A stretch of 64,000 bases of DNA from Alphaproteobacteria bacterium (GCA_965204785.1 OZ242015.1:1942538-2006537); one strand, 5' to 3'. Shown: positions 1 to 64,000, counted from the stretch's first letter. Numbers and translations: made by a program. The notes: generated by a model not told the origin, from the sequence alone.

Positions 1-645
1 GGTCGGCTGGGTTCGGCAATGGTGCTGGACGACGACGGCACCGTGCTGTTCACCTAGGAGAACGCCGAAATTGGCACCGATCTGCTGGAGGGCCTAACCG
101 GCTACGCGCTTCAGTAGATCGTGGTCGACATCTCGCAGAGAAAACGCACCGAACAGGAACTGGTCGCCGCAAATCTGAAGCTGGAGCACACAAACCAGGC
201 AAAATTCCGCTTCATGTCGAGCATGAGTCACGAACTGCGGACGCAACTCAACGCGATCATCGGTTTTTCGGAAACCATGCAGGCCGAGAGCCCGGATCCT
301 ATCGGCAACGACCGTTACAAGGAATACATCAACGACATCCATTTCAGCGGCAACTACCTGCTGGGGCTGATCAACGAAGTCCTGGATATCGCCAAGATCG
401 AACAGGGCGAGCTGCAGCTGACAGACGACGACGGCGACATCGGCGAAATGACCGCGGCGACCATCCGTCTGATGGATCCCATGGCGCAGAAGGGAGAAGT
501 CAATCTGGAGGAGAACCTGCCTATGCTGCACGCTGAAGAAAGATCGGTGCGTCAGGTTCTTTTCAATCTGCTTTCCAACGTGGTCAAGTTCACCGAACCG
601 GGAGGCACCGTCTCGACGCTCGCCAAGTACTCGGCGCCGAAGTAG
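1..645 (+). pseudogene. PAS-sensor histidine kinase remnant. Single reading frame with in-frame TAG at 55-57 and 115-117; HisKA H-box present; ATPase domain truncated at C-terminus.
   Basis: H-box 'FMSSMSHELRTQLNAIIGFSE' in 121..645 ORF. Same frame upstream reads '...MVLDDDGTVLFT*ENAEIGTDLLEGLTGYALQ*IVVDIS' (PAS-like). Protein stops at 'VKFTEPGGTVSTLAKYSAPK*' before a complete HATPase_c. Confidence 0.5.
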
Positions 646-719
646 TTGTCGATATATTCGTCCGTGCGCCCGAACCCCCTGTAATTGTCCAGAGGTGTGC
701 GGGCGCGGCCCCGGTTGCG

Positions 720-1127
720 TTGCTTGTGGAGGTTCTGGAACGGGTTGTCGAGCCCTGGCACGGTCGCCTGCAAGTGGTGGACGGTGACAGCCTGTATATG
801 ACCGGCCACAAGCCACAGGTGCGGCTTTGGGGCGTTGATGCACCAGAGCGCGGCGCGGCAGGTTATCAGCCTGCTACCGCGTTCCTGCGGTCGATTGCCG
901 AAGGCCAGAAGATCACATATCGTCAGATCGACCGCGACAAATACGGGCGCACGATTGCGCGGTGTTTCCTGCCTGACGGTCGAGAGATTAACCGCATAGG
1001 GGGCAGATATGGAAGAGTTGGCGTTTCAATATGCGACACTGAGCGAAAGCGACCGAGGGTTGGTGCTTTGGGTAATTACGGTGATAGGCGCGATTGTTGC
1101 CGCCTTCACAACCAGGTCAGCGTCTGA
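720..1127 (+). CDS. Thermonuclease (staphylococcal nuclease/SNase-like) family protein; start codon and C-terminus uncertain.
   Basis: 'VVDGDSLYMTGHKPQVRLWGVDAPE...DKYGRTIARCFLPDGREIN' matches the SNase fold signature (V-DGDT...IRL-GIDAPE...D+YGR). Lower-GC context. Confidence 0.5.
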   Translation: MLVEVLERVVEPWHGRLQVVDGDSLYMTGHKPQVRLWGVDAPERGAAGYQPATAFLRSIAEGQKITYRQIDRDKYGRTIARCFLPDGREINRIGGRYGRVGVSICDTERKRPRVGALGNYGDRRDCCRLHNQVSV

Positions 1128-1599
1128 ATTACAGCGTGCGGGTTACTTCGCCTTTTCGGGGATGCTTTTCCTGCTGATGATCTTTGTTTCTGTGGGAACG
1201 ATGACTTTCGCCTTTTCGGGGATGTTTTTTCTGCTGATGACCTTTATTTCTGTGGGAACGATGACTTTGCTGCTTGTTCAGGCGATTGTCGGAGGGTTCT
1301 CCTGGGTAATTGCCGGTCTAGAGATTCTCATCATTTTGGTTTTTGGGTTCTTCTTTGGTCGCGTTGCGATGGCTCGGTCACGCGATGCTTATGGGCATAG
1401 CGGTATGGCGGTTTTAGCGTTCGTGCCTCTGGCAAATCTATGGCTTTTGTTCACTCCATCGAAGAATAAGATTTCCGCAAACAGGGTGCCGACGATCCCG
1501 CTTCTAAGCGGTGGTTTGGGTGTGGTTTCTGGATTAGTGATGCTTATAGCAGGGCAGCTATTTCGGCCTATTATGAGATCGAAGCAGAGCGAGTTATAA
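1009..1599 (+). CDS. Integral membrane protein, possibly DUF805-like, carrying an in-frame 60-bp (20-aa) tandem duplication of one TM segment.
   Basis: Hydrophobic ORF with 'FAFSGMLFLLMIFVSVGTMT' immediately repeated as 'FAFSGMFFLLMTFISVGTMT'. Distal 'RVAMARSRDAYGHSGMAVLAFVPLANLWLLF' resembles the DUF805 C-terminal motif. AT-richer island. Confidence 0.4.
   Translation: MEELAFQYATLSESDRGLVLWVITVIGAIVAAFTTRSASELQRAGYFAFSGMLFLLMIFVSVGTMTFAFSGMFFLLMTFISVGTMTLLLVQAIVGGFSWVIAGLEILIILVFGFFFGRVAMARSRDAYGHSGMAVLAFVPLANLWLLFTPSKNKISANRVPTIPLLSGGLGVVSGLVMLIAGQLFRPIMRSKQSEL
1147..1266. repeat. Two tandem 60-bp units (56/60 identical) inside the membrane-protein ORF; in-frame.
   Basis: Direct reading of 1147-1206 against 1207-1266. 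Confidence 0.8.
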
Positions 1600-1691
1600 T
1601 AGAGTATTATGTTGAAGTAGAGCGAGCTATAGAGAAAGCCGTTGCAGAGGGCCGCTTCAACGAATGGTTTCTTGATCAGACATTGGAGCAA

Positions 1692-1970
1692 ATGGCCGCA
1701 GAACTCGCGACTCCCATGACTGTAGATGAAGTGACCACTTTGGTTCGCATGGAAACTGACGAACACACTTTACGGTACGTCTATGAGCTTTCTTCCAATC
1801 CTGATGGACTAAGCATTTCAATGCGCACGGGGCTGGTCAAGCAAAACTGCACCCATGAAGCTTTGAAGCCCGTAATCGAGGCGGGAGCAACAATCGAACA
1901 TCTTTATTTACGGAGCGATGGAACCGAGGTTGGCACGGTTACAGTCAAGCGTGAGATTTGCGGGTATTGA
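1692..1970 (+). CDS. Hypothetical small protein (~92 aa) in the AT-richer island.
   Basis: ORF with GGAG 4 nt upstream of ATG at 1692 (track starts it at TTG 1683). No recognisable motif. Confidence 0.3.
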   Translation: MAAELATPMTVDEVTTLVRMETDEHTLRYVYELSSNPDGLSISMRTGLVKQNCTHEALKPVIEAGATIEHLYLRSDGTEVGTVTVKREICGY

Positions 1971-2135
1971 CGGGTGAATGAAAAACCAGCTCAAACCCTT
2001 GCAAAACGGGGGTGAAACAATCCAAAAACCGCAACCCACCCCTTTCAGCCCATTTCCCAAGCTCAAATTCCAACACCCGCCACAAGCGCCGTCTTCGGAC
2101 CTTTCCACCGGGGACGAGGTGCAGGGGTTGAGTGA

Positions 2136-3269
2136 CTATCCGTCGAGCGCGTCGTGAACCATCTTGTGGAAGAAATGGATGACGTGTTCGCCTTCGCCAC
2201 TGCGCTCGGGATCGACCATGATGCGTCCCTGGTCGTACCCCTTGGAGTGCAGCCCGCGCTGGACGGACTCACAGAGGGCCATGTCCTCCTTGCCCAGGAT
2301 GTTCTCAATATAGTTGCGCCGTTCCGGTGAATCGGTAGCGCCGGCCGGCGCGAAGCGATGGTTGCGGAACGCCGTGCGCGCCGGGCCGTCGGGGATCACC
2401 TTTGTCACCATCAGGTCACCGTTGCCGGGCAGGACGTTGATCGTGGTCGTGGGCCAGAGATACCAGAACATCGAACGCGGCATGACCGCGTCTTCGGCGA
2501 ACTCGTAGGCGCTGTTCCGCGACCGGGTCTTCGGTCCAAGCTGGCAGGCCGTGATGCCGTCGATCGTGTGTTCGTAGGCGCCCAGTTCGATGAGGTCGGC
2601 AAAGGCCGGATGCGCGCCGGCGCAGTGGTAACACTCGACATAATTGTCGACCACGACTTTCCAGCCCGCTTCGATGGGCCGCCCGCCGAAGTCATAGACG
2701 TCGGTGAGTTCGAGATCGTCCCAGTACGGGACCCTGGAGCGCATATCGGCTTCCAGATTGGGCGCCTGGTCGGCCAGCGGCGTTGCGTCGTCGTCCAGAT
2801 TGACAAACACCAGACCGGCCAGCACCTCGACCCGGATGGGGTTCAAGGCGAAGTCGGCCTTGTCGAATCCCTTGATTTTCTCGCAGTTGCGCGCCGCGCG
2901 CAGTTCGCCGTCCAGACCATAGGCCCAGGCGTGATAGGGGCAGGTGACGGTCGCTTTGAGCGTGCCCGAGCCCTGCACCAGTTCGTGGGCGCGGTGCTGG
3001 CAGACATTGTGGAAACCGCGCAATTCGCCCTTGCGATCGCGCACGACGAACACCGGCTGACCCGCCACGTCGCCGGCGACATAGGCGCCCGGTTCGACGA
3101 GCTGGCTGACATGACAATGGAAGGTCCACGACCTGGCGAAGATTTTCTCCTTTTCCAGCTCAAAGAACGCAGGATCGGTGTAGTAGCGCGAGGGTAGCGT
3201 GTAGGAGCGCTCGGGATCGCTGCCGAGCGGTTTGGGAAACGCAACGTTCAGAACATTGCTGCTGGCCAT
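2136..3269 (-). CDS. Rieske [2Fe-2S] non-heme-iron oxygenase alpha subunit (GbcA/CntA/stachydrine-demethylase-like).
   Basis: Rieske motif 'CQHRAHEL...CPYHAWAY'. N-terminus 'MASSNVLNVAFPKPLG...YYTDPAFFELEKEKIF' is typical of quaternary-amine Rieske oxygenases. Start set at the internal ATG (3269). Confidence 0.8.
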   Translation of the reverse strand: MASSNVLNVAFPKPLGSDPERSYTLPSRYYTDPAFFELEKEKIFARSWTFHCHVSQLVEPGAYVAGDVAGQPVFVVRDRKGELRGFHNVCQHRAHELVQGSGTLKATVTCPYHAWAYGLDGELRAARNCEKIKGFDKADFALNPIRVEVLAGLVFVNLDDDATPLADQAPNLEADMRSRVPYWDDLELTDVYDFGGRPIEAGWKVVVDNYVECYHCAGAHPAFADLIELGAYEHTIDGITACQLGPKTRSRNSAYEFAEDAVMPRSMFWYLWPTTTINVLPGNGDLMVTKVIPDGPARTAFRNHRFAPAGATDSPERRNYIENILGKEDMALCESVQRGLHSKGYDQGRIMVDPERSGEGEHVIHFFHKMVHDALDG

Positions 3270-3913
3270 GACGAAAAACTCCGGCTTTGGCGTGTTGTTG
3301 AACCATCGTACAACTTCCGTACAAAGCCGCCAAGCTGAGCGCATTCGACGTCACATGAGATCTATTGTGCGCGTTTGGCAGAAATCCTCAAACGCACGTA
3401 ATCGGCGCTCCAGTTTCCCGAGCTGCCGCACAGGCTGCGATGCAGCAGGTCGAGCGCCTCGTCATGGGCGGCCCCCTGGCGTTCATCCGCCGGAAAGGCG
3501 TCGAAGAACAGCCCGGCAAACGTCTGGATGCAGCCCGACATGCTCGTGGGCAGCGGCATCGGACGGGGGATGAGCCCGATGCCCGTCACCTCGAAGCCGC
3601 CCTTTCCAGGCGTGCACGATAGGCCTCCGGCGTGGGATGGAACCACGGGTTGACAGCGGTCACATCCACACCGTACCGGCCCGGCACCGCGTCGAACCCG
3701 GTATCGAACGCGAGCGCGGTGGCATCCATGACATAGGCATCAAAACCGTGCGCGGATGAAGCAGCGCCAGAACGGGACGCCCCGGAACCGGGACGAATCC
3801 GGCGTGATCCCGATAACCCCTGGCGTTCCAGGAATGTTGCTCTGCCACGGCGGTCGCTCTCTCGGCAGGAGGCGGGTATTATCCGTGGCTGGGACCGACA
3901 AGAAGGAAACGTC

Positions 3914-5524
3914 ATGCCCAAGGGAATGATCACAGGTCCCCAGCCGGATGCCGTCGAAGCCGGGGCGGAGGTGTTGCGGGCGGGCGGCAATGCGGTCGAT
4001 GCGGCACTGGCCTGCGCCTTCGTCCAGACCGTGGTCGATCCCATGATGTGCGGCATCGCCGGTTTCGGCGCCATGCATGTGCTGCTGCCGGACAAAGGCG
4101 TCCACGAGATCATCGACTTTCATGGCTGCGTGCCCGCCGCCGCTACGCCCGACATGTGGAAAGACCTGATCCTGGGCGAAACCGAGGACGGCTTCGGCTT
4201 CATCCTGAAGGGTGCGGTCAACGATCTGGGCTATCAGGCGATCACGACGCCGGGAACCCTGAAGGCCTTCGCCCAGGCCAGCGAGCGCTACGGCAGCATG
4301 CCGTGGGGCGATCTTCTGGAACGGGCCATTCACTATGCACGCGATGGATATGTGCTGACGCCCGGGGTGCACGGCTACTGGACCGCACCGGATTCGCCGG
4401 GCCGGGTGCGCGTGCTGGACCGCCTGGGCTATTCCGCCGAGGGGCGCGCCGTCTACTTCAATGAAGACGGCAGCGTGCGCCAGATAGGCGAGACGATCCG
4501 CAATCCCGGCATGGCCTCATCGCTGGAACAGATCGCGGGAGAAGGACCGGACGTCTTCTATGCCGGCGCGATCGCCGAGAAGATCGATGCCGACATGAAG
4601 GCAGGCGGCGGCCTGCTCTCGGCCCGCGATCTCGCCCACTACGAAACCCGGACCGATGCGCCGCTGTGGGGCAGCTATCGCGGCCTGACGTTCTCGACCA
4701 ACCGGCCGCCCGGCGGCGGGATCATGCTGATCGAGATGCTGAACATCCTGGAGAACTTCGATCTGGCGGCCATGGGGCACAACACGTCCGACTACATCCG
4801 CACGGTTTCCGAAGCCATGAAGATCGCCACCGCCGACAAGGACGCGCATGTCGGCGATCCCCGTTTTGTCGACGTGCCGCTCGACCGGCTGATGGACAAG
4901 GCCTATGCCGTCGGCCACGCCGAGGCGATCGCACGCGGCGAGAAGGCCCATGTCAAGCGCCTGGGCGGGATCGAATCACCCGGGACCACCCATGTCGTCA
5001 CCGCCGACAGTCAGGGCAACATCGTCACCATGACCCACACGCTGGGCATGATGTCGGGTGTCATCACCGATGGGCTCGGCTTCATGTACAACGGCGCGAT
5101 GGCGGTCTTCGATCCCCGTCCGGGCAGGGCGGGCTCGCTGGCGCCGGGCAAATCGCGCTTCAGTTCGCTCTGCCCCACCATCGTCTTCGACGGCGAACGA
5201 CCCATCCTGGCGCTCGGCGCTCCCGGCGGCACCCAGATCGCGATGGGCGTGCTGCAGGTCATGATGAATGTCATCGATTTCGGCATGACGCCCCAGGAAG
5301 CCATCCTGGCGCCGCGTTTCTCTGCGACCAGCGATGCCATAACGGTCACCGCCCGCATCCCGCGCTATCTCTGCGCCGAGCTGGAAGAGAAGGGTTATAC
5401 CGTCCAGCGCAGCATCTACAGCTATGCCATCGCCTCGGTTCACGCGATCGGCTTCGACGCGGCAGGCAATCCCAGCGGCGGCGCCGACATTCCCTATGGC
5501 GACGGCATGGCGTTGGCCGTCTAG
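3914..5524 (+). CDS. ggt: Gamma-glutamyltranspeptidase.
   Basis: GGT family conservation throughout; catalytic Thr segment 'SPGTTHVVTADSQGNIVTMTHTLG'. Confidence 0.9.
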   Translation: MPKGMITGPQPDAVEAGAEVLRAGGNAVDAALACAFVQTVVDPMMCGIAGFGAMHVLLPDKGVHEIIDFHGCVPAAATPDMWKDLILGETEDGFGFILKGAVNDLGYQAITTPGTLKAFAQASERYGSMPWGDLLERAIHYARDGYVLTPGVHGYWTAPDSPGRVRVLDRLGYSAEGRAVYFNEDGSVRQIGETIRNPGMASSLEQIAGEGPDVFYAGAIAEKIDADMKAGGGLLSARDLAHYETRTDAPLWGSYRGLTFSTNRPPGGGIMLIEMLNILENFDLAAMGHNTSDYIRTVSEAMKIATADKDAHVGDPRFVDVPLDRLMDKAYAVGHAEAIARGEKAHVKRLGGIESPGTTHVVTADSQGNIVTMTHTLGMMSGVITDGLGFMYNGAMAVFDPRPGRAGSLAPGKSRFSSLCPTIVFDGERPILALGAPGGTQIAMGVLQVMMNVIDFGMTPQEAILAPRFSATSDAITVTARIPRYLCAELEEKGYTVQRSIYSYAIASVHAIGFDAAGNPSGGADIPYGDGMALAV

Positions 5525-5841
5525 AGCATCGTCACCGCGACAGGCGGATGTGGCCGGCTCCCCGCACGATCGCGCACAGCAGATCGAGGGCAACATCCAG
5601 CACCGTCGATCCGACGTTGAACCGCAGGCCCGAGTTGGCGGCGTCCCCGAACGCCACGGCATGGTCGGCACGAAATTCGGGTCCCCAATCAGAATCAGCG
5701 GACGCGGTTTGGGTACGCTCATCCAGTGCGACCGGATTCAGACCGACCCTGGCAACAGCCGGACCCGGCTTCTCGTCGTGTTGCCGGTTCTCCGTCATGC
5801 CGTCAAAGATGAGACGCATGACCTGGTCAAGAAATTCCCAG

Positions 5842-5879
5842 CCCTTCACTACTTCATGGCGGCCGCCGTGAAGTAGTGA
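5842..5879. promoter_or_regulatory. 38-bp near-perfect palindrome (13-bp arms CTTCACTACTTCA/TGAAGTAGTGAAG around palindromic GGCGGCCGCC) between ggt and the acyl-CoA dehydrogenase gene. Terminator-like hairpin or operator.
   Basis: Read directly; no U-tract follows. Confidence 0.4.
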
Positions 5880-6146
5880 AGGCGCATCGCCCTGCTCTGA
5901 TCCGGTGAGGCGCGATAGATCGAACCGGCCAGAAAGTCTGTGGGATACGGGCAGGGTGGACCGCAGGGCAGACCGGGAAAAGCCGCGGTGCGCACGGAAT
6001 CGATCTCGAAGCAGCACTGTTCATCGATCAGAAGACATCAACGGTTTTCACGCAGGCAACCCTGCGGGTATGTCGAAACCTCATTTCCCGGCCTGAGGGG
6101 CGACAGGGCCGGGCCAGCGCGGCTATGGTCGGCTCGGGAGGACGGT

Positions 6147-7322
6147 ATGACCCAGGCGCGCGCCGCAGGCGAACCCGACGATCACCGCGACATCCGCGAC
6201 GCCGTGCGGCGTCTTTGCGAAAGGTATGACGGCGCGTACTGGCGCGGGAAGGATGCAGAAGACGCCTATCCCGCCGAGTTCGTCTCTGCCCTGACCGAAG
6301 CCGGGCTGCTGGCAGCACTCATCCCCGAGGAATTCGGCGGCAGCGGCCTACCGCTTTCGGCCGGCTGCGCGATCCTGGAGGAAATCCAGCGGTCGGGCGG
6401 CAACGGCGGGGCCTGTCATGCCCAGATGTACACCATGGGTACGGTGCTGCGGCACGGCTCGGACGCGCAGAAACAGATCTATCTGCCCGCCATTGCGTCG
6501 GGCGAACTGCGCCTCCAGGCCTTCGGCGTTACCGAACCGACCAGCGGCACCGACACCACCGCACTGCGCACCACCGCGCGCCGCGACGGTGAGCGTTACA
6601 TCGTCAACGGACAGAAGGTCTGGACGTCGCGGGCCGAGCATTCCGATCTGATGCTCCTGCTGGCACGCACGACGCCAAACGAAGAGACCGTGAAAAAAAC
6701 CGACGGTCTTTCGGTCTTCCTGATCGACATGCGTGAGGTCCTGGGCAAGGGCCTCATTATCCGGCCGCTGCCCGCCATGCTGAACCACGCCACGACCGAA
6801 GTTTTCTTCGACGCCATGGTCATCCCCGCGTCCAGCCTGATCGGCGAGGAGGGCAAGGGCTTCCGCTACATCCTTTCGGGTATGAACGCCGAGCGCATCC
6901 TGATTGCGTCCGAATGCATCGGGGATGCCCGGTTCTTCATCGACCGCGCCACGGCCTATGCGGGCGAACGCCAGGTCTTCGGCCGGGCCATCGGGCAAAA
7001 CCAGGGCATTCAGTTTCCCATTGCCCAGGCTTATGCCCATACCGAGGCCGCGGCCCTGATGGTCGCCGATGCGGCACGGCGCTATGAGGCTGGTGAACAG
7101 CCCGGCGCGCAAGCCAACATGGCCAAGATGCTGGCCGCCGACGCCTCCTGGGAGGCGGCCGAAATGTGCCTCCAAACCCATGGCGGCTTCGGTTTCGCGC
7201 GCGAATACGACATCGAACGCAAGTGGCGCGAGGCACGTCTCTACCGCACCGCGCCGATCTCGACCAACCTGATCCTGGCCTACCTTGCCGAGCACGTGCT
7301 CGGCCTGCCGCGGTCCTACTGA
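6147..7322 (+). CDS. Acyl-CoA dehydrogenase.
   Basis: ACAD N-terminal, middle and C-terminal domain conservation ('GVTEPTSGTDTTALRTTARRDGERYIVNGQKVWTS', 'ARLYRTAPISTNLILAYLAEHVLG'). Confidence 0.85.
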   Translation: MTQARAAGEPDDHRDIRDAVRRLCERYDGAYWRGKDAEDAYPAEFVSALTEAGLLAALIPEEFGGSGLPLSAGCAILEEIQRSGGNGGACHAQMYTMGTVLRHGSDAQKQIYLPAIASGELRLQAFGVTEPTSGTDTTALRTTARRDGERYIVNGQKVWTSRAEHSDLMLLLARTTPNEETVKKTDGLSVFLIDMREVLGKGLIIRPLPAMLNHATTEVFFDAMVIPASSLIGEEGKGFRYILSGMNAERILIASECIGDARFFIDRATAYAGERQVFGRAIGQNQGIQFPIAQAYAHTEAAALMVADAARRYEAGEQPGAQANMAKMLAADASWEAAEMCLQTHGGFGFAREYDIERKWREARLYRTAPISTNLILAYLAEHVLGLPRSY

Positions 7323-8180
7323 TGACACTGCCGCTGGGGGGCTTCCGGTGGTCGCTATCGAGCAGGCCGTCGTGGGCCGGTCTGCACCTGCAGATCGACC
7401 GACACGGGCATGCGCGTGATCAGGATCGAGTGCGCAGAAGGCGACTTCGCGCGGAGCTGCGACAGCGTCGTGGAGGGCGAGAGCGCCTGTTTCGTCTGGC
7501 TCAACCGTGGCAAGGAGTCCGTGACGCTGGATCTGAAGTCGCCGACCGACCGCGATCTGGTGCCAGCCGTGATGAAGCGCTCCGACGTGCTGGTCGAAAA
7601 CCTGAAACCGGGATCGCTGAAACCGCGGGGGTCGCATGGGCCAACTAACAACGGCGTCGACGGCTTGTCCGGCCATGCCGATCTCAGGCAGATGGCCGTG
7701 GGAACGCTCCACGGCTCCGCGAGACTTTTCCACACCGGCCGCACGCCACGACGGCGCACACCGGCCCGGCCGCGGCGCAATCGGAGGCGCTGGCCTGGCT
7801 GTTCCTTGCAGTGTGCCGCCGGAGCCACCGTTTCGGACGGCATCCTGACCCTGGAAGGGGTGAACCCGGTAACCCTGGCCTTCACGAACCGCCCGCAGCG
7901 GATGGTCACGCACGTCGATACGCAGGCCTTTGCCGAGACGGTCTGGAGCGAAGGCGAGAACAGTTTCGCCGCCGGTCCTCCCAACGCGGTGATCGTTTAC
8001 CGCGAGGACTGCGAAACGAAATCGGCAGTGGTGGGACCTGCCGAACTGAGGATGGCCCAAGGCGGCATCCTGACCTGTGCGGTCAGCGTGTTCGACGGCG
8101 TTCTTCCTCCTGCCATGAAGCAGCCCGGGATCATCATCGGCAACACCGGGGGGCGATGGTGGAGGCGGCGCGGCGGGTGA
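7322..8180 (+). pseudogene. CoA-transferase family III (CaiB/BaiF-like) gene. ATG overlaps the ACAD stop; frameshift near 7400-7410 at a GGG run; distal part unrecognisable.
   Basis: Frame A 'MTLPLGGFRWSLSSRPSWAGLHLQIDRHG' resembles 'GIRVLDLSRVLAGP..LLADLGAEVIKIE'. It continues in frame B 'RVIRIECAEGD...ESACFVWLNRGKESVTLDLKSPTDRDLVPAVMKRSDVLVENLKPGSLKPRG', the family III N-terminal signature. Confidence 0.5.
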
Positions 8181-8222
8181 CCGGCGCTTTCTCACGACGG
8201 CCGGGACGCAGGTCCTCCATCG

Positions 8223-8825
8223 TCAGCCGACAGTCCAGTGGCCGAGCACCTCGTCAGTCGTGCCAATCTCGATCTGGTCTTCGAAGCATCGGTAGATATG
8301 GGCGAGCGTCGCCTCGTGCGAGGCCGGGTTCGAGCCGTGGCAGGCATCGCTCACCACGATCACGCGGTAGCCCCGGTCCATGGCGGTCATGACCGTGCCC
8401 AGCACGCAGACATTGGTCTCCACGCCCGTGCAGATCACCGTGGAGCAGTCGAGTTCGTCAATGATGGCGCGGAACCCGGGGCTTTCGAACGCCGAATAGG
8501 TCGGTTTGCTGGCGACACGCGCGGGCGGTACGAAGCCCTTCAGCTCATCCATGAGCTCGATCACGGCGGGATCCATCACGGCCGTCGTCACGCTCTGCCA
8601 GCGCCGGTAGTAGACCTTCCAGTGACCCAGCGCATCCTCCGCATGCTCCGGCGTCGTGAACTGGGTGAACACCGTGCGCGCGGGCGCATGTTCGGTCAGG
8701 CGCAGGATGTTGGGCAGGATTTCAGGAATGGACGGCGTGTGCCAGTCGGTCCTGTCGGCAAACAGTCGCTGCATATCGACGCAGACATGGACGGCATCGG
8801 GGCCGATGGGCTGGATTTCCTGCAT
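8223..8825 (-). CDS. Isochorismatase-family cysteine hydrolase (amidase-type).
   Basis: 'CTGVETNVCVLGTVMTAMDRGYRVIVVSDACHG' is the catalytic-Cys region of isochorismatase-like hydrolases. Confidence 0.8.
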   Translation of the reverse strand: MQEIQPIGPDAVHVCVDMQRLFADRTDWHTPSIPEILPNILRLTEHAPARTVFTQFTTPEHAEDALGHWKVYYRRWQSVTTAVMDPAVIELMDELKGFVPPARVASKPTYSAFESPGFRAIIDELDCSTVICTGVETNVCVLGTVMTAMDRGYRVIVVSDACHGSNPASHEATLAHIYRCFEDQIEIGTTDEVLGHWTVG

Positions 8826-9872
8826 TCAGCCCTCCATCACGACCGTGTGTTCGGGCAACCAGGTGATCGCAACTGCCTCACCTGCATCGAACATACGGTC
8901 ACCCGCGTTCTGCTGGAACGTGCGCATGGGCCCCGCGGCGGTCTCGACGATGTAGGTGACGCTGGTGCCCGAGAACACGCGCTGGGTCACCGTGCCCTCG
9001 ACGCGGTTGCCGTCTGAAATGTCGTCCTTTGCCGCCAGGCGCATCTTTTCAGGTCGCACCGCCAGCGTCGCGCGCGCGCCCGCCAGCGGTGATGTCGTCT
9101 TCAGGGCGCCCAGGCGCTCGACCGTGACGCGGTCGCCCTCGACCGTGCCTTCCATGAAGTTGGCATCGCCCAGGAAACCGGCGGCAAAGCGCGTTCGCGG
9201 ATGTTCGTAAACCTCACCCGGCGCACCGATCTGGATCAGCCTGCCCTCGTCGATGATCGCGATCTGGTCGGACAGCGTGAGCGCCTCTTCCTGATCATGC
9301 GTGACGAAGATCGCCGTGATTCCCACCGTACGCTGGATCTGTTTGAGCTCGATCTGCATCTCCTGGCGCAGACGCTTGTCGAGTGCACCCAGCGGCTCGT
9401 CGAGCAGCAGCACCCTGGGCTCGGTGACGAGCGCCCGGGCGAGCGCCACGCGCTGCTGCTGGCCGCCCGAAAGCTGCCTGGGCTTGCGCCGGTCCAGCCC
9501 CGAAAGACGTACGAGGTCGAGCAGTTCGCCGACTTTTTTGCGCGCGTCCGACTTCGAGACCCCGCGCACCGAAAGACCGAACGCAATGTTGTCGAACACG
9601 GTCATGTGCGGAAAAAGCGCATAGTTCTGGAAGACCATGCCGATATCGCGCTTGTGCGCGGGAATGTGGGCGACATCGACGCCGTCGATCAGGATCTCGC
9701 CCTCCTCGGGCTCGACGAACCCGGCGATGGAACGCAGCAAGGTCGTCTTGCCGCTGCCGCTGGGGCCCAGCAGGGCGAAAAACGAACCGTCGGGGAAATC
9801 GAGCGAGACGTTATCGAGCGCCTTGAGGTCGCCGTACCGCTTGGTGACGTTGCGTGCGGAGACTTCGCTCAT
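8826..9872 (-). CDS. ABC transporter ATP-binding protein (PotA/PotG-like, polyamine/opine type).
   Basis: Walker A 'GPSGSGKTT', signature 'LSGGQQQRVALARAL', Walker B 'LLLDEP'; C-terminal TOBE-like domain. Confidence 0.85.
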   Translation of the reverse strand: MSEVSARNVTKRYGDLKALDNVSLDFPDGSFFALLGPSGSGKTTLLRSIAGFVEPEEGEILIDGVDVAHIPAHKRDIGMVFQNYALFPHMTVFDNIAFGLSVRGVSKSDARKKVGELLDLVRLSGLDRRKPRQLSGGQQQRVALARALVTEPRVLLLDEPLGALDKRLRQEMQIELKQIQRTVGITAIFVTHDQEEALTLSDQIAIIDEGRLIQIGAPGEVYEHPRTRFAAGFLGDANFMEGTVEGDRVTVERLGALKTTSPLAGARATLAVRPEKMRLAAKDDISDGNRVEGTVTQRVFSGTSVTYIVETAAGPMRTFQQNAGDRMFDAGEAVAITWLPEHTVVMEG

Positions 9873-10669
9873 CGTTCGCCTCCGAACTTCGAAATACGCG
9901 CGAACACCAAGAACGCCGTCATGGAAACGACGATCATGATGGTGGAGATGGCGTTGACCTCCGGCGTGAATCCCTTGCGGATCGCCGAGAAGATCTCCAC
10001 CGGCAGGACCGAGATACCCGGAGCCGCCAGGAAATAGGAAATGACGAACTGATCAAACGAGACGGCAAAGGCAAAAAGCGAGGCGGCCACGATGCCCGGC
10101 GCCATGACCGGCACGGAAACGCGCAGGAACGTCTGCAGCGGCGGCGCACCCAGGCTGGCCGCGGCTTCCTCAAGCTCGGGCCCGAAGCTCGCCAGCCGCG
10201 CGCCCACGACGATCACGACATAGGGGAGCGAGAGCGCGACGTGGCCCAGCAGCATGGCATGCAGGCCCCGCCCCACGCCGGTCCAGAAGAACAGCACCAG
10301 CATCGAAACGCCGATGATCAGCCAGGGGATCGTGATGGGCGGCAACAGCAGAAGCTGCATCAGGTTGCGCCCGCGGAAGCGGAAGCGTGCGAAGGCATAG
10401 GCCGCCATGGTGCCCAGCGTGGTCGCAATCACCGTGTTGACGAGCGCGAGCAGCACCGAATTGACGCTTGCCGTCAGCAGCCGTTCGTTGCTTGCGAGAT
10501 CGACATACCAGCGCGTCGAAAACGCGAACGGCAATTGGTAGTGCATGGAATCGTTGAAGCTCATCAGAGCCAGAACGAAGATAGGCACGTAAAGGAAGAA
10601 CAGCACCAGGAAGAGGAAAAACCTCCCGAAGCCGTCGCCCATGCGGCACAGGATGCGGTGCGTGTTCAT
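9869..10669 (-). CDS. ABC transporter permease (PotC-like).
   Basis: Six-TM permease; EAA-type loop 'EEAAASLGAPPLQTFLRVSVP'. Confidence 0.8.
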   Translation of the reverse strand: MNTHRILCRMGDGFGRFFLFLVLFFLYVPIFVLALMSFNDSMHYQLPFAFSTRWYVDLASNERLLTASVNSVLLALVNTVIATTLGTMAAYAFARFRFRGRNLMQLLLLPPITIPWLIIGVSMLVLFFWTGVGRGLHAMLLGHVALSLPYVVIVVGARLASFGPELEEAAASLGAPPLQTFLRVSVPVMAPGIVAASLFAFAVSFDQFVISYFLAAPGISVLPVEIFSAIRKGFTPEVNAISTIMIVVSMTAFLVFARISKFGGER

Positions 10670-11529
10670 GCGTTGCGCATGTGCCGTTTCAGCAAGGGCG
10701 AGGATACGCCCAGGATCACCAGCACGATGGCCAGCAGAATGAACGAAAGCGCGCCGCCCAGCGGCCAGTTGGAGACCACGGTGAACTGCTCCTCGATCAC
10801 CGTGCCGATCATTGCACCCTGCGTGCCACCCAGCAGCCTAGGCTCGAAGAAGGAACCTATCACCGGCACGAAGATAAGCACCGCACCGGCCGCAATGCCC
10901 GCAATGGAGAGCGGCAGAACGATGCGCCACAGAATGGTATGTGCCCGCGCGCCCAGGCTGCGCGCCGCCTCGATCACCGAGTCGTCGATCGCTTGGAGCG
11001 AGAGGTAGCAGGTCAGGATCATGTAGGGCAGATAGGAGTGGGTGAGACCGATGATGATGGCCGTATAGGAATCGGTGAGATCGATGGGCGGAATACCGGG
11101 CAGCACGAGATGTACCGCCTTGTCGAGAAACCCTTCGGGGCGCAGCACGATGGTCCAGGAGAAGATGCGCACCAGCGCGTTCGACCAGAACGGCAGGACG
11201 ACCAGAAGGAACAGCGCCTCGCGCCAGCGCCCCTTGATCCGTTTGGCCAGCACATAGGCCGCGGGAAAGCCGATCAGCAGGCACAGGGCCGTGGTGTGAA
11301 AGCCCATCTCCAGCGAACGCCAGGTCAGCGCCTGGAGATAGTCCTTGTCCAGGAACGCTTCGTAGTGTTTCAGCGTGAATTCGCTTGTGTGTTTGCCGAA
11401 CGGGCCCTTCTTCTGGAAGCTGAAGTAGAGCATGGCCGAAAGCGGCAGGAAGATCGTGACGGTAAGCCAGATATAGGCCGGCCCCGTCAGCCCCGCGACC
11501 GCCCAGCGCCGTCTGGCTTCAACCCGCAT
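10666..11529 (-). CDS. ABC transporter permease (PotB-like).
   Basis: Permease with 'IEAARSLGARAHTILWRIVLPLS' EAA motif. Confidence 0.8.
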   Translation of the reverse strand: MRVEARRRWAVAGLTGPAYIWLTVTIFLPLSAMLYFSFQKKGPFGKHTSEFTLKHYEAFLDKDYLQALTWRSLEMGFHTTALCLLIGFPAAYVLAKRIKGRWREALFLLVVLPFWSNALVRIFSWTIVLRPEGFLDKAVHLVLPGIPPIDLTDSYTAIIIGLTHSYLPYMILTCYLSLQAIDDSVIEAARSLGARAHTILWRIVLPLSIAGIAAGAVLIFVPVIGSFFEPRLLGGTQGAMIGTVIEEQFTVVSNWPLGGALSFILLAIVLVILGVSSPLLKRHMRNA

Positions 11530-11605
11530 GGTCCTGTTGGCCCCGATACGAAACGGGCCTCTCTCTCGAAGGGAGAAAGAGGCCCGATTTCACGAAAACG
11601 TCCGA

Positions 11606-12661
11606 TTACTCGGCGAAATACGCCTTGGTCTCGGTCCAGATCTCCAGGAAGGTCTCACGCTGCTCGTCGGTGAGCGGCGCCATGAACTGGAGGTTGGCCG
11701 TGGCCTCGGGATCGCCCATCACGGCACGGTTGAAGAAGTCTTCCGGCAGCTGGTTGATCGCCTCGTTGTTGGCCGATGCCGGCGCGCCGACTTCCATGTC
11801 CCAGCGCACGTAATGCTCGGGACTTACCATGTAGTCGATGAACTTCCGGGCGCCGTCCGGATTGGGCGCATCGGCCGCGATGGAAAGACCGTCGAGCCAG
11901 GCGATGGCGCCCTCCTGCGGGATCATGAAGCCGACCGGCATGTCGAACGACTTGGCGCTGCGCGAGGCCGAACCCGACCAATAGGTCGAAACGTCGAAGG
12001 TGTCGGCGGTGAACTCCTTGTTCCATTCGTCTTCGGACGACCAATAGGTGCGAACCTGAGGCTTCAAGGCACGCAGCTTCTCGCGGATGGCGTCGAGATC
12101 GTGAGGATTGTTCATGTCCTGGCCGGTTGCCAGAGCGGCGAACGAGACGTTCTCGACCGAGTCGTCACGCAGCCCGACATTGCCGGCGTACTTGGGATCC
12201 CACAGAATCTCTACCGTGTTGCCCGGTTCCACCTCGTTCATGTCATAGGCGATGGAGGTCAGGCCCCAGGTCCACGCAATTCCGTAGAGATTGCCTTCAT
12301 AAGTGAACTCCACCGCGTCGCGCAGTCCCGGAGAAAGATCATCGAAGTTGGAAATGGCCTGCGGATCAATGGGCTGGATCAGCCCTTCTTCGGCAGCCTG
12401 GCCGGTGAACGCGCTGTTGATCAGCACGACGTCATAAGCGCCGGGACTGGTACGCAGCTTGGTGAGCATTTCCTGCTCGGAATTGAAGTTGTCGTGAACC
12501 ACCGTATAGCCGGTGGCGGCTTCGAACGCCTCCAGGGCCCAGGGCTCATCCGTACCGTAGCCCTGCCAGTTCAGCACCCGCACTTCGCCATCAGCGGCCG
12601 CCTGTCCGGCCACCAAGGCCAGAGCCAGGGCAACCGAAGCCAACAATCCTGTCTTGCACAT
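11606..12661 (-). CDS. Periplasmic substrate-binding protein of the PotD/PotF family; start at internal ATG (12661) with signal peptide.
   Basis: 'MCKTGLLASVALALALVAGQAAADG' signal peptide, then PotD-fold conservation. The long upstream ORF extension is antisense overlap. Confidence 0.8.
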   Translation of the reverse strand: MCKTGLLASVALALALVAGQAAADGEVRVLNWQGYGTDEPWALEAFEAATGYTVVHDNFNSEQEMLTKLRTSPGAYDVVLINSAFTGQAAEEGLIQPIDPQAISNFDDLSPGLRDAVEFTYEGNLYGIAWTWGLTSIAYDMNEVEPGNTVEILWDPKYAGNVGLRDDSVENVSFAALATGQDMNNPHDLDAIREKLRALKPQVRTYWSSEDEWNKEFTADTFDVSTYWSGSASRSAKSFDMPVGFMIPQEGAIAWLDGLSIAADAPNPDGARKFIDYMVSPEHYVRWDMEVGAPASANNEAINQLPEDFFNRAVMGDPEATANLQFMAPLTDEQRETFLEIWTETKAYFAE

Positions 12662-12820
12662 GAAGTCTTCCCCCGATTTGTCGCAATCCGGGCCGACGTT
12701 CTGCTGCTGTCTCCCGGTTGCCGTAACGCTTGCATGCGTCAGGAAACGAGTCAACACGAACAGCGGTTTCCCACCGCTTCGCCGCGCCGTACCATGGCTG
12801 GAAATGCGGGAAAAACGACC

Positions 12821-13606
12821 ATGACAAACCAGATGGCGGAACTGAGCTGGACGGGGCTGGAGGAACGCATCGCGGGTGGCGCGGTCGTGCTGCTCCCGGT
12901 CGGCGCGAACGAAAGCCACGGACCCCACCTGCCGTTGGGCACCGACCGCATCTGTGCCTGCGGTTTCGCCAAGGAGGTCGCCGGACGCATCGATGCCGTC
13001 ATTGCACCGGAAATCCCCTGGGGCTTCCGTTCCCAGATCAGGACGGGCGGCGGCAGCCACTGGGTAGGCAACATCGGGCTTGATGCCGAGGTTCTGGTCG
13101 GTCTGGTGCGCGCGACGGTCCGCGAGGTGGCGATCAAGGGCATGACGAAGATCGCCATCGTCAACGGCCATTACGAGAACGTCTGGTTTATCACCGAAGG
13201 CTGCGAGCTGGCCGTGCGCGATCTCAATGCGCAGCCCGGCGGCGAGCTCGTCATCCAGACTGCCTCCTGGTGGGACATGGTGGGCGACGACGATCTCTCG
13301 GCCATCTTCCCCAACCCGCCCGAAAGCATCGAATACGAACACGGCGCGCTGCTGGAAACCTCGATCATGATGGCGATGCGCCCGGACCTCGTCGCCACCG
13401 ACAGGTTCCCCCGGCACGGCTTCAAGGTGTTCCCGCCCTACGACGTGTTTCCGCAGGACCCGGCACGCGCCAACGAGACCGGCTCGCTTGCCACCTCCAA
13501 CGGCGCCAACGCGGAAGCGGGCGCGCAACTCATTGCCCTGATCGCCGACCGCATGGCCGAACACATCCGCACCGAACTCAACGCCGACCCGGCCCGTGGC
13601 GCTTGA
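12821..13606 (+). CDS. Creatininase-family amidohydrolase (creatinine amidohydrolase-like). An alternative ATG lies at 12794.
   Basis: 'LLPVGANESHGPHLPLGTDRI' matches the creatininase metal-binding motif (VGSxEQHGPHLPLxTD). Confidence 0.8.
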   Translation: MTNQMAELSWTGLEERIAGGAVVLLPVGANESHGPHLPLGTDRICACGFAKEVAGRIDAVIAPEIPWGFRSQIRTGGGSHWVGNIGLDAEVLVGLVRATVREVAIKGMTKIAIVNGHYENVWFITEGCELAVRDLNAQPGGELVIQTASWWDMVGDDDLSAIFPNPPESIEYEHGALLETSIMMAMRPDLVATDRFPRHGFKVFPPYDVFPQDPARANETGSLATSNGANAEAGAQLIALIADRMAEHIRTELNADPARGA

Positions 13607-13855
13607 GGGTCTGCATGGCGTTGTCACCGGCACGGCATCCGAACCTGGGCGTGGCACACGGTCCGGTCGATATCGGCGCGACCCCGCGAGCGCACGTGCC
13701 ATGGTGGCCGACGTCGTCCGTTTACCTGCCCGACGACAGCGGCCGCTGGATCAGCGGCACCTCCCTCAACGTGACGGGCGGGCTGTGGCGGGGGCAACCG
13801 GGACTCCCAAAAATTCGGGAATTATATACGATCGTGCCCAAGATGGAGGTTTGAA

Positions 13856-13990
13856 ATGGCGCAGAAAGCACCCGGAAAATCGCACCGCAAGGGCATAAGT
13901 CCGAAGAAACTGTTTCAAATGTTCCCCGACGACGCAATCTCTGAGAATCCGATTGCACCTGACGGATTGCCCAGCGGAGCGCGGTCATGA
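13856..13990 (+). pseudogene. 44-aa remnant of an IS1595-family transposase N-terminus (Zn_Tnp_IS1595-like); ATGA overlap with the downstream methyltransferase start.
   Basis: 'MAQKAPGKSHRKGISPKKLFQMFPDDAI...' resembles the 'APGK.YRKGISL.ELF.MFPD' N-termini of IS1595-family transposases (from memory). Strong RBS GGAGG 7 nt upstream. Confidence 0.4.
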
Positions 13991-14622
13991 GCCACAACGA
14001 CGCCGCAACCGGTCTATCCAGATTTCTCGGTTCTCAAAAGTTCTCAACGGTCATGGCCGATCCGCCATGGCGCTTTACCAACCGAACCGGGAAGATGGCA
14101 CCAGAGCACAAGCGGCTTGCCAGATACCCGACCATGACGCTTGAAGACATTTGCGCCCTTCCAGTCGCCGACTTCATGGAAGATCGTGCGCATTGTTATC
14201 TTTGGGTACCGAATGCGCTTCTTCCCGAAGGGTTGCGGGTCATGTCCGAATGGGGCTTCACATACAAATCAAACATCATTTGGCACAAGATAAGGAAAGA
14301 TGGCGGATCGGACGGGAGGGGCGTCGGGTTCTATTTCCGCAACGTCACGGAAGTTCTTCTGTTCGGAATACGCGGCAAGAATGTCAGAACGCTTCAACCG
14401 GGGCGGCGGCAGATCAACCTGTTTGGGACGCGAAAGCGGGAACATTCTCGCAAGCCCGACGAACAATATGACATCATCGAGAGTTGCAGTTGGGGGCCAT
14501 ATCTGGAACTGTTCGGGCGTGGTCGCCGGGACAACTGGACGGTCTGGGGAAACCAGGCGTCCGACGATTACAAACCAACCTGGGACACGTACAAGTACAA
14601 TTCTGCGGTGGCGGCAGAATGA
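13987..14622 (+). CDS. MT-A70 family DNA methyltransferase (N6-adenine/N4-cytosine), the M subunit of a type II R-M pair.
   Basis: 'VMADPPWRF' DPPW catalytic motif near the N-terminus; 'GFYFRNVTEVLLFG' distal. Confidence 0.8.
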   Translation: MSHNDAATGLSRFLGSQKFSTVMADPPWRFTNRTGKMAPEHKRLARYPTMTLEDICALPVADFMEDRAHCYLWVPNALLPEGLRVMSEWGFTYKSNIIWHKIRKDGGSDGRGVGFYFRNVTEVLLFGIRGKNVRTLQPGRRQINLFGTRKREHSRKPDEQYDIIESCSWGPYLELFGRGRRDNWTVWGNQASDDYKPTWDTYKYNSAVAAE

Positions 14623-14628
14623 ACGCGC

Positions 14629-15327
14629 ATGTCTGACAGTGAGATAAATCTGTTTTCTGAAAACATCAAGCGGAAGTTTGAGATTCACAGCTACCGGAAC
14701 GCGGCGTCCATTCTGGCCAACAGCTTTCCTAACCGGTTCTCGCATGTGGTTGGCGCCTTGGAGAGGTTCGAGATCACCACGGAGATGATCAGGCGGCCCG
14801 GCGGCAGCAAAGGCGAAATCGCCCGATACGTGGACACGCTGTTCCCGTCACCAAATTGGATTGAAACCCGGATTTCCGCCGATCTGATGGTTCGACTCGA
14901 ACATGCGAAGCAAAGCGGACACATCCTTCATGAATATGTCAGAAAAGGGTTTTTGGATGGTCACAGGATAGATTTCGTTTCTGGAAAAGTCGCGCTTGAT
15001 CTAGAGTGGAACAGCAAAGATCAAACATACGATCGGGACTTGTATGCGTTTTCGGCCTTCTACGACGCTGGCGCAATAGACGTTGGAATCATACTGACAC
15101 GTGGTTCATCCTTGGATAATGCGTTCTTTCAGAGTCTCGGGAAGGTTCTAAACAAAGACGGAACCGAAGGCACCGAAGAAGTGTACAAGAAGTTTGGGGC
15201 ATCAACCACATGGATGGGGAAATTGCTTTACAGGCTTGAGGCCGGGCGCAACGGCGGTTGCCCTGTGCTGGCGATTGGAATCACACCTGAGTGTATTGGA
15301 GGAAAAAATGGAAAAACGGAAATCTGA
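14629..15327 (+). CDS. Putative type II restriction endonuclease, BamHI/BglII/BstYI fold.
   Basis: 'RIDFVSGKVALDLEWNSKD...AIDVGIILTRG' parallels the BglII 'IDFGKRDTLVEVQFSN...VAIIITKG' and BamHI D...ExE active-site architecture (from memory; inference). It sits immediately 3' of the MTase. Confidence 0.5.
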   Translation: MSDSEINLFSENIKRKFEIHSYRNAASILANSFPNRFSHVVGALERFEITTEMIRRPGGSKGEIARYVDTLFPSPNWIETRISADLMVRLEHAKQSGHILHEYVRKGFLDGHRIDFVSGKVALDLEWNSKDQTYDRDLYAFSAFYDAGAIDVGIILTRGSSLDNAFFQSLGKVLNKDGTEGTEEVYKKFGASTTWMGKLLYRLEAGRNGGCPVLAIGITPECIGGKNGKTEI

Positions 15328-15417
15328 TTATTACACGAAAGTCACGGACCGGGGATACCAGCCCAACAAGAGAGTCCATACGATTGGGCACTATCGTATG
15401 TAATTCCCGAATTCTTC

Positions 15418-15450
15418 CCGTCATGGCCCGGCTTGACCGGGCCATGACGG
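15418..15450. terminator. Perfect 14-bp-stem hairpin (CCGTCATGGCCCGG-cttga-CCGGGCCATGACGG) immediately outside the right TIR, between convergent genes. No U-tract.
   Basis: Read directly. Confidence 0.4.
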
Positions 15451-15480
15451 AGTAAGAGAGATGTACCTCCCCTTACATCA

Positions 15481-17532
15481 TTACATCACATGCACCAGCC
15501 GCAGGGCGTCGTAGATGGAGGCGTGGATGTTGCGGCTTTCGACGGCATCACCCAGGCGGAAGAGTTGGAAGGCGCCGTCGGGGTGGGCGCGGATCTCCTG
15601 GGGCCGGTTCTCGATCAGCGCGTCGTAATCGACCCCGCCGCGGTTCACGGACTCTTCCTTGAGTTCAAAGTAGAGTTCATCCAGCGGCAGGGTGGCGTGT
15701 TCCACGACGACCTGATCGACCAGGCGCTCGTCATGGGCCGTCCCGGAGAAATCGCTGTAGAGCGTGACCCTGAGTTTGTTGCCTTCCCGCGCGATGCCGC
15801 TGACGCGGCTGAGAATGGTGATCGTCACGCCATGGGTCTGGAAGAACTCGGCGTAGGGCGCGTGGGTGAGCGCGCCCAGTTCCGGGGCGAAGGTCCGCTC
15901 GGGCGAGACGATCTCCACCTTCGCGCCCTTGTCGACGGCAAGCCACGCGGCCTGCATGCCGGGCTGGTGGCCGTTGTCGTCGAACACCAGCACATCCTCG
16001 GCAGGCGCGACCTCGCCCGAGAGGATATCCCAGGAGCTCACGGCAAGATCCGCGCCCTCCTCCACGATGTCCTTGTTGGGCAAGCCGCCGGTGCAGACCA
16101 GCACGATATCGGGATCGAGCGCGCGCACGTCGTCGGCCGCGGCATAGGTGTTGAGCCGGAGGTCGATGCCGAGCTTTTCCAGACGCGCGACGCGCCAGTC
16201 GACGACGCCGATGATATCCCTGCGATTGGGCGTTCGTGCCGCCAGGCGCACCTGGCCACCGGGCTGATCGGAGGCTTCGAACACCGTCACATCGTGCCCG
16301 CGTTCTCCAGCGACCCGCGCCGCCTCGAGACCTGCGGGGCCCGCACCGACGATGACGAACTTCCGCTTTTCCCCTGCGTTGTCGGCGACGATCTGGGGCA
16401 TGGTCGCCTCGCGTCCCGTGGAGGGGTTGTGCACGCACAGCGCGCCGGTGCCCGCATAGACGCTTTCCAGGCAATAGGTCGCGCCCACGCAGGGCCGGAT
16501 TTCCTCCTCGCGCCCCTCACGCACCTTTTTCACGATATGGGGATCGGCAATGTGGGCGCGCGTCATGCCGACCATGTCGAGCTTGCCCTCGGCGATGGCG
16601 TGCCGGGCGGTGGCGATATCGGCGATCCTGTTGGCGTGGAACACGGGGAACTTCGTCTCGGCACGCACCTCGCCGGCAAAGTCGAGATGGGGTGAGGCCT
16701 TCATGCCCGCGACGGGAATGATGTCGGTCAGCGCGCGGTCATGATCGATATGGCCCTTGATGACATTCAAGAAATCGACCTTGCCCGTGGCGATGAAACG
16801 CCGGGCGATTTCCACGCCTTCGTCACGGCCATAGCCCTTTTGCCAGGCTTCGTCGCAGGACATGCGGATGCCGACGATGAAGTCAGGGCCCACGTTTTCG
16901 CGCACGCTGTCGAGCACGCGCAGGGCAAAACGCATGCGGTTCTCCAGGCTGCCGCCGTAGTTGTCGCTGCGCCTGTTGGTGGCGGGCGACCAGAACTGGT
17001 CCATGAGATGGCCGTAGGCCTCGAACTCGATGCCGTCCATGCCCGCCTCTTTCATGCGGGCAGCCGCCGTGCCGTAATCCTTCACGACACGTTCGATGTC
17101 CCAGTCCTCCATTTCCTTCGGGAAGGCGCGGTGGGCAGGCTCGCGCACCATGGAAGGCGCCAGGACGGGCAGCCAGTGTTCCTTGTTCCAGTTGGTGCGG
17201 CGGCCCAGGTGCGTGAGCTGGATCATCACTGCCGTGCCTTCGTCGTGGCAGAGATCGGTCAGACGTTTGAGGCCGGGGATCACCTCGTCCTTCCAGGCCT
17301 GCATGTTCATGAACGCCTGGGCCGAATCCCTGGCGACCACGGTGGACCCGGCGATCATCGTCATGGCGATGCCGCCCTTGGCCTTCTCGTGGTGGTAGCG
17401 GATGTAACGGTCGCCCGCGAGGCCGTCCTCGGTATAGCCCGGCTCATGCGCGGTCGACATGATGCGGTTCTTCAGCGTGAGATGTATGAGCCGATAAGGC
17501 TGCAGAAGGGGATCGCCGTCGGGATCGTACAT
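15481..17532 (-). CDS. NADH:flavin oxidoreductase of the TMADH/DgcA/StcD family (OYE-like FMN barrel, 4Fe-4S site and FAD/NAD(P) domain).
   Basis: Cys cluster 'CVGATYCLESVYAGTGALCVHNP'; 'FVIVGAGPAGLEAA' dinucleotide fold; 683 aa as in DgcA, histamine and trimethylamine dehydrogenases. Confidence 0.8.
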   Translation of the reverse strand: MYDPDGDPLLQPYRLIHLTLKNRIMSTAHEPGYTEDGLAGDRYIRYHHEKAKGGIAMTMIAGSTVVARDSAQAFMNMQAWKDEVIPGLKRLTDLCHDEGTAVMIQLTHLGRRTNWNKEHWLPVLAPSMVREPAHRAFPKEMEDWDIERVVKDYGTAAARMKEAGMDGIEFEAYGHLMDQFWSPATNRRSDNYGGSLENRMRFALRVLDSVRENVGPDFIVGIRMSCDEAWQKGYGRDEGVEIARRFIATGKVDFLNVIKGHIDHDRALTDIIPVAGMKASPHLDFAGEVRAETKFPVFHANRIADIATARHAIAEGKLDMVGMTRAHIADPHIVKKVREGREEEIRPCVGATYCLESVYAGTGALCVHNPSTGREATMPQIVADNAGEKRKFVIVGAGPAGLEAARVAGERGHDVTVFEASDQPGGQVRLAARTPNRRDIIGVVDWRVARLEKLGIDLRLNTYAAADDVRALDPDIVLVCTGGLPNKDIVEEGADLAVSSWDILSGEVAPAEDVLVFDDNGHQPGMQAAWLAVDKGAKVEIVSPERTFAPELGALTHAPYAEFFQTHGVTITILSRVSGIAREGNKLRVTLYSDFSGTAHDERLVDQVVVEHATLPLDELYFELKEESVNRGGVDYDALIENRPQEIRAHPDGAFQLFRLGDAVESRNIHASIYDALRLVHVM

Positions 17533-17658
17533 CGCCTGGTGTCCTCGTCATCGTCGTCACCGCAGGCTTGCGCGCCATGCCCGCGATTGCAAGACGCGGG
17601 TGATGTCTCACCGGGCATCCTGTGCTAGGAAACGGCCATCAGCGACCGGGGCGGCGTC

Positions 17659-18987
17659 ATGTCCGAAACCATCAACGTCGAAATTCTTCCCAGCGACGAC
17701 AACACCAACGGGTGGAGCCGCATCCTGCCCCCGCGCATGCCCAAACCGCCGCTTGAGGGCGGGGTGCGCGCCGACTGGGTCGTGCTGGGTGCCGGCTGGG
17801 CCGGGCTGGCGGCCGCGCGCCGTCTCTCCGAGAACCGGCCCGACGACAGCATCGTTCTGGTCGACGCCGGTCAGGCCGGCGAGAACGCGTCGGGGCGCAA
17901 CAGCGGCTTTGCCATCGATCTTCCCCACAACATCGGCAGTTCCATGGAGGAGCTGGAGGGCAGCCACCGCTTCATGGCCCTGGCGCGCGCGGCCATCGAG
18001 CATCTCGAGGGTGCGGTGGACGAGCACGGCATCGCGTGCAACTGGAGCCGATGCGGCAAGTATCACGCCTCGCATTCGGCGCGCGGCAGGGGAGAGGTGC
18101 TCGAACCCTTCGCCAAGGAGCTCGAAGCGCTGGGCGAACCGTTCCGCTGGCTCGACAAGGAGGAACTCCGCGCCGAGATCGGCACGCCCTATTACCACGC
18201 CGCCATCCATACGCCGGGCTGCGTCCTGATGAACCCCGCCGCCCTGTGCCGCGGCCTCGCCGACAGTCTGCCTTCCAACGTCACGCTCTATGAGAACACG
18301 CCGGTGACGCGCCTGGAGCAGGGCAACGGCATCACGCTCGCCACGCCCCGGGGCAGCATCTTCGCACCGCGCATGATATTGACGACCAACGGCTTTGCCG
18401 AACAGTTCGGGTATTTCACCAACCGCCTCATCCCCATCGCCGCCTATGCCAGCCTGACCCGACCGCTGAGCGCCGAGCAACGCGCCGCGCTGGGCGGCCA
18501 TGACGACTGGGGCCTCACACCGGCCAACGCCATCGCGGGCGTGACCATGCGTTTTACCCGGGACCACCGCATCCTGATCCGCCAGGGGTTCCAGTACAAA
18601 CCCGGCTTCCGGGTATCCGATGCCGACAGGACGCAGGCCCGCGTCCGGCACATGCAGTGCTTCCGCGAGCGCTTTCCCATGCTGCCCGACGTCACCTTCG
18701 ACCACACCTGGACCGGCATCATCTGCCTGTCGCGCAACGACGCACCGGGCTTCGGCAAGGTTGCTTCGAACGTCTGGGCCAGCGTGTGCCAGAACGCCGT
18801 GGGCGTGACCAAGGGCACGATCGGCGGCATTCTCGCGGTCGACATGGCCTGCGAGCGCGACAACGAACTGATGGGGTTCATGGAGTCCCTGGGCGTGCCC
18901 GACCTTCTGCCCCACAAGGCCCTTCTGAAGCTGAGCATGCCCGCCCGGATCGCGTGGGACGTCTGGTCGAACCGCCACGAAAAGTAA
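17659..18987 (+). CDS. FAD-dependent oxidoreductase (DAO family, PuuB/OrdL-like gamma-glutamyl-amine oxidase).
   Basis: 'WVVLGAGWAGLAAARRL' FAD-binding fold; DAO-family conservation. Confidence 0.8.
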   Translation: MSETINVEILPSDDNTNGWSRILPPRMPKPPLEGGVRADWVVLGAGWAGLAAARRLSENRPDDSIVLVDAGQAGENASGRNSGFAIDLPHNIGSSMEELEGSHRFMALARAAIEHLEGAVDEHGIACNWSRCGKYHASHSARGRGEVLEPFAKELEALGEPFRWLDKEELRAEIGTPYYHAAIHTPGCVLMNPAALCRGLADSLPSNVTLYENTPVTRLEQGNGITLATPRGSIFAPRMILTTNGFAEQFGYFTNRLIPIAAYASLTRPLSAEQRAALGGHDDWGLTPANAIAGVTMRFTRDHRILIRQGFQYKPGFRVSDADRTQARVRHMQCFRERFPMLPDVTFDHTWTGIICLSRNDAPGFGKVASNVWASVCQNAVGVTKGTIGGILAVDMACERDNELMGFMESLGVPDLLPHKALLKLSMPARIAWDVWSNRHEK

Positions 18988-19000
18988 GGACCGCCGGACC

Positions 19001-19366
19001 ATGGCCCGCAAGTACGACTGCAGCAAATGTCCAGCCTATTGCTGCTCCTATACCCGCATCATCGTCGAGGATGCCGACATCGAACGGCTGTCCGACCATT
19101 TTGGCCTCAAGCCCAGGGAAACGCGCAAACGTTTCACCAGGAAAGGCGAGGAAAAAGGCGAACGCATCCTGCGTCACCAGAAGGACGAGCATTACACGAC
19201 GATCTGCCAGTTCATCGATCCCGGGACCCGCGGCTGCACGGTCTATGAGGCCCGCCCGGCGATCTGCCGCGAATTCCCCGGCGAGGGGCGCTGCGGCTAC
19301 TACGACTTCCTGACCTTCGAGCGCAACGCCCAGGAAGATCCGGACTGGGTCGCGACGACAGGCTAG
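19001..19366 (+). CDS. YkgJ-family Zn/Fe-chelating (CxxCxxCC) domain protein.
   Basis: 'CSKCPAYCCS...GCTVYEARPAICREFP'. Confidence 0.7.
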   Translation: MARKYDCSKCPAYCCSYTRIIVEDADIERLSDHFGLKPRETRKRFTRKGEEKGERILRHQKDEHYTTICQFIDPGTRGCTVYEARPAICREFPGEGRCGYYDFLTFERNAQEDPDWVATTG

Positions 19367-19587
19367 TCGGGACTGCGCGGTCCTAGCGAACGCGCAAGCG
19401 GGGATCCTGTCGCCAGCATCAGGCGCTCAGTGCGAGACAGGCGGCGACGATGCAGGGCCAGAGGTTCGCGGGTATACCGGTCCGGGCATCAGCGAATTGT
19501 AAAGCGGCCAGAGCATTCGGCAGCGCGCCTGCCGCCCCGCACAGGCCCTGGAGTGCGCGCCGCGCGGCGAGGCCATGGTTGCGGCTC

Positions 19588-20940
19588 TCAGGGCAGCGCT
19601 TCGATCAGTTCGCCGGCCTGCCGGTATTCGGCGCTGTCCTGCGCGAAGAGATCGCGCAGCGTGGTCCAACGCTCGCGCGCCGTGGCGTTGTCAACGCGCT
19701 GAGCCGCCGCCAGTCCCGTGAAATAGAGCGCTTCGGCATTGTCGGGCAGGACGGCCAGCACGCGCTCCATGTCCGTGACGGCCCAGTCGGGCACCATCGC
19801 TTCCCCCTGCACAGACCCGGCGACCGCATTGGAGAGCCCCGCCATCAGACCGGAATCTCCAGGTTCCAGGGTGAGCGCATGATCGTAGGCATCGCGCGCC
19901 AGACGCCAGTCGCCCAACACACCATAGGCCTGGGCCAGCCTCAACCAGCCTTCCAGGTTGTCCGGCTCGTCCTGGAGACGTTCGGCAAGGCCGTCGACCA
20001 TGCTGCGGATCATGGCCACCTGCCCGTCCTCGGTCATCTCCGCGGCAACCTCGATGTCCTCCTGCGTGGAACCTGAAAGGCCGTCCTCGTCCGACGTCAG
20101 TCCGGTGATGCTGCCGGTCATGGTTTCGGCGTCGGCGATATGGCGTTGCAACTGCGCGATCCAAGATGCATCGGGTGCTGAATCGGCAAGCAGTTCACGC
20201 CACACACGCAGCGCCCCGGTGATGTCCCCGTCCTGGGCACGCGCGACACCTTCGTAATAGCGTGCGACCGGCTCGGTGGGGTCGAACGCAAGCGCGCGGG
20301 CAAACGCCATGCGGGCCGCCGGCGTCACCACACCGCCGCGCGAGAGGGTCACGAATTCGCCCAGGGCCGAGAGCGTGCCGGCATCCTCGGGGTCAAGCGC
20401 CACCGCTTCGGCCATGGCATTGGCGGCATCGTCGTAGCGGTTGGCGAAGGCATAGGCGTTGGCCAGCAGCACCCAGCTTTCGCGGTCAAAGGGATCGTTC
20501 TGGGCACGCGCCTCGGCACGCGCGACCAGCGGCCGGAGTTCGACACCGTCTCCACCGTCCTGCGTCGGTCCCTCCAGACGCGCGGCCAGCGGTTGGTCCG
20601 GCAGGTACGGCGAGCCAAGAACGCCATAGACCAGGACCGCAAGTGCGACCACCGCCACACAGATGACCGCCACAAGGCCCGCACCGGATTTCCGCTGCCC
20701 CTCGCTCACCATGCGCCGGTGGGCATCCTCACGCAGCAGGCGGCGTTCGATCTCGCGCCGTGCGGCCGCTCCGGCCCCGGCGTCGATCAAGCCGGCCTCT
20801 ATGTCGCGTTCGAGCTCATCGAGCTGATCGCGGTAGACCTTGATGCCCGCATCCGCCCCCGAGCCGCCGCGTCGCGCGACCGGCAGCACCAGCAGCGCGA
20901 TGGTCAGAAGCGCCAGCAGACCCAGCACGACAAACGTCAT
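19588..20940 (-). CDS. ccmI: Cytochrome c-type biogenesis protein CcmI (CycH), TPR-containing.
   Basis: N-terminal TM '[20 protein letters not shown]', 'IKVYRDQLDELERDI', then TPR repeats. ATGA overlap with the ccmH stop. Confidence 0.8.
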   Translation of the reverse strand: MTFVVLGLLALLTIALLVLPVARRGGSGADAGIKVYRDQLDELERDIEAGLIDAGAGAAARREIERRLLREDAHRRMVSEGQRKSGAGLVAVICVAVVALAVLVYGVLGSPYLPDQPLAARLEGPTQDGGDGVELRPLVARAEARAQNDPFDRESWVLLANAYAFANRYDDAANAMAEAVALDPEDAGTLSALGEFVTLSRGGVVTPAARMAFARALAFDPTEPVARYYEGVARAQDGDITGALRVWRELLADSAPDASWIAQLQRHIADAETMTGSITGLTSDEDGLSGSTQEDIEVAAEMTEDGQVAMIRSMVDGLAERLQDEPDNLEGWLRLAQAYGVLGDWRLARDAYDHALTLEPGDSGLMAGLSNAVAGSVQGEAMVPDWAVTDMERVLAVLPDNAEALYFTGLAAAQRVDNATARERWTTLRDLFAQDSAEYRQAGELIEALP

Positions 20941-21398
20941 GACGGACGGTCCCGGGTAAGTTCCTGCAGGCGCGCCTTCTCTTCGGGCGTCAGGTTGACT
21001 TCCGCGCTCGCCGGTTCGCCGACCCGCCGCCGCATGACCATCCACACGATCACCGGCACGGCGAATGGAGCAACCCACAACAGCATTGTAGCCGCGTTAA
21101 ACGGTGGTTTCAGCAGCACGTAATCACCATAGCGTTCGACGATATAGGCAACCGCTTCCTCGTTGCCGTCGCCGGCCAGAAGACGCTCGCGCACCAGCAC
21201 GCGCAGATCGCGGGCAAGCGGGGCATCGGAATCGTCGATCGACTGGTTCTGGCAGACCAGGCAGCGCAGGTCCGCACTGATCGCGCGCGCACGGGCCTCC
21301 AGTTCCGGATCGGCAAGCATCTCGGCGGGCTGCACGGCAAACGCAGGCAGCGCAAGCCATCCGGTCAGCAGAGCCATGACGAGAAACCGCGGCATCAT
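20937..21398 (-). CDS. ccmH: Cytochrome c-type biogenesis protein CcmH (CycL).
   Basis: Signal peptide plus '[23 protein letters not shown]' (LRCxxCQ motif). Confidence 0.85.
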
Positions 21399-23379
21399 GC
21401 AGCCTGCGGCCGGGTTCCGGTGGGAATCCTGCGCCGCGACGGGATGGCAAGACGCAGGCGCCGGTCGGTCAGGCTCACCAGCCCGCCGAAGACCATCAGC
21501 AGGCAGCCGCCCCAGATCCAGGGTACGAGCGGATTGTAGTAGAGCCGCACAGCCCAGCCGCCATCGGCCGCCGGATCGCCCAGCACGACATAGAGATCGG
21601 CCAGCAGCGTCGTGCGGATGGCCGCTTCGGTGGTTTCCATCGTCTGGACGAAAAACTGCCGCTTCTCGGGCGTCATCAGGGCGATTTCCTCCCCATCGGC
21701 CAGCACCCGAAAGAGACCGCGCTCGTAGCTGTAGTTGGGCCCTTCACCCGGCACCACACTCTCGAAAACAAGCGTGTAACCGGCTATCTCCTGGCTGTCG
21801 CCGGGCGCCATGGCGCGGATGATCTCGGTCTGCCAGGCCGAAGAGGCCGTGACTCCCGCAACCAGCACCGCCACGCCCAGATGGGAGAGGCTCATGCCAT
21901 AGGCCGAACGCGGCAGGCCCGCCGCGCGACGCCGGCTCTGCCCCGGCGAAAGACGGAAGAGCTGGATGTGTTCGGCGAATTTCAGCACCACGCCCGCGGC
22001 GATCCAGGTTGCCAGCGCAATGCCGAAGGCCGGTATCGGCGAAAGATCGGTGGCGTACCACCACACCACACCACACAGGACGAGGCATGCAAGACCGATC
22101 GCCTTCATGCGCGAAAGCACGCCTTTCAGGTCACCCCGCTTCCAGGGCATCAGCGGCCCCGCCGCCATCGCCAGCAGCAGCGGCACCATGAGCGGCACGA
22201 AGGTCAGCTCGAAGAACGGCGGACCGACCGAGATCCTGCGCCCGCCCATGACATCGAGCAGCAGGGGATAGAGCGTGCCGATCAACACCGTGAAACAGGC
22301 CGTGGCGAGCAGCAGATTGTTCAGCACCAGCGCGCCTTCCCGGCTGATCGGCGCGAACAGGCCGTCGGCTTTCAGCGTCGGTGCGCGCCAGGCGTACAGC
22401 GCCAGCGAACCCCCAACCGCCACCACGAGCAGGAGCAGAATGAAGATGCCGCGCGTGGGATCGGTCGCGAAGGCATGGACGGACGTAAGCGCGCCCGAAC
22501 GTACCAGGAAAGTGCCCAGAAGACTGAGCGAAAAGGCGATGATCGCCAACAGCACGGTCCAGCTCTTGAGCGCTCCGCGCTTCTCCGTGACGATGGCCGA
22601 GTGCAGCAGTGCGGTGCCCGCCAGCCAGGGCATGAACGAGGCGTTCTCGACGGGATCCAGAACCACCAGCCGCCCCAGCCCAGCTCGTAATAGGCCCACC
22701 AGCTTCCCATGGCGATACCCAGGGTCAGGCTGGTCCAGGCGGCCAGCGTCCAGGGGCGCACCCAGCGTGCCCATGCAGCATCGACGCGGCCCTCCAACAG
22801 CGCGGCGACGGCAAAGGAGAATGCCATCGAGAAGCCGACATAACCCAGGTAGAGAAACGGCGGATGGAACGCCAGACCCGGGTCCTGCAGCAACGGATTG
22901 AGGTCGCGCCCGTCCAGAGGCGCCGGGTCGAGGCGCAGGAACGGATTGGAGGTGAAAAGCGAAAACGCCAGAAAGCCGGCGGCGATCAGGCCCTGGATCG
23001 CAAGCACCCGCGAACGCAGCGTCACCGGCAGGTTCGCACCCAAAAACGCTACGGCAAGCCCGAAGAGCGCCAGGATGAGCACCCATAGCAGCAGCGAACC
23101 CTCGTGGTTTCCCCACACGCCCGAAACCTTGTAGAGCATCGGTTTGAGGGAATGCGAGTTCTCGTAGACGTTCGCGACCGAAAAATCCGACACGACATAG
23201 GCATACGTCATCGCGAAAAACGCGATGGCGATCAGCACAGCCTGGCCGAGCGCCGCACCGGGAGCGAGCGCCATCATCGCGCCGTTGCCGCGCCATGCGC
23301 CCCAGAGCGGCAGCGTGCCCTGCACGAGGGCGACACAGAACGCCAGAATCAGGGCAAAATGACCGATTTCGGCGATCAA
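21395..23379 (-). CDS. ccmF: Cytochrome c heme lyase CcmF (CycK). Single -1 frameshift near 22651-22664 (a missing C in a CCC run), possibly a sequencing error.
   Basis: N-terminal part (23379→22372) '...[12 protein letters not shown]' and C-terminal part (frame of 23296→21395) '[20 protein letters not shown]' join exactly at the conserved '[14 protein letters not shown]' segment. Confidence 0.8.
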
Positions 23380-23432
23380 CGGCGTACTCCGGAAAGAACG
23401 GGGCCCTTCCTATCCGCGATCACACTGCAAGG

Positions 23433-25091
23433 CTAGATCGTGAACTGCAGATCGCCCAAACGCTTGGTCAATTTTCTGTTTTCCCGGTAATCGACCGGCA
23501 GCGCGATGATCGCGGGTCCTTCCTGGGAAAAGGCCTCCTCCAGCGCACCGGCAAGCTGGTCGGGTGCGGTCAGCGTGCATCCCCAGCCGCCGAACGAGCG
23601 CGCAAGCATCCCGAAATCGGGATTGTCGAAGGCAAGATCGCTGTGCCGGCCGTCGAACTGGTTCTCCTGCTTCCACTTAATCAGGCCGTATTCGCCATCC
23701 ATCCAGACGAGCGCGACGACGTTGAGCTTCTTGCGCACCGCGGTCTCGAAATCCTGCACGTTCATCATGAAGGCGGCATCGCCGCAGACCGCCAGAATAC
23801 GCCGGTCGGGACAGGCGTGTTTCGCACCCATGCCCGCGGGAAAGGCAAAACCCATGGAGCAGAAACCGTTGGAAATGAGGCAGGTGTTGGCCTCGTCGCA
23901 CTGGTAGTAGCGCGAGACCCACATCTTGTGGGCACCGACATCGGAAAGAAGAATGTCTTCTGGACCCATGAACTCCCGCACGACATGCAGAATTGTCTGG
24001 GGTTTCATCGGAAATCCGTCGTCGTCGTTTTCCGCGTTGAGATCGTCCAGAATGATCTGGCGCAGTTTCTGGCGCTCAGCGATATCGAACAGCGGCAGCC
24101 GGTCGCCGAACTCGTCGTTCAGGCGTTCGTTGATCTGCCAGAGCGCATCGGCGACATCGGAAACGACCTCGACCTTCACGTCATAGTCCTCATCGACCTC
24201 GGCCGGAGTGAAGTCGATATGAATGATCGTCTTGCCGCCCTTCCCGTTCCAATGCGAGGGCGCGTATTCGACCAGATCGTAACCCACGGCAATGACGAGA
24301 TCGGAGGCATCGAGCGCCATGTTCGCATAGTCGCGCTGCTGCAGGCCGATAGTGAACAGGCAATGTTCGAAATCGCGCGGCATCGCACCTTTGCCCATGA
24401 AGGTGTTGACGACGGGGATGCCGGTCTTGCGCGCCAGACGGCGGAGCTGCGCGGCCGCACGTTTGCGGATGGCGCCGTTGCCCGAAAGGATGATCGGCTT
24501 CCTGGCGGCGGCGATGAGATCCACGGCCTGCCGGACGGCCTTGTGGTCGGCTGCGGCCCGCCGGGTCCTGTGCGGATCGATCGGACTGTTGTCGACATTT
24601 TCCTTGGCAATATCCTCGGGCAGTTCCAGCACCGTCACGCCGGGCTTTTCCTGCTCGGCAAGCTTGAACGCCTTGCGCACCATCTCCGGGATCGCCGCGC
24701 CACGGTGGACCGAAAAGGCCCATTTGCTGATCGGCTGCAGCATGTCGATGGCGTTCATGTTCTGGTGGCTTTCCTTGTGCAGCCGCCGCGTGCTGCCCTG
24801 GCCCACGATCGCCACTACCGGCGAGCGGTCCATGTTGGCATCGGCCAGCCCGGTCACCAGATTGGTCGCGCCTGGTCCCAGCGTCGAGAGGCACACGCCA
24901 GCCTTGCCCGTGAGACGTCCATAGCCGTCGGCCATGAAGGCCGCAGCCTGTTCGTGCCGGCACAGCACGAATTCGATGTCGCTGTCCTGGAGCGACATCA
25001 TGAAATCGGCGTTTTCCTCGCCGGGCACGCCATAGATACGTTCGACGCCTTCGGCTTCGAGACAACGGACAAAAAGATCGGATGCTTTCAC
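23433..25091 (-). CDS. Thiamine-pyrophosphate enzyme, acetolactate-synthase large-subunit-like (catabolic AlsS/IlvB family).
   Basis: TPP N, middle and C domain conservation ('GVPGEENADFMMSL', 'GDAAFMMNVQDFETAVR'). Confidence 0.8.
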   Translation of the reverse strand: MKASDLFVRCLEAEGVERIYGVPGEENADFMMSLQDSDIEFVLCRHEQAAAFMADGYGRLTGKAGVCLSTLGPGATNLVTGLADANMDRSPVVAIVGQGSTRRLHKESHQNMNAIDMLQPISKWAFSVHRGAAIPEMVRKAFKLAEQEKPGVTVLELPEDIAKENVDNSPIDPHRTRRAAADHKAVRQAVDLIAAARKPIILSGNGAIRKRAAAQLRRLARKTGIPVVNTFMGKGAMPRDFEHCLFTIGLQQRDYANMALDASDLVIAVGYDLVEYAPSHWNGKGGKTIIHIDFTPAEVDEDYDVKVEVVSDVADALWQINERLNDEFGDRLPLFDIAERQKLRQIILDDLNAENDDDGFPMKPQTILHVVREFMGPEDILLSDVGAHKMWVSRYYQCDEANTCLISNGFCSMGFAFPAGMGAKHACPDRRILAVCGDAAFMMNVQDFETAVRKKLNVVALVWMDGEYGLIKWKQENQFDGRHSDLAFDNPDFGMLARSFGGWGCTLTAPDQLAGALEEAFSQEGPAIIALPVDYRENRKLTKRLGDLQFTI

Positions 25092-25127
25092 GGCGGATTT
25101 CCCGAGGTTTGAAACTGATGAACTTTT

Positions 25128-26489
25128 CTAAACGTGACCATAGGCCAACATGGCATCGGCGACCTTGACGAACCCGGCAATGTTGGCGCCGTCACGATAA
25201 TTCACCTTTCCGTCGCCGTCTTCGCCGCATGCCACGCAGCGCTCGTGAATGTCCCGCATCATCGTCTCGAGGCGCCCGGTCACGTGTTCGCTGTCCCAGC
25301 TCAGCCGGGCGCTGTTCTGGGCCATTTCCAACCCGGAGACTCCCACACCTCCGGCATTGACCGCCTTGGCGGGTCCAAACAGCACGCCGGCATCCATAAA
25401 TGCCTCGACGGCCTCCAGTTCACAGGGCATGTTCGCCCCTTCGGCGACCAGCCCAACGCCGCTCTCGATCAGATCCCTGGCGTCATCCAGGCCGATCTCG
25501 TTCTGGGTCGCACAGGGAAGCGCCAGATCGGCCTTGAGACCCCAGGGCGTCCTGCCCCTGTGAAAAACCACGCCGTCGTACCTCTCGGCTGCTTCGCTGA
25601 TGCGCCCGCCCTTTTCCATCTTGAGATGTTTGATCCAGGCAATCTGTTCGGCGTCGAACCCGCCGCGGCAGTGCACAAATCCATCCGAATCGGAAAGCGT
25701 GAGGACCTTTGCGTCAAGCTCGACCAGCTTTTCGGCGGCATGCATGGCGACATTGCCCGAGCCCGACACCAGAATCTTCTTGCCTTCCAGCGTCCGGTCG
25801 TAGCGCTCCAGCATGTTCTGCACGAAAAACACCGCGCCATAGCCCGTCGCCTCGGTGCGCATTTGCGAGCCGCCGAACGCGATCCCCTTACCGGTCAGGA
25901 CGCCGGCGAAGCGGTTGATGATGCGTTTGTACTGACCGAACATGTATCCGATTTCCCGCTCACCGACGCCGATATCGCCGGCGGGCACATCGGTGTCCTC
26001 ACCGATATAACGGTAGAGTTCGGTCATGTAGCTCTGGCAGAAGCGCATGATTTCCAGGTCGGACTTGCCCTTGGGGTTGAAGTTCGCGCCGCCTTTCGCA
26101 CCGCCCATGGAAAGCCCGGTCAGGCTGTTCTTGAAGGTCTGCTCGAAGGCCAGGAACTTCAGCACGCTCTGGTTGACCGACGGATGGAACCGGATGCCGC
26201 CCTTGTAGGGGCCGATGGCGCTGTTGCACTGCACGCGCCAACCCCGCTGTGTGCGGATGTTGCCGTCCGCATCCGTCCAGGGAACGCGAAAGGAGATCAC
26301 CCGCTCGGGCTCGGCCATGCGCTCGAGAATCTGCATTTCCCGATAGACTGGATTTTCCCGGATGAACGGAATGATCGAACCGGCGACCTCATGCACGGCC
26401 TGCACGAACTCGGTCTGGCCGGGATTGCGTTTCTCCAGTCCCTCCATGAATCGTTCGAGTGTCAGCTTTTTCGACGGGTACTTTGCCAT
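25128..26489 (-). CDS. gdhA: NADP-specific glutamate dehydrogenase.
   Basis: 'GPYKGGIRFHPSVNQSVLKFLAFEQTFKNSLTGLSMGGAKGG'. GAGGAG RBS 8 nt upstream of the internal ATG at 26489. Confidence 0.9.
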   Translation of the reverse strand: MAKYPSKKLTLERFMEGLEKRNPGQTEFVQAVHEVAGSIIPFIRENPVYREMQILERMAEPERVISFRVPWTDADGNIRTQRGWRVQCNSAIGPYKGGIRFHPSVNQSVLKFLAFEQTFKNSLTGLSMGGAKGGANFNPKGKSDLEIMRFCQSYMTELYRYIGEDTDVPAGDIGVGEREIGYMFGQYKRIINRFAGVLTGKGIAFGGSQMRTEATGYGAVFFVQNMLERYDRTLEGKKILVSGSGNVAMHAAEKLVELDAKVLTLSDSDGFVHCRGGFDAEQIAWIKHLKMEKGGRISEAAERYDGVVFHRGRTPWGLKADLALPCATQNEIGLDDARDLIESGVGLVAEGANMPCELEAVEAFMDAGVLFGPAKAVNAGGVGVSGLEMAQNSARLSWDSEHVTGRLETMMRDIHERCVACGEDGDGKVNYRDGANIAGFVKVADAMLAYGHV

Positions 26490-27311
26490 GCGCTCGGAAC
26501 CTCCTCGTTGATGCCGGATATGTAACCTGCCAAGTGCCGTGCCGATCCATAAACAGCCGAAATTTCGCGATCTTTTGACTTCTGCACATTTCTGCAAGGT
26601 ACATGGACGCAAACGCGATTGCACGTTAAGCTATACGTTCCATCGCCGCTGATGGATCGTTGCCTTTCATGTCGTCCTGAGTCTCCGTTTTCCGGCCGCA
26701 TCGTGTTTCCCGGTTGCGGTACGGTCGCCAGATGCGCCCTGCCGACGATCATGAAACTGACCGGGCTTGCCGCCGACCGCTACACCGTCAGCGACACACT
26801 CGACCGCCGCGAACGCCTTAAGGACGGGATCGCCCGGGGACTAACGTTCCTGCAGCGCCACATGCGCGCGATACCCTGAGACGGGCTCGCCCACGGCCAC
26901 AACGAAGGCCCCGCCGACGCCGTCGTGCGTGGCGTTGTGTCGCCCCGCTTCGTGGCATCAGAAGTTGGTGCCCGGATTTTGAGCAGGCAGTTCAATCGGA
27001 TCACTCGGGAAGAAACTATCGCTTTGCTTGAAAGGTCGTTCGTTGACCCCGAACCGATGGGTCACTTGCTCGAACCTGTGGGCGTAGAAAATGCAGGCAG
27101 GATCGTGTCCCGCCTGCATCTTCATCCTGTCTCGCCCGGATGGCGAGCCGGCGAAGAGGAAGAGGATTAGTCTTCGTCGTCGAAGCCGAGTTCGTCATCG
27201 TCCTCGATGTTGCCGAACTCCCCGCCCGTCGGCTCCGGTATGCGCCTTCTTAGTCGCCCTTCTTCGCGCGGTCTTCCGCGACGCCTTCTTCCGTTACGGC
27301 AGGGACTTAGA

Positions 27312-27518
27312 TCATCTTGGCGATGGCATGTACTTAATCCTCCGGGCGATCTCGTCCGCTTTCTCCTTCGTGTGGAAGTCGTATCGCTTGCCACTCCCGA
27401 CGCCCAGCCCGAGGGCGCGCAGACGAGGCCGGATCCAGGTTTTTGGGTCTTTGCCGAGCACCTTCGACAAGTACGCGGTACCGTACTCCGGTTCCCGCTT
27501 TATTGGCCTGTTTGGCAT
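27312..27518 (-). CDS. Hypothetical 68-aa basic protein, possibly a small AlpA/excisionase-like DNA-binding protein.
   Basis: Perfect AAGGAG RBS 7 nt before ATG at 27518. 'TAYLSKVLGKDPKTWIRPRLRALGLGV..GKRYDF' is HTH-like. Operator-like repeats lie immediately upstream. Confidence 0.35.
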   Translation of the reverse strand: MPNRPIKREPEYGTAYLSKVLGKDPKTWIRPRLRALGLGVGSGKRYDFHTKEKADEIARRIKYMPSPR

Positions 27519-27542
27519 CACTTGCTCCTTTGATAGGTTGAG

Positions 27543-27584
27543 TTGACGATAAGTTGAATTGACGTTATCTGGCGACGACGTCAA
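27543..27584. promoter_or_regulatory. Cluster of TTGACG half-sites: two direct (27543, 27559) and one inverted (27579), forming the palindrome TTGACGT-N12-ACGTCAA, 25–65 bp upstream of the small ORF.
   Basis: Read directly. Confidence 0.4.
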
Positions 27585-28014
27585 CATGTTCGGTTTGAGT
27601 GGTTTTTCAAGTTAATTTTCTCCTCTATAGATCCAAGCTCCTACTGCGCGTTGTTGACCGGATCGGTGCACACGCGGGACAGCCTGGTGGTACTGGATGT
27701 AGCCATACGGTAGTGACAGGAAGTACATATGACGGACTCGAAGTATTCGACGACACCGTTGAAGACCGTCGTGATCATCACGTCGCTGCGCGCCGGCAGT
27801 GCGCGGTCATCTGCATTCATGCGGTGTTCGGCCAAGGCACCTGCCTCGTAACGAAAGAGGTCGCGCCCGCCGTTCTTCGTCACGGTCGATGTACTGCACC
27901 GGCGTGTGGCCACTGCCATGGACAATCCGGGCTTCCACATTCCGATCGGCAATGGCGGCGGCAACGAACGCGGCCCTCGGGATCGTCGCCCGGCACCGTC
28001 AGGATCCCGATCTT

Positions 28015-28050
28015 ATCGTCGGGAGGGAAACAATCGTCGGGCGGGAAACA
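28015..28050. repeat. Two tandem 18-bp units (ATCGTCGGGAGGGAAACA / ATCGTCGGGCGGGAAACA) in a degenerate, unassignable region (27600-28450).
   Basis: Read directly. Confidence 0.8.
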
Positions 28051-28452
28051 CCGCCGCGCGTTTGACGCAAAGTCGAGCGGGATGCCGCCGGGACGGTACG
28101 CGCGGATATCGACACAGCGATCCACACCGCAGCCGCCCGCCGCCGTCACTCTCACCGTTCGACCTTGACGGGCGCTTCGACCCTGTCTGCCACGATTGTT
28201 TCACCATCTTATCAGACCGGCGCCGACCACCGCCCGTTGCTAAGGATCGGGCAGATCGCCGGCGTTGGCGGCATCGAGTCCGCTGCCGACCGGCACGCCA
28301 TCCGCGCCCCCGGTTTCCAGCGCGTCGGGATCGGCGAATGCCTTCCCGATCACAGGCGCCGGTCCCCGGCGAATTTGGACAGCCCGGAAGGGCCGGCAAA
28401 TGGATTACCCCGACGATCGCCCTCGCGGCGGGAAAATGCCCCCGATACGCAC

Positions 28453-29673
28453 TCATGCCTGGGCGACACCCCAGATTTCGACCGTGTTTTCGACCGAATG
28501 CATCTGCGGCTTGGCAACCAGCGTCGTGGGCGGCAGCGCGCCGCCGATGCAGCCGGCGACGGTGTCGAGAAACGTGCGGGTCGTGCGTTCGCCGTCCGGG
28601 CAGGTGAAGTAGCAGACCATCAGCTTCAGGTCGGCGGGCGTCCGGTTGAAGCCGCGCATGATGTCTTCGACATAGGACATCGTCATGCGCGTCTGGCCGA
28701 CCAGATCGCCCGGCAGCATGCGCGCGCGCGTGTTGGAAAACGGCTCGGACGGCACCTGACCGCCCAGCCAGATCATGTCGCGCAGCAGGATGCCCTGACG
28801 GTAGGGCAGCGGAATCGACCAGTCCCAGACGCGCTTGGGCCAGGAATCGCCGCGCGGAATGTATTTGTCGAAACCGTTCCATTCCTCGCGCATCGCCATC
28901 ACCTCGATCTTGGTCACCGCCCCTTCCGGGTCCAGACGCTGGCAGGGCACGACGGTGGCCGGCGGGCCGGGCTCCGCGAAATGGCTGGCGCGCGCCTGGG
29001 CAAGCGGCGCCCAGTGGTCATGGGTTGCGCCGAAGTAGTAACCCTCCATCTTCACGCTATCCTGGGTCGTCGCCCCGAGTTGGGCGAGCGTTTCCTCGTG
29101 GTAACCCATAATCGTGTGGCTCTGCGCGACGCCGTCGCCGGGATCGGCGATGTTGCCGTCGGCATCCTCTGCCGTGCGGCTCGCCACGGCGATGAATTCG
29201 CCGGCGCGCAGGCCGCCCGTCACCGCGCGCCCGTCGAACAGGTCGCGCCTGGCCGGGGGCACAGGGCACGTCGCCACCCGGTTGTCGCTGCCCTGGCGCC
29301 AGCGGCGCTGGGCAATCGCCTGAATCTGGATCACCTGCCCTTCGAAGGGCTGCAGGGGTTCGGGCACGACGCTGATTACAGGCATCGGCTCATCGGGAAA
29401 GTGCCGGGCGATGCGGGCAATGATTTCCCAGTTGTCCCGATCGGTCGTGTGGAACGCCTTCAGGCGCACGACATCGGCCAGCGAACAGCTTTCGGCCACC
29501 AGACCCTCGGAGATGTTCGCGACCGACCCCTCGACCTGAGCGTCGAGATCGCCGGGATTGCGGATCGCCCCCGCGCTGTCGAAATCTCCGCCGCCTCCGA
29601 CAAAGGTCAGCGGTCCCGCCGTACCGGAAATGTGATGCACATGCCCGATTGGCCAGCGCCAGGTGTCGTTCAT
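28453..29673 (-). CDS. RidA/YjgF-family protein with two tandem RidA-like domains.
   Basis: 'GTAGPLTFVGGGGDFD...SLADVVRLKAFHTT' and a second 'GILLRDMIWLGGQVP...' domain. The long + strand ORF opposite is Arg-rich antisense. Confidence 0.6.
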   Translation of the reverse strand: MNDTWRWPIGHVHHISGTAGPLTFVGGGGDFDSAGAIRNPGDLDAQVEGSVANISEGLVAESCSLADVVRLKAFHTTDRDNWEIIARIARHFPDEPMPVISVVPEPLQPFEGQVIQIQAIAQRRWRQGSDNRVATCPVPPARRDLFDGRAVTGGLRAGEFIAVASRTAEDADGNIADPGDGVAQSHTIMGYHEETLAQLGATTQDSVKMEGYYFGATHDHWAPLAQARASHFAEPGPPATVVPCQRLDPEGAVTKIEVMAMREEWNGFDKYIPRGDSWPKRVWDWSIPLPYRQGILLRDMIWLGGQVPSEPFSNTRARMLPGDLVGQTRMTMSYVEDIMRGFNRTPADLKLMVCYFTCPDGERTTRTFLDTVAGCIGGALPPTTLVAKPQMHSVENTVEIWGVAQA

Positions 29674-29923
29674 GGATGATCTCCCACAATTGGTCGCCGA
29701 GAGATTAACGGTCCATCGAGGCGCGCGCTACACCGCCATTGTTTCGCCGCCGCCGGGATGAGGCACTTGCCATGGGGTATCCGAGGGAGATGAACGGCGC
29801 AGAGCCGCCGGTCGTCCCGATGAACGTGACGACGCGCGACGACATTGTCGACGCGATCCATGCGGAAGCGGCCGGAACGGGCGAATCCTGCGCTTTCCCC
29901 GGTATCGGCCCAGCGCAACATGG

Positions 29924-31576
29924 TCAGGGACGCGATGCGGGGTCCCGGGTCTGGAACGCGAACGAAGCCTCGAAGGGTTCCAGTTGCGACTTGCCCAGGA
30001 TGTAATCGGCCGCGCGCGAGGCAATCATCTGGGTGGGTGCGTTGAGGTTGGCGCTGATCACGCGCGGCATGACCGAGGCGTCGACCACGCGCAGGCTTTC
30101 CATTCCATGGACGCGCAGTTCGGCATCGACCACCGCACCGCCGTCATGGCCCATGCGGCAGGTGCCGCAGGGATGGTAGTCGGTCGACATCGTGGCGCGC
30201 ACCAGTTCCTCGATCTCCTCGTCGGTTCCGGCATCGGCATGCTCGCCCAGTTCCCTGCCGTAGAGGCCTTCGAAGGCGGGCTGGGCGACGAGTTCACGGA
30301 TCTTCTTCACGCCCTCGACCAGTTCCTGGAGGTCGAACGGGTCCGACAGATACTGGAAGAACATCGCGGGTTTGTCGCCGGGGTCGGCGGACTTCAGCGC
30401 GATGTGCCCGCTGCTCCTGGGCCGGAGCTGATCCACTTGAATGGTGAAGGCCTGCAGCAGGGTGATCTTCTGGCCCTGGTAAGCGTAACCCGTGGGTCCG
30501 AAATGGTACTGCAGGTTGGGATAGTCGACCTGATCGTTGCCGCGGATGAGACCTCCGGCTTCCCAGATGTTCGAGGAGGCCGGGCCCGTGCGGTTCGCCA
30601 TCCACAGCATGCCTGCCATCAGCTTGTTGAACGGCTGGTTGACGCGGTGCATGGGAAACGACTTCCTGCAGGTGAACTGCATGTCGACCGAGGCATGGTC
30701 CTGCAGGTTCTGCCCCACGCCCGCCAGGTCGAGCCGCGTTTCAATGCCCATGGCGCGGAGGTGATCGGCGGGCCCGATCCCGGAAAGCATCAATACCTGG
30801 GGCGAGTTGATCGCCCCGCCCGAGAGGATCACCTCCTTCTCCGCTTCGACCGTATGGCGTTCACCGCGATGCTCGAAGACGATGCCCGAGGCGCGATTGC
30901 CGTCGACCACGACGTTCCGGACCATCGCGCCGGTCATGAGCGTCAGGTTGTCGCGCGACAAGGCGGGTTTGAGGTGGGCGACGGCGGCACTGCAGCGTCT
31001 GCCGTTCCTTTTGGTCGCATCCAGCCGTGTGACGCCTTCGGGCTGGTAGCCGTTGGGATCGTCCGTGCGCCCCTGGCCCGCCTGTTCGCCGGCTTCCAGA
31101 AAGGCGTCGTAAAGGGGGTTCTCGTAGCAGCCCCTGGTCACGCCCAGAGGGCCGTCGCCGCCGCGCCAGTCGTTGGGGCCACGATCGCTCGTTTCGCCAG
31201 CCTTGAAATAGGGCAGGCAGTTGGCGTAGCGCCAGTCGGTCAGGCCAAGCTCGTCGGCCCAACGGTCGTAATCCTGGGGTTGGCCGCGCATGTAGACCAT
31301 GGAGTTGATCGAGGACGATCCACCCACGACCTTACCGCGCGGCATGCCGACCTGACGGCCATGGAGTTCGCCCTCGGCCTCGGTCTCGTAATTCCAGTTG
31401 ATGCGCGGATTCTTGTGGGCGTGATAGACGCCGGCGGGCATATGGATCATGAGATGGCGATCCATCGGCCCGGCTTCGAGGATCAGAACCGAATTCCTAC
31501 CGTCGGCCGTCAGCCTGCCGGCAAGCACGCAGCCCGCCGAACCCGCCCCGACGATGACGTAATCGTACCGCTTCAC
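29924..31576 (-). CDS. GMC-family oxidoreductase, choline-dehydrogenase (BetA)-like.
   Basis: 'YDYVIVGAGSAGCVLAGRL' FAD fold, 'GGSSSINSMVYMRG'; C-terminal GMC active site 'HPCGTCRMG'. Confidence 0.85.
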   Translation of the reverse strand: MKRYDYVIVGAGSAGCVLAGRLTADGRNSVLILEAGPMDRHLMIHMPAGVYHAHKNPRINWNYETEAEGELHGRQVGMPRGKVVGGSSSINSMVYMRGQPQDYDRWADELGLTDWRYANCLPYFKAGETSDRGPNDWRGGDGPLGVTRGCYENPLYDAFLEAGEQAGQGRTDDPNGYQPEGVTRLDATKRNGRRCSAAVAHLKPALSRDNLTLMTGAMVRNVVVDGNRASGIVFEHRGERHTVEAEKEVILSGGAINSPQVLMLSGIGPADHLRAMGIETRLDLAGVGQNLQDHASVDMQFTCRKSFPMHRVNQPFNKLMAGMLWMANRTGPASSNIWEAGGLIRGNDQVDYPNLQYHFGPTGYAYQGQKITLLQAFTIQVDQLRPRSSGHIALKSADPGDKPAMFFQYLSDPFDLQELVEGVKKIRELVAQPAFEGLYGRELGEHADAGTDEEIEELVRATMSTDYHPCGTCRMGHDGGAVVDAELRVHGMESLRVVDASVMPRVISANLNAPTQMIASRAADYILGKSQLEPFEASFAFQTRDPASRP

Positions 31577-32691
31577 TGGCGCATGCCCTGCCGGTCAGCC
31601 CCGGGATCAGGCAAGCCAGAGCCACTCGGCGGCCTCTGCATGTAGCGGGAGTCACGGAACGCCGGCATGACTTCGTTGATGAAGAGGCGCAGCGACTCTT
31701 TCTGGTCCTTCCAGTCGAGCCCCGTGCAGCAGCGGTAGAGGAAGTTGTCGACGCCCAGCGCTTCATAGGGGCGCAACTTCCCGATCACCTCGTCGGGCGT
31801 GCCGAACACCAGGTTGTCGCGCAGCATCCTGGGATCGTATTCGGAGCGGTTTTCCAGCTCGTTCGATTCGGGGACCTCCACGAAACCGTTCCTGATCTCG
31901 CCAAGCTGCTTGAACAAGCTCTCGAACTGCAGGCCCGAGCGCTGCATGGCGTCGGTGAACGGCTTCCAGCCTTCCTCGGCATCGGCATAAACGGCGCTGT
32001 GACGCATGGTCAGGAAGCGCGGACGCTCCATGCCGGGCGAACGCTTCAGCGCCTCATCGAACTGTTCCTTGTATTTCACGACCTCGCTGAACGGACGGGT
32101 CAGCGCCCAGGACATGATGTTGCAGCCGTGCCTGAGCGCCCAGTCATAGGTCGAGGGATGGCGTGCCGCGACCCACAGCGGAGGATGCGGCTTCTGCAGC
32201 GGCTTCGGGCAGGCGGTCGAAGCGGGAAACTGCCAGAACTCACCGTCGTGTTCGTAGTCTCCCGCCCAGAGACCTTTGAGCACCGGCAGCATTTCCTGCA
32301 TGTAGGCAACGCCCTTGTGCTGGTCCATGCCGCCCATCATGCGGTCGAATTCGCGCTGATAGGCGCCGCGCCCGAGGCCCAGTTCGACACGTCCGCCCGA
32401 CATCAGGTCCAGCAGACCGGTCTCGCCCGCGACCTTGATGGGGTGCCAGTAGGGCGCCTGCACCACGGCGACGCCCAGGCGGATGTTGTCGGTGTTGCCG
32501 CCGAACCAGGCCAGAAGCTGGAACGGATTGGGCGCGATGGTCATTTCGATGGCGTGATGTTCGGCCGCCCAGACCATTTCGAAGCCGCCCTCGTCGGCCA
32601 TCTGCACCAGTTCCATGGTGTTGCGCGCGACTTCGCGCATGTCGATGGACGGATCGGCGCGCGTCAGGTCGATGGAAAGACTGAACTTCAT
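31573..32691 (-). CDS. LLM-class (luciferase-like) flavin-dependent monooxygenase.
   Basis: 'MKFSLSIDLTR...GFEMVWAAEHH...LGLGRGAYQREF'. Confidence 0.8.
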   Translation of the reverse strand: MKFSLSIDLTRADPSIDMREVARNTMELVQMADEGGFEMVWAAEHHAIEMTIAPNPFQLLAWFGGNTDNIRLGVAVVQAPYWHPIKVAGETGLLDLMSGGRVELGLGRGAYQREFDRMMGGMDQHKGVAYMQEMLPVLKGLWAGDYEHDGEFWQFPASTACPKPLQKPHPPLWVAARHPSTYDWALRHGCNIMSWALTRPFSEVVKYKEQFDEALKRSPGMERPRFLTMRHSAVYADAEEGWKPFTDAMQRSGLQFESLFKQLGEIRNGFVEVPESNELENRSEYDPRMLRDNLVFGTPDEVIGKLRPYEALGVDNFLYRCCTGLDWKDQKESLRLFINEVMPAFRDSRYMQRPPSGSGLPDPGADRQGMRQ

Positions 32692-32859
32692 CGGGAATCT
32701 CCAGGGAATGCCACGTCGGCCTATTAGCTGCCTGGCGGCGCGCACCGTAAAGCCGAAAAATTCTCACCCTCACGTAACAATCACATCACGCGAAACGGGA
32801 ACGGCCCCGCCGGATCGTCCCGGCGGGACCGTTCGATACGCCGTGTTGCCGATGTCCTT

Positions 32860-33732
32860 CTAGTTCAGGCCCAGCTTTTCGCGGGCTTCATCGGGGCCGA
32901 CCACGCGGCCGCCCATGCGCTCGATGATCTGGATCGCACGCTCGACCAGATCGCCGTTCGTGGCCAGCACGCCGCGATCGAGGTAGATGTTGTCTTCCAG
33001 ACCGACGCGGACGTTGCCGCCCAACAGCATGGCCTGGGCGACCATCGGCATCTGCATGCGGCTGATGCCGAATCCGGCCCAGTTGGCATCCCGGGGCAGG
33101 CCATCGGCCATCGCCATCATGGAGCGGGTATCGGCGCCGGCCCCCCAGGGAATGCCCAGGCAGACTTGGAACAGCGCCGGGTCTTCCAGCAGGCCTTCGT
33201 CGTACATGGCGCTCGCCAGACGCACCTGGCCCAGATCGAACACCTCGATCTCGGGCTTCACGCCCAGGTCCTTGATCTCGGCAGCCATCGCGCGGCACCA
33301 GGATGCGGGATTGATGTAGGTCTCGTTGCCGTTGCCGAAGTTGATCGAACCGCAGTCGAGCGTGCAGATCTCCGGCTCGATGCGGCGCACGTGCTCCAGC
33401 CGCTCCTTGGGCCCGATCAGGTCGCTGCCCGGTCCGGCCGTGCCGTCGTCAGCGGGGTTGAAGTCGCCGCCCATTCCCGCGGTCAGGTTCAGGACCACAT
33501 TCACGCCGTCCTGCCTGATCAGGTTGACGGTCTCTTCGAACAGGTCGGGATCGCGCGAACCCTTGCCGGTTTCGGGATCGCGCACGTGGATGTGGGTGAT
33601 GGCCGCGCCCGCATGGGCCGCCTCGATGGCGGCCCCGGCGATCTGGCGGGGTGTCACGGGCACCTTGTCGCTTTTTCCCGTGGTGTCGCCCGCGCCGGTC
33701 ACGGCGCAACTGATGATGACGTCGGTATTCAT
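32860..33732 (-). CDS. BKACE-family (3-keto-5-aminohexanoate cleavage enzyme, DUF849) beta-keto-acid cleavage enzyme, dehydrocarnitine-cleavage type.
   Basis: '[13 protein letters not shown]...[32 protein letters not shown]' is the BKACE TIM-barrel signature. GGAGAA RBS. Confidence 0.8.
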
Positions 33733-33769
33733 GGGGTCGTTCTCCGTAAAGAGCGTTCGGGTTGTGGGA

Positions 33770-34303
33770 TCAGGAAAATTCCCGGGCAATGTAGCGTCTG
33801 GCGAGCGGTAGCAACTGCGCCTGGGTCCAGGCGGTCACCGTCCTGTCGTGATCGGTCCAGGTGCGCGGCGCCGCCATGGTGCAGGGCTCCAGGATACCAT
33901 GGAGCTTGCCGTCCTCCAGCAGCGGCGCGTGGATCAATGCCAGATGCCTGAAGTTCTCAACCTCGAAGGGACCGTTCAGCACCTCGGGCGGCGCGTTCAG
34001 AACGTCGTCGATATAGAGCGCTTCGGGATTGACCATGGCCTCGGCGAACATGGGATCCTGCCCGGGCAGGTCGTCGGACATGACTTCCCAGGTTTTCATG
34101 TCATGCTCCATCGCCCATTCCGGCCTAGCCTGCCAAGCAGCGACACAACGCGACATCTTTTTCTCAGACTCATAGAGGAACAGCAGGCAACGGTCCGCAC
34201 TGACCGCCCCGCCATAGACGGGCATCAGCTTCTCGAACAGCGCCTCAGGATCGGACGTGTCCTCAAAAACCGCTTTCAGATCGGCAGGGATGGCGTCACT
34301 CAT
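33770..34303 (-). CDS. Hypothetical protein, GAF-domain-like.
   Basis: Fold-level resemblance only. Confidence 0.4.
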
Positions 34304-34726
34304 CGCTCTCTCCTCAGTCCGCCGCGCTTGTCGCCGGAACTTGGTCGGACGTCAAGAGTTGTCCCCGACCAGCGCGCGGGATCCTGGCGCGCGCCGGAAA
34401 GGCCGCCGGCTCTCCGTCCGGCTTCCTGTCGGTCCCGCTGACCGCCGGGGCCGAAAACGAACGCCCGTGCCGGAGACCCTGCGTCTCTGCACCGTCTTTT
34501 CGCTGATGAGTGCTACACTGTATTGTGTTAATCCGCACTGACCCGATTTAATCCGGACTCGACCGTCTGCCGATCCGAGTTTTTCCGACGCTGGTAGCGT
34601 TGCAACGCGAGGCCGATCCGCTTTATCCCAAATCCGACACGCGATCCGGGCGCCGCCGATCTTCGCGGACTGTTCGACGCGGCGGATCGCGTGTCGATGC
34701 CGGCGTCTGGTATGTCGGGAAGCGCA

Positions 34727-34948
34727 CTAACGGCCATGCGCCGCGTCGTGGCACGGCCGACACAGCACGATCAGGTTGTCGATATCGAAGGGTGCGCCGC
34801 CGGCGGCCAACGGCGTCTTGTGGTGGGCGGTGAGTTTGCCGGCCCGGTCGCAGCGTTCACACTGCCGCCCGGCGCGCTTGATGGCGCGGCGACGGGCGCG
34901 CCTGTAGCGGCGGTCCCGATAGATGTTTATGGTGCGCTTGGAGCGCAT
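34727..34948 (-). CDS. HNH endonuclease (73 aa).
   Basis: 'CERCDRAGKLTAHHKTPLAAGG...NLIVLCRPCHDAAH' gives the Cys4 Zn finger plus HNH catalytic His/Asn. Confidence 0.8.
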   Translation of the reverse strand: MRSKRTINIYRDRRYRRARRRAIKRAGRQCERCDRAGKLTAHHKTPLAAGGAPFDIDNLIVLCRPCHDAAHGR

Positions 34949-34958
34949 GGAACGGTGC

Positions 34959-34995
34959 GAGAAAAAGACGGGCGGCGCCCCGAAAGGCGCCGCCC
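34959..34995 (-). terminator. Rho-independent terminator on the minus strand: GGGCGGCGCC-cuuucg-GGCGCCGCCC, then GUCUUUUUCUC. It ends immediately 5' of the HNH start codon.
   Basis: 10-bp GC stem plus U-tract, read directly. Confidence 0.65.
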
Positions 34996-35366
34996 ATGTG
35001 CGAGTGCCTATGCCTCGCCGTCCCGCCGCGCCATTGAGCGCGCCGAGCGGCGTGACAGATAGTCGCCCACCTTGAAGGCATGTTGTGTGCCGGCCTTCGC
35101 CAGCATCAGGACGCCGGCCAGCTTGTCGTAGTCGTCCTTGCCTATCGGCTCGGAGAAGCTGGCATTGTCAATCGGGCACTCCGATGATCGCGCCGATGGT
35201 CCGCGTTTGGCAGGTCATGTCGATCACCCGGAGCATGTCGCCGGCCGACGGCGTGCGGCAGAAGTCCGCTGGGCCTTCCGGCGTGCGTGGCATGGTGTAG
35301 AGTATCATCGTCGTCTCTCCTAAGTGGTTTTAGGGGTTGCGATATGAGGGCGGCGGGATGTTTCGC

Positions 35367-37451
35367 TCATCCTGCCGCCCTCGCCTTTCCGAGGATCAGA
35401 TCGGCGTGCCGCCGCCATTCCTCCCTCGAAATCTCGTCGTCTTCGGCCTGCCTGGCGCGGCGCTCGGCCGGCGTGAACTCGAAGGCGGCCGCCACGGCCG
35501 CCATGTCGTCGCTGGGCTGGATCGGCCGCACGGCGTTCGCCGGCACCTGGGCATCCGCGGCGCTCGCGGCGGTCCTCGCCAGGGCCTCGCGAAGGTCCAC
35601 CGCATCGGTGTCGGCCCGCAGGGACCTGATGCCCGCGCGGGCCGTTGCGCGGCGCCGTGCGGCCTCCCGCGCACCCTCGGGATCAAGCGCGTCATAGGGC
35701 CGGTCCTCGGCCACCATGCAAAGCAGACGCCCGGCGGCGTCCATGACGGGGATCTCCGGAAGGTCGCCCCAGATCGGTACGCGCAGGTGAAGATACGACC
35801 CGGCCGGGAGCGCCTGTATCTCGGGCGCGGTATAGCGCCGGCCGTCATAGGAGAACCCGCCCTGGTGCACGGTGCGGGACTTGTCGCGGGCGAAGGCGGC
35901 CAGCAGGGCACCGCGCGTCACGTCCATGCGCCGCCAGCCGGCCGCCACCGCATCGGCGTATGCCTGGCGCGGCGAGCGGCCCTCCAGGGCGCCCGATTGC
36001 GGGTGCGTCTCGTAGGCGGCAACCGCGTTCGCGAGGTCCGCCAGGAACGCCGCCCTGCCATGCGGATAGGGCGCCGGCTCGCGGCCCACGTTGGCGGTCT
36101 TCTTGGTCATGCGGTCGCCGCCGATCCAGCCCGGAAGCATTGAGAAGACGCCCCGTTCAAGGACGCTGAACAACCCTTCAACCGCCTTTGCAGGGGCGTT
36201 GTAGGGCTGTGCCCTCACGATGGCGCCGCGGTGCGCCGTCAGCTCGTGGTGAACCGCCGGATCGTCCGACAGCAGGCGCGTCTCCGTGGCGAGCTGCAGC
36301 GCCCCGGACAACAGCTCCATGTGGCCGTACTCGTTGCCGTGGTCGAGGTAGAGCGTCTGGGGCAGGCCCCATTCGGGGTCCAGCGTCATCGCGATAAACG
36401 CCTCGGCAACATGCTCCTGGCGCACGTCCCGGCCCTTCTCCGGGAACACCGGATGAATGAAGACGCGATTGGCCGCCCAGTCCTGGAAGCAGACCAGGCG
36501 GGCCGTGAACGTGCCGCCATCGGCGCGCGGCAACAGCACGTCCATCGGATGCACGTCGCAGACGACGATCTCCATGGGAAGACGGCTGGCGCGGGTGCGC
36601 CGGATGCGCGGCATGTGCTTGTCGTGCCATTGCTTGGCGTCCTGGTCGTGGATCGCGACGGCGCGCCAGGCGCGGCCGCGCTCGACGAAGCGCTGACCCA
36701 GCTTGCAGATCTCGCGCAGCTCGCGGTCGCTGCCCTCGTAGCCCGCCGCGCGGGTGCGCTCCATAAGCTCGTCGGATGCCAGCCGCGCGATCCAGCGCCA
36801 GCCCGGCTCGGTCGTGGCGGCCCAGAGCGAGCGCACATGGCGATCCATGCCGGTCGCGATCTCCGCCATGGCGGCGGCGTCCAAGTGCGCCGTCATGGCG
36901 GCGTCCCAGGCGGCGCTGACATGGTGGCGGCGGCGGCCCGCGTCCGCTCGCCGCTTGCGGCCCACGGCACCGAGGCCGCCGGCCTCGTGAGCGGCTATCC
37001 ACTCATAGATCGTGCGTCTGGAGACACGGCCGCGCCGCCCGCTCGGGTGGAGGCGGACCTGCCGCGCGGCATCGTCAACGGCCAGGCGGCGCGCGGCGGA
37101 ACCAAGCGGATGTTGCAGGGCCGGGCGGATGATCTCCATGCGCCAGGCAATGACGGAACCCGCCGCCGCAAGGTCCGGCACCGACGGCGCAGCGGATGCC
37201 GGCGCCGGAAGCGCCGGGAGGGCTGCGGGCGAAGCGTCGGGAAGGCTGGACTGGTGGACCTCGAAGGCCCAGCCTGCCTTGCCGCCGGGCGAGGGGACCC
37301 GCCGGGCAAGCAGCGCACGGCCGCGCCAGGGCTTGCCGTCGAGGGCGCGGGAAAGGGCCTTGCGGGCATTTCGATGTGATATTCCGACAGCAGCGGCGAA
37401 GGCCGCCACAGGGAGCCAGCCTTCCACTCTTATGCCGCCGCGCAGCACCAT
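35367..37451 (-). CDS. Mu-type DDE transposase (MuA/TnsB-like: N-terminal winged-helix DNA binding, rve catalytic core, Mu-transposase C-terminal domain).
   Basis: DDE residues in 'VVCDVHPMDVL', 'YLDHGNEYG', 'AVEGLFSVLER'. C-terminal 'VHQGGFSYDGRRYTAPEIQALPAGSYLHLRVP' is the Mu_transposase_C beta-barrel. Confidence 0.8.
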   Translation of the reverse strand: MVLRGGIRVEGWLPVAAFAAAVGISHRNARKALSRALDGKPWRGRALLARRVPSPGGKAGWAFEVHQSSLPDASPAALPALPAPASAAPSVPDLAAAGSVIAWRMEIIRPALQHPLGSAARRLAVDDAARQVRLHPSGRRGRVSRRTIYEWIAAHEAGGLGAVGRKRRADAGRRRHHVSAAWDAAMTAHLDAAAMAEIATGMDRHVRSLWAATTEPGWRWIARLASDELMERTRAAGYEGSDRELREICKLGQRFVERGRAWRAVAIHDQDAKQWHDKHMPRIRRTRASRLPMEIVVCDVHPMDVLLPRADGGTFTARLVCFQDWAANRVFIHPVFPEKGRDVRQEHVAEAFIAMTLDPEWGLPQTLYLDHGNEYGHMELLSGALQLATETRLLSDDPAVHHELTAHRGAIVRAQPYNAPAKAVEGLFSVLERGVFSMLPGWIGGDRMTKKTANVGREPAPYPHGRAAFLADLANAVAAYETHPQSGALEGRSPRQAYADAVAAGWRRMDVTRGALLAAFARDKSRTVHQGGFSYDGRRYTAPEIQALPAGSYLHLRVPIWGDLPEIPVMDAAGRLLCMVAEDRPYDALDPEGAREAARRRATARAGIRSLRADTDAVDLREALARTAASAADAQVPANAVRPIQPSDDMAAVAAAFEFTPAERRARQAEDDEISREEWRRHADLILGKARAAG

Positions 37452-38097
37452 CTACAATCTGAGCCAGGAGACGCGCGAGGATCTGGACTTTCGTATCGTA
37501 GCCAGCGGGTTCGGCCGCTATGCGGACCATGCCGCCTGGCTTGCCGGACGGGGCCAGGCGGTAAGCGTGGCGGCCCTCCAGCGTTACGGCCGGAACTTGC
37601 GAAAGAGGGTCGACGCGGACGCCTCGCTACAGAGTGCAGCGACGGCGGCCGCCATCGCCCGCATCCGTCACAGCGCCGAGATGGCGCGTGCGCTGCGCCA
37701 GGCCTCCGGCGACGATCCCCTGGCCATTTCGGAACAGGCGGCCGAGGTCGTCATAGCACGGATTTACGAGATCGCGACCAGGGAAGACATCGACGCCAAG
37801 ACCCTCCAGGGCATCGTGCGCTCGCTCAACGACAGCCTGCGCGCCGTGGCGGCGATCCGTTCCGAAAAGGACGAAACGGCGCGCCAGCAGGCCCGGCATG
37901 AAGCGGAACGCAGGATGTCGGCTGACGGAAGGAAACACGGTGTCAGTGCCGTGGTCATCGACGCGTTCCGGCACGTCATAGAGGGCGGGCCAGAGCCGGC
38001 CGGCGAGGTCAAGGGCATCAGCGACGAGACTGACGCCGCGATCATGGACGTTCTTGCGCCCAAGCCAGAGCGCGCGCCGCCCGGCACCGCCAGTTGA
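37432..38097 (+). CDS. Mu gp27-like protein (DUF3486; putative small terminase/DNA-binding protein of Mu-like phages). Start overlaps the transposase start divergently.
   Basis: 'STIYNLSQETREDLDFRIVASGFGRYADHAAWLAGRGQAVSVAALQRYGRNLRKRV' matches the DUF3486 N-terminal pattern (from memory). Confidence 0.55.
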   Translation: MPPRSTIYNLSQETREDLDFRIVASGFGRYADHAAWLAGRGQAVSVAALQRYGRNLRKRVDADASLQSAATAAAIARIRHSAEMARALRQASGDDPLAISEQAAEVVIARIYEIATREDIDAKTLQGIVRSLNDSLRAVAAIRSEKDETARQQARHEAERRMSADGRKHGVSAVVIDAFRHVIEGGPEPAGEVKGISDETDAAIMDVLAPKPERAPPGTAS

Positions 38098-38420
38098 CGC
38101 ATCCCCGTTGCAACCTGAAGAAAGGCCGCGCAGCGGTGCCTGTGGCGGCCTGAAAGGGCGGTCGCGACGGCATCTCGTGCGTTGAGGGCGCCACAGGCTG
38201 CCTCTGGTGCGCCTGGTCGAGCTGGCGGACCGTCAACAGGCCGGCCGGGACTCCGAGGCCGCACCAAGCGCGCCCTGGCGGCGCGCTGGAGGGCATGTCG
38301 AGCTGGTGGCGGCCCCGGCCCGCGTCGGACTATCCTGTCTACGACATCCTCCGGGCGCATTCTGACACGTTGAACCGCCGTTGAAGGCGGCATAAACGGG
38401 CCTTTAAAGGGTCTTGCAGT

Positions 38421-38510
38421 GAGGGTCCGCAATAGGTCCTCAACAGGATCCGCAATCGCAAGCGGCCCGCCGTTAAGTGCGTGAATACACGACAAACACG
38501 ATTGCGGACT
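38421..38510. repeat. Three TCCGCAAT-containing sites within 90 bp (two direct, one inverted), resembling transposase/repressor binding sites at the edge of the Mu-like remnant.
   Basis: ggTCCGCAATagg, gaTCCGCAATcgc, and cgATTGCGGActc (inverted). Confidence 0.4.
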
Positions 38511-38764
38511 CACTGACCCACTTCATTTCGGACTGGAAACAGCTATCTGCCGGTTTTTACGCCACTATTCCCATGTGCCATAGATCCTCACTCAGTGCGA
38601 AATAGCGCGGGTCGCTCTAGTGCCTCCAGATACAAAGTGTTCAATTCCTTGTCGGTCGGGCCGAATGGCTGGTCTCTCCATCCTTCGCCGGCTGCCGTGT
38701 CCACACAACGGCGAACCGTCGAAGCAAGGTGAGCTGCTCTTCGTTGATTTCGCCGGCATTGGGC

Positions 38765-39334
38765 TTACCCGCCTCGACCTGTTCCCCTTGGTTTGGAGCC
38801 GCCTTGCCAAACACCGAATGTGTCCGCTCCTCCGATTGGACGGGAGTCGTCAACAGCGTTCGGCCCTGGGCTCGCCGATCTCCCGGATTGTTTTCCTCCC
38901 TTGAGAGACGTTGGAGAGAGGCGGAAGCGCCGATCAATGAGGCGGTCGGGCCAGAAACCGAAAAACGGATACCTCATGCTATTGACAAGCGTATGGAACT
39001 CGGAATCCGGTACGGCCAGAACAGCCGTGCAGGAGCAGCCGATCAAGTTTCTCCAAACCACGTCTTCCGCAGGCCAGAACGTGCGTGCGATGGCATGGAT
39101 GATGCCGGCGGTGATGTTCGCCTGTAAGCCATGATCGTCGAATGCCGCGATTGGCACCTTTACCGCAATCTCGGTCGGGCTCAGCCCTACGTACCGCGGC
39201 GTCGCCATATTCGAAGCGCAGCTCAAGTTCATAGTTTTGTCGGCGAACAGAGGATCCATGGGCCCCTCATAGGCTTCCAAACCTTTTCTGCTTATACATT
39301 CCGGGTAGACGGGCGCCCACCCGTAGGAGGTCAA
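38765..39334 (-). CDS. Hypothetical protein (≤189 aa; true start probably internal; C-terminal 50 aa low-complexity, possibly frameshifted) in an AT-richer segment.
   Basis: ORF only; no motif recognised. Confidence 0.3.
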   Translation of the reverse strand: MTSYGWAPVYPECISRKGLEAYEGPMDPLFADKTMNLSCASNMATPRYVGLSPTEIAVKVPIAAFDDHGLQANITAGIIHAIARTFWPAEDVVWRNLIGCSCTAVLAVPDSEFHTLVNSMRYPFFGFWPDRLIDRRFRLSPTSLKGGKQSGRSASPGPNAVDDSRPIGGADTFGVWQGGSKPRGTGRGG

Positions 39335-39659
39335 ACCCGCGCCCCCAGTACAGCGGCGCCCCCAGGATCATCAGGAGCATGAGCCAGAAAAGAGGTCCAC
39401 CTCTCATAGGTCGAAACCTCTGAGCCGTGCCGGATGCAGTATTGGGAGCGGCCGGCCGCTCGTGCAACGCCAAATCCGGGATGATCTGATTGTCCCATTT
39501 GTCTACCATGCGGCGTGTTTTGGGCGAGCCCGCGACCGGCGTGCGCCGGTCGCGGGTTACCGATTGCGCTTCCGCTCCAATTTCCGTGAGGTGTGGTGCC
39601 GGGTAAGATTGTCCGCATCGAGGCGAAAGCGTGATGGTTCGACGGCGATGGCCCCGCGA

Positions 39660-40436
39660 CTACCCTAGGTTCTCGTCCAAGAAGGCCGTGGTGCGCTGCC
39701 AGGCGAGCGCGGCGTCGGCTTCATCGTAGCGGGCGCTGGTCGGGTTGGCGAAGGCATGGTCGGCGTCGTACCAGAAGACGGTGACAGGCTTTTCGGCCTG
39801 CATCATGGCCGCGACGAAACCATCGACCATGGGTTCGTCAATCCACTGGTCGCGCGTCGCGAAGTGGCCCAGAACCGGGCCTTCGAGCGCTTCGAGTTGT
39901 TCAGGCGTGCGATCGACATTGCCGTAATAGACGACGGTGGCGTCCACGGAACGGACGAGCGAGGCGTCGAGCGACCAGCCGCCGCCGAAACACCAGCCGA
40001 CCGTGCCGGCGGCATCGGTCGTGTCGTCACGTGCCCGCAGCCAGTCGATCCAGGCGGCTAGGGTTTCCGACGCCTCCGCATTATCGACCTGATTCATGTA
40101 GGTGCGCGCGTCATCGGGATCGTCGGCGACCTTGCCACCGTACAGATCGACCGCGAGCGCGCCGTAACCTTGTTCGACAAAATCGGCCGCCACGGCCTTG
40201 ATGTTGTCGTTGAGGCCCCACCATTCGTGCACCAGCAGGACGCTGGGCGCGGGCGCAGATTGCGATGCTCCCCAGGCCGCCGAAACCTGGAGGCCCGACG
40301 CGGTGGTAATCTCAACCGTTTCGAGTGAGGATGCAACCGCACGTGCCGCCGCAGGGTCGGCCAGGATCGCAGCCAGGCTTCCGGCGGCAACAGGTGCAGT
40401 CATCAACTGTCCCAGAACCTCACGACGCCCGAACAT
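39660..40436 (-). CDS. Dienelactone hydrolase family protein with a Tat-like signal (RREVL).
   Basis: 'VLLVHEWWGLNDNIKAVAADFVEQGYGALAVDLYGG' and 'GWCFGGGWSL'. Confidence 0.8.
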   Translation of the reverse strand: MFGRREVLGQLMTAPVAAGSLAAILADPAAARAVASSLETVEITTASGLQVSAAWGASQSAPAPSVLLVHEWWGLNDNIKAVAADFVEQGYGALAVDLYGGKVADDPDDARTYMNQVDNAEASETLAAWIDWLRARDDTTDAAGTVGWCFGGGWSLDASLVRSVDATVVYYGNVDRTPEQLEALEGPVLGHFATRDQWIDEPMVDGFVAAMMQAEKPVTVFWYDADHAFANPTSARYDEADAALAWQRTTAFLDENLG

Positions 40437-40497
40437 GGCACTTACCTTTCATGCATTTCTGACTGCGGTCAGGCTACCCCAGCGCTCGGCGATCACA

Positions 40498-41490
40498 ATG
40501 CCGGCGCTTTTCAACTTGCCGTGTGTCCTGCTGCTGGCAGCAGCGTTGCTGACCGGCTGCAACACCTACACGCGCGAGACCGGCGTGGAGGACGTCACCC
40601 GGGTCGACATCGATCCGCGCCATCCCGGCGAGGTCGTAATCGGCGAACTGCAGTTCGTCACGGGCTACAAGCTGGAATACGGCGCGCGGTTCTTCGGCGG
40701 GCTCTCAGGACTCATCATCTCCGAGGACGGTAGGGACCTGACCGCCATCACCGACCACGGCGACTGGGTCGATGCCAGCATGAGCCACGACTTACAAGGC
40801 CGCTTGACCGGGATCAGCGGCATTTCCATTCACCCGCTGATCGGGTTGGAGGCCGACGATATCGACACCATCCTGGAACCCAAGGAGCGCGACGCCGAAG
40901 CGATGACGGTGATGCCCGGCGGACGCGTGATGGTGGCGTTCGAGCGCCGCCACCGGGTCTGGGTCTATGACGACCTCGCCACGCGCGACAATCCGCTGGA
41001 ACTCGATGTGCCCGAGAACATCGTGCGCCTGGCCAGCAACGGCGGCATCGAAGCCCTGGAATTTCTGCCCGATGGGCGCCTACTGATGATCGCCGAGGAG
41101 CCAGTCGGAACCGGCAGGATCATCGATGCCTGGATTCTGGAAGACAATATGGAGTGGCGCTGGATCGGCTACCAGATGAACGACGGTTTCAGCGTGGTCG
41201 ACGCCACCGCGTTGCCCGACGGCCGCGTCATTGTACTGGAACGCTGGTTCGCCGCACCGATCTCCCTGCGCATCCGCTTGCGCGAACTCACGCCCGAGAT
41301 GCTCGACGGCGGCGGCCCGCTGGACGGCACACCTATTTCGCTGCTGAAGCAGAACCTCGTGATCGACAACTTCGAGGGTCTGGACCACCGCATCGGTCCC
41401 AACGGCGAGATTTATCTCTACATGGTCTCCGACGACAACTTCAACGATCTCCAGGCGACCTATCTCTACCAGTTCCTCCTGCTCCCATGA
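40498..41490 (+). CDS. Esterase-like activity of phytase family lipoprotein (PF13449-like).
   Basis: Lipobox 'LLTGC'; 'FGGLSGLIISEDGRDLTAITDHG' and C-terminal 'YLYMVSDDNFN'. Confidence 0.65.
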   Translation: MPALFNLPCVLLLAAALLTGCNTYTRETGVEDVTRVDIDPRHPGEVVIGELQFVTGYKLEYGARFFGGLSGLIISEDGRDLTAITDHGDWVDASMSHDLQGRLTGISGISIHPLIGLEADDIDTILEPKERDAEAMTVMPGGRVMVAFERRHRVWVYDDLATRDNPLELDVPENIVRLASNGGIEALEFLPDGRLLMIAEEPVGTGRIIDAWILEDNMEWRWIGYQMNDGFSVVDATALPDGRVIVLERWFAAPISLRIRLRELTPEMLDGGGPLDGTPISLLKQNLVIDNFEGLDHRIGPNGEIYLYMVSDDNFNDLQATYLYQFLLLP

Positions 41491-42190
41491 GTGGCGCCCG
41501 CGCCACGCTCAATCTGCGTGCTGTCAGGCCGGAGGATCTCAACGCCTATTTCGTACTCTTCCGGGAGGTCCAGGCGCTGCACGTCGCCGAACGGCCCGAC
41601 CTCTTCCAGCCGCCGGAGAAGTCGGAGGCATTCGAGCGCCATTTCGCCGACGCCGTGGCCGCACAAGGAGATCATCATCGCCTGGCTGGGCGGGAACGCG
41701 GTCGGCGCGGTGCATTACAAAGTCACCGGACCCCACCGGGATCTACCTGATCGACCGGCCGATGATCTGGATCGAGTCGATCGCCGTGGCTTCGCACATG
41801 CGCCACAAAGGCATCGCTACCGCGCTGATCTCCCTGGTGCGCCAGGTCGCCGCGCAACAGGGCATCGCCGATCTGGGCCTGGAGGTCTGGTCGTTCAACG
41901 AGGGTGCCGCAATGGCGTTCGAGGCCGCCGGCTTCACCGCGCGCACGCCAGAACCATGCTGGACGCTGTCTGATCAAGGGTGTCGCCTCGCGGTTTATGT
42001 TTGTTCCTTCAGACGCCGAGCGTTCGCCCCGCTCACTTGGCCTCCGTCACAGGGGCGCCGCCGGTACGGTCGCACCGGTCGGCGGCCGCTTCGCTCGCGC
42101 CGCCGAACGTCATCACAACCATCTCAGGCGTGTCATCCCGGCCTTGAGCCGGGATTTCGTTCCGCAGACTGCTTCGGAAACGCGTCATGA
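41488..42190 (+). pseudogene. GNAT N-acetyltransferase split over three frames (shifts near 41655 and near 41740 at a CCCC run). C-terminus runs into a repeat element.
   Basis: 'MSGARATLNLRAVRPEDLNAYFVLFREVQ' then 'HKEIIIAWLGGNAVGAVHYKV' then 'MIWIESIAVASHMRHKGIATALISLV...AFEAAGF'. Confidence 0.55.
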
Positions 42191-42240
42191 CAAGATCCCG
42201 GATAACCGCTCTGCGGTTTCCGGGATGACACCCGGTGGGG
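42030..42240. repeat. Copy A of a mosaic MITE/RIME-like intergenic repeat (modules shared with 53990-54270 and 57434-57760). Internal TIR GTCATCCCGG...CCGGGATGAC.
   Basis: Shared blocks 'GCCGCCGAACG.CATCA..ACCA.CTCA.G.GTGTCATCCCGGCC' and 'GAAACGCGTCATGAC..GATC..GGATAAC.GC...GGTTTCCGGGATGA'. Confidence 0.7.
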
Positions 42241-42243
42241 AAC

Positions 42244-42843
42244 TCAGCCTTGCGGATTTTTCGCGAAAAACTGCGGTGCGAAGAAGCCCATGAGCAGGCG
42301 GTAGGGGAAGAGAAGACTCAGGGCCGTCACCGCCTTCACGCCATAATCGCCTAGGGCGTACTGGACCCAATTGAGGCCCCATTCGGGAAAGAACACGCCG
42401 AAGAGGAGGTAGAAGAAGATCACCGTATCGATGACCGAGGCGACGGCCGAGGAGACCAGCGGCGCCTTCCACCACGCGCCCCTGCGCAGGCGCTGGAAGA
42501 TCGCGATGTCGAGAAGCTGGCCCGACAGGAACGCGCTGCCCGAGGCAACGGCCGTCAAGATAGCGACCGGAGAGAGGACGTTGGGCGCTTCAAAGGGCAC
42601 CCAGTCGGAGAACACCGCCGACATCAGGATGCCGACAACAAACCCGACAAACACAACCTTGGCCGCCCCAGCCGGCCCGAAGGCGCGGTTGGAAAGGTCG
42701 GTCACCAGAAAAGCGAAGGGAAACGTGAACGCACCCCAGGTCAGCCAGTCCCCGATGGGGAAACGAACCAGAATGTTGGAGGCCACGACGACGAACGACA
42801 TGGCGGCAATGGGCAAGGCAAGCGTCAGACGGCCGGTGCTCAT
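42244..42843 (-). CDS. Queuosine-precursor transporter (YhhQ/DUF165, VUT family).
   Basis: Six-TM protein with family-typical 'WGAFTFPFAFLVTDL' and 'YALGDYGVK'. Confidence 0.75.
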   Translation of the reverse strand: MSTGRLTLALPIAAMSFVVVASNILVRFPIGDWLTWGAFTFPFAFLVTDLSNRAFGPAGAAKVVFVGFVVGILMSAVFSDWVPFEAPNVLSPVAILTAVASGSAFLSGQLLDIAIFQRLRRGAWWKAPLVSSAVASVIDTVIFFYLLFGVFFPEWGLNWVQYALGDYGVKAVTALSLLFPYRLLMGFFAPQFFAKNPQG

Positions 42844-42884
42844 GGCCCGTCAGCTCCCGTCAGCGATGTGGAGACGGCCTGGAT

Positions 42885-43187
42885 TCAGGCTTCCCGGGCG
42901 GCCTTGCGAGCGGCGGCCTTCTCCACGCGGCGCTTCAGGCACAGGGCGCCCTCGGGCAGGCGGTTGTCGCGCGAGGACATCAGGTAGGCGTCGATGCCAC
43001 CGCGCTTTTCCACCGTGCGCAGGCCGCTGGCCGACACGCGCAGGCGCACCGTCTGGCCCAAGGTCTCCGAAAAGAGGCTGGTCTGGATCAGATTCGGGCG
43101 GAAAACACGCTTGGACTTGTTCTCGGCGTGGCTCCGGTTGTTGCCGGACATGACTGTCTTGCCTGTCAGTTCGCAGGTGCGCGACAT
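42885..43187 (-). CDS. rpmB: 50S ribosomal protein L28.
   Basis: 'MSRTCELTGKTVMSGNNRSHAENKSKRVFRPNL'. Confidence 0.9.
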   Translation of the reverse strand: MSRTCELTGKTVMSGNNRSHAENKSKRVFRPNLIQTSLFSETLGQTVRLRVSASGLRTVEKRGGIDAYLMSSRDNRLPEGALCLKRRVEKAAARKAAREA

Positions 43188-43279
43188 GGGATGCTCCTAA
43201 GAAAAACATCATGTGGCGCAGCCGTTCCCAGCGCACCACGCGAATCCGGCGGTTTCTATACGCTCGACCCCTTCCGGGG

Positions 43280-43642
43280 TCAACTGTTGGAAGGCTCGGG
43301 AACCAGCGCCACTAGTTTCTTCGGCGCGGTCATACGGTAGCTGCGCTTCACAATGAACGCGACCTCGTTCCAGTCGACATCGCCGTCCAGCCACATCCCC
43401 ACCCAGCCCTTGGGCCCGACATAAGGCGGCGAGAAAAACCGATCAGGGTCTGCGCCGATCAGGATGGTCTGGCTGCCCGGCGGGGCCTTGCAGGAGACCG
43501 CGATGCGGCCGTCCTCTTCCCAAAAAATGGCAAAAATCTTGTCGCGCACACGGAAGTTCGGTCTTTCCCAAGTTTCACGCTCTTCCGCCTCGGGCAGTGC
43601 AAGACAGATGCCGCGCAGTTGATCCAGCGTATCGTCGCGCAT
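43280..43642 (-). CDS. MmcQ/YjbR-family DNA-binding protein; start at internal ATG.
   Basis: 'MRDDTLDQLRGICLALPEAEERETWERPNFRVRDKIFAIF'. Confidence 0.7.
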   Translation of the reverse strand: MRDDTLDQLRGICLALPEAEERETWERPNFRVRDKIFAIFWEEDGRIAVSCKAPPGSQTILIGADPDRFFSPPYVGPKGWVGMWLDGDVDWNEVAFIVKRSYRMTAPKKLVALVPEPSNS

Positions 43643-43646
43643 GGCC

Positions 43647-44597
43647 TCACCCACCGTCCAGGGCGCACCGCGCCGCGTTGCGCAGGGAGAGGTTTCCCGC
43701 CGCGACCTCGCTCTCCAAGAGTTTGAGCAGGGCCTTGCGTTCGGGGTCGGCGCGCAGCCGTGCGGTGGCCAGACGAATGACCTCCTCCCGCAGCGCGGAG
43801 ACGGCCTGGGCCTCACGTTTTCCGGGCAAATGATCCGATGCGGCCTCGAAATAGGCATCCACGGTCGACCACACCGCGTCCACGCCCGCGCCGGTCAGCG
43901 CCGAACAGGCTTCGACCCTCGGCTGCCAGAAAGGTTCATGGGACCGTACTAGGGAAAGGGCGGCGCGGTGGTCTGACACGACATGGCGCGCGGTGTCGGC
44001 CAGCGCGCCGTCGGCCTTGTTGACCAGGATCAGGTCGGCCAGCTCCATGATGCCGCGTTTGACGCCCTGCAGGCTATCTCCGGCGCCGGGTGCGAGCAGC
44101 AGTAGGAACATGTCGGTCAGCGCGGCAACGGCGGTTTCCGACTGGCCCACACCAACGGTCTCGACGATGACCAGATCGTATCCTGCCGCCTCGACCAGCG
44201 TGACGACATCGCGCGTGCACCGCGCCACCCCACCCAGTTCGCCGCCCGAAGGCGAAGGCCGGATGAAGGCCCTGGCGTCGTGCGACAGGCGCTCCATGCG
44301 GGTCTTGTCACCCAGGATCGAGCCCCCGCCCAGGCTGGAGGAAGGATCGACCGCCAGCACAGCGACCTTTTTTCCCTTTTTCAGCGCGTGGAGCCCGAAG
44401 GCCTCGACAAAGGTCGATTTGCCCACGCCGGGCGCGCCGGAGATGCCTAGGCGCCAGCTCTGTTTACTCGACTTGCCCAGCGCCTCGATTAACGATGCGG
44501 CTTTTTTCTCATCTTGCGCACGCGAGGACTCGACCAGCGTGATCGCACGGGCAAGAGCACGCCGGTCGCCGGAACGGATCGCTGCGATGTCGGTCAT
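43647..44597 (-). CDS. meaB: Methylmalonyl-CoA mutase-associated GTPase MeaB (ArgK).
   Basis: 'GISGAPGVGKSTF', 'LVIVETVGVGQSE', 'LILVNKADG'. Confidence 0.85.
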   Translation of the reverse strand: MTDIAAIRSGDRRALARAITLVESSRAQDEKKAASLIEALGKSSKQSWRLGISGAPGVGKSTFVEAFGLHALKKGKKVAVLAVDPSSSLGGGSILGDKTRMERLSHDARAFIRPSPSGGELGGVARCTRDVVTLVEAAGYDLVIVETVGVGQSETAVAALTDMFLLLLAPGAGDSLQGVKRGIMELADLILVNKADGALADTARHVVSDHRAALSLVRSHEPFWQPRVEACSALTGAGVDAVWSTVDAYFEAASDHLPGKREAQAVSALREEVIRLATARLRADPERKALLKLLESEVAAGNLSLRNAARCALDGG

Positions 44598-44605
44598 GGC
44601 GAGTG

Positions 44606-46753
44606 TCAGGCGGCCTGCCGCCCATCCTCCAGAATGCCGATGATCTCGGCTGCGGCCTGGGGGATGTTGGTGCCGGGGCCATAGACCGCCGCAACGCCGA
44701 CCTTTTTCAGCATGGCATAATCCTGGGGTGGCACGACGCCGCCGACGACAACCTCAATATCCTGCGCGCCCTGATCGGCGAGCGCGGCGATCAGTTGGGG
44801 CACCAGCGTCTTGTGGCCGGCTGCCTGGGTCGATACGCCGATGATGTGAACATCGTTTTCGATCGCCTGGCGCGCGGCCTCCTCGGGCGTCTGGAAGAGC
44901 GGGCCGACATCGACATCGAAACCGATGTCGGCGAAAGCGGTGGCGATCACCTTGGCGCCGCGGTCGTGGCCGTCCTGGCCCAGTTTGACCACTAGCATGC
45001 GCGGGCGTCGCCCGTTCCGCTCGGCGAACCCATCGACTTTGCCGCGGATCGTCTCAAACGCCTCGTTACCTTCCCAGGCCGCGCCATAGACTCCCGAGAT
45101 CGAGCGGTTGACGGCGCGGTGGCGGGTAAAGACGCTTTCCATGGCATTGGTAATCTCGCCCACCGTGGCGCGCACCCGTGCCGCCTCGATGGAGAGTGCG
45201 AGCAGGTTTCCGTCGCCCTTCGCGCCTTCGGTGAGCGCCCGCAGCGCCTTCCGGCAGGCATCCTCGTCGCGTTCAGAGCGGACACGCTTCAATCTAGCGA
45301 TCTGGGCTTCGCGCACGGCGGAATTGTCGATATCGCGCACATCGACCTGCTGGAGATCGTCGGCGACGTATTTGTTGACGCCCACGATCACCTCCTCGCC
45401 CCGGTCGATGCGGGCCTGGCGGCGCGCCGCGCTTTCCTCGATGCGCAGTTTCGGCATGCCGGCTTCGATAGCCCGGGTCATGCCGCCCATGCCCTCGACC
45501 TCGTCGATCAGCGCCTGGGCTTCCTCGACCAGCGCATCAGTCAGGGATTCGATGTAGTAGCTGCCGCCCAGCGGATCGACGACATTCGCGATGCCGGTCT
45601 CCTCGGAGAGGATGAACTGGGTATTGCGCGCGATGCGTGCGGCAAAATCGCTGGGCAGGGCCAGCGCCTCATCGAAGCTGTTGGTGTGGAGACTCTGCGT
45701 GCCGCCCAGCACCGCGGCCATCGCCTCGTAGGCCGTGCGCACGATGTTATTGTAGGGATCCTGCTCGGTCAGCGACACGCCCGACGTCTGGCAGTGCGTG
45801 CGCAGCATGGAAGACTGCGGATTCTTCGGCCCGAACGGCTCCATCAGGCGCGCCCACAACACACGCGCAGCGCGCAGCTTGGCGACCTCCATGAAGAAGT
45901 TCATGCCGATGGCGAAGAAAAACGAGAGACGTGGCGCGAACTGGTCGGCATCCAGGCCACGCGATGTCGCCGCGCGGACATAATCGACGCCATCGGCGAT
46001 CGTGAAGGCCAGTTCCTGCACCGCCGTCGCACCGGCTTCCTGCATGTGATAGCCGCTGATCGAGATGCTGTTGAAGCTCGGCATGTATCCGGCCATGTGC
46101 GCGATCACGTCGGCCACGATGCGCATGCTGGGCTCTGGCGGATATATATAGGTGTTGCGCACCATGAATTCTTTAAGGATGTCGTTCTGGATGGTGCCCG
46201 AAAGCCGATCCTGGCCCACGCCCTGTTCCTCGCCCGCGACCACGAACATGGCCAGCACGGGCAACACGGCCCCGTTCATGGTCATAGAGACCGACATCTT
46301 GTCGAGCGGGATGGCATCGAAGAGGATCTTCATGTCCTCCACGCTGTCGATCGCGACACCGGCCTTGCCGACATCGCCCACAACCCGTTCATGGTCGCTG
46401 TCGTAGCCGCGGTGGGTGGCCAGATCGAAGGCGACGGAAAGACCCTTCTGCCCTCCGGCCAGCGCCTGACGGTAGAACGCGTTGGACTCCTCGGCCGTGG
46501 AGAACCCGGCATACTGGCGGATGGTCCAGGGCCGGTTGGCATACATCGTCGCGCGCACGCCGCGCCTGTAGGGCGCGATACCGGGCAACGTATAGGCCTC
46601 GTCGACCTGCGCGAGGTCTTCCTGCGTATAGAGCGGGTTGATCGCCAGACCCTCGGGCGTCTGCCAGACGAGATCGTCCAGCGGCTTATCCTTTAGCTCT
46701 TTCTGCGCCAGGGCGCGCCAGGATTCCGGCGCTTTATCGGAAAATCCGCTCAT
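44606..46753 (-). CDS. Methylmalonyl-CoA mutase, single-chain large form (715 aa).
   Basis: '[44 protein letters not shown]'; C-terminal B12-binding '[27 protein letters not shown]'. Confidence 0.9.
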
Positions 46754-46813
46754 CGGCTTTTAACCATCCATCTCGCAAGTGCGAAATGAGTATGGGATCG
46801 CCCCCGTGGACCG

Positions 46814-47373
46814 TCAATCCGTCGAACGCGCCCGCGGCACTTCGAGCGACACGTCGCGGGGCGAGTCGTCGCCGCCATTTGTCGGATAGACATTGTCGGG
46901 ATAGGCCGAAAACACCATCAGACAGGGAATCAGCGCCTTCACTTGAACGTAACTGCCCGGCGGACGACCGGACGCACATAGTCGATCGCCTTGCCGTGCT
47001 GACCGGGGCCAGCATGAAGTAGGTTCCAGGTCGCCGGCGTGAAGGAGCAGGACCTGCCCTCCCCGGCCAGGGCATGGGCCAGATTGTCCGAGCAGTTGGC
47101 GTGCCCGGCGTCCGCACCGGCCCGTTCGTACATGCCCGGACTGCAGGCGGCGATCAGCGTGTCGCCGGGATCGAAGGTGATTTTCTGGAGCACCTCGCGG
47201 CGGTGCTCCATCGAAAGCAGATCGTCCTTGCCGTCGTCTGCGAACGCCCAGGTATCGACGAACTGCGTGCCGTGTGTGTTGACGATGCGCAGGCAATCGC
47301 CCCGACGGAGGCGTACCGCGCGCCCATGAGCGCCCGGCAAGCGAAGACGGGTTTCGGGCTCAGCCATCGCCAT
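46814..47373 (-). CDS. DUF1989 (urea-carboxylase-associated) family protein with one frameshift near 46975-47000.
   Basis: 'GRAVRLRRGDCLRIVNTHGTQFVDTWAF...HANCSDNL' in one frame continues as 'GSYVQVKALIPCLMVFSAYPDNVYPTNGG' in the -1 frame. Confidence 0.5.
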
Positions 47374-48280
47374 AGTCCGGGTTCCGGCTGATCCAATTTG
47401 CAACCTTCGCGTCGATCACAACCGCAAGGTCAGGCGCCAGGCGGGCAAGCTCGTCATGGATGAACTTTGAACGCGCGCGGATTTCCGGGCTGCCGTCGAT
47501 CTCGGCCGACAAACCGGCCCAGAACATGGCGGCCGCGGCAATGCGTTCGGCGAGACTGCCGTCGTCCCGCTCGGCGATCGAAGACAGCAGCTGGGCGAGC
47601 ATCGCCGCCGCGCGCACCTCTCCGCCCTCAAAGGCAATCCTGAGGTAGGTGTTGGCCTTCGCCGGACCGAACTCCCTGCCGTTGTTCGCATTCTTGTAAT
47701 CAAGGCCCACAAGCATGGCCGCAAAGGCGTGCCCGCCATCGGCGGCCGCAGCCAGCCAGTAGTTCGCCTTTTCCAGATCTTACTCCGTACCGACCCTGCG
47801 CTGACACCAGTCCGCCACGGTGTCCATCGCCTCAATGTCGCCCGCCTCAGCACCACGTTTTGAACTGGGCCTCGGCAATACCGGCTCACCGGCCTCGCGA
47901 TAATAGTCGCAACCCCGAACCGTGTTGGCGTTCACGTCTTCGCCATTGGTATACATGTCACCCAACACCATCGCGGCGCGGGCGTCACCCTGCGCAAGGG
48001 CCGTGGTCAGCGTCGCCAGTGCAAGACCGTAGCCCCTCTCGCGCGCGGCGGTCCCAAGATCGTAGCTATCCGAAGCCGGCGCCGGCGCCGTCCCCAGAAG
48101 CCGGCGCCGTCCCCAGAAGAAATACCAGGATCAGGTTTTTACCAACGGCCATTAGATTTAGCCGTGGAGCCATGCGTTCGCTCACCATACCTGTCTCCAC
48201 GCTATTCCGCGGTGACAGCATGGCGTCAGATCCGTCCGGGTTCAAATTCCCACGGTGACGGCACGGCACATTCCAGCTCG
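47360..48280 (-). pseudogene. Secreted Sel1-repeat protein disrupted by a 19-bp tandem duplication (48082-48119) and an in-frame TAA (47780-47782).
   Basis: Signal peptide 'MAPRLNLMAVGKNLILVFLLGTAPASG'; Sel1 motifs 'LGDMYTNGEDVNANTVRGCDYYREAGE' and 'MLVGLDYKNANNGREFGPAKANTYLRIAFEGG' lie in a frame +1 from the signal peptide. Confidence 0.6.
48082..48119. repeat. Exact 19-bp tandem duplication (CCGGCGCCGTCCCCAGAAG ×2) causing a frameshift in the Sel1-repeat gene.
   Basis: Read directly. Confidence 0.85.
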
Positions 48281-48428
48281 GACTTCTCGTCAGAACGACG
48301 GCCTGCGTCTGTCTTGGGGCATTCGTTCCGCCAGTAAAGGCCGCGAAAGCGATACCCGCGCATCGGCGAACGGGCTTGACGCCGCGGACAGGCACCCTAG
48401 AACGACTCGAAGAGCGTCTTGTTCCGGG

Positions 48429-48920
48429 CTAGAGGACGTTCCAGGCGGCAGTGAATCCGGTCAGCGAGAGCGGCAGCGTCGCGGGCTGTCCCACGGTGTC
48501 GTAGATCGTGATCATGGCCTGGTTGCCGGCCTTCATGCTGCCCACGACATCATCGGTCAGCGTGACCTGGGTCATGCATCCGTCGACAAAGCAGGTAAGG
48601 AAACCGATTGTTCCCAGATCTTCCTGGTCCACAACCATGTTGAGACCGTTGGGCAGAAAAATGCCCAGTGGAACGGTGATGCGCAGAAGAGGTTCGACAC
48701 CAGTAGGCTTGGCCGCCACGGCCGTCATGACCCGTTCGCCGTTGGCCTGCATGTCGACGGCCTGAAACATGAAACACTCCTGCGCGCCGACCTGACCGGT
48801 CGTGCAGTGGATCTGCCAGTCGCCATGCGTCTCGCGCAAGGTATCGGCCAGCTCCTGGGCCACAGCAGGAAAAGACGCAAACAAACTCGCGGCAAAGAGA
48901 CCAAAAACAGTTAGGCGCAT
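48429..48920 (-). CDS. Invasion-associated locus B (IalB) family protein with signal peptide.
   Basis: 'MRLTVFGLFAASLFASFPAVAQE' then IalB-family conservation ('GDWQIHC...CFMFQ...GFLTCFVDGC'). Confidence 0.8.
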   Translation of the reverse strand: MRLTVFGLFAASLFASFPAVAQELADTLRETHGDWQIHCTTGQVGAQECFMFQAVDMQANGERVMTAVAAKPTGVEPLLRITVPLGIFLPNGLNMVVDQEDLGTIGFLTCFVDGCMTQVTLTDDVVGSMKAGNQAMITIYDTVGQPATLPLSLTGFTAAWNVL

Positions 48921-49093
48921 GGTGATTTCCCGTTTGGACACGTATTGAATGGGAGAGAAACAATCGTTGCGGCCGTTCTAAGGCATAAATGGGACGCGGC
49001 GCGAACACCGACAAGACCGCAGGCAGGCCTATTCCTGCCGTGGTCCGTCATGCTAGGTTGCCCGTCTGCCCCGCGCACGACCATTCTGAGGAT

Positions 49094-50437
49094 ATGATCA
49101 TGGATGACAACGGTATCAACTACCCCGAACGGCCGAACGATCTGGAATCGTTCTGGATGCCCTTCACCACCAACAAGGGCTACAAGCAGTCCCCGCGTCT
49201 GCTCTCGGGCGCCAAGGACATGCACTACGAAACGCCCGATGGCCGCAAGATCCTCGACGGCACCGCCGGATTGTGGTGCTGCAACGCGGGCCACGGACGC
49301 GAAAAGATCGCCCAGGCAATCAAGGCGCAGGCCGAGAAGATGGACTTCGCGCCCACCTTCAACATGGGGCATCCGGCCGCCTTTGAATTCGCCAACCGGC
49401 TGGTCGAGATCATGCCGGGCAACCTGGATCACGTGTTTTTCACCAATTCGGGCTCTGAGTCGGCCGATACGGCGCTCAAGATCGCTCTGGGATACCATTA
49501 CGTGCGCGGCAGGGGCTCCAAGACACGCCTGATCGGGCGTGAGCGCGGTTATCACGGCACCAATTTCGGCGGCACCTCGGTGGGCGGCATCGTCAAGAAC
49601 CGGCAATTCTACGGCTCGCTGCTTTCGGGCATCGACCACATCCGCCACACCCACGACATTGAGCACAATGCCTTCTCGAATGGTCAACCCGAGTGGGGTG
49701 CGCATCTTGCCGATGACCTGGAGCGCCTGGTCCAGCTCCATGACGCCTCGACCATCGCTGCGGTGATGGTCGAGCCGGTCGCGGGCTCGACCGGCGTGCT
49801 GGTGCCGCCCAAGGGCTATCTGCAGCGCCTGCGCGAGATCTGCACGAAACACGACATTCTGCTGATCTTCGATGAGGTCATCACCGGCTTTGGCCGCCTG
49901 GGATCGAGTTTCGCCGTGGAGCATTTCGGTGTCGAACCCGACATCGTCACTACGGCCAAGGGCCTGACCAACGCCACGGTCCCTATGGGTGCGGTATTCT
50001 GCCAGAAGAAGATCTATGACGCCTTCATAGAGAACACCAAGGCCGGCATCGAGCTCTTCCACGGCTACACCTATTCGGGCCACCCGCTGGCCAGCGTGGC
50101 CGGCATTGCCACGCTCGACATCTACAAGGAAGAAGGCCTGTTCGAACGGGCCGCGGAACTGTCGAGCTACTGGGAGGACTGCCTGTGGTCGCTCAAGGGC
50201 GGTAACCACGTGATCGACCTGCGCAATTTGGGCATCATCGCGGGCATCGAACTGGAGCCGCGCCCCGATGCGCCGACGGCACGCGCCATGGAGGCGTTCC
50301 ACGAGTGCTTCGACGATGGCCTGCTCGTGCGCGTGACAGGCGATATCATCGCGCTGTCGCCGCCGCTGATCGTAGAAAAGACGCATATCGACCAGATCTT
50401 CGACACCATCGGCAATGTGCTGAAGTCCATTGACTGA
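49094..50437 (+). CDS. Class III (omega) aminotransferase, beta-alanine/omega-amino acid:pyruvate type.
   Basis: 'FTNSGSESADTALKIAL', 'DEVITGFGRLG', PLP-lysine region 'VTTAKGLTNATVPMGAV'. Confidence 0.85.
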   Translation: MIMDDNGINYPERPNDLESFWMPFTTNKGYKQSPRLLSGAKDMHYETPDGRKILDGTAGLWCCNAGHGREKIAQAIKAQAEKMDFAPTFNMGHPAAFEFANRLVEIMPGNLDHVFFTNSGSESADTALKIALGYHYVRGRGSKTRLIGRERGYHGTNFGGTSVGGIVKNRQFYGSLLSGIDHIRHTHDIEHNAFSNGQPEWGAHLADDLERLVQLHDASTIAAVMVEPVAGSTGVLVPPKGYLQRLREICTKHDILLIFDEVITGFGRLGSSFAVEHFGVEPDIVTTAKGLTNATVPMGAVFCQKKIYDAFIENTKAGIELFHGYTYSGHPLASVAGIATLDIYKEEGLFERAAELSSYWEDCLWSLKGGNHVIDLRNLGIIAGIELEPRPDAPTARAMEAFHECFDDGLLVRVTGDIIALSPPLIVEKTHIDQIFDTIGNVLKSID

Positions 50438-50442
50438 ACGGG

Positions 50443-51658
50443 TTGCCCGGTGAGACCGCTTATCGCTCGCCGGGCCCCGACTTGTATCAGAGGAGACGCC
50501 CAATGGCCGGGTCATGGTTCCGGGCGCCGTTGAACGCAATCGTGCTGCTTTGGGGCGTGTTGCTCATCACGTCATGCGATGACGCCGCGACGCCGATGCC
50601 AACCGCGACGCCACCACTCACGCTGATGGTCGTGACCGTCAGCGAACGCGAGATCGTTGGCGAGGCCTAATTACGTCGGTCGCGTCGAGGCGGTGGCCGA
50701 TGTCGAGTTGCGTGCACGGGTCACCGGTTTCATCGAGGAAATCCTGGTCACCGGCGGCCAGGACGTGAAGGAAGGTGATCTTCTTTTCCTGATCGAGTGC
50801 GCACCGTTCCAAGCCAGCGTCGATCTAGCCCGCGCCAACGTCGCCAACGCGCAGACCAATGTGAACATGACCGGATTGCAACTCCAGCGCAGCCAAACCC
50901 TTTACGACGGCGGCGATCTGACCAAGGCCAGGCTGGAACAGGACCGCTCGGCATAAAGGCAGGCGACCGCCCAACTCCAGGCCGAACAGACGCAGTTGCG
51001 TCAGGCCGAGATCGAATTTGGCTATACCTTGATCATCGCGCCCATTGCAGACCATGTCGGCGCGACCGCCTACAGCGTGGGCGTCCTTGTCGACGCCTCC
51101 AGCAATCTCTTGACGGACATCATTAGCCTCGATCCCATATACGTGACCTTCTCGGTCAACGAAAACATCATGTTCCAGGTCAAACGCGTCCGCATCGAAC
51201 TGGGTCTGGACGCAACGTTCGAGGCAACCGACGGGATCGAGACCCTGGTCATCCCCGGCTGTGCTTGTCCGACGGCAGCGGCGTCATCGACTTCATCAAA
51301 AGCACGGTAGACCTTCGCACGGGCGCGATAGACGTCCGCGGTGTTTCCCAACCCGGATCAGTTTCTTTCGCCGGGCCAGTTCGTGACCGTGGTGGTCAGC
51401 GAGGAAGCACCGCAAAGCGCCATCACGATCCCCCAGACCGCGGTGCAGAGTGACAAGGCCGGCACCTTTGTCCTAGTGGTCGATGCCCAGAACCAAGTCT
51501 CGCAACGGCGCATCACGACCGCGAGGACCGACGGCACCGACTATGTGGTCAACAGTGGTCTCGTCCAGGGCAACACAGTGATCGTCCAGGGCATCCTGAA
51601 GGTGTGGCCCGGCGCGCCGGTCAACCCGGTCTACGATACCAGCGGCGCCGGCGGCTGA
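50443..51658 (+). pseudogene. RND efflux membrane-fusion (AcrA-like) protein gene, fragmented over ≥4 frames.
   Basis: Pieces: lipoprotein signal 'LLITSCDD'; 'YVGRVEAVADVELRARVTGFIEEILVTGGQDVKEGDLLFLIE'; 'QAEIEFGYTLIIAPI'; 'GQFVTVVVSEEAPQSAITIPQTAVQSDKAGTFVLVV'. First break is a missing C in 'gaggcc(c)taat' at 50664-50672. Confidence 0.7.
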
Positions 51659-51665
51659 GCAGACC

Positions 51666-53060
51666 ATGGCAGACTTTTTCATCGAGCGGCCGAAGTTCGC
51701 GTTCGTCATCTCGATCCTGATTACCCTGGGCGGGCTCATCTCACTCAGCGTCCTACCAGTCTCCGAGTTTCCCGACATTTCACCCCCGCAGGTCTCGATA
51801 TCCGCCAGTTATCCCGGCACCAATGTCGAAGTCATCGAGGACACGGTAGCCGGCCGATCGAGTCCCAGGTCAACGGCGTCGACGGCATGAGCTCGACCAG
51901 TTCATCTTCGGGAAGCTAAAACCTCACCGTTACCTTCGATCTGGGGATCGATTCCGACCTTGCCGCGGTCAACATCCAGAACCGTGTCGCGGTTGCCGAA
52001 AACTCATTGCCCGAGGAAGTCTGGCGCGGCGGCGTAACCGTCAAGAAGGCCTCGCCCAGCATGTTGATGGTGATCAACGTGTTTTCACCGCAGGGCACCT
52101 ATGACAGCGTGTTCCTCAGCAACTACACCAGCATCAATCTGCGCGACGCCATCCAGCGCGTGCCAGGGGTCGGTGACGCTTCGCTTCTGGGCACGCAGGA
52201 CTACGGCATGCGTGTCTGGCTCGACCCTGACCGCATGGCTTCGCTTGTCCTGACGGCGAGCGATATCGTCAACGCCATCCGCGCGCATAACATCCAGGCC
52301 ACCGCGGGCCAGATCGGCGCCGCGCCAATCGGCGAGGGCCAGCAGTTCCAGTATTCGATCAGAGCGCAGGGTCGCCTGAGTTCGCCCAAGGAATTCGGCG
52401 ACATCGTCGTCATCTCCTATCCCGAAGGCGGGGATCCGCGCCTGCGCGACATCGCGCGTATCGAACTGGACTCGGCAGCATATGGCTCCTACGGACAACT
52501 GAACGGACAGGCTCCGGCGGCGCTCGCCATCTATCAGGCGCCGGGTGTCAACGCGCTCGTCATGGCCGAAGTCGTGATGAACGATGTCGAGGAAATCCTG
52601 ATGACACGGGCGGCGTCGCCGACGTCATGGTCATTCCGGGCTTCAACCTGCTGGGCGGCGCGATCTCGAACGGCGGCATGGTCATCGTGGTGCTAGACCC
52701 CCGGGAAGAGCGCACGACCCGTCGCTCGACATCAACGTGATCATGGGCAAAGCCCAGGACCAGATTCTGGCAATCAGCCAGGCCAACGCATTCGCGCCGC
52801 CGGTTCCGGGACCAGGCACGACCGGCGGCTTCGATTTCAAGGCCCAGGACGTTTCGGGCCGGACGCTCCAGAATCTCGCCCAGGCGATCGGCGCTATGAT
52901 GTACAACGCCAACCAGGACTCCATGCTTTCGGGCGTTTTCAGCACTTTCCGCGCCAACGTGCCGCAGCTCTTCCTGGAGGTCGACCGCGAGAAGGCCGAG
53001 ACGCTGGGCATTCCGCTAGTCGTCATCCATCCCGCGCCGCGCCGGGCGGTCACGACATAA
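51666..53060 (+). pseudogene. RND efflux permease (AcrB-like) gene. Only ~the first 450 of ~1040 codons remain, with frameshifts and an in-frame TAA (51917-51919).
   Basis: 'MADFFIERPKFAFVISILITLGGL...PPQVSISASYPGTNVEVIEDTV' and 'NIQNRVAVAENSLPEEVWRGGVTVKKASPSMLMVINVFSPQGTY' in different frames. Homology ends ~53040, where a minus-strand TM-protein remnant (53016-53311) begins. Confidence 0.7.
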
Positions 53061-53313
53061 CCGGCGGTAAAGAGGGCAATGGCCGGTATGGCGAGCAGCG
53101 TTCCCAGCGCTGCCTCCGCAGCGAACGCCGGACCGTATTCGACGGCCAGGAATACCGAGACGGGGCCGGTGGTGAGAGGCAGGCCCAAGAGCCGGCCTCG
53201 GGCAGCCGCACCCCAGCACGAACAACCATACGGCCGCCGCAATGATGAACGATGGTGCAACCAACTTGAAAAAGAGCAGCGACACGGCGAACCGTCACAC
53301 GCGCCGGACACGT

Positions 53314-53925
53314 TCAGCCGCGCTTGGCGATGTCGTTGAGTTGTTTCTGGAGCGCGTCGATCTGGCCCTTGAGGGCGTCGAGACTGGCGCCACTGCCTTC
53401 TGCGGGCACATCGGACTCGGCCTTGCCGTTGCCGGTCGCAGCGGAGCCTGGATAGAACATCTCCATGGTGCGTTGGAACATCGCCATGTTGTTCTTGACC
53501 ATGTCCTCCATGGCCCCGCCGGCTTCCTGTCCGCCGAAGGGAAATATCTGGCCGAAGGTCTGAGACATCATGTCGCGCACCTGCTCCTGATTTTTCGTCA
53601 GGTTCTCCATGCTCATTTCGAGATAACGCGGCACGAAGGTCTGCAGGCTATCGCCATAAAAGCCAATCAGTTGGCGAAGAAAGCTGATGGGCAGAAGGTT
53701 GGCGCCCTTGGACTCCTCTTCGACGATGATCTGTGTGAGCACCGACCGCGTGATGTCGTCGCCCGATTTGGCGTCGAACACGGCGAACTCCACGCCGTCC
53801 TTCACCATCTGGGCGAGGTGGTCCAGCGTGACGTAACTGCTGGTCGCCGTGTTGTAGAGACGGCGGTTGGCGTATTTCTTGATGACGACAGCACCGTCGT
53901 CCTGCTTTTCCTGTTCGCGCGCCAT
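53314..53925 (-). CDS. phaR: Polyhydroxyalkanoate synthesis repressor PhaR.
   Basis: 'VVIKKYANRRLYNTATSSYVTLDHLAQMVKDGVEFAVFDAKSGDDITRSVLTQII' (PHB_acc_N). Confidence 0.85.
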   Translation of the reverse strand: MAREQEKQDDGAVVIKKYANRRLYNTATSSYVTLDHLAQMVKDGVEFAVFDAKSGDDITRSVLTQIIVEEESKGANLLPISFLRQLIGFYGDSLQTFVPRYLEMSMENLTKNQEQVRDMMSQTFGQIFPFGGQEAGGAMEDMVKNNMAMFQRTMEMFYPGSAATGNGKAESDVPAEGSGASLDALKGQIDALQKQLNDIAKRG

Positions 53926-53989
53926 TATGGGTGCACCCGTCTCTGCTTTGACGCCCATTATGACGCCTATGCTGCAATGCGAACAGGTT

Positions 53990-54270
53990 TTGTTGCAACG
54001 CGGGATATCCCAGACGGATTTTGTTTTAGCCTCAGTCGCCGGCACTCGCTCCGCTCGCCTGACTTCCGCGCCTATCGGCGCGCCAGTGCGATCGCACCGG
54101 CCGGCGCCCGCTCCGCTCTTGCCGCCGAACGGCATCATGACCACCTCAAGTTTGTAGGCGGGAGGCCCTTTATGGGGCCGACAGGGACGCGACCGCGTAT
54201 GCGGCGTGAGCCAAGTGAGCGGAGCGAGCAAAACACCCAAGCCGAACCCAATTCCGCGCGTTATACTATC
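53990..54270. repeat. Copy B of the mosaic intergenic repeat family, in the phaR–phaC-like intergenic region. Has ~14-bp terminal inverted repeats CACTCGCTCCGCTCGC…GCGAGCGGAGCGAG.
   Basis: Shares 'GCCGCCGAACGGCATCATGACCACCTCAAGT' and 'GGAGGCCCTTTATGGGGCCGACAGGG…AAGCCAAGTGAGCGGAGCGA' modules with copies A and C. Confidence 0.7.
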
Positions 54271-54274
54271 GCCA

Positions 54275-55636
54275 TGACCAAGCGCGACGAACGCGACGAA
54301 CTTGCCAGTCTTGCCAGGGACTTCATGGACCTGTGGCAGGAGCACGTGGCCCAGCAGGCGGCCGACCCGACGCTGGCGCGCTGGGCGCAGACCTGGCTTG
54401 CCAACATGCCGACGGGGGTGACCGGGGATGGAAGCACACAGGACGGGGCCGCGCCCCTTGGCCCTGCATCTCGCAACATCGGCAAGCGTCTGGATGAGTT
54501 CGCTCGCCGCCTTGGGGCCTGCGAGGAGCGGCTTGATAAGCTGGAGCAAAAACCTGCCCGCAAAACAGCGCGAAAGTCTGGGCCCGATCCAGACCGCGAT
54601 CGCGGCAGCCGACGCTGAAGGGCTGGCCCGCGAAGTCACCGCCGAAGCGACGCGCCGCCTTTCCGAATTCGTCGCCGGCATCCGTGCCTATCGTGACCAC
54701 CCCTACCGCCGTCCCGCGACACAGGCTGGGCCGATCTGGCAGGACGGCTCCTCGCGGTTGCTGGACTACGGCGGCACGGGCCGTCCGCTGCTTCTCGTTC
54801 CGTCCCTTATCAACCGCGCGGAAATCCTCGACCTGCGGCCGGGTGCGAGCTTCTGCGCCTGGCTCCGCGACCATGGGCATCGTCCCCTACTGCTCGACTG
54901 GGGTGCGCCGGGCGAGGCGGAGACCAATTTCAACCTCGACACATACATCAACCGGCGCCTGGGCGTTGCGCTCGATGCGGCCAACAGACTGGCGGACGGA
55001 TCGGTCCCCATGGTCGGCTATTGCATGGGCGGTTTGCTGGCTCTCGCCTCGGAGTTCGCCAACTCCGGCAAGGTTTCAAGCCTCGCTCTGCTTGCCACGC
55101 CCTGGGATTTCCATGCCGACCGCAGCGGCCAAACCGGCATGCTCGCCACAGCCGCGGCACTGCCTAGCGCGCCGGACACCCCGCCGCTCCCGGTCGATCT
55201 GATCCAGGCGCTGTTTGCCTCCCTGCAGCCCAACCTGATCCAGGCGAAGTTCCGCCGCTTCGCCACGATGGACCCGGCCGCCCCGGAAACAGAGGCCTTT
55301 GTCGCACTGGAGGATTGGCTGAACGACGGCGTCGCACTCGCAGCACCGGCTGCGCGTGATTGCCTGATCGGCTGGTACCGCAACAACACCCCGGCCGAAG
55401 GCCGCTGGATGGTGAACGATGTGCCCATCGACCCCGGCAAGCTTACCTGCCCCGCCTTCGTCGCACTCTCCACCCGTGACCGCATCGTGCCGCCTGCCTC
55501 GGCGAGCGCACTGGCCCAGGCTCTGCCTGACCCCACAGTCATCGAACCGCGCACCGGCCACATCGGCATGATGGTCGGCAGCCGCGCCGAATCAGCGCTG
55601 TGGTGGCCATTGGCGGAGTGGCTGGAGTCCCACTAA
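54275..55636 (+). CDS. PHA-synthase (PhaC)-like alpha/beta hydrolase, short form; one frameshift at an A5 run near 54547-54554.
   Basis: Lipase box 'VGYCMGGLL'; 'RPLLLVPSLINRAEILDLRPGASFCAWLRDHGHRPLLLDW' parallels the PhaC 'PLLIVPPWINKYYILDL' region. N-terminal 54275 frame joins the 54428 frame at 'LDKLEQ|KNLPAKQ'. Confidence 0.6.
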
Positions 55637-56260
55637 GATTTCACGCGGCAAGGAGCGACGACCTGCATCACAAAGATCAAGATCTGGACGCGATCTGGGC
55701 ATCCTCTTGAGACATGTTTCCGCCACGGTACACCTCAGAGCAGTCGGTCGAGACCATCAAATCGATTGAATGATGCAGTGTGATTTCCGATGATCGATTT
55801 CTTGGAGAAGCACTTTTACCGGCTCTTCATCCTGGCGATCTGGGCGCCCAGCCTTTTTCTTCCGTTGGCCAAAAGCTACGCATCGGCATGACGCCTGTTC
55901 GCCTGTTGATTCCTTGGCGTACTGATTTTCCTTTCTGTGGTTGGAAATATCATTTTCGTCCTTTTGGTCTATGTCCTAAGCAGTCCCGTGATCGTGTTCA
56001 GCCTGCTTGGCGCCGATATCATCAACAAATCGCGTGTTTATCGGATCTACAGACCTTACCTCCTGATCTTTCGTTTCGCTGTGCCGATACTTGGTCTACT
56101 CCTTGCAGTGTGGTTGGCACAGGTGCTCAAGTTCATTGCCCGCCTTGGTCTGACCTGACATTCAGGCCTTCGCACCTGCACACAGAATTTTGCACCTGCG
56201 AAATGGGGATTCATGCCCTATATTGAAGGTAATACGTTCAGACCAGATCAGGAGATCATC

Positions 56261-57433
56261 ATGACCGCGATCGTCATCGCCAGTGCGACGCGTACGCCCG
56301 TGGGGAGTTTCAACGGAGCGCTTTCCAGCCAGCCAGCCCATGAACTGGGCCGGGTCGCCATTGAGGGCGCGATGGCGCGCGCCGGGGTCGAGGCCGGAGA
56401 GATCGACGAGGTCATCATGGGCCAAATCCTGCAGGCCGGCGAAGGCCAGAACCCGGCCCGTCAAGCCTCCATCGGCGCGGGCATTTCCGTCGAAGCGCCC
56501 GCATGGAGCCTGAACCAGCTTTGCGGTTCGGGTCTGCGCGCAGTCGCCGTGGGTTACCAGCAGATTCTGAATGGCGACGCCGGCATCGTCGTCGCCGGCG
56601 GCCAGGAGAGCATGAGCCAGGCGCCCCACTGCATGCATCTGAGGAACGGTGTCAAGATGGGCCCGGCCGAGATGGTCGACACCATGATCAAGGACGGCCT
56701 GTGGGACGCGTTCAACGGCTATCACATGGGCAACACGGCCGAGAACGTCGCGCGCCAGTGGCAGATCACCCGTGAAGACCAAGACAATTTCGCCGTCACC
56801 AGTCAGAACCGCGCTGAGGCAGCACAGAAGGCCGGCAAGTTCAAGGACGAGATCGTTCCCGTAACGATCAAGACCTGCAAGGGCGAGACGGTCGTGGAGA
56901 ACGACGAATACATCCGCCACGGCGTCGAATACGAACCGCTCGCCAAGCTGCGCCCTGCCTTCGAGAAGGACGGCACGGTCACGGCCGGCAACGCATCAGG
57001 CATCAACGACGGTGCCGCCGCCGTGGTCCTGATGACGGCAGAGGAAGCCAACCGCCGTGACATCGCACCCATGGCGCGCATTGCAAGCTGGGCGCACGCC
57101 GGCGTCGAACCCGCGATCATGGGTTCGGGTCCCATCCCCGCCAGCCGCAAAGCACTGGAGAAGGCCGGATGGGACATCGGCGATCTCGATCTCATCGAAG
57201 CCAACGAGGCGTTCGCCGCCCAAGCCTGCGCGGTCAACAAGGAGCTTGGTCTCGACGCCGACAAGGTGAACGTGAACGGCGGGGCCATCGCCATCGGTCA
57301 TCCCATCGGCGCATCGGGTGCACGCGTGCTGAACACCCTGCTCTTCGAAATGCAAAAACGCGATGTCAAGAAGGGTCTCGTCACGCTTTGCATCGGCGGC
57401 GGCATGGGCGTCGCCCTCTGCGTCGAGCGGTAG
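56261..57433 (+). CDS. phaA: Acetyl-CoA C-acetyltransferase (beta-ketothiolase).
   Basis: Thiolase active sites '[11 protein letters not shown]', '[19 protein letters not shown]', '[10 protein letters not shown]'. Confidence 0.9.
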
Positions 57434-57760
57434 GAACACCTCAAGTGTGTCATCCCGGCCAAGCGAAGTGCGAGCCGGAATCACGGTCCGCACGTTGCTT
57501 CAGGAACGCGTCATGACGGGATCACGGATAACTGCGGAGTTTACCCTCGACCTGATCGAGGGCGGTTTCCGGGATGATACCCTGTTGGGATGGTGAGTAA
57601 TCGGGATGCCCACATTGAGCCGGCAGGGACGCCGCTGCGTCCCTGCCGCGCATGCGCGTAAGCCAAGTGAGTAGAGCGAATGCTCAACGTTTGAGGGAGT
57701 ACCATAAACCCGGAGGCCCTTTATGGGACGACAGGGCCCCGGCCGCGTCCGGCGCGGAGC
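57434..57760. repeat. Copy C (composite) of the mosaic intergenic repeat family, filling most of the phaA–phaB spacer.
   Basis: Contains the GTCATCCCGG…CCGGGATGA module (as in copy A) followed by the 'AAGCCAAGTGAGTAGAGCGA … GGAGGCCCTTTATGGGACGACAGGG' module (as in copy B). Confidence 0.7.
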
Positions 57761-57929
57761 GGATTTGAGACCTAATCGGCTAAAAAGACCGCCCGATTTG
57801 TCGCAATCAGCGTGGACTCCGGCGGACTGAGCCGTTACATCCGCGTCTCCACCTTGAGAGATAGTTGTGGCATTGAGCCGTTCATATCGGGCGGCCTCTG
57901 GATTTGACGGACGATCGGGAGATCAGACC

Positions 57930-58652
57930 ATGGGTCGTGTTGCCCTTGTGACCGGAGGCAGCCGCGGGATCGGCGCTGCCATTTCCACCGCGCTGAAGGA
58001 AGCCGGCTATGCCGTTGCGGCAAACTATGCCAGCAACGACGATGCCGCCCGTTCGTTCACCACCGAGACGGGCATTGCCGCATTCAAGTGGGACGTCAGC
58101 GACCACGACGCCTGCGCGGCCGGTGTCGCCCAGGTCGAGGAACAGGTCGGGTCGGTCGAAGTGCTGATTAACAACGCGGGCATCAGCCGCGACAGCTTCC
58201 TGCACAAGATGTCGGAAGAAAACTGGCAGACCGTCATCGATGTCGATCTTTCATCCTGCTACCACATGAGCCATGCGGTGCTGAACGGCATGCGCGGGCG
58301 CGGCTTCGGGCGCATTGTCAACATCAGCTCGATCAACGGCCAGGCCGGCATGATGGGCGTGGTGAACTATGCCGCCGCCAAGGCCGGCATGATGGGCTTC
58401 ACCAAGGCGCTGGCCCTGGAGAACGCGGGCAAGGGCATCACGGTCAACGCCATCTGCCCAGGCTATGTGAAGACCGACCTCATCAAACATGTCAGCGAAG
58501 AGGTCATGGGCGCGATCGTCAAGCGCATCCCCGTAGGCCGCATCGGCGAGCCCGAAGAAATCGCCCGCTGCGTCACCTTCCTGACCGACGACAACTCCGG
58601 CTTCATCACCGGCTCCATCCTCTCGGTCAACGGCGGCGCCTATATGGCGTAG
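57930..58652 (+). CDS. phaB: Acetoacetyl-CoA reductase (SDR).
   Basis: 'VALVTGGSRGIGAAIS', 'NAGI', 'YAAAKAG' catalytic YxxxK. Confidence 0.9.
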   Translation: MGRVALVTGGSRGIGAAISTALKEAGYAVAANYASNDDAARSFTTETGIAAFKWDVSDHDACAAGVAQVEEQVGSVEVLINNAGISRDSFLHKMSEENWQTVIDVDLSSCYHMSHAVLNGMRGRGFGRIVNISSINGQAGMMGVVNYAAAKAGMMGFTKALALENAGKGITVNAICPGYVKTDLIKHVSEEVMGAIVKRIPVGRIGEPEEIARCVTFLTDDNSGFITGSILSVNGGAYMA

Positions 58653-58659
58653 GGCCGGA

Positions 58660-58952
58660 TCAGGCGGCGAGCGGCTTGATGCACCGGATCTCGCTGCCAC
58701 TGCGGTCCCCGGCGCAATCGAGTTCGTAACGCGCCTGCAAGTTGAGCCAAACCTCCGGTGTCGTGCCGAAGAACTGTGCAAGCCGCAGAGCTGTGTCGCC
58801 GCTGACACCACGCCGTCCACGAACAGTTCGCTGATGCGATTGGCCGGAACCTCTAGCGCCCGCGCCAAGGCACTGGCCGTCAGACCATTGGGCTTCAGGA
58901 ATTCCTCTTGCAGAACTTCGCCGGGATAGACCGGCGGCAGACGTATTGTCAT
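58660..58952 (-). CDS. higA: HigA antitoxin (HTH-XRE) with an apparent +1 frameshift near 58805-58825.
   Basis: 'MTIRLPPVYPGEVLQEEFLKPNGLTASALARALEVPANRISEL' then, shifted one frame, 'RGVSGDTALRLAQFFGTTPEVWLNLQARYELD'. Confidence 0.6.
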
Positions 58953-58992
58953 GGCAATCTTCCTAGTCATGATAATCGACAATCTCGACGTC

Positions 58993-59247
58993 CTAGGCGT
59001 CCCCATCCAGCCAGCGGAAACACATCCGCCATTGCCGGTTGATCCGGATGGAGTGCTGGCCAGCCCTGTCGCCCTTCAGGGCTTCGAGCCAGTTACCGGA
59101 CGGGGTCCGCAGATCATCATCCAGCCGCATGGTCGAATCGAGATAACGTAATTTAATCAATGCAGCCCGCTCGAACGCGTGGAACCTGTGCACGGCCTCG
59201 CGATCGGCAAGCCTCCGGGAGTCTTTGTCCGCAAAGGTCCGGATCAT
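58993..59247 (-). CDS. higB: HigB toxin (plasmid-maintenance killer protein, RelE/ParE superfamily).
   Basis: 'MIRTFADKDSRRLADREAVHRF...LDDDLRTPSGNWLEALKGDRAGQHSIRINRQWRMCFRW'. Confidence 0.75.
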   Translation of the reverse strand: MIRTFADKDSRRLADREAVHRFHAFERAALIKLRYLDSTMRLDDDLRTPSGNWLEALKGDRAGQHSIRINRQWRMCFRWLDGDA

Positions 59248-59260
59248 GGTTCATATGCAA

Positions 59261-59273
59261 TACGTAGTACGTA
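59261..59273. promoter_or_regulatory. 6-N1-6 palindrome TACGTA-g-TACGTA 14 bp upstream of the higB start; candidate HigA operator.
   Basis: Read directly. Confidence 0.4.
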
Positions 59274-59331
59274 ACTCATCAAGATATCTCGGCTTGCCAA
59301 TCCGCCCGGTTTTGCATCTGCTGCCGGGGTT

Positions 59332-60477
59332 ATGAGCGACGACCTGTTTGATCCCACGCATTATGCCGCGGTGCGCCGACCGGTGCTGGAGGCTTCGACC
59401 CTGCCGGCGTGGTGCTACACGTCGCCGGAGTTTTTCCGGCGCGAGTGCGAACGTGTGTTCTCGCGGGGCTGGCAGTTTGTCGGCCGGGTCGAAGAGGTGC
59501 CCGAAAGCGGATACCGCAATGTCGAGACGGTCGGCGGGCCCGTCCTGCTGGTCCGGGACGGCAGGGGGACGCTGCGCGCCTTTGCCAACACCTGCCGGCA
59601 TCGCGGCGCCAAGCTGGCCGAGGGTTCGGACACCTGCGCGCGCCTCGTCTGCCCCTACCATGCCTGGAGCTACCGCCTGAACGGCAGCCTGACAAGCGCA
59701 CCCGGCATGGAAAAAACCATAGCCTTCGATACCGCCGACCATGCGCTCACACCGGTGCGCATGGAGGTCTGGGCCGGCTTCATCATCGTGTGTTACGACG
59801 AAGCCACCCCGGCACTTCAGACCTATTTCGGCGATCTGACCCAACGGCTCGCCAGTCACCGTTTCGAGGATTTTGTCTGCGTGCGTCGCCGGGAATACGA
59901 CGTTGCGGCGAACTGGAAGCTGATCGCCGAGAACGCCATGGAGGCCTACCACACCGGCTCGGTGCATGGCGCTTCCCTAGGCCAGCAGGCCGCGCGAGAT
60001 CTGGAGACCAGCGGGCACTGGGACGCTATCCAGGTGCTGGGCGAAGAGTCCATCGCCGTCCTGCCTGGCGAAGCGATTCCGTTCGCGCCCGTAACAGGCC
60101 TTTCGGACGAGGCCGCGGCGGGGACCTACTTCACGACGCTCCATCCCAACACGCAGTTTGCCTGTGTGCAGGACAGCATGTGGTGGATGACCTACCGACC
60201 GATAGCCGCCGACCGCACGATCCTGCATGTCGGCCAGTGTTTCCCGCGCAAAACCGTGGAGCGCGAGGATTTCGACCGGGGTGCGGCACCCTATTTCAAG
60301 CGCTGGGATACCGGCATCGCCGAGGACAACGCGATCTGCGAAGCCCAACAGGCGGGCATCTCGTCCCTGCTGCACCGCCAGGGCCGTCTTTCGGAGAACG
60401 AAACCCGCGTGCATCGCCTCAACAACTGGATTCTCGATCAGGTTCTCGACGATGACCGCGCCTGCCGCCGTATCTGA
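59332..60477 (+). CDS. Rieske [2Fe-2S] oxygenase alpha subunit (second copy; GbcA/CntA-like).
   Basis: 'CRHRGAKLAEGSDTCARLVCPYHAWSY'; mononuclear-iron region 'NAMEAYHTGSVHGAS'. Confidence 0.8.
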   Translation: MSDDLFDPTHYAAVRRPVLEASTLPAWCYTSPEFFRRECERVFSRGWQFVGRVEEVPESGYRNVETVGGPVLLVRDGRGTLRAFANTCRHRGAKLAEGSDTCARLVCPYHAWSYRLNGSLTSAPGMEKTIAFDTADHALTPVRMEVWAGFIIVCYDEATPALQTYFGDLTQRLASHRFEDFVCVRRREYDVAANWKLIAENAMEAYHTGSVHGASLGQQAARDLETSGHWDAIQVLGEESIAVLPGEAIPFAPVTGLSDEAAAGTYFTTLHPNTQFACVQDSMWWMTYRPIAADRTILHVGQCFPRKTVEREDFDRGAAPYFKRWDTGIAEDNAICEAQQAGISSLLHRQGRLSENETRVHRLNNWILDQVLDDDRACRRI

Positions 60478-61129
60478 CGTTCGCCCCCGCCTGCTGGATA
60501 CCCTGGTCGGCCTGGGCGCCGTGCTGATCTGGTCGGCGGGCGGCCCCATTTACACCTTCGTCAGCGAAGTCCCCCCGCTCCAGATGATCGCCATGACCTT
60601 TGTCTAGTTCATCCTGGTCATGCTTGTAGTGTGGCGTTGGCGCGGCGAGCCCATCCGGGAAAAGTTCAAGTTGCCCGCCAAGGTCTGGTTCATCGGCATC
60701 CTGGGCCCGTGGAGCTAAACCATCTGTTTCTTTGTCTCCTACCGCCTGATTGCGCCGGTGGACGCCAGCCTTCTGCTGCTCTCCTGGCCGATCCTGCTGC
60801 TGGTTGCCAACGCCGCCCTGCTCGGACGGCGTATCCGCTGGTGGCACGCGCTGGGCACCATTGCCGGATTCTTCGGTGCGGCCATCCTGGTGCTGGGCCT
60901 TCTCAACACCGCCGCGACCCTCTTTACCTGGGACTACGCCGTCAAACACAGGCATGTGCGGGTTCCGGTCTCGCTGAGCTACCTCATCCCGCTCTTCACC
61001 GCGCTGATCCTGATCGGCATCGGTGCGAGCGCCTTTACCACCGCTGTCGGCATAGCCTGCACCCTCATCGTCACCAGCGCCTTTGTCAGCTCCCGCAAAC
61101 TCTTCATGAAGAAAGAAGCAGCGGTCTGA
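60452..61129 (+). pseudogene. DMT/EamA-family transporter gene with two in-frame nonsense codons (TAG 60605-60607, TAA 60716-60718) in a single frame.
   Basis: Continuous hydrophobic frame '...IWSAGGPIYTFVSEVPPLQMIAMTFV*FILVMLVVWRW...ILGPWS*TICFFVSYRLIAPVDASLLLLSWPILLLV...'. Confidence 0.6.
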
Positions 61130-61139
61130 CCCGGAAGTT

Positions 61140-61796
61140 TCAGCGCGAACCCAGAAACGCCTGCATGTGGAATTCCGCCTGTTCGGGGACATAGGTCAAG
61201 CCCGTTCCGACCGGACAGGCACGCCTCGCCCGGCAGCCCAGTTCCATGCAGCCCCGACCGGCAGACACGCGCAGATGGTCCGCGCAGGACGGGACGTCAT
61301 AACCCTCACTGCTGAAGGCGCCGACGGGACAGGTCGTGAGGCAGGGCTTCTCCGCGCAGCGTTCACAGGGTGAGGCGATCGCTTCGCGCGGCGGCAGATC
61401 TTCCACCGCCTCGGAAAAGACCAGAACGCCGCGGTAAGCGTGCCAGAGGCCGTAACGGGGATGAATCAGCATGCCGATGGGCGAGGGAAAGACCGGCTCG
61501 GCACGCTGCGCCCAGCGCTGGAACGGAAACCACGGCGGACCGTCGAACGGATAGACTGCCGCAGCGCCCAGATCGGAGGCTACCGCATCCAGCGTGCGCC
61601 GGGTCCAGCGGTTCATGGCGTCGGGTTCGTTCCGTCGCTCACGCGCAAAAACATGCCATAGGGCCAGACCCGCGTTGCCCACCATCACCGCGTTCACCGC
61701 TCCGTCGTGCAGTCCGTCCCCGGATTCGGGCCCAAAGCCGCCCCGGGCGATCAGGCCATGGGGGGCAAGCGCCTGGATGATCGTCTGGTAACGCAC
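61140..61796 (-). CDS. 4Fe-4S ferredoxin-type domain protein (function unknown).
   Basis: 'CERCAEKPCLTTCPVGAF' and 'CMELGCRARRACPVG' Cys clusters. Confidence 0.55.
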   Translation of the reverse strand: MRYQTIIQALAPHGLIARGGFGPESGDGLHDGAVNAVMVGNAGLALWHVFARERRNEPDAMNRWTRRTLDAVASDLGAAAVYPFDGPPWFPFQRWAQRAEPVFPSPIGMLIHPRYGLWHAYRGVLVFSEAVEDLPPREAIASPCERCAEKPCLTTCPVGAFSSEGYDVPSCADHLRVSAGRGCMELGCRARRACPVGTGLTYVPEQAEFHMQAFLGSR

Positions 61797-61802
61797 GCCA
61801 CC

Positions 61803-62402
61803 TCAGCCCGGCGGGGCCGTGCCGACCATGGAGGGGCGCTTGGCGAAGGTCTCGTACCAGGCCGCCAGCTTCGGGTGGCTTTCACGCCATTTCATGTCGC
61901 CCAGGCGGAAATCGACATACCCCAGCGCCGCGGCGACACTGATGGTGGAAAGATCGATGGTCTCACCTAGGGCATCTGCCTCGCCCTCGAGTACATGGAT
62001 GGCGCGTTCGATCTTGCCGCGCTGACGGTTGATGGCGTCGATCCAGATCTTTTCGTCGGGCCGGCGCGTTTCCATGACGCTTGCCACACCCGCCTCCATG
62101 ATGCCGTCGGCCAGCGCATGGCGGCGCAGGACGGTGGTACGCACGGCATGATCGACGGGGATCATCTGCGGGCCTGAGCCGAGGCCGTCGAGGTAGCTGA
62201 CGATCACCAGGCTGTCATAGAGCACCGTGCCGTCACCGAACACCATGGCCGGCACCTTCTCCAAGGGATTGTCCTTGCGCAGCTCGCCGTTTGCCATGGT
62301 CTCCGCGCCGGTCAGCGCGATTTGGTCGGCCAGCCCGCGCTCGTGGGCGGCGATCAGAACCTTGCGCACGAAGGGCGAGGTGGGACTGTTGTGGAGTTGC
62401 AT
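61803..62402 (-). CDS. Glutathione S-transferase. Start at the internal ATG; ±1 bp uncertainty in my coordinate reading here.
   Basis: 'MQLHNSPTSPFVRKVLIAAHERGL...VPAMVFGDGTVLYDSLVIVSYLD' GST N-terminal thioredoxin fold. Confidence 0.8.
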   Translation of the reverse strand: MQLHNSPTSPFVRKVLIAAHERGLADQIALTGAETMANGELRKDNPLEKVPAMVFGDGTVLYDSLVIVSYLDGLGSGPQMIPVDHAVRTTVLRRHALADGIMEAGVASVMETRRPDEKIWIDAINRQRGKIERAIHVLEGEADALGETIDLSTISVAAALGYVDFRLGDMKWRESHPKLAAWYETFAKRPSMVGTAPPG

Positions 62403-62470
62403 GGTGTGCTTGTTCTCCCGAAACTCGGGGCCCTGACGGTCCCGCCGAATCACATGGTAGAGTACCTGCG

Positions 62471-63274
62471 ATGTATCAGGATGTCGCCGATCTCAATGCG
62501 TTTTATCACGCGCCGCTAGGCCAGGTCGCGCGCCGGCTGATGCTGGCGCGGTTTCGCGCCCTGTGGCCCGACATCACCGGCGCGCGGCTGATGGGGCTGG
62601 GTTACACCACACCCTATCTGCGCGTCTTCCAGGAAGAAGCGATCCGAGTGACGGCCTTTGCGCCGGCCGCGCAGGGCGTGATCCGCTGGCCTCAGGACGG
62701 TATGGCGCAGGTCTGCCTGACCGACGAGGATGTGCTGCCGCTTGCCGATGAATCCATGAACCGCATTCTGATGGTCCACGCCCTAGAACACAGCGAGGCA
62801 CGCTCGGCGATGATGCGCGAGGTCTGGCGTGTCATGGCACCGGGCGGGCGGCTGCTGGTCGCCGTCGCCAACCGGCGCGGCATCTGGTCGCGTGCCGACC
62901 ACACGCCGTTCGGCCACGGCTCGCCGTTCAACGAAACCCAGATCGACCGTCTGCTGCGCGATTGCATGTTCACGCCGCTGGCGTCGGAGTTCGCGCTCTA
63001 TGTGCCGCCCAGCCAGCGGGGCCTGTCGCTGTGGTCGGCCCCGGCATGGGAACGCCTGGGGCGCCAATGGGGTCTGCCGCTGCCCGGCGTCGTGCTGGTC
63101 GAGGCGACCAAGCAGATATACGGCGCGATTCCGGCGAGACGGCGGCGCAGCCTGCGCCAGCGCATCCTTATCCCCGCGCCTTCCCCCGCCGCTTCTTGCG
63201 TACCTCCGGCCGGAAGAGCTCGAACACGGCCTGTTCGGAAAATAGGTTCGACTGGCCCTCGAAGTTCGGCTTGA
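62471..63274 (+). CDS. Class I SAM-dependent methyltransferase-like protein; 3' end uncertain (overlaps convergent metW).
   Basis: 'LMGLGYTTPYL...RILMVHALEHSEARSAMMREVWRVMAPGGRLLVAV' methyltransferase fold. Confidence 0.6.
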   Translation: MYQDVADLNAFYHAPLGQVARRLMLARFRALWPDITGARLMGLGYTTPYLRVFQEEAIRVTAFAPAAQGVIRWPQDGMAQVCLTDEDVLPLADESMNRILMVHALEHSEARSAMMREVWRVMAPGGRLLVAVANRRGIWSRADHTPFGHGSPFNETQIDRLLRDCMFTPLASEFALYVPPSQRGLSLWSAPAWERLGRQWGLPLPGVVLVEATKQIYGAIPARRRRSLRQRILIPAPSPAASCVPPAGRARTRPVRKIGSTGPRSSA

Positions 63275-63863
63275 TGACCGTCACCTCGCGTCCCTTGGAG
63301 ATGCCATAGGCTCGCCCCACGCGGATGCCCTGGATGCGCGTGAGGTCCAGAAAATCGCGCACCGTGCAGGGGCGGATATTCGCGGTCTCGAACCAAGGCG
63401 TGGAAAGCGTGCGGGTGTGGGGCATGCGTCCGCGTGTCATCATGGACATGCGCGCACACCAGTGGCCGTAGTTCAGGATCGAGACGATCGCCGTATCGGC
63501 GATGCGCAGCAGTTGGGAGAGCACGTCTCGGGGATGGCGCACCGCCTGCAGGGTGTGACTCAGGATGACGTAATCGAAGCTGTCGTCTGGATAGTCGACC
63601 AGGTGGCGGTCCGCATCGCCTTGGACGACAGGCAGGCCGCGCGCGACGCAGGCGTTCACGCCGGTCTGGCTGATTTCCATGCCGCGGCCGTCGCAATCCT
63701 GTTCCTTGACCAGGTATTCCAGCAGCGCACCGTCGCCGCAGCCCACATCCAGCAAGCGTGATTCCGACTCAATCATGCTTGCGACCAGCCCCAAGTCGGG
63801 ACGCAGGCCGTAGGCATTCTCGCCCAGAATGAAGCGGTCGCGTGCGCCGCTGAGAAGACTCAT
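63168..63863 (-). CDS. metW: Methionine biosynthesis protein MetW.
   Basis: 'LDVGCGDGALLEYL...VILSHTLQAVRHPRDVL'. Confidence 0.85.
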   Translation of the reverse strand: MSLLSGARDRFILGENAYGLRPDLGLVASMIESESRLLDVGCGDGALLEYLVKEQDCDGRGMEISQTGVNACVARGLPVVQGDADRHLVDYPDDSFDYVILSHTLQAVRHPRDVLSQLLRIADTAIVSILNYGHWCARMSMMTRGRMPHTRTLSTPWFETANIRPCTVRDFLDLTRIQGIRVGRAYGISKGREVTVIKPNFEGQSNLFSEQAVFELFRPEVRKKRRGKARG

Positions 63864-63866
63864 CGC

Positions 63867-64000
63867 TCAGACCCCCGCTTCGCGCGCGACGCTGTCGATA
63901 AAGCCGCTTGCGGTCGCGAAGAGATCGGGCTCATCCAGTAGAAAGGCGTCGTGGCCCTTGTCGCTCTTGATCTCGACGAAGCTGACATTGGCACCCGCGC
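63867..64000 (-). CDS. metX: Homoserine O-acetyltransferase MetX, C-terminal fragment (continues beyond the window).
   Basis: '...[13 protein letters not shown]...' C-terminus directly upstream of metW, the canonical metXW arrangement. Confidence 0.7.

Follow-up and report, generated by a model that had tools for sequence, protein, structure and literature searches.

MITEs are small, non-coding elements with terminal inverted repeats, which occur as dispersed, foldable intergenic copies with variable occupancy (PMC3184786). BIME, REP and Correia elements are reported to affect mRNA stability, bind IHF and gyrase, and carry promoters (PMC3184786). REPIN populations are described as comprising old and diverged copies that persist within lineages (PMC3337134; bioRxiv 10.1101/2022.05.22.493013), and a modular build is described for BOX elements (PMC3049150). 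In rhizobia, palindromes of the RIME/Sm type form intergenic mosaics, the function of which is not known (PMC2573895).

In the 64-kb window (the whole stretch of DNA analysed here), three segments, A (~41995-42243), B (~54019-54228) and C (~57437-57790), share significant similarity, with E values of 6e-21 to 1e-5 when each was used as the query of a sensitive blastn search against the whole window; no other match to them was found there outside A, B and C. Identity amounts to 74% across 144 nt between A 41991-42133 and B 54015-54155 (E = 6e-21), 73% between A 42120-42209 and C 57437-57535 (E = 1e-12), 90% between A 42213-42241 and C 57562-57590, and 80% across 51 nt between B 54161-54211 and C 57712-57760 (E = 1e-5). 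B 54154-54227 also matches C 57597-57679 (E = 5e-5), and A 41985-42068 matches the reverse complement of C 57638-57717 (E = 3e-7). A profile HMM trained on 20 copies, all from other genomes and none from the window, detected A at 41995-42119 (nhmmer, E = 8e-25), B at 54019-54228 (E = 1e-34) and C at 57581-57697 (E = 2.8e-11). The three look-alike segments reported in the initial annotation, with coordinates within about 35 bp of those re-measured here, are thus real, and three is the correct number of copies for this window. The inverted repeats quoted for them are present as well: exact copies of GTCATCCCGG are located at 42132 (+), 42220 (-) and 57449 (+), and a copy differing at one position at 57569 (-), with no further exact copy across the 64 kb, and the arms of copy B at 54045-54069 and 54204-54228 (inverted repeat I19) are 80% complementary, and so constitute terminal inverted repeats around a short non-coding core.

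A, B and C are partial copies of one composite element, in which a module Y is nested in a larger element X. X is an imperfect palindrome of about 270-410 bp with T-rich tips, inverted ends of ~45 nt and several local hairpins. Y is a GTCATCCCGG…CCGGGATGAC hairpin doublet of roughly 90-130 nt, composed of inverted GTCAT-type hairpins and usually located at the apex of X. Copy A consists of the X left arm and Y, copy B of a shrunken X without Y, and copy C of Y, the X right arm and an extra fragment, all on the plus strand. The left arm of copy A (41995-42119), with its T-rich tip, terminal unit, local hairpins and CACCGGTCGGCGGCCGCTTCGCTC core, corresponds to positions 2-126 of the profile and aligns, as does copy B, with the left arms of 46 foreign copies (alignment A1). 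It is followed at 42120-42243 by Y, recognised by blastn and by its exact termini GTCATCCCGG (42132-42141) and CCGGGATGAC (42220-42229), and 91% identical across 109 nt to the Y within a full X::Y of MAG locus L021; the X right arm is missing, and the stop codon of the Vut_1 gene (42244-42246, minus strand) adjoins Y directly. Copy B (54019-54228; model positions 3-250) lies between phaR (start at 53925, minus strand) and a small ORF/PhaC-like gene (ATG at 54274); its right tip is deleted and its left tip is a fused solo unit.

Copy C opens 3 nt past the phaA stop codon (57431-57433) with Y at 57437-57595 (termini at 57449-57458 and 57570-57579), which was identified by blastn to the Y of copy A and to those of loci L036, L041, L033, L034 and L021, and which has X-type junction sequence on either side. 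The X right arm at 57581-57709, ending in the tip TTTGAGGGAGTACCATAAAC, is matched by model positions 151-266; it also gave a reverse-strand match to the left-arm part of the model, and it contains the reverse-complement match to the left tip of copy A. A second, decayed right-arm fragment at 57710-57790, in which a GGAGGCCCTTTATGGG hairpin leads to a degenerate tip, is recognised by its 80% identity to copy B and falls below the nhmmer threshold. The right-hand boundary of copy C is set by non-repeat sequence at 57795-57929 (plus strand), a conserved region upstream of phaB that is homologous to the MFS-phaB spacer of the relative L001 (76.5% across 166 nt to L001 12698-12863, E = 2e-33). The initial annotation had read the segments as products of module shuffling. 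Within the window, what we see is mostly three differing truncations of one palindrome (left arm plus apex, short whole, and apex plus right arm), the inverted matches arising because X is palindromic; true mosaics do exist, namely among the copies in MAGs.

The 24-nt core of X has 45 exact matches in three related MAGs, 19 in A_MB180, 23 in S1_Bin_233_1 and 3 in the Rhodospirillaceae MAG SI072_bin42, the remaining five matches being chance occurrences in unrelated sequence, and the relatives L001 and L048 carry extra X-family copies. An interspersed intergenic repeat family built of palindromic modules, as initially proposed, is therefore well borne out, with three copies in the window and at least 19 and at least 23 in two related marine MAGs. 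We recovered 37 full-length copies of 241-408 bp. The X copies all lie between predicted genes, 12 convergent, 12 co-directional and 6 divergent by heuristic gene calls. All MAGs in which X was seen are marine and carry the label uncultured Alphaproteobacteria or Rhodospirillaceae, and by PhaA the closest named relatives are MAGs of Rhodospirillaceae or Rhodospirillales. X is confined to a narrow clade of marine alphaproteobacteria. Every copy scores on the opposite strand too (nhmmer), the left and right ends of full copies mirror each other, and the order of T-rich tip, palindrome and A-rich tip does not depend on the strand. Among the MAG copies, tips come in two flavours, the hexamer-TCC-hexamer motif in at least six variants and hairpin 2 in three, and there are one, ~1.5 or two copies of the internal CTGCTCACC…GGTG module (0-2 internal modules) and 1-3 terminal units. 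The latter are repeated in direct orientation, and solo end-units of 37 nt stand in tandem next to X copies. Median identity of X copies is 86% within one MAG and 80% between MAGs, with a range of 77-92% within a genome, while copy B of the window is about 70-72% identical to the MAG copies; given the age and divergence of the copies, activity of the family may have ceased.

Y belongs to a far wider family than X and occurs independently too. In the MAG loci, 16 of 18 Y copies sit at the X apex, a proportion biased, like the apparent conservation of the core, by the picking of these loci by the X core pattern; Y occurs there in both orientations and in several subtypes. Solo Y is found directly past phaA in L048, and a lone perfect Y-type unit is present in the window at 15418-15450. 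At least 120 metagenome contigs (39-73% GC), all of them devoid of X, carry the 24-nt Y hairpin; a partner terminus lies downstream of it in 74 of 114 metagenome cases, with a median total length of 87 nt.

Comparison with relatives does not support the initial view that the repeats split the PHA operon. Each of the three relatives examined (PhaA identities of 92%, 90% and 87%) has an MFS transporter gene separating phaA from phaB. This gene, present there in L001, L002 and L048, is absent from the whole 64-kb window, so that copy C occupies the site of the lost gene and marks gene loss, not the splitting of an operon. A Y-type hairpin is located directly past phaA in both L048 and L001. Copy B stands in a divergent promoter region, outside any operon. 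In the same spacer between phaR and the PhaC-like gene, L048 and L035 have a full X::Y, L001 has X in inverted orientation and the window has the reduced X, while the spacer is empty in L002. Judged by a four-way alignment with the X::Y at the orthologous position in L048 and L035 and with the unoccupied L002 site (alignment A2), copy B is an old insertion, common to three relatives and absent from the fourth. L002, in which all of these sites are free of X, has the same gene order from GNAT/Vut_1 through phaR to phaA and phaB. The single empty site is too diverged to define an insertion junction. Copy A had been thought to replace the 3' end of the GNAT gene. That gene aligns to its ortholog until within five codons of the end, so that at most the last five codons and the stop are affected, and it carries two frameshifts.

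We consider it likely, with a probability of roughly 70%, that the three segments represent relics, decayed and in part deleted, of a non-autonomous intergenic repeat that forms hairpins, is of the MITE/REPIN/mosaic-element kind and spread selfishly. X and Y would multiply as selfish DNA, mobilised in trans by a putative enzyme, and would then decay by recombination and deletion between their own repeated modules. Copy B would derive from an X::Y inserted between phaR and the PhaC-like gene ahead of the split from the three relatives, its apex and one tip being lost later. Copy C would be the X::Y remnant following a deletion that probably took the MFS transporter gene too, and copy A an X::Y that lost its right arm beside the Vut_1 gene. 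Any effect on PHA gene expression would be a by-product; the repeats add predicted stable hairpins to transcripts and lengthen spacers. No direct repeat indicative of target-site duplication was found at the borders of the 37 full copies, the tips of which are T-rich or A-rich and often flanked by solo end-units. The search for an autonomous element sharing these ends was negative too, all 116 tip motifs in 47 sampled loci belonging to X copies or adjacent solo units. The same 47 loci contain no inverted tip pair enclosing an ORF, a result of little weight since MAG assemblies usually lose IS copies. As neither an autonomous element nor a transposase was found, the case for mobility is made by the dispersal of the copies and by one presence/absence site.

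It is possible, at perhaps one chance in four by our estimate expressed loosely, that the elements, Y especially, are of the REPIN type, i.e., inverted pairs of REP hairpins that a single-copy REP-associated tyrosine transposase (RAYT) copies as single-stranded DNA, and not classical MITEs moved by a DDE transposase through recognition of their terminal inverted repeats. The layout of Y fits well, with a 24-nt palindromic unit in which the 5' end GTCA(T) is fixed, followed by a spacer and by the partner unit in inverted orientation, as seen in the metagenome cases above; the missing target-site duplication, the lone perfect unit in the window, and the age, divergence and persistence of copies within lineages, as in REPIN populations, point the same way. 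Nevertheless, the inverted hairpin pair is a property of Y only (42132-42229 and 57449-57579 in the window), and X exceeds described REPINs three- to fourfold in length, its long terminal inverted repeats and tandem terminal units fitting end-binding by a transposase better. A crude HUH…WQGRF motif search of the window and about 1.2 Mb of fetched loci yielded no RAYT gene, and the exact Y hairpin across contigs of such different GC looks like horizontal spread, as against the mostly vertical inheritance of REPIN-RAYT systems.

Somewhat less probable is that X, Y or both are retained for use by the host, whether at the RNA level (3'-end protection, attenuation of read-through, or RNase cleavage between phaA and phaB) or at the DNA level (binding of gyrase or nucleoid proteins, as reported for BIMEs). 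For all three copies, the predicted fold exceeds shuffled sequence in stability (z = -2.6 to -3.7), the folds of the Y of copies A and C reaching -55.4 kcal/mol (z = -3.7) and -65.2 kcal/mol (z = -2.9). The local hairpins are kept by compensatory changes: in the left arm, which has four, the paired fraction of cells is 92.8% vs 86.8% in shuffles, none of 500 of which attained the observed level, and 27-51% upon sliding of the partners; one helix has three pairs in which both sides have changed, in 9-14 sequences. Four lineages have kept the insertion between phaR and the PhaC-like gene, and the loci L021 and L036, from two MAG species, share an X::Y at a single orthologous position. Host function, too, would be compatible with the conservation of hairpins and with such lasting presence at orthologous sites. 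Many X copies lie directly 3' of strong flank hairpins, the T-tract merging with the T-rich tip (e.g., L012, L015, L019, L022, L026 and L040), a count made without a control set. On the other hand, the window copies are truncated in three ways, each missing another part, which argues against selection on a defined structure here, and L002 manages without the insertion. An intrinsic terminator has the opposite order to that of T-rich tip, palindrome and A-rich tip in X, and nothing resembling a terminator (hairpin plus T-tract) was found within A, B or C. Hexamer variants of the left and right arms are drawn independently, and hence pairing of the whole palindrome is not preserved. Finally, Rfam 15 gave no match at the gathering threshold in the window, and in four loci with full copies no model matched the elements with E<=1.

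We are doubtful that X represents an undescribed class of large palindromic mosaic element, with an apex serving as a preferred landing site for the cosmopolitan Y in either orientation, tandem amplification of its 37-nt end-units, and a habit of settling on terminator T-tracts. If X were kept with a dedicated mobilising enzyme or a host function, it would amount to a new repeat system in marine alphaproteobacteria, one that could drive gene loss too, as with the MFS gene missing between phaA and phaB. That A and C are the halves of a single X::Y, separated through a rearrangement or a ~15 kb insertion, is most improbable in spite of their lying on the same strand and together making a complete element (left arm and Y in A, Y and right arm in C), because the X-free L002 has the same gene order, so that the 15 kb is ancestral and no insert, A and C each have a complete Y, only 73-90% identical to one another, and L048 and L001 already carry the Y-type hairpin past phaA.

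A probably selfish intergenic repeat of this make-up can be set beside four groups of known systems. With MITEs (Correia/CREE of Neisseria, ERIC of enterobacteria and Nezha of cyanobacteria), X shares a length of about 100-400 bp, the non-coding nature, terminal inverted repeats, many dispersed intergenic copies, the potential to form one long stem-loop and an occupancy differing between relatives. X differs from them in that neither a target-site duplication nor a parent IS was found for it, in its inverted ends of ~45 nt or more, which in effect make the whole element palindromic, and in its two tip flavours, tandem solo end-units and second element nested at the apex. With the rhizobial RIME1/RIME2, Sm-repeats and A, B and C palindromes (Sinorhizobium/Rhizobium), it has in common an alphaproteobacterial host, the intergenic position and a mosaic of larger and smaller palindromes; Osteras et al. 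reportedly described such RIME mosaics in 1995. As to the kinship with RIME, ERIC and Sm-repeats that was initially suggested, no sequence similarity was detected by an indirect comparison through plasmids and Rfam, instead of the RIME consensus: a full X::Y had no blastn match among 72,556 plasmids, which should include the rhizobial megaplasmids. RIME elements reside in Rhizobium, Sinorhizobium and Agrobacterium, whereas the hosts of X are marine and Rhodospirillaceae-like, not Rhizobiaceae. BOX of Streptococcus pneumoniae resembles X in being modular with a variable number of internal modules, but it is unrelated in sequence and host and has no long palindrome with a nested element. Y resembles REP/BIME and REPIN-RAYT systems (Escherichia, Pseudomonas and Stenotrophomonas) in being a doublet of inverted, short, GC-rich palindromes with a fixed 5' tetranucleotide, although its unit GTCATCCCGGCCTTGAGCCGGGAT is, to our knowledge, unrelated to described REPs, no RAYT was identified by the crude search, and X far exceeds a REPIN in size. 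BIME units alternate, whereas the terminal units of X repeat in direct orientation. As in those systems, X and Y join other motifs in intergenic mosaics, often between convergent genes, and their copies are persistent and diverged; the order, number and orientation of modules vary among the MAG copies, as in mosaic elements of the RIME/BIME type. The elements constitute a new repeat family of a known kind, probably an ordinary selfish bacterial repeat.

Three intergenic segments of the window, here copies A, B and C, had been singled out in the initial annotation for their shared sequence and inverted repeats, and both features proved to be real and specific, as judged from blastn alignments and exact-match positions. 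In sensitive blastn searches of the full window with each segment in turn, A (41991-42133) aligned with B (54015-54155) at 74% over 144 nt (E = 6e-21), and a second part of A (42120-42241) gave two aligned blocks with C (57437-57590), one at E = 1e-12 and the other at 90% over 29 nt. B also matched C in two places through 54154-54227 (E = 1e-5 and 5e-5), and the left end of A matched the reverse complement of C 57638-57717 (E = 3e-7). The same search found no further match to A, B or C in the rest of the 64 kb. Exact sites of GTCATCCCGG occur in the window only at 42132 (+), 42220 (-) and 57449 (+), and the arms of copy B at 54045-54069 and 54204-54228 are 80% complementary. Rfam gave no match at the gathering threshold in the window and, in four loci that contain full copies, none to the elements even at E ≤ 1; hits to cspA, mir-33 and RsmZ were located elsewhere or fell below threshold.

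Contigs of the window's relatives were reached via PhaA homologs, which are 92% (locus L001), 90% (L048) and 87% (L002) identical to the PhaA of the window. The gene map built from Pfam and NCBIfam scans and orthologous loci places A between convergent genes, a GNAT-like gene ending near 41950-41973 (+) and Vut_1 (42244-42843, -); B between divergent genes, phaR (53314-53925, -) and a small conserved ORF (start 54274, +) that precedes the gene for a distant PhaC-like alpha/beta hydrolase (54428-55636, +); and C between the co-directional phaA (56261-57433, +) and phaB (57930-58652, +). Vut_1 is intact and 83% identical to its L002 orthologue. Across the GNAT region (~41490-41973, +), the L002 orthologue aligns in three reading frames, one after another, and two frameshifts are thereby implied, near 41660 and 41725; the gene is either a pseudogene or affected by sequencing or assembly indels. 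Copy A was initially thought to replace the 3' end of this gene. This holds for at most the last five codons and the stop, since the alignment reaches codon 158 of 163, ending at 41947. The repeat begins 48 nt beyond, and the last GNAT frame stays open into copy A, up to 42190.

The small ORF (54274-54618, +, ~114 codons) lies 38 bp past copy B, overlaps the start of the PhaC-like gene at 54428 in another frame, and is conserved in L001, L002, L048 and a further relative, L035. It looks coding, because variation within 54274-54427 is concentrated at third codon positions (27 versus 12 and 11); in the overlap, the third-position bias shifts to the PhaC frame. The ORF has no Pfam or NCBIfam match, and it could be a PhaE-like small partner subunit or an N-terminal part joined via frameshift.

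We scanned 185,579 species-representative genomes with a 24-nt core common to A, B and L001 (CACCGGNCGGCGNCCGCTNCGCTC). The core matched 19 times in MAG A_MB180, 23 times in MAG S1_Bin_Bin_233_1 and three times in the Rhodospirillaceae MAG SI072_bin42. Another five hits, from unrelated bacteria, sit in unrelated sequence and are chance matches. Alignment of the copies defined an element, X. Its T-rich tip on the left, TTTTTGTTTGTT, is followed by a terminal unit that takes one of two flavours, GTTCCCTCA… or TAGCCTCA…, and then, towards the right, by a hexamer-TCC-hexamer motif in at least six variants; three more local hairpins, the core among them; an internal module present once, about one and a half times or twice; an apex; and a right arm mirroring the left and ending …TGAGGCTAAAAGACAAA. 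Among the fetched loci, a profile HMM built from 20 foreign copies picked out 37 copies of full length (241-408 bp), and every copy was also matched on the opposite strand, indicating that X is one long imperfect palindrome. The same profile matched window copies A (model 2-126, E = 8e-25), B (model 3-250, E = 1e-34) and C (model 151-266, E = 2.8e-11).

The four hairpins of the left arm had 92.8% of cells paired versus 86.8% in column shuffles (0 of 500 reached the observed value), a score favoured by the structure having been drawn from the same sequences that were scored. Pairing fell to 27-51% when the partners were slid, and in one helix three pairs were changed on both sides in 9-14 sequences. 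Many copies are flanked on both sides by tandem solo terminal units of ~37 nt. Heuristic gene calls place every full copy between genes (12 convergent, 12 co-directional and 6 divergent). Identity among copies is 77-92% within one MAG (median 86%), 80% between MAGs and ~70-72% between window B and the MAG copies; such values mark X as an old family rather than a recent burst.

At a contig end (L013 6043-6213), the left arm of X is broken at the apex by lower-GC DNA with three spaced TGTGCGTCA repeats, which resembles the terminus of a larger transposon that has inserted into X. In L021 (6383-6768) and L036 (1352-1739), X carries a nested hairpin doublet, Y, at one orthologous site in two MAG species. 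Their right-hand Y modules differ, each being the predominant variant of its own genome, a hint that modules may be homogenised or replaced within a genome.

Against this anatomy, copy A consists of an X left arm (41995-42119) followed by Y (42120-42243); it lacks the right arm, and the stop codon of Vut_1 directly adjoins Y. Copy B is a shortened X. A four-way alignment showed a full X with nested Y at the same site in L048 and L035 (PhaR 85% identical in the latter), compared with which B no longer has the Y-bearing apex or the right tip, and an outer solo unit is fused to the element's own end. The site is occupied by X in the opposite orientation in L001 and is empty in L002 (PhaR 78% identical). 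Copy C comprises Y, bordered by X-type junctions at either end (57437-57595), then the right arm of X (57581-57709) and, beyond it, another right-arm fragment that is degenerate (57710-57790). Most of the apparent shuffling of modules within the window is thus accounted for by three different truncations of one palindromic composite; the modular shuffling proposed in the initial annotation stands for the relatives' fuller copies, which are mosaic. Synteny with L002 rules out an origin of A and C from a single element split in two.

Copy C had also been read as a repeat splitting the PHA operon, and that reading does not hold. An MFS transporter gene (MFS_1) of ~405 codons lies between phaA and phaB in L001 (11437-12657), L002 (11283-12503) and L048 (7380-8594), so that phaA and phaB were not adjacent in this clade, and C marks the site of a lost gene. 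No trace of the MFS gene was found anywhere in the window, and only repeat debris occupies its place (57434-57929). On the far side, the MFS-phaB spacer of L001 has its homologue in window 57795-57960 (76.5% over 166 nt), and the first 25 nt past the window's phaA match a Y-type hairpin of L001. One deletion, or recombination between Y copies, would have removed both the MFS gene and the left arm of X. A search by a phaB-upstream motif found no intermediate of the order phaA, Y, MFS, X with nested Y, phaB in a metagenome collection that lacks the sample of L001, as indicated by L001 itself being unmatched. The history of the PHA locus can be read from the repeats, which mark a long-standing insertion in the phaR/PhaC-like promoter region and the scar of a deletion at the MFS site.

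Of 18 cases of Y (GTCATCCCGG…CCGGGATGAC) in the MAG loci, 16 are at the X apex, in both orientations, and the Y of window A is 91% identical to that in the full composite of L021. It also occurs alone: a solo Y immediately follows the phaA stop codon in L048, a miniature Y-type hairpin stands at the same position in L001, and a Y-related doublet stands alone in the GNAT/Vut_1 spacer of L002. The left hairpin of Y (GTCATCCCGGCCTTGAGCCGGGAT) is found as an exact 24-mer in at least 120 metagenome contigs (L052-L171) of 39-73% GC, none of which, as listed, contains X. Among the matches listed, a partner terminus lies downstream in 74 of 114 evaluable cases, with a median total length of 87 nt, and sample identifiers point to varied environments. 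These occurrences make Y a member of a cosmopolitan hairpin-doublet family of REPIN-like layout, and X is restricted to a narrow clade, where it is a frequent host for Y. Searching plasmids with the generic Y doublet returned only two weak matches in sphingomonad plasmids, and no published description of the GTCATCCCGGCCTTGAGCCGGGAT hairpin was found. A related GTCAT-hairpin subfamily is present as a single unit in the window (15418-15450, a lone perfect hairpin CGTCATGGCCCGGCTTGACCGGGCCATGACG), as doublets in L002 (505-637, the GNAT/Vut_1 spacer), L041 (6384-6501) and L005 (3426-3538), and as doublets inside X in L045 and L014.

The family is thus dispersed and intergenic, palindromic with conserved hairpins, and nests Y in X; its occupancy varies between relatives and its copies decay through internal deletion. 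New copies would arise via mobilisation in trans. The layout of Y suggests a REPIN/RAYT route, and the long inverted ends and repeated end-units of X suggest an end-binding transposase. No target-site duplication was recognisable at the X borders, the fetched loci showed no autonomous partner in the form of inverted tips set far apart with a gene between them, and a crude motif search found no RAYT-like motif. Host function as the main cause of persistence is a weaker explanation than such mobilisation, as L002 does without the insertion and the window copies have each lost different parts.

No hairpin-plus-T-tract terminator was found inside A, B or C; on both strands X runs from T-rich tip through palindrome to A-rich tip, opposite to the order in a terminator. 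The predicted folds (-55, -65 and -101 kcal/mol; z = -3.7, -2.9 and -2.6) are stable enough that effects on mRNA stability or processing would be possible. Nothing here demonstrates an effect of the repeats on PHA regulation, and none should be assumed. In L012, L015, L019, L022, L026, L040 and other loci, strong simple hairpins of the flank end a few bases from the T-rich tip of X, and flank hairpin and tip together read as an intrinsic terminator for the neighbouring gene. Such hairpins abut 37 of 56 tips, a count on which we do not rely because the threshold was loose and there was no control set. At the empty site of L002, too, a TTTTGTTTGG run coincides with the insertion point. X may prefer terminator T-tracts.

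The practical consequences are modest, and the value of the repeats lies in annotation and in reading locus history. Some of their frames are stop-free and yield false ORFs: a mechanical ORF of 455 codons (53314-54681, -) extends phaR through copy B, and the public phaR call in L048 (1777-2556) has 259 residues rather than ~203 because it runs into X, the gene caller having added 56 codons of repeat. Predictions of sRNAs or regulatory motifs would be misled likewise. The spread of the Y hairpin, an exact 24-mer in that many contigs over so wide a GC range, is very wide in environmental alphaproteobacteria-like sequence, and a census of it, with its mobilising enzyme, should interest researchers of repeats.

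Neither Rfam nor a blastn search of plasmids with the full composite gave a sequence link to MITEs, REP/BIME, REPINs, RIME/Sm-repeats or BOX elements; the likeness to RIME proposed in the initial annotation found no match among plasmids, and a literature search on the core sequences returned only unrelated primers. X and Y are a new family of a known kind of repeat, and are not evidence for a new regulatory mechanism. The nearest kinds are bacterial MITEs, REP/BIME and REPINs (PMC3184786; PMC3337134), together with the rhizobial RIME/Sm-repeat mosaics (PMC2573895), and in its modularity the X family resembles the pneumococcal BOX elements.
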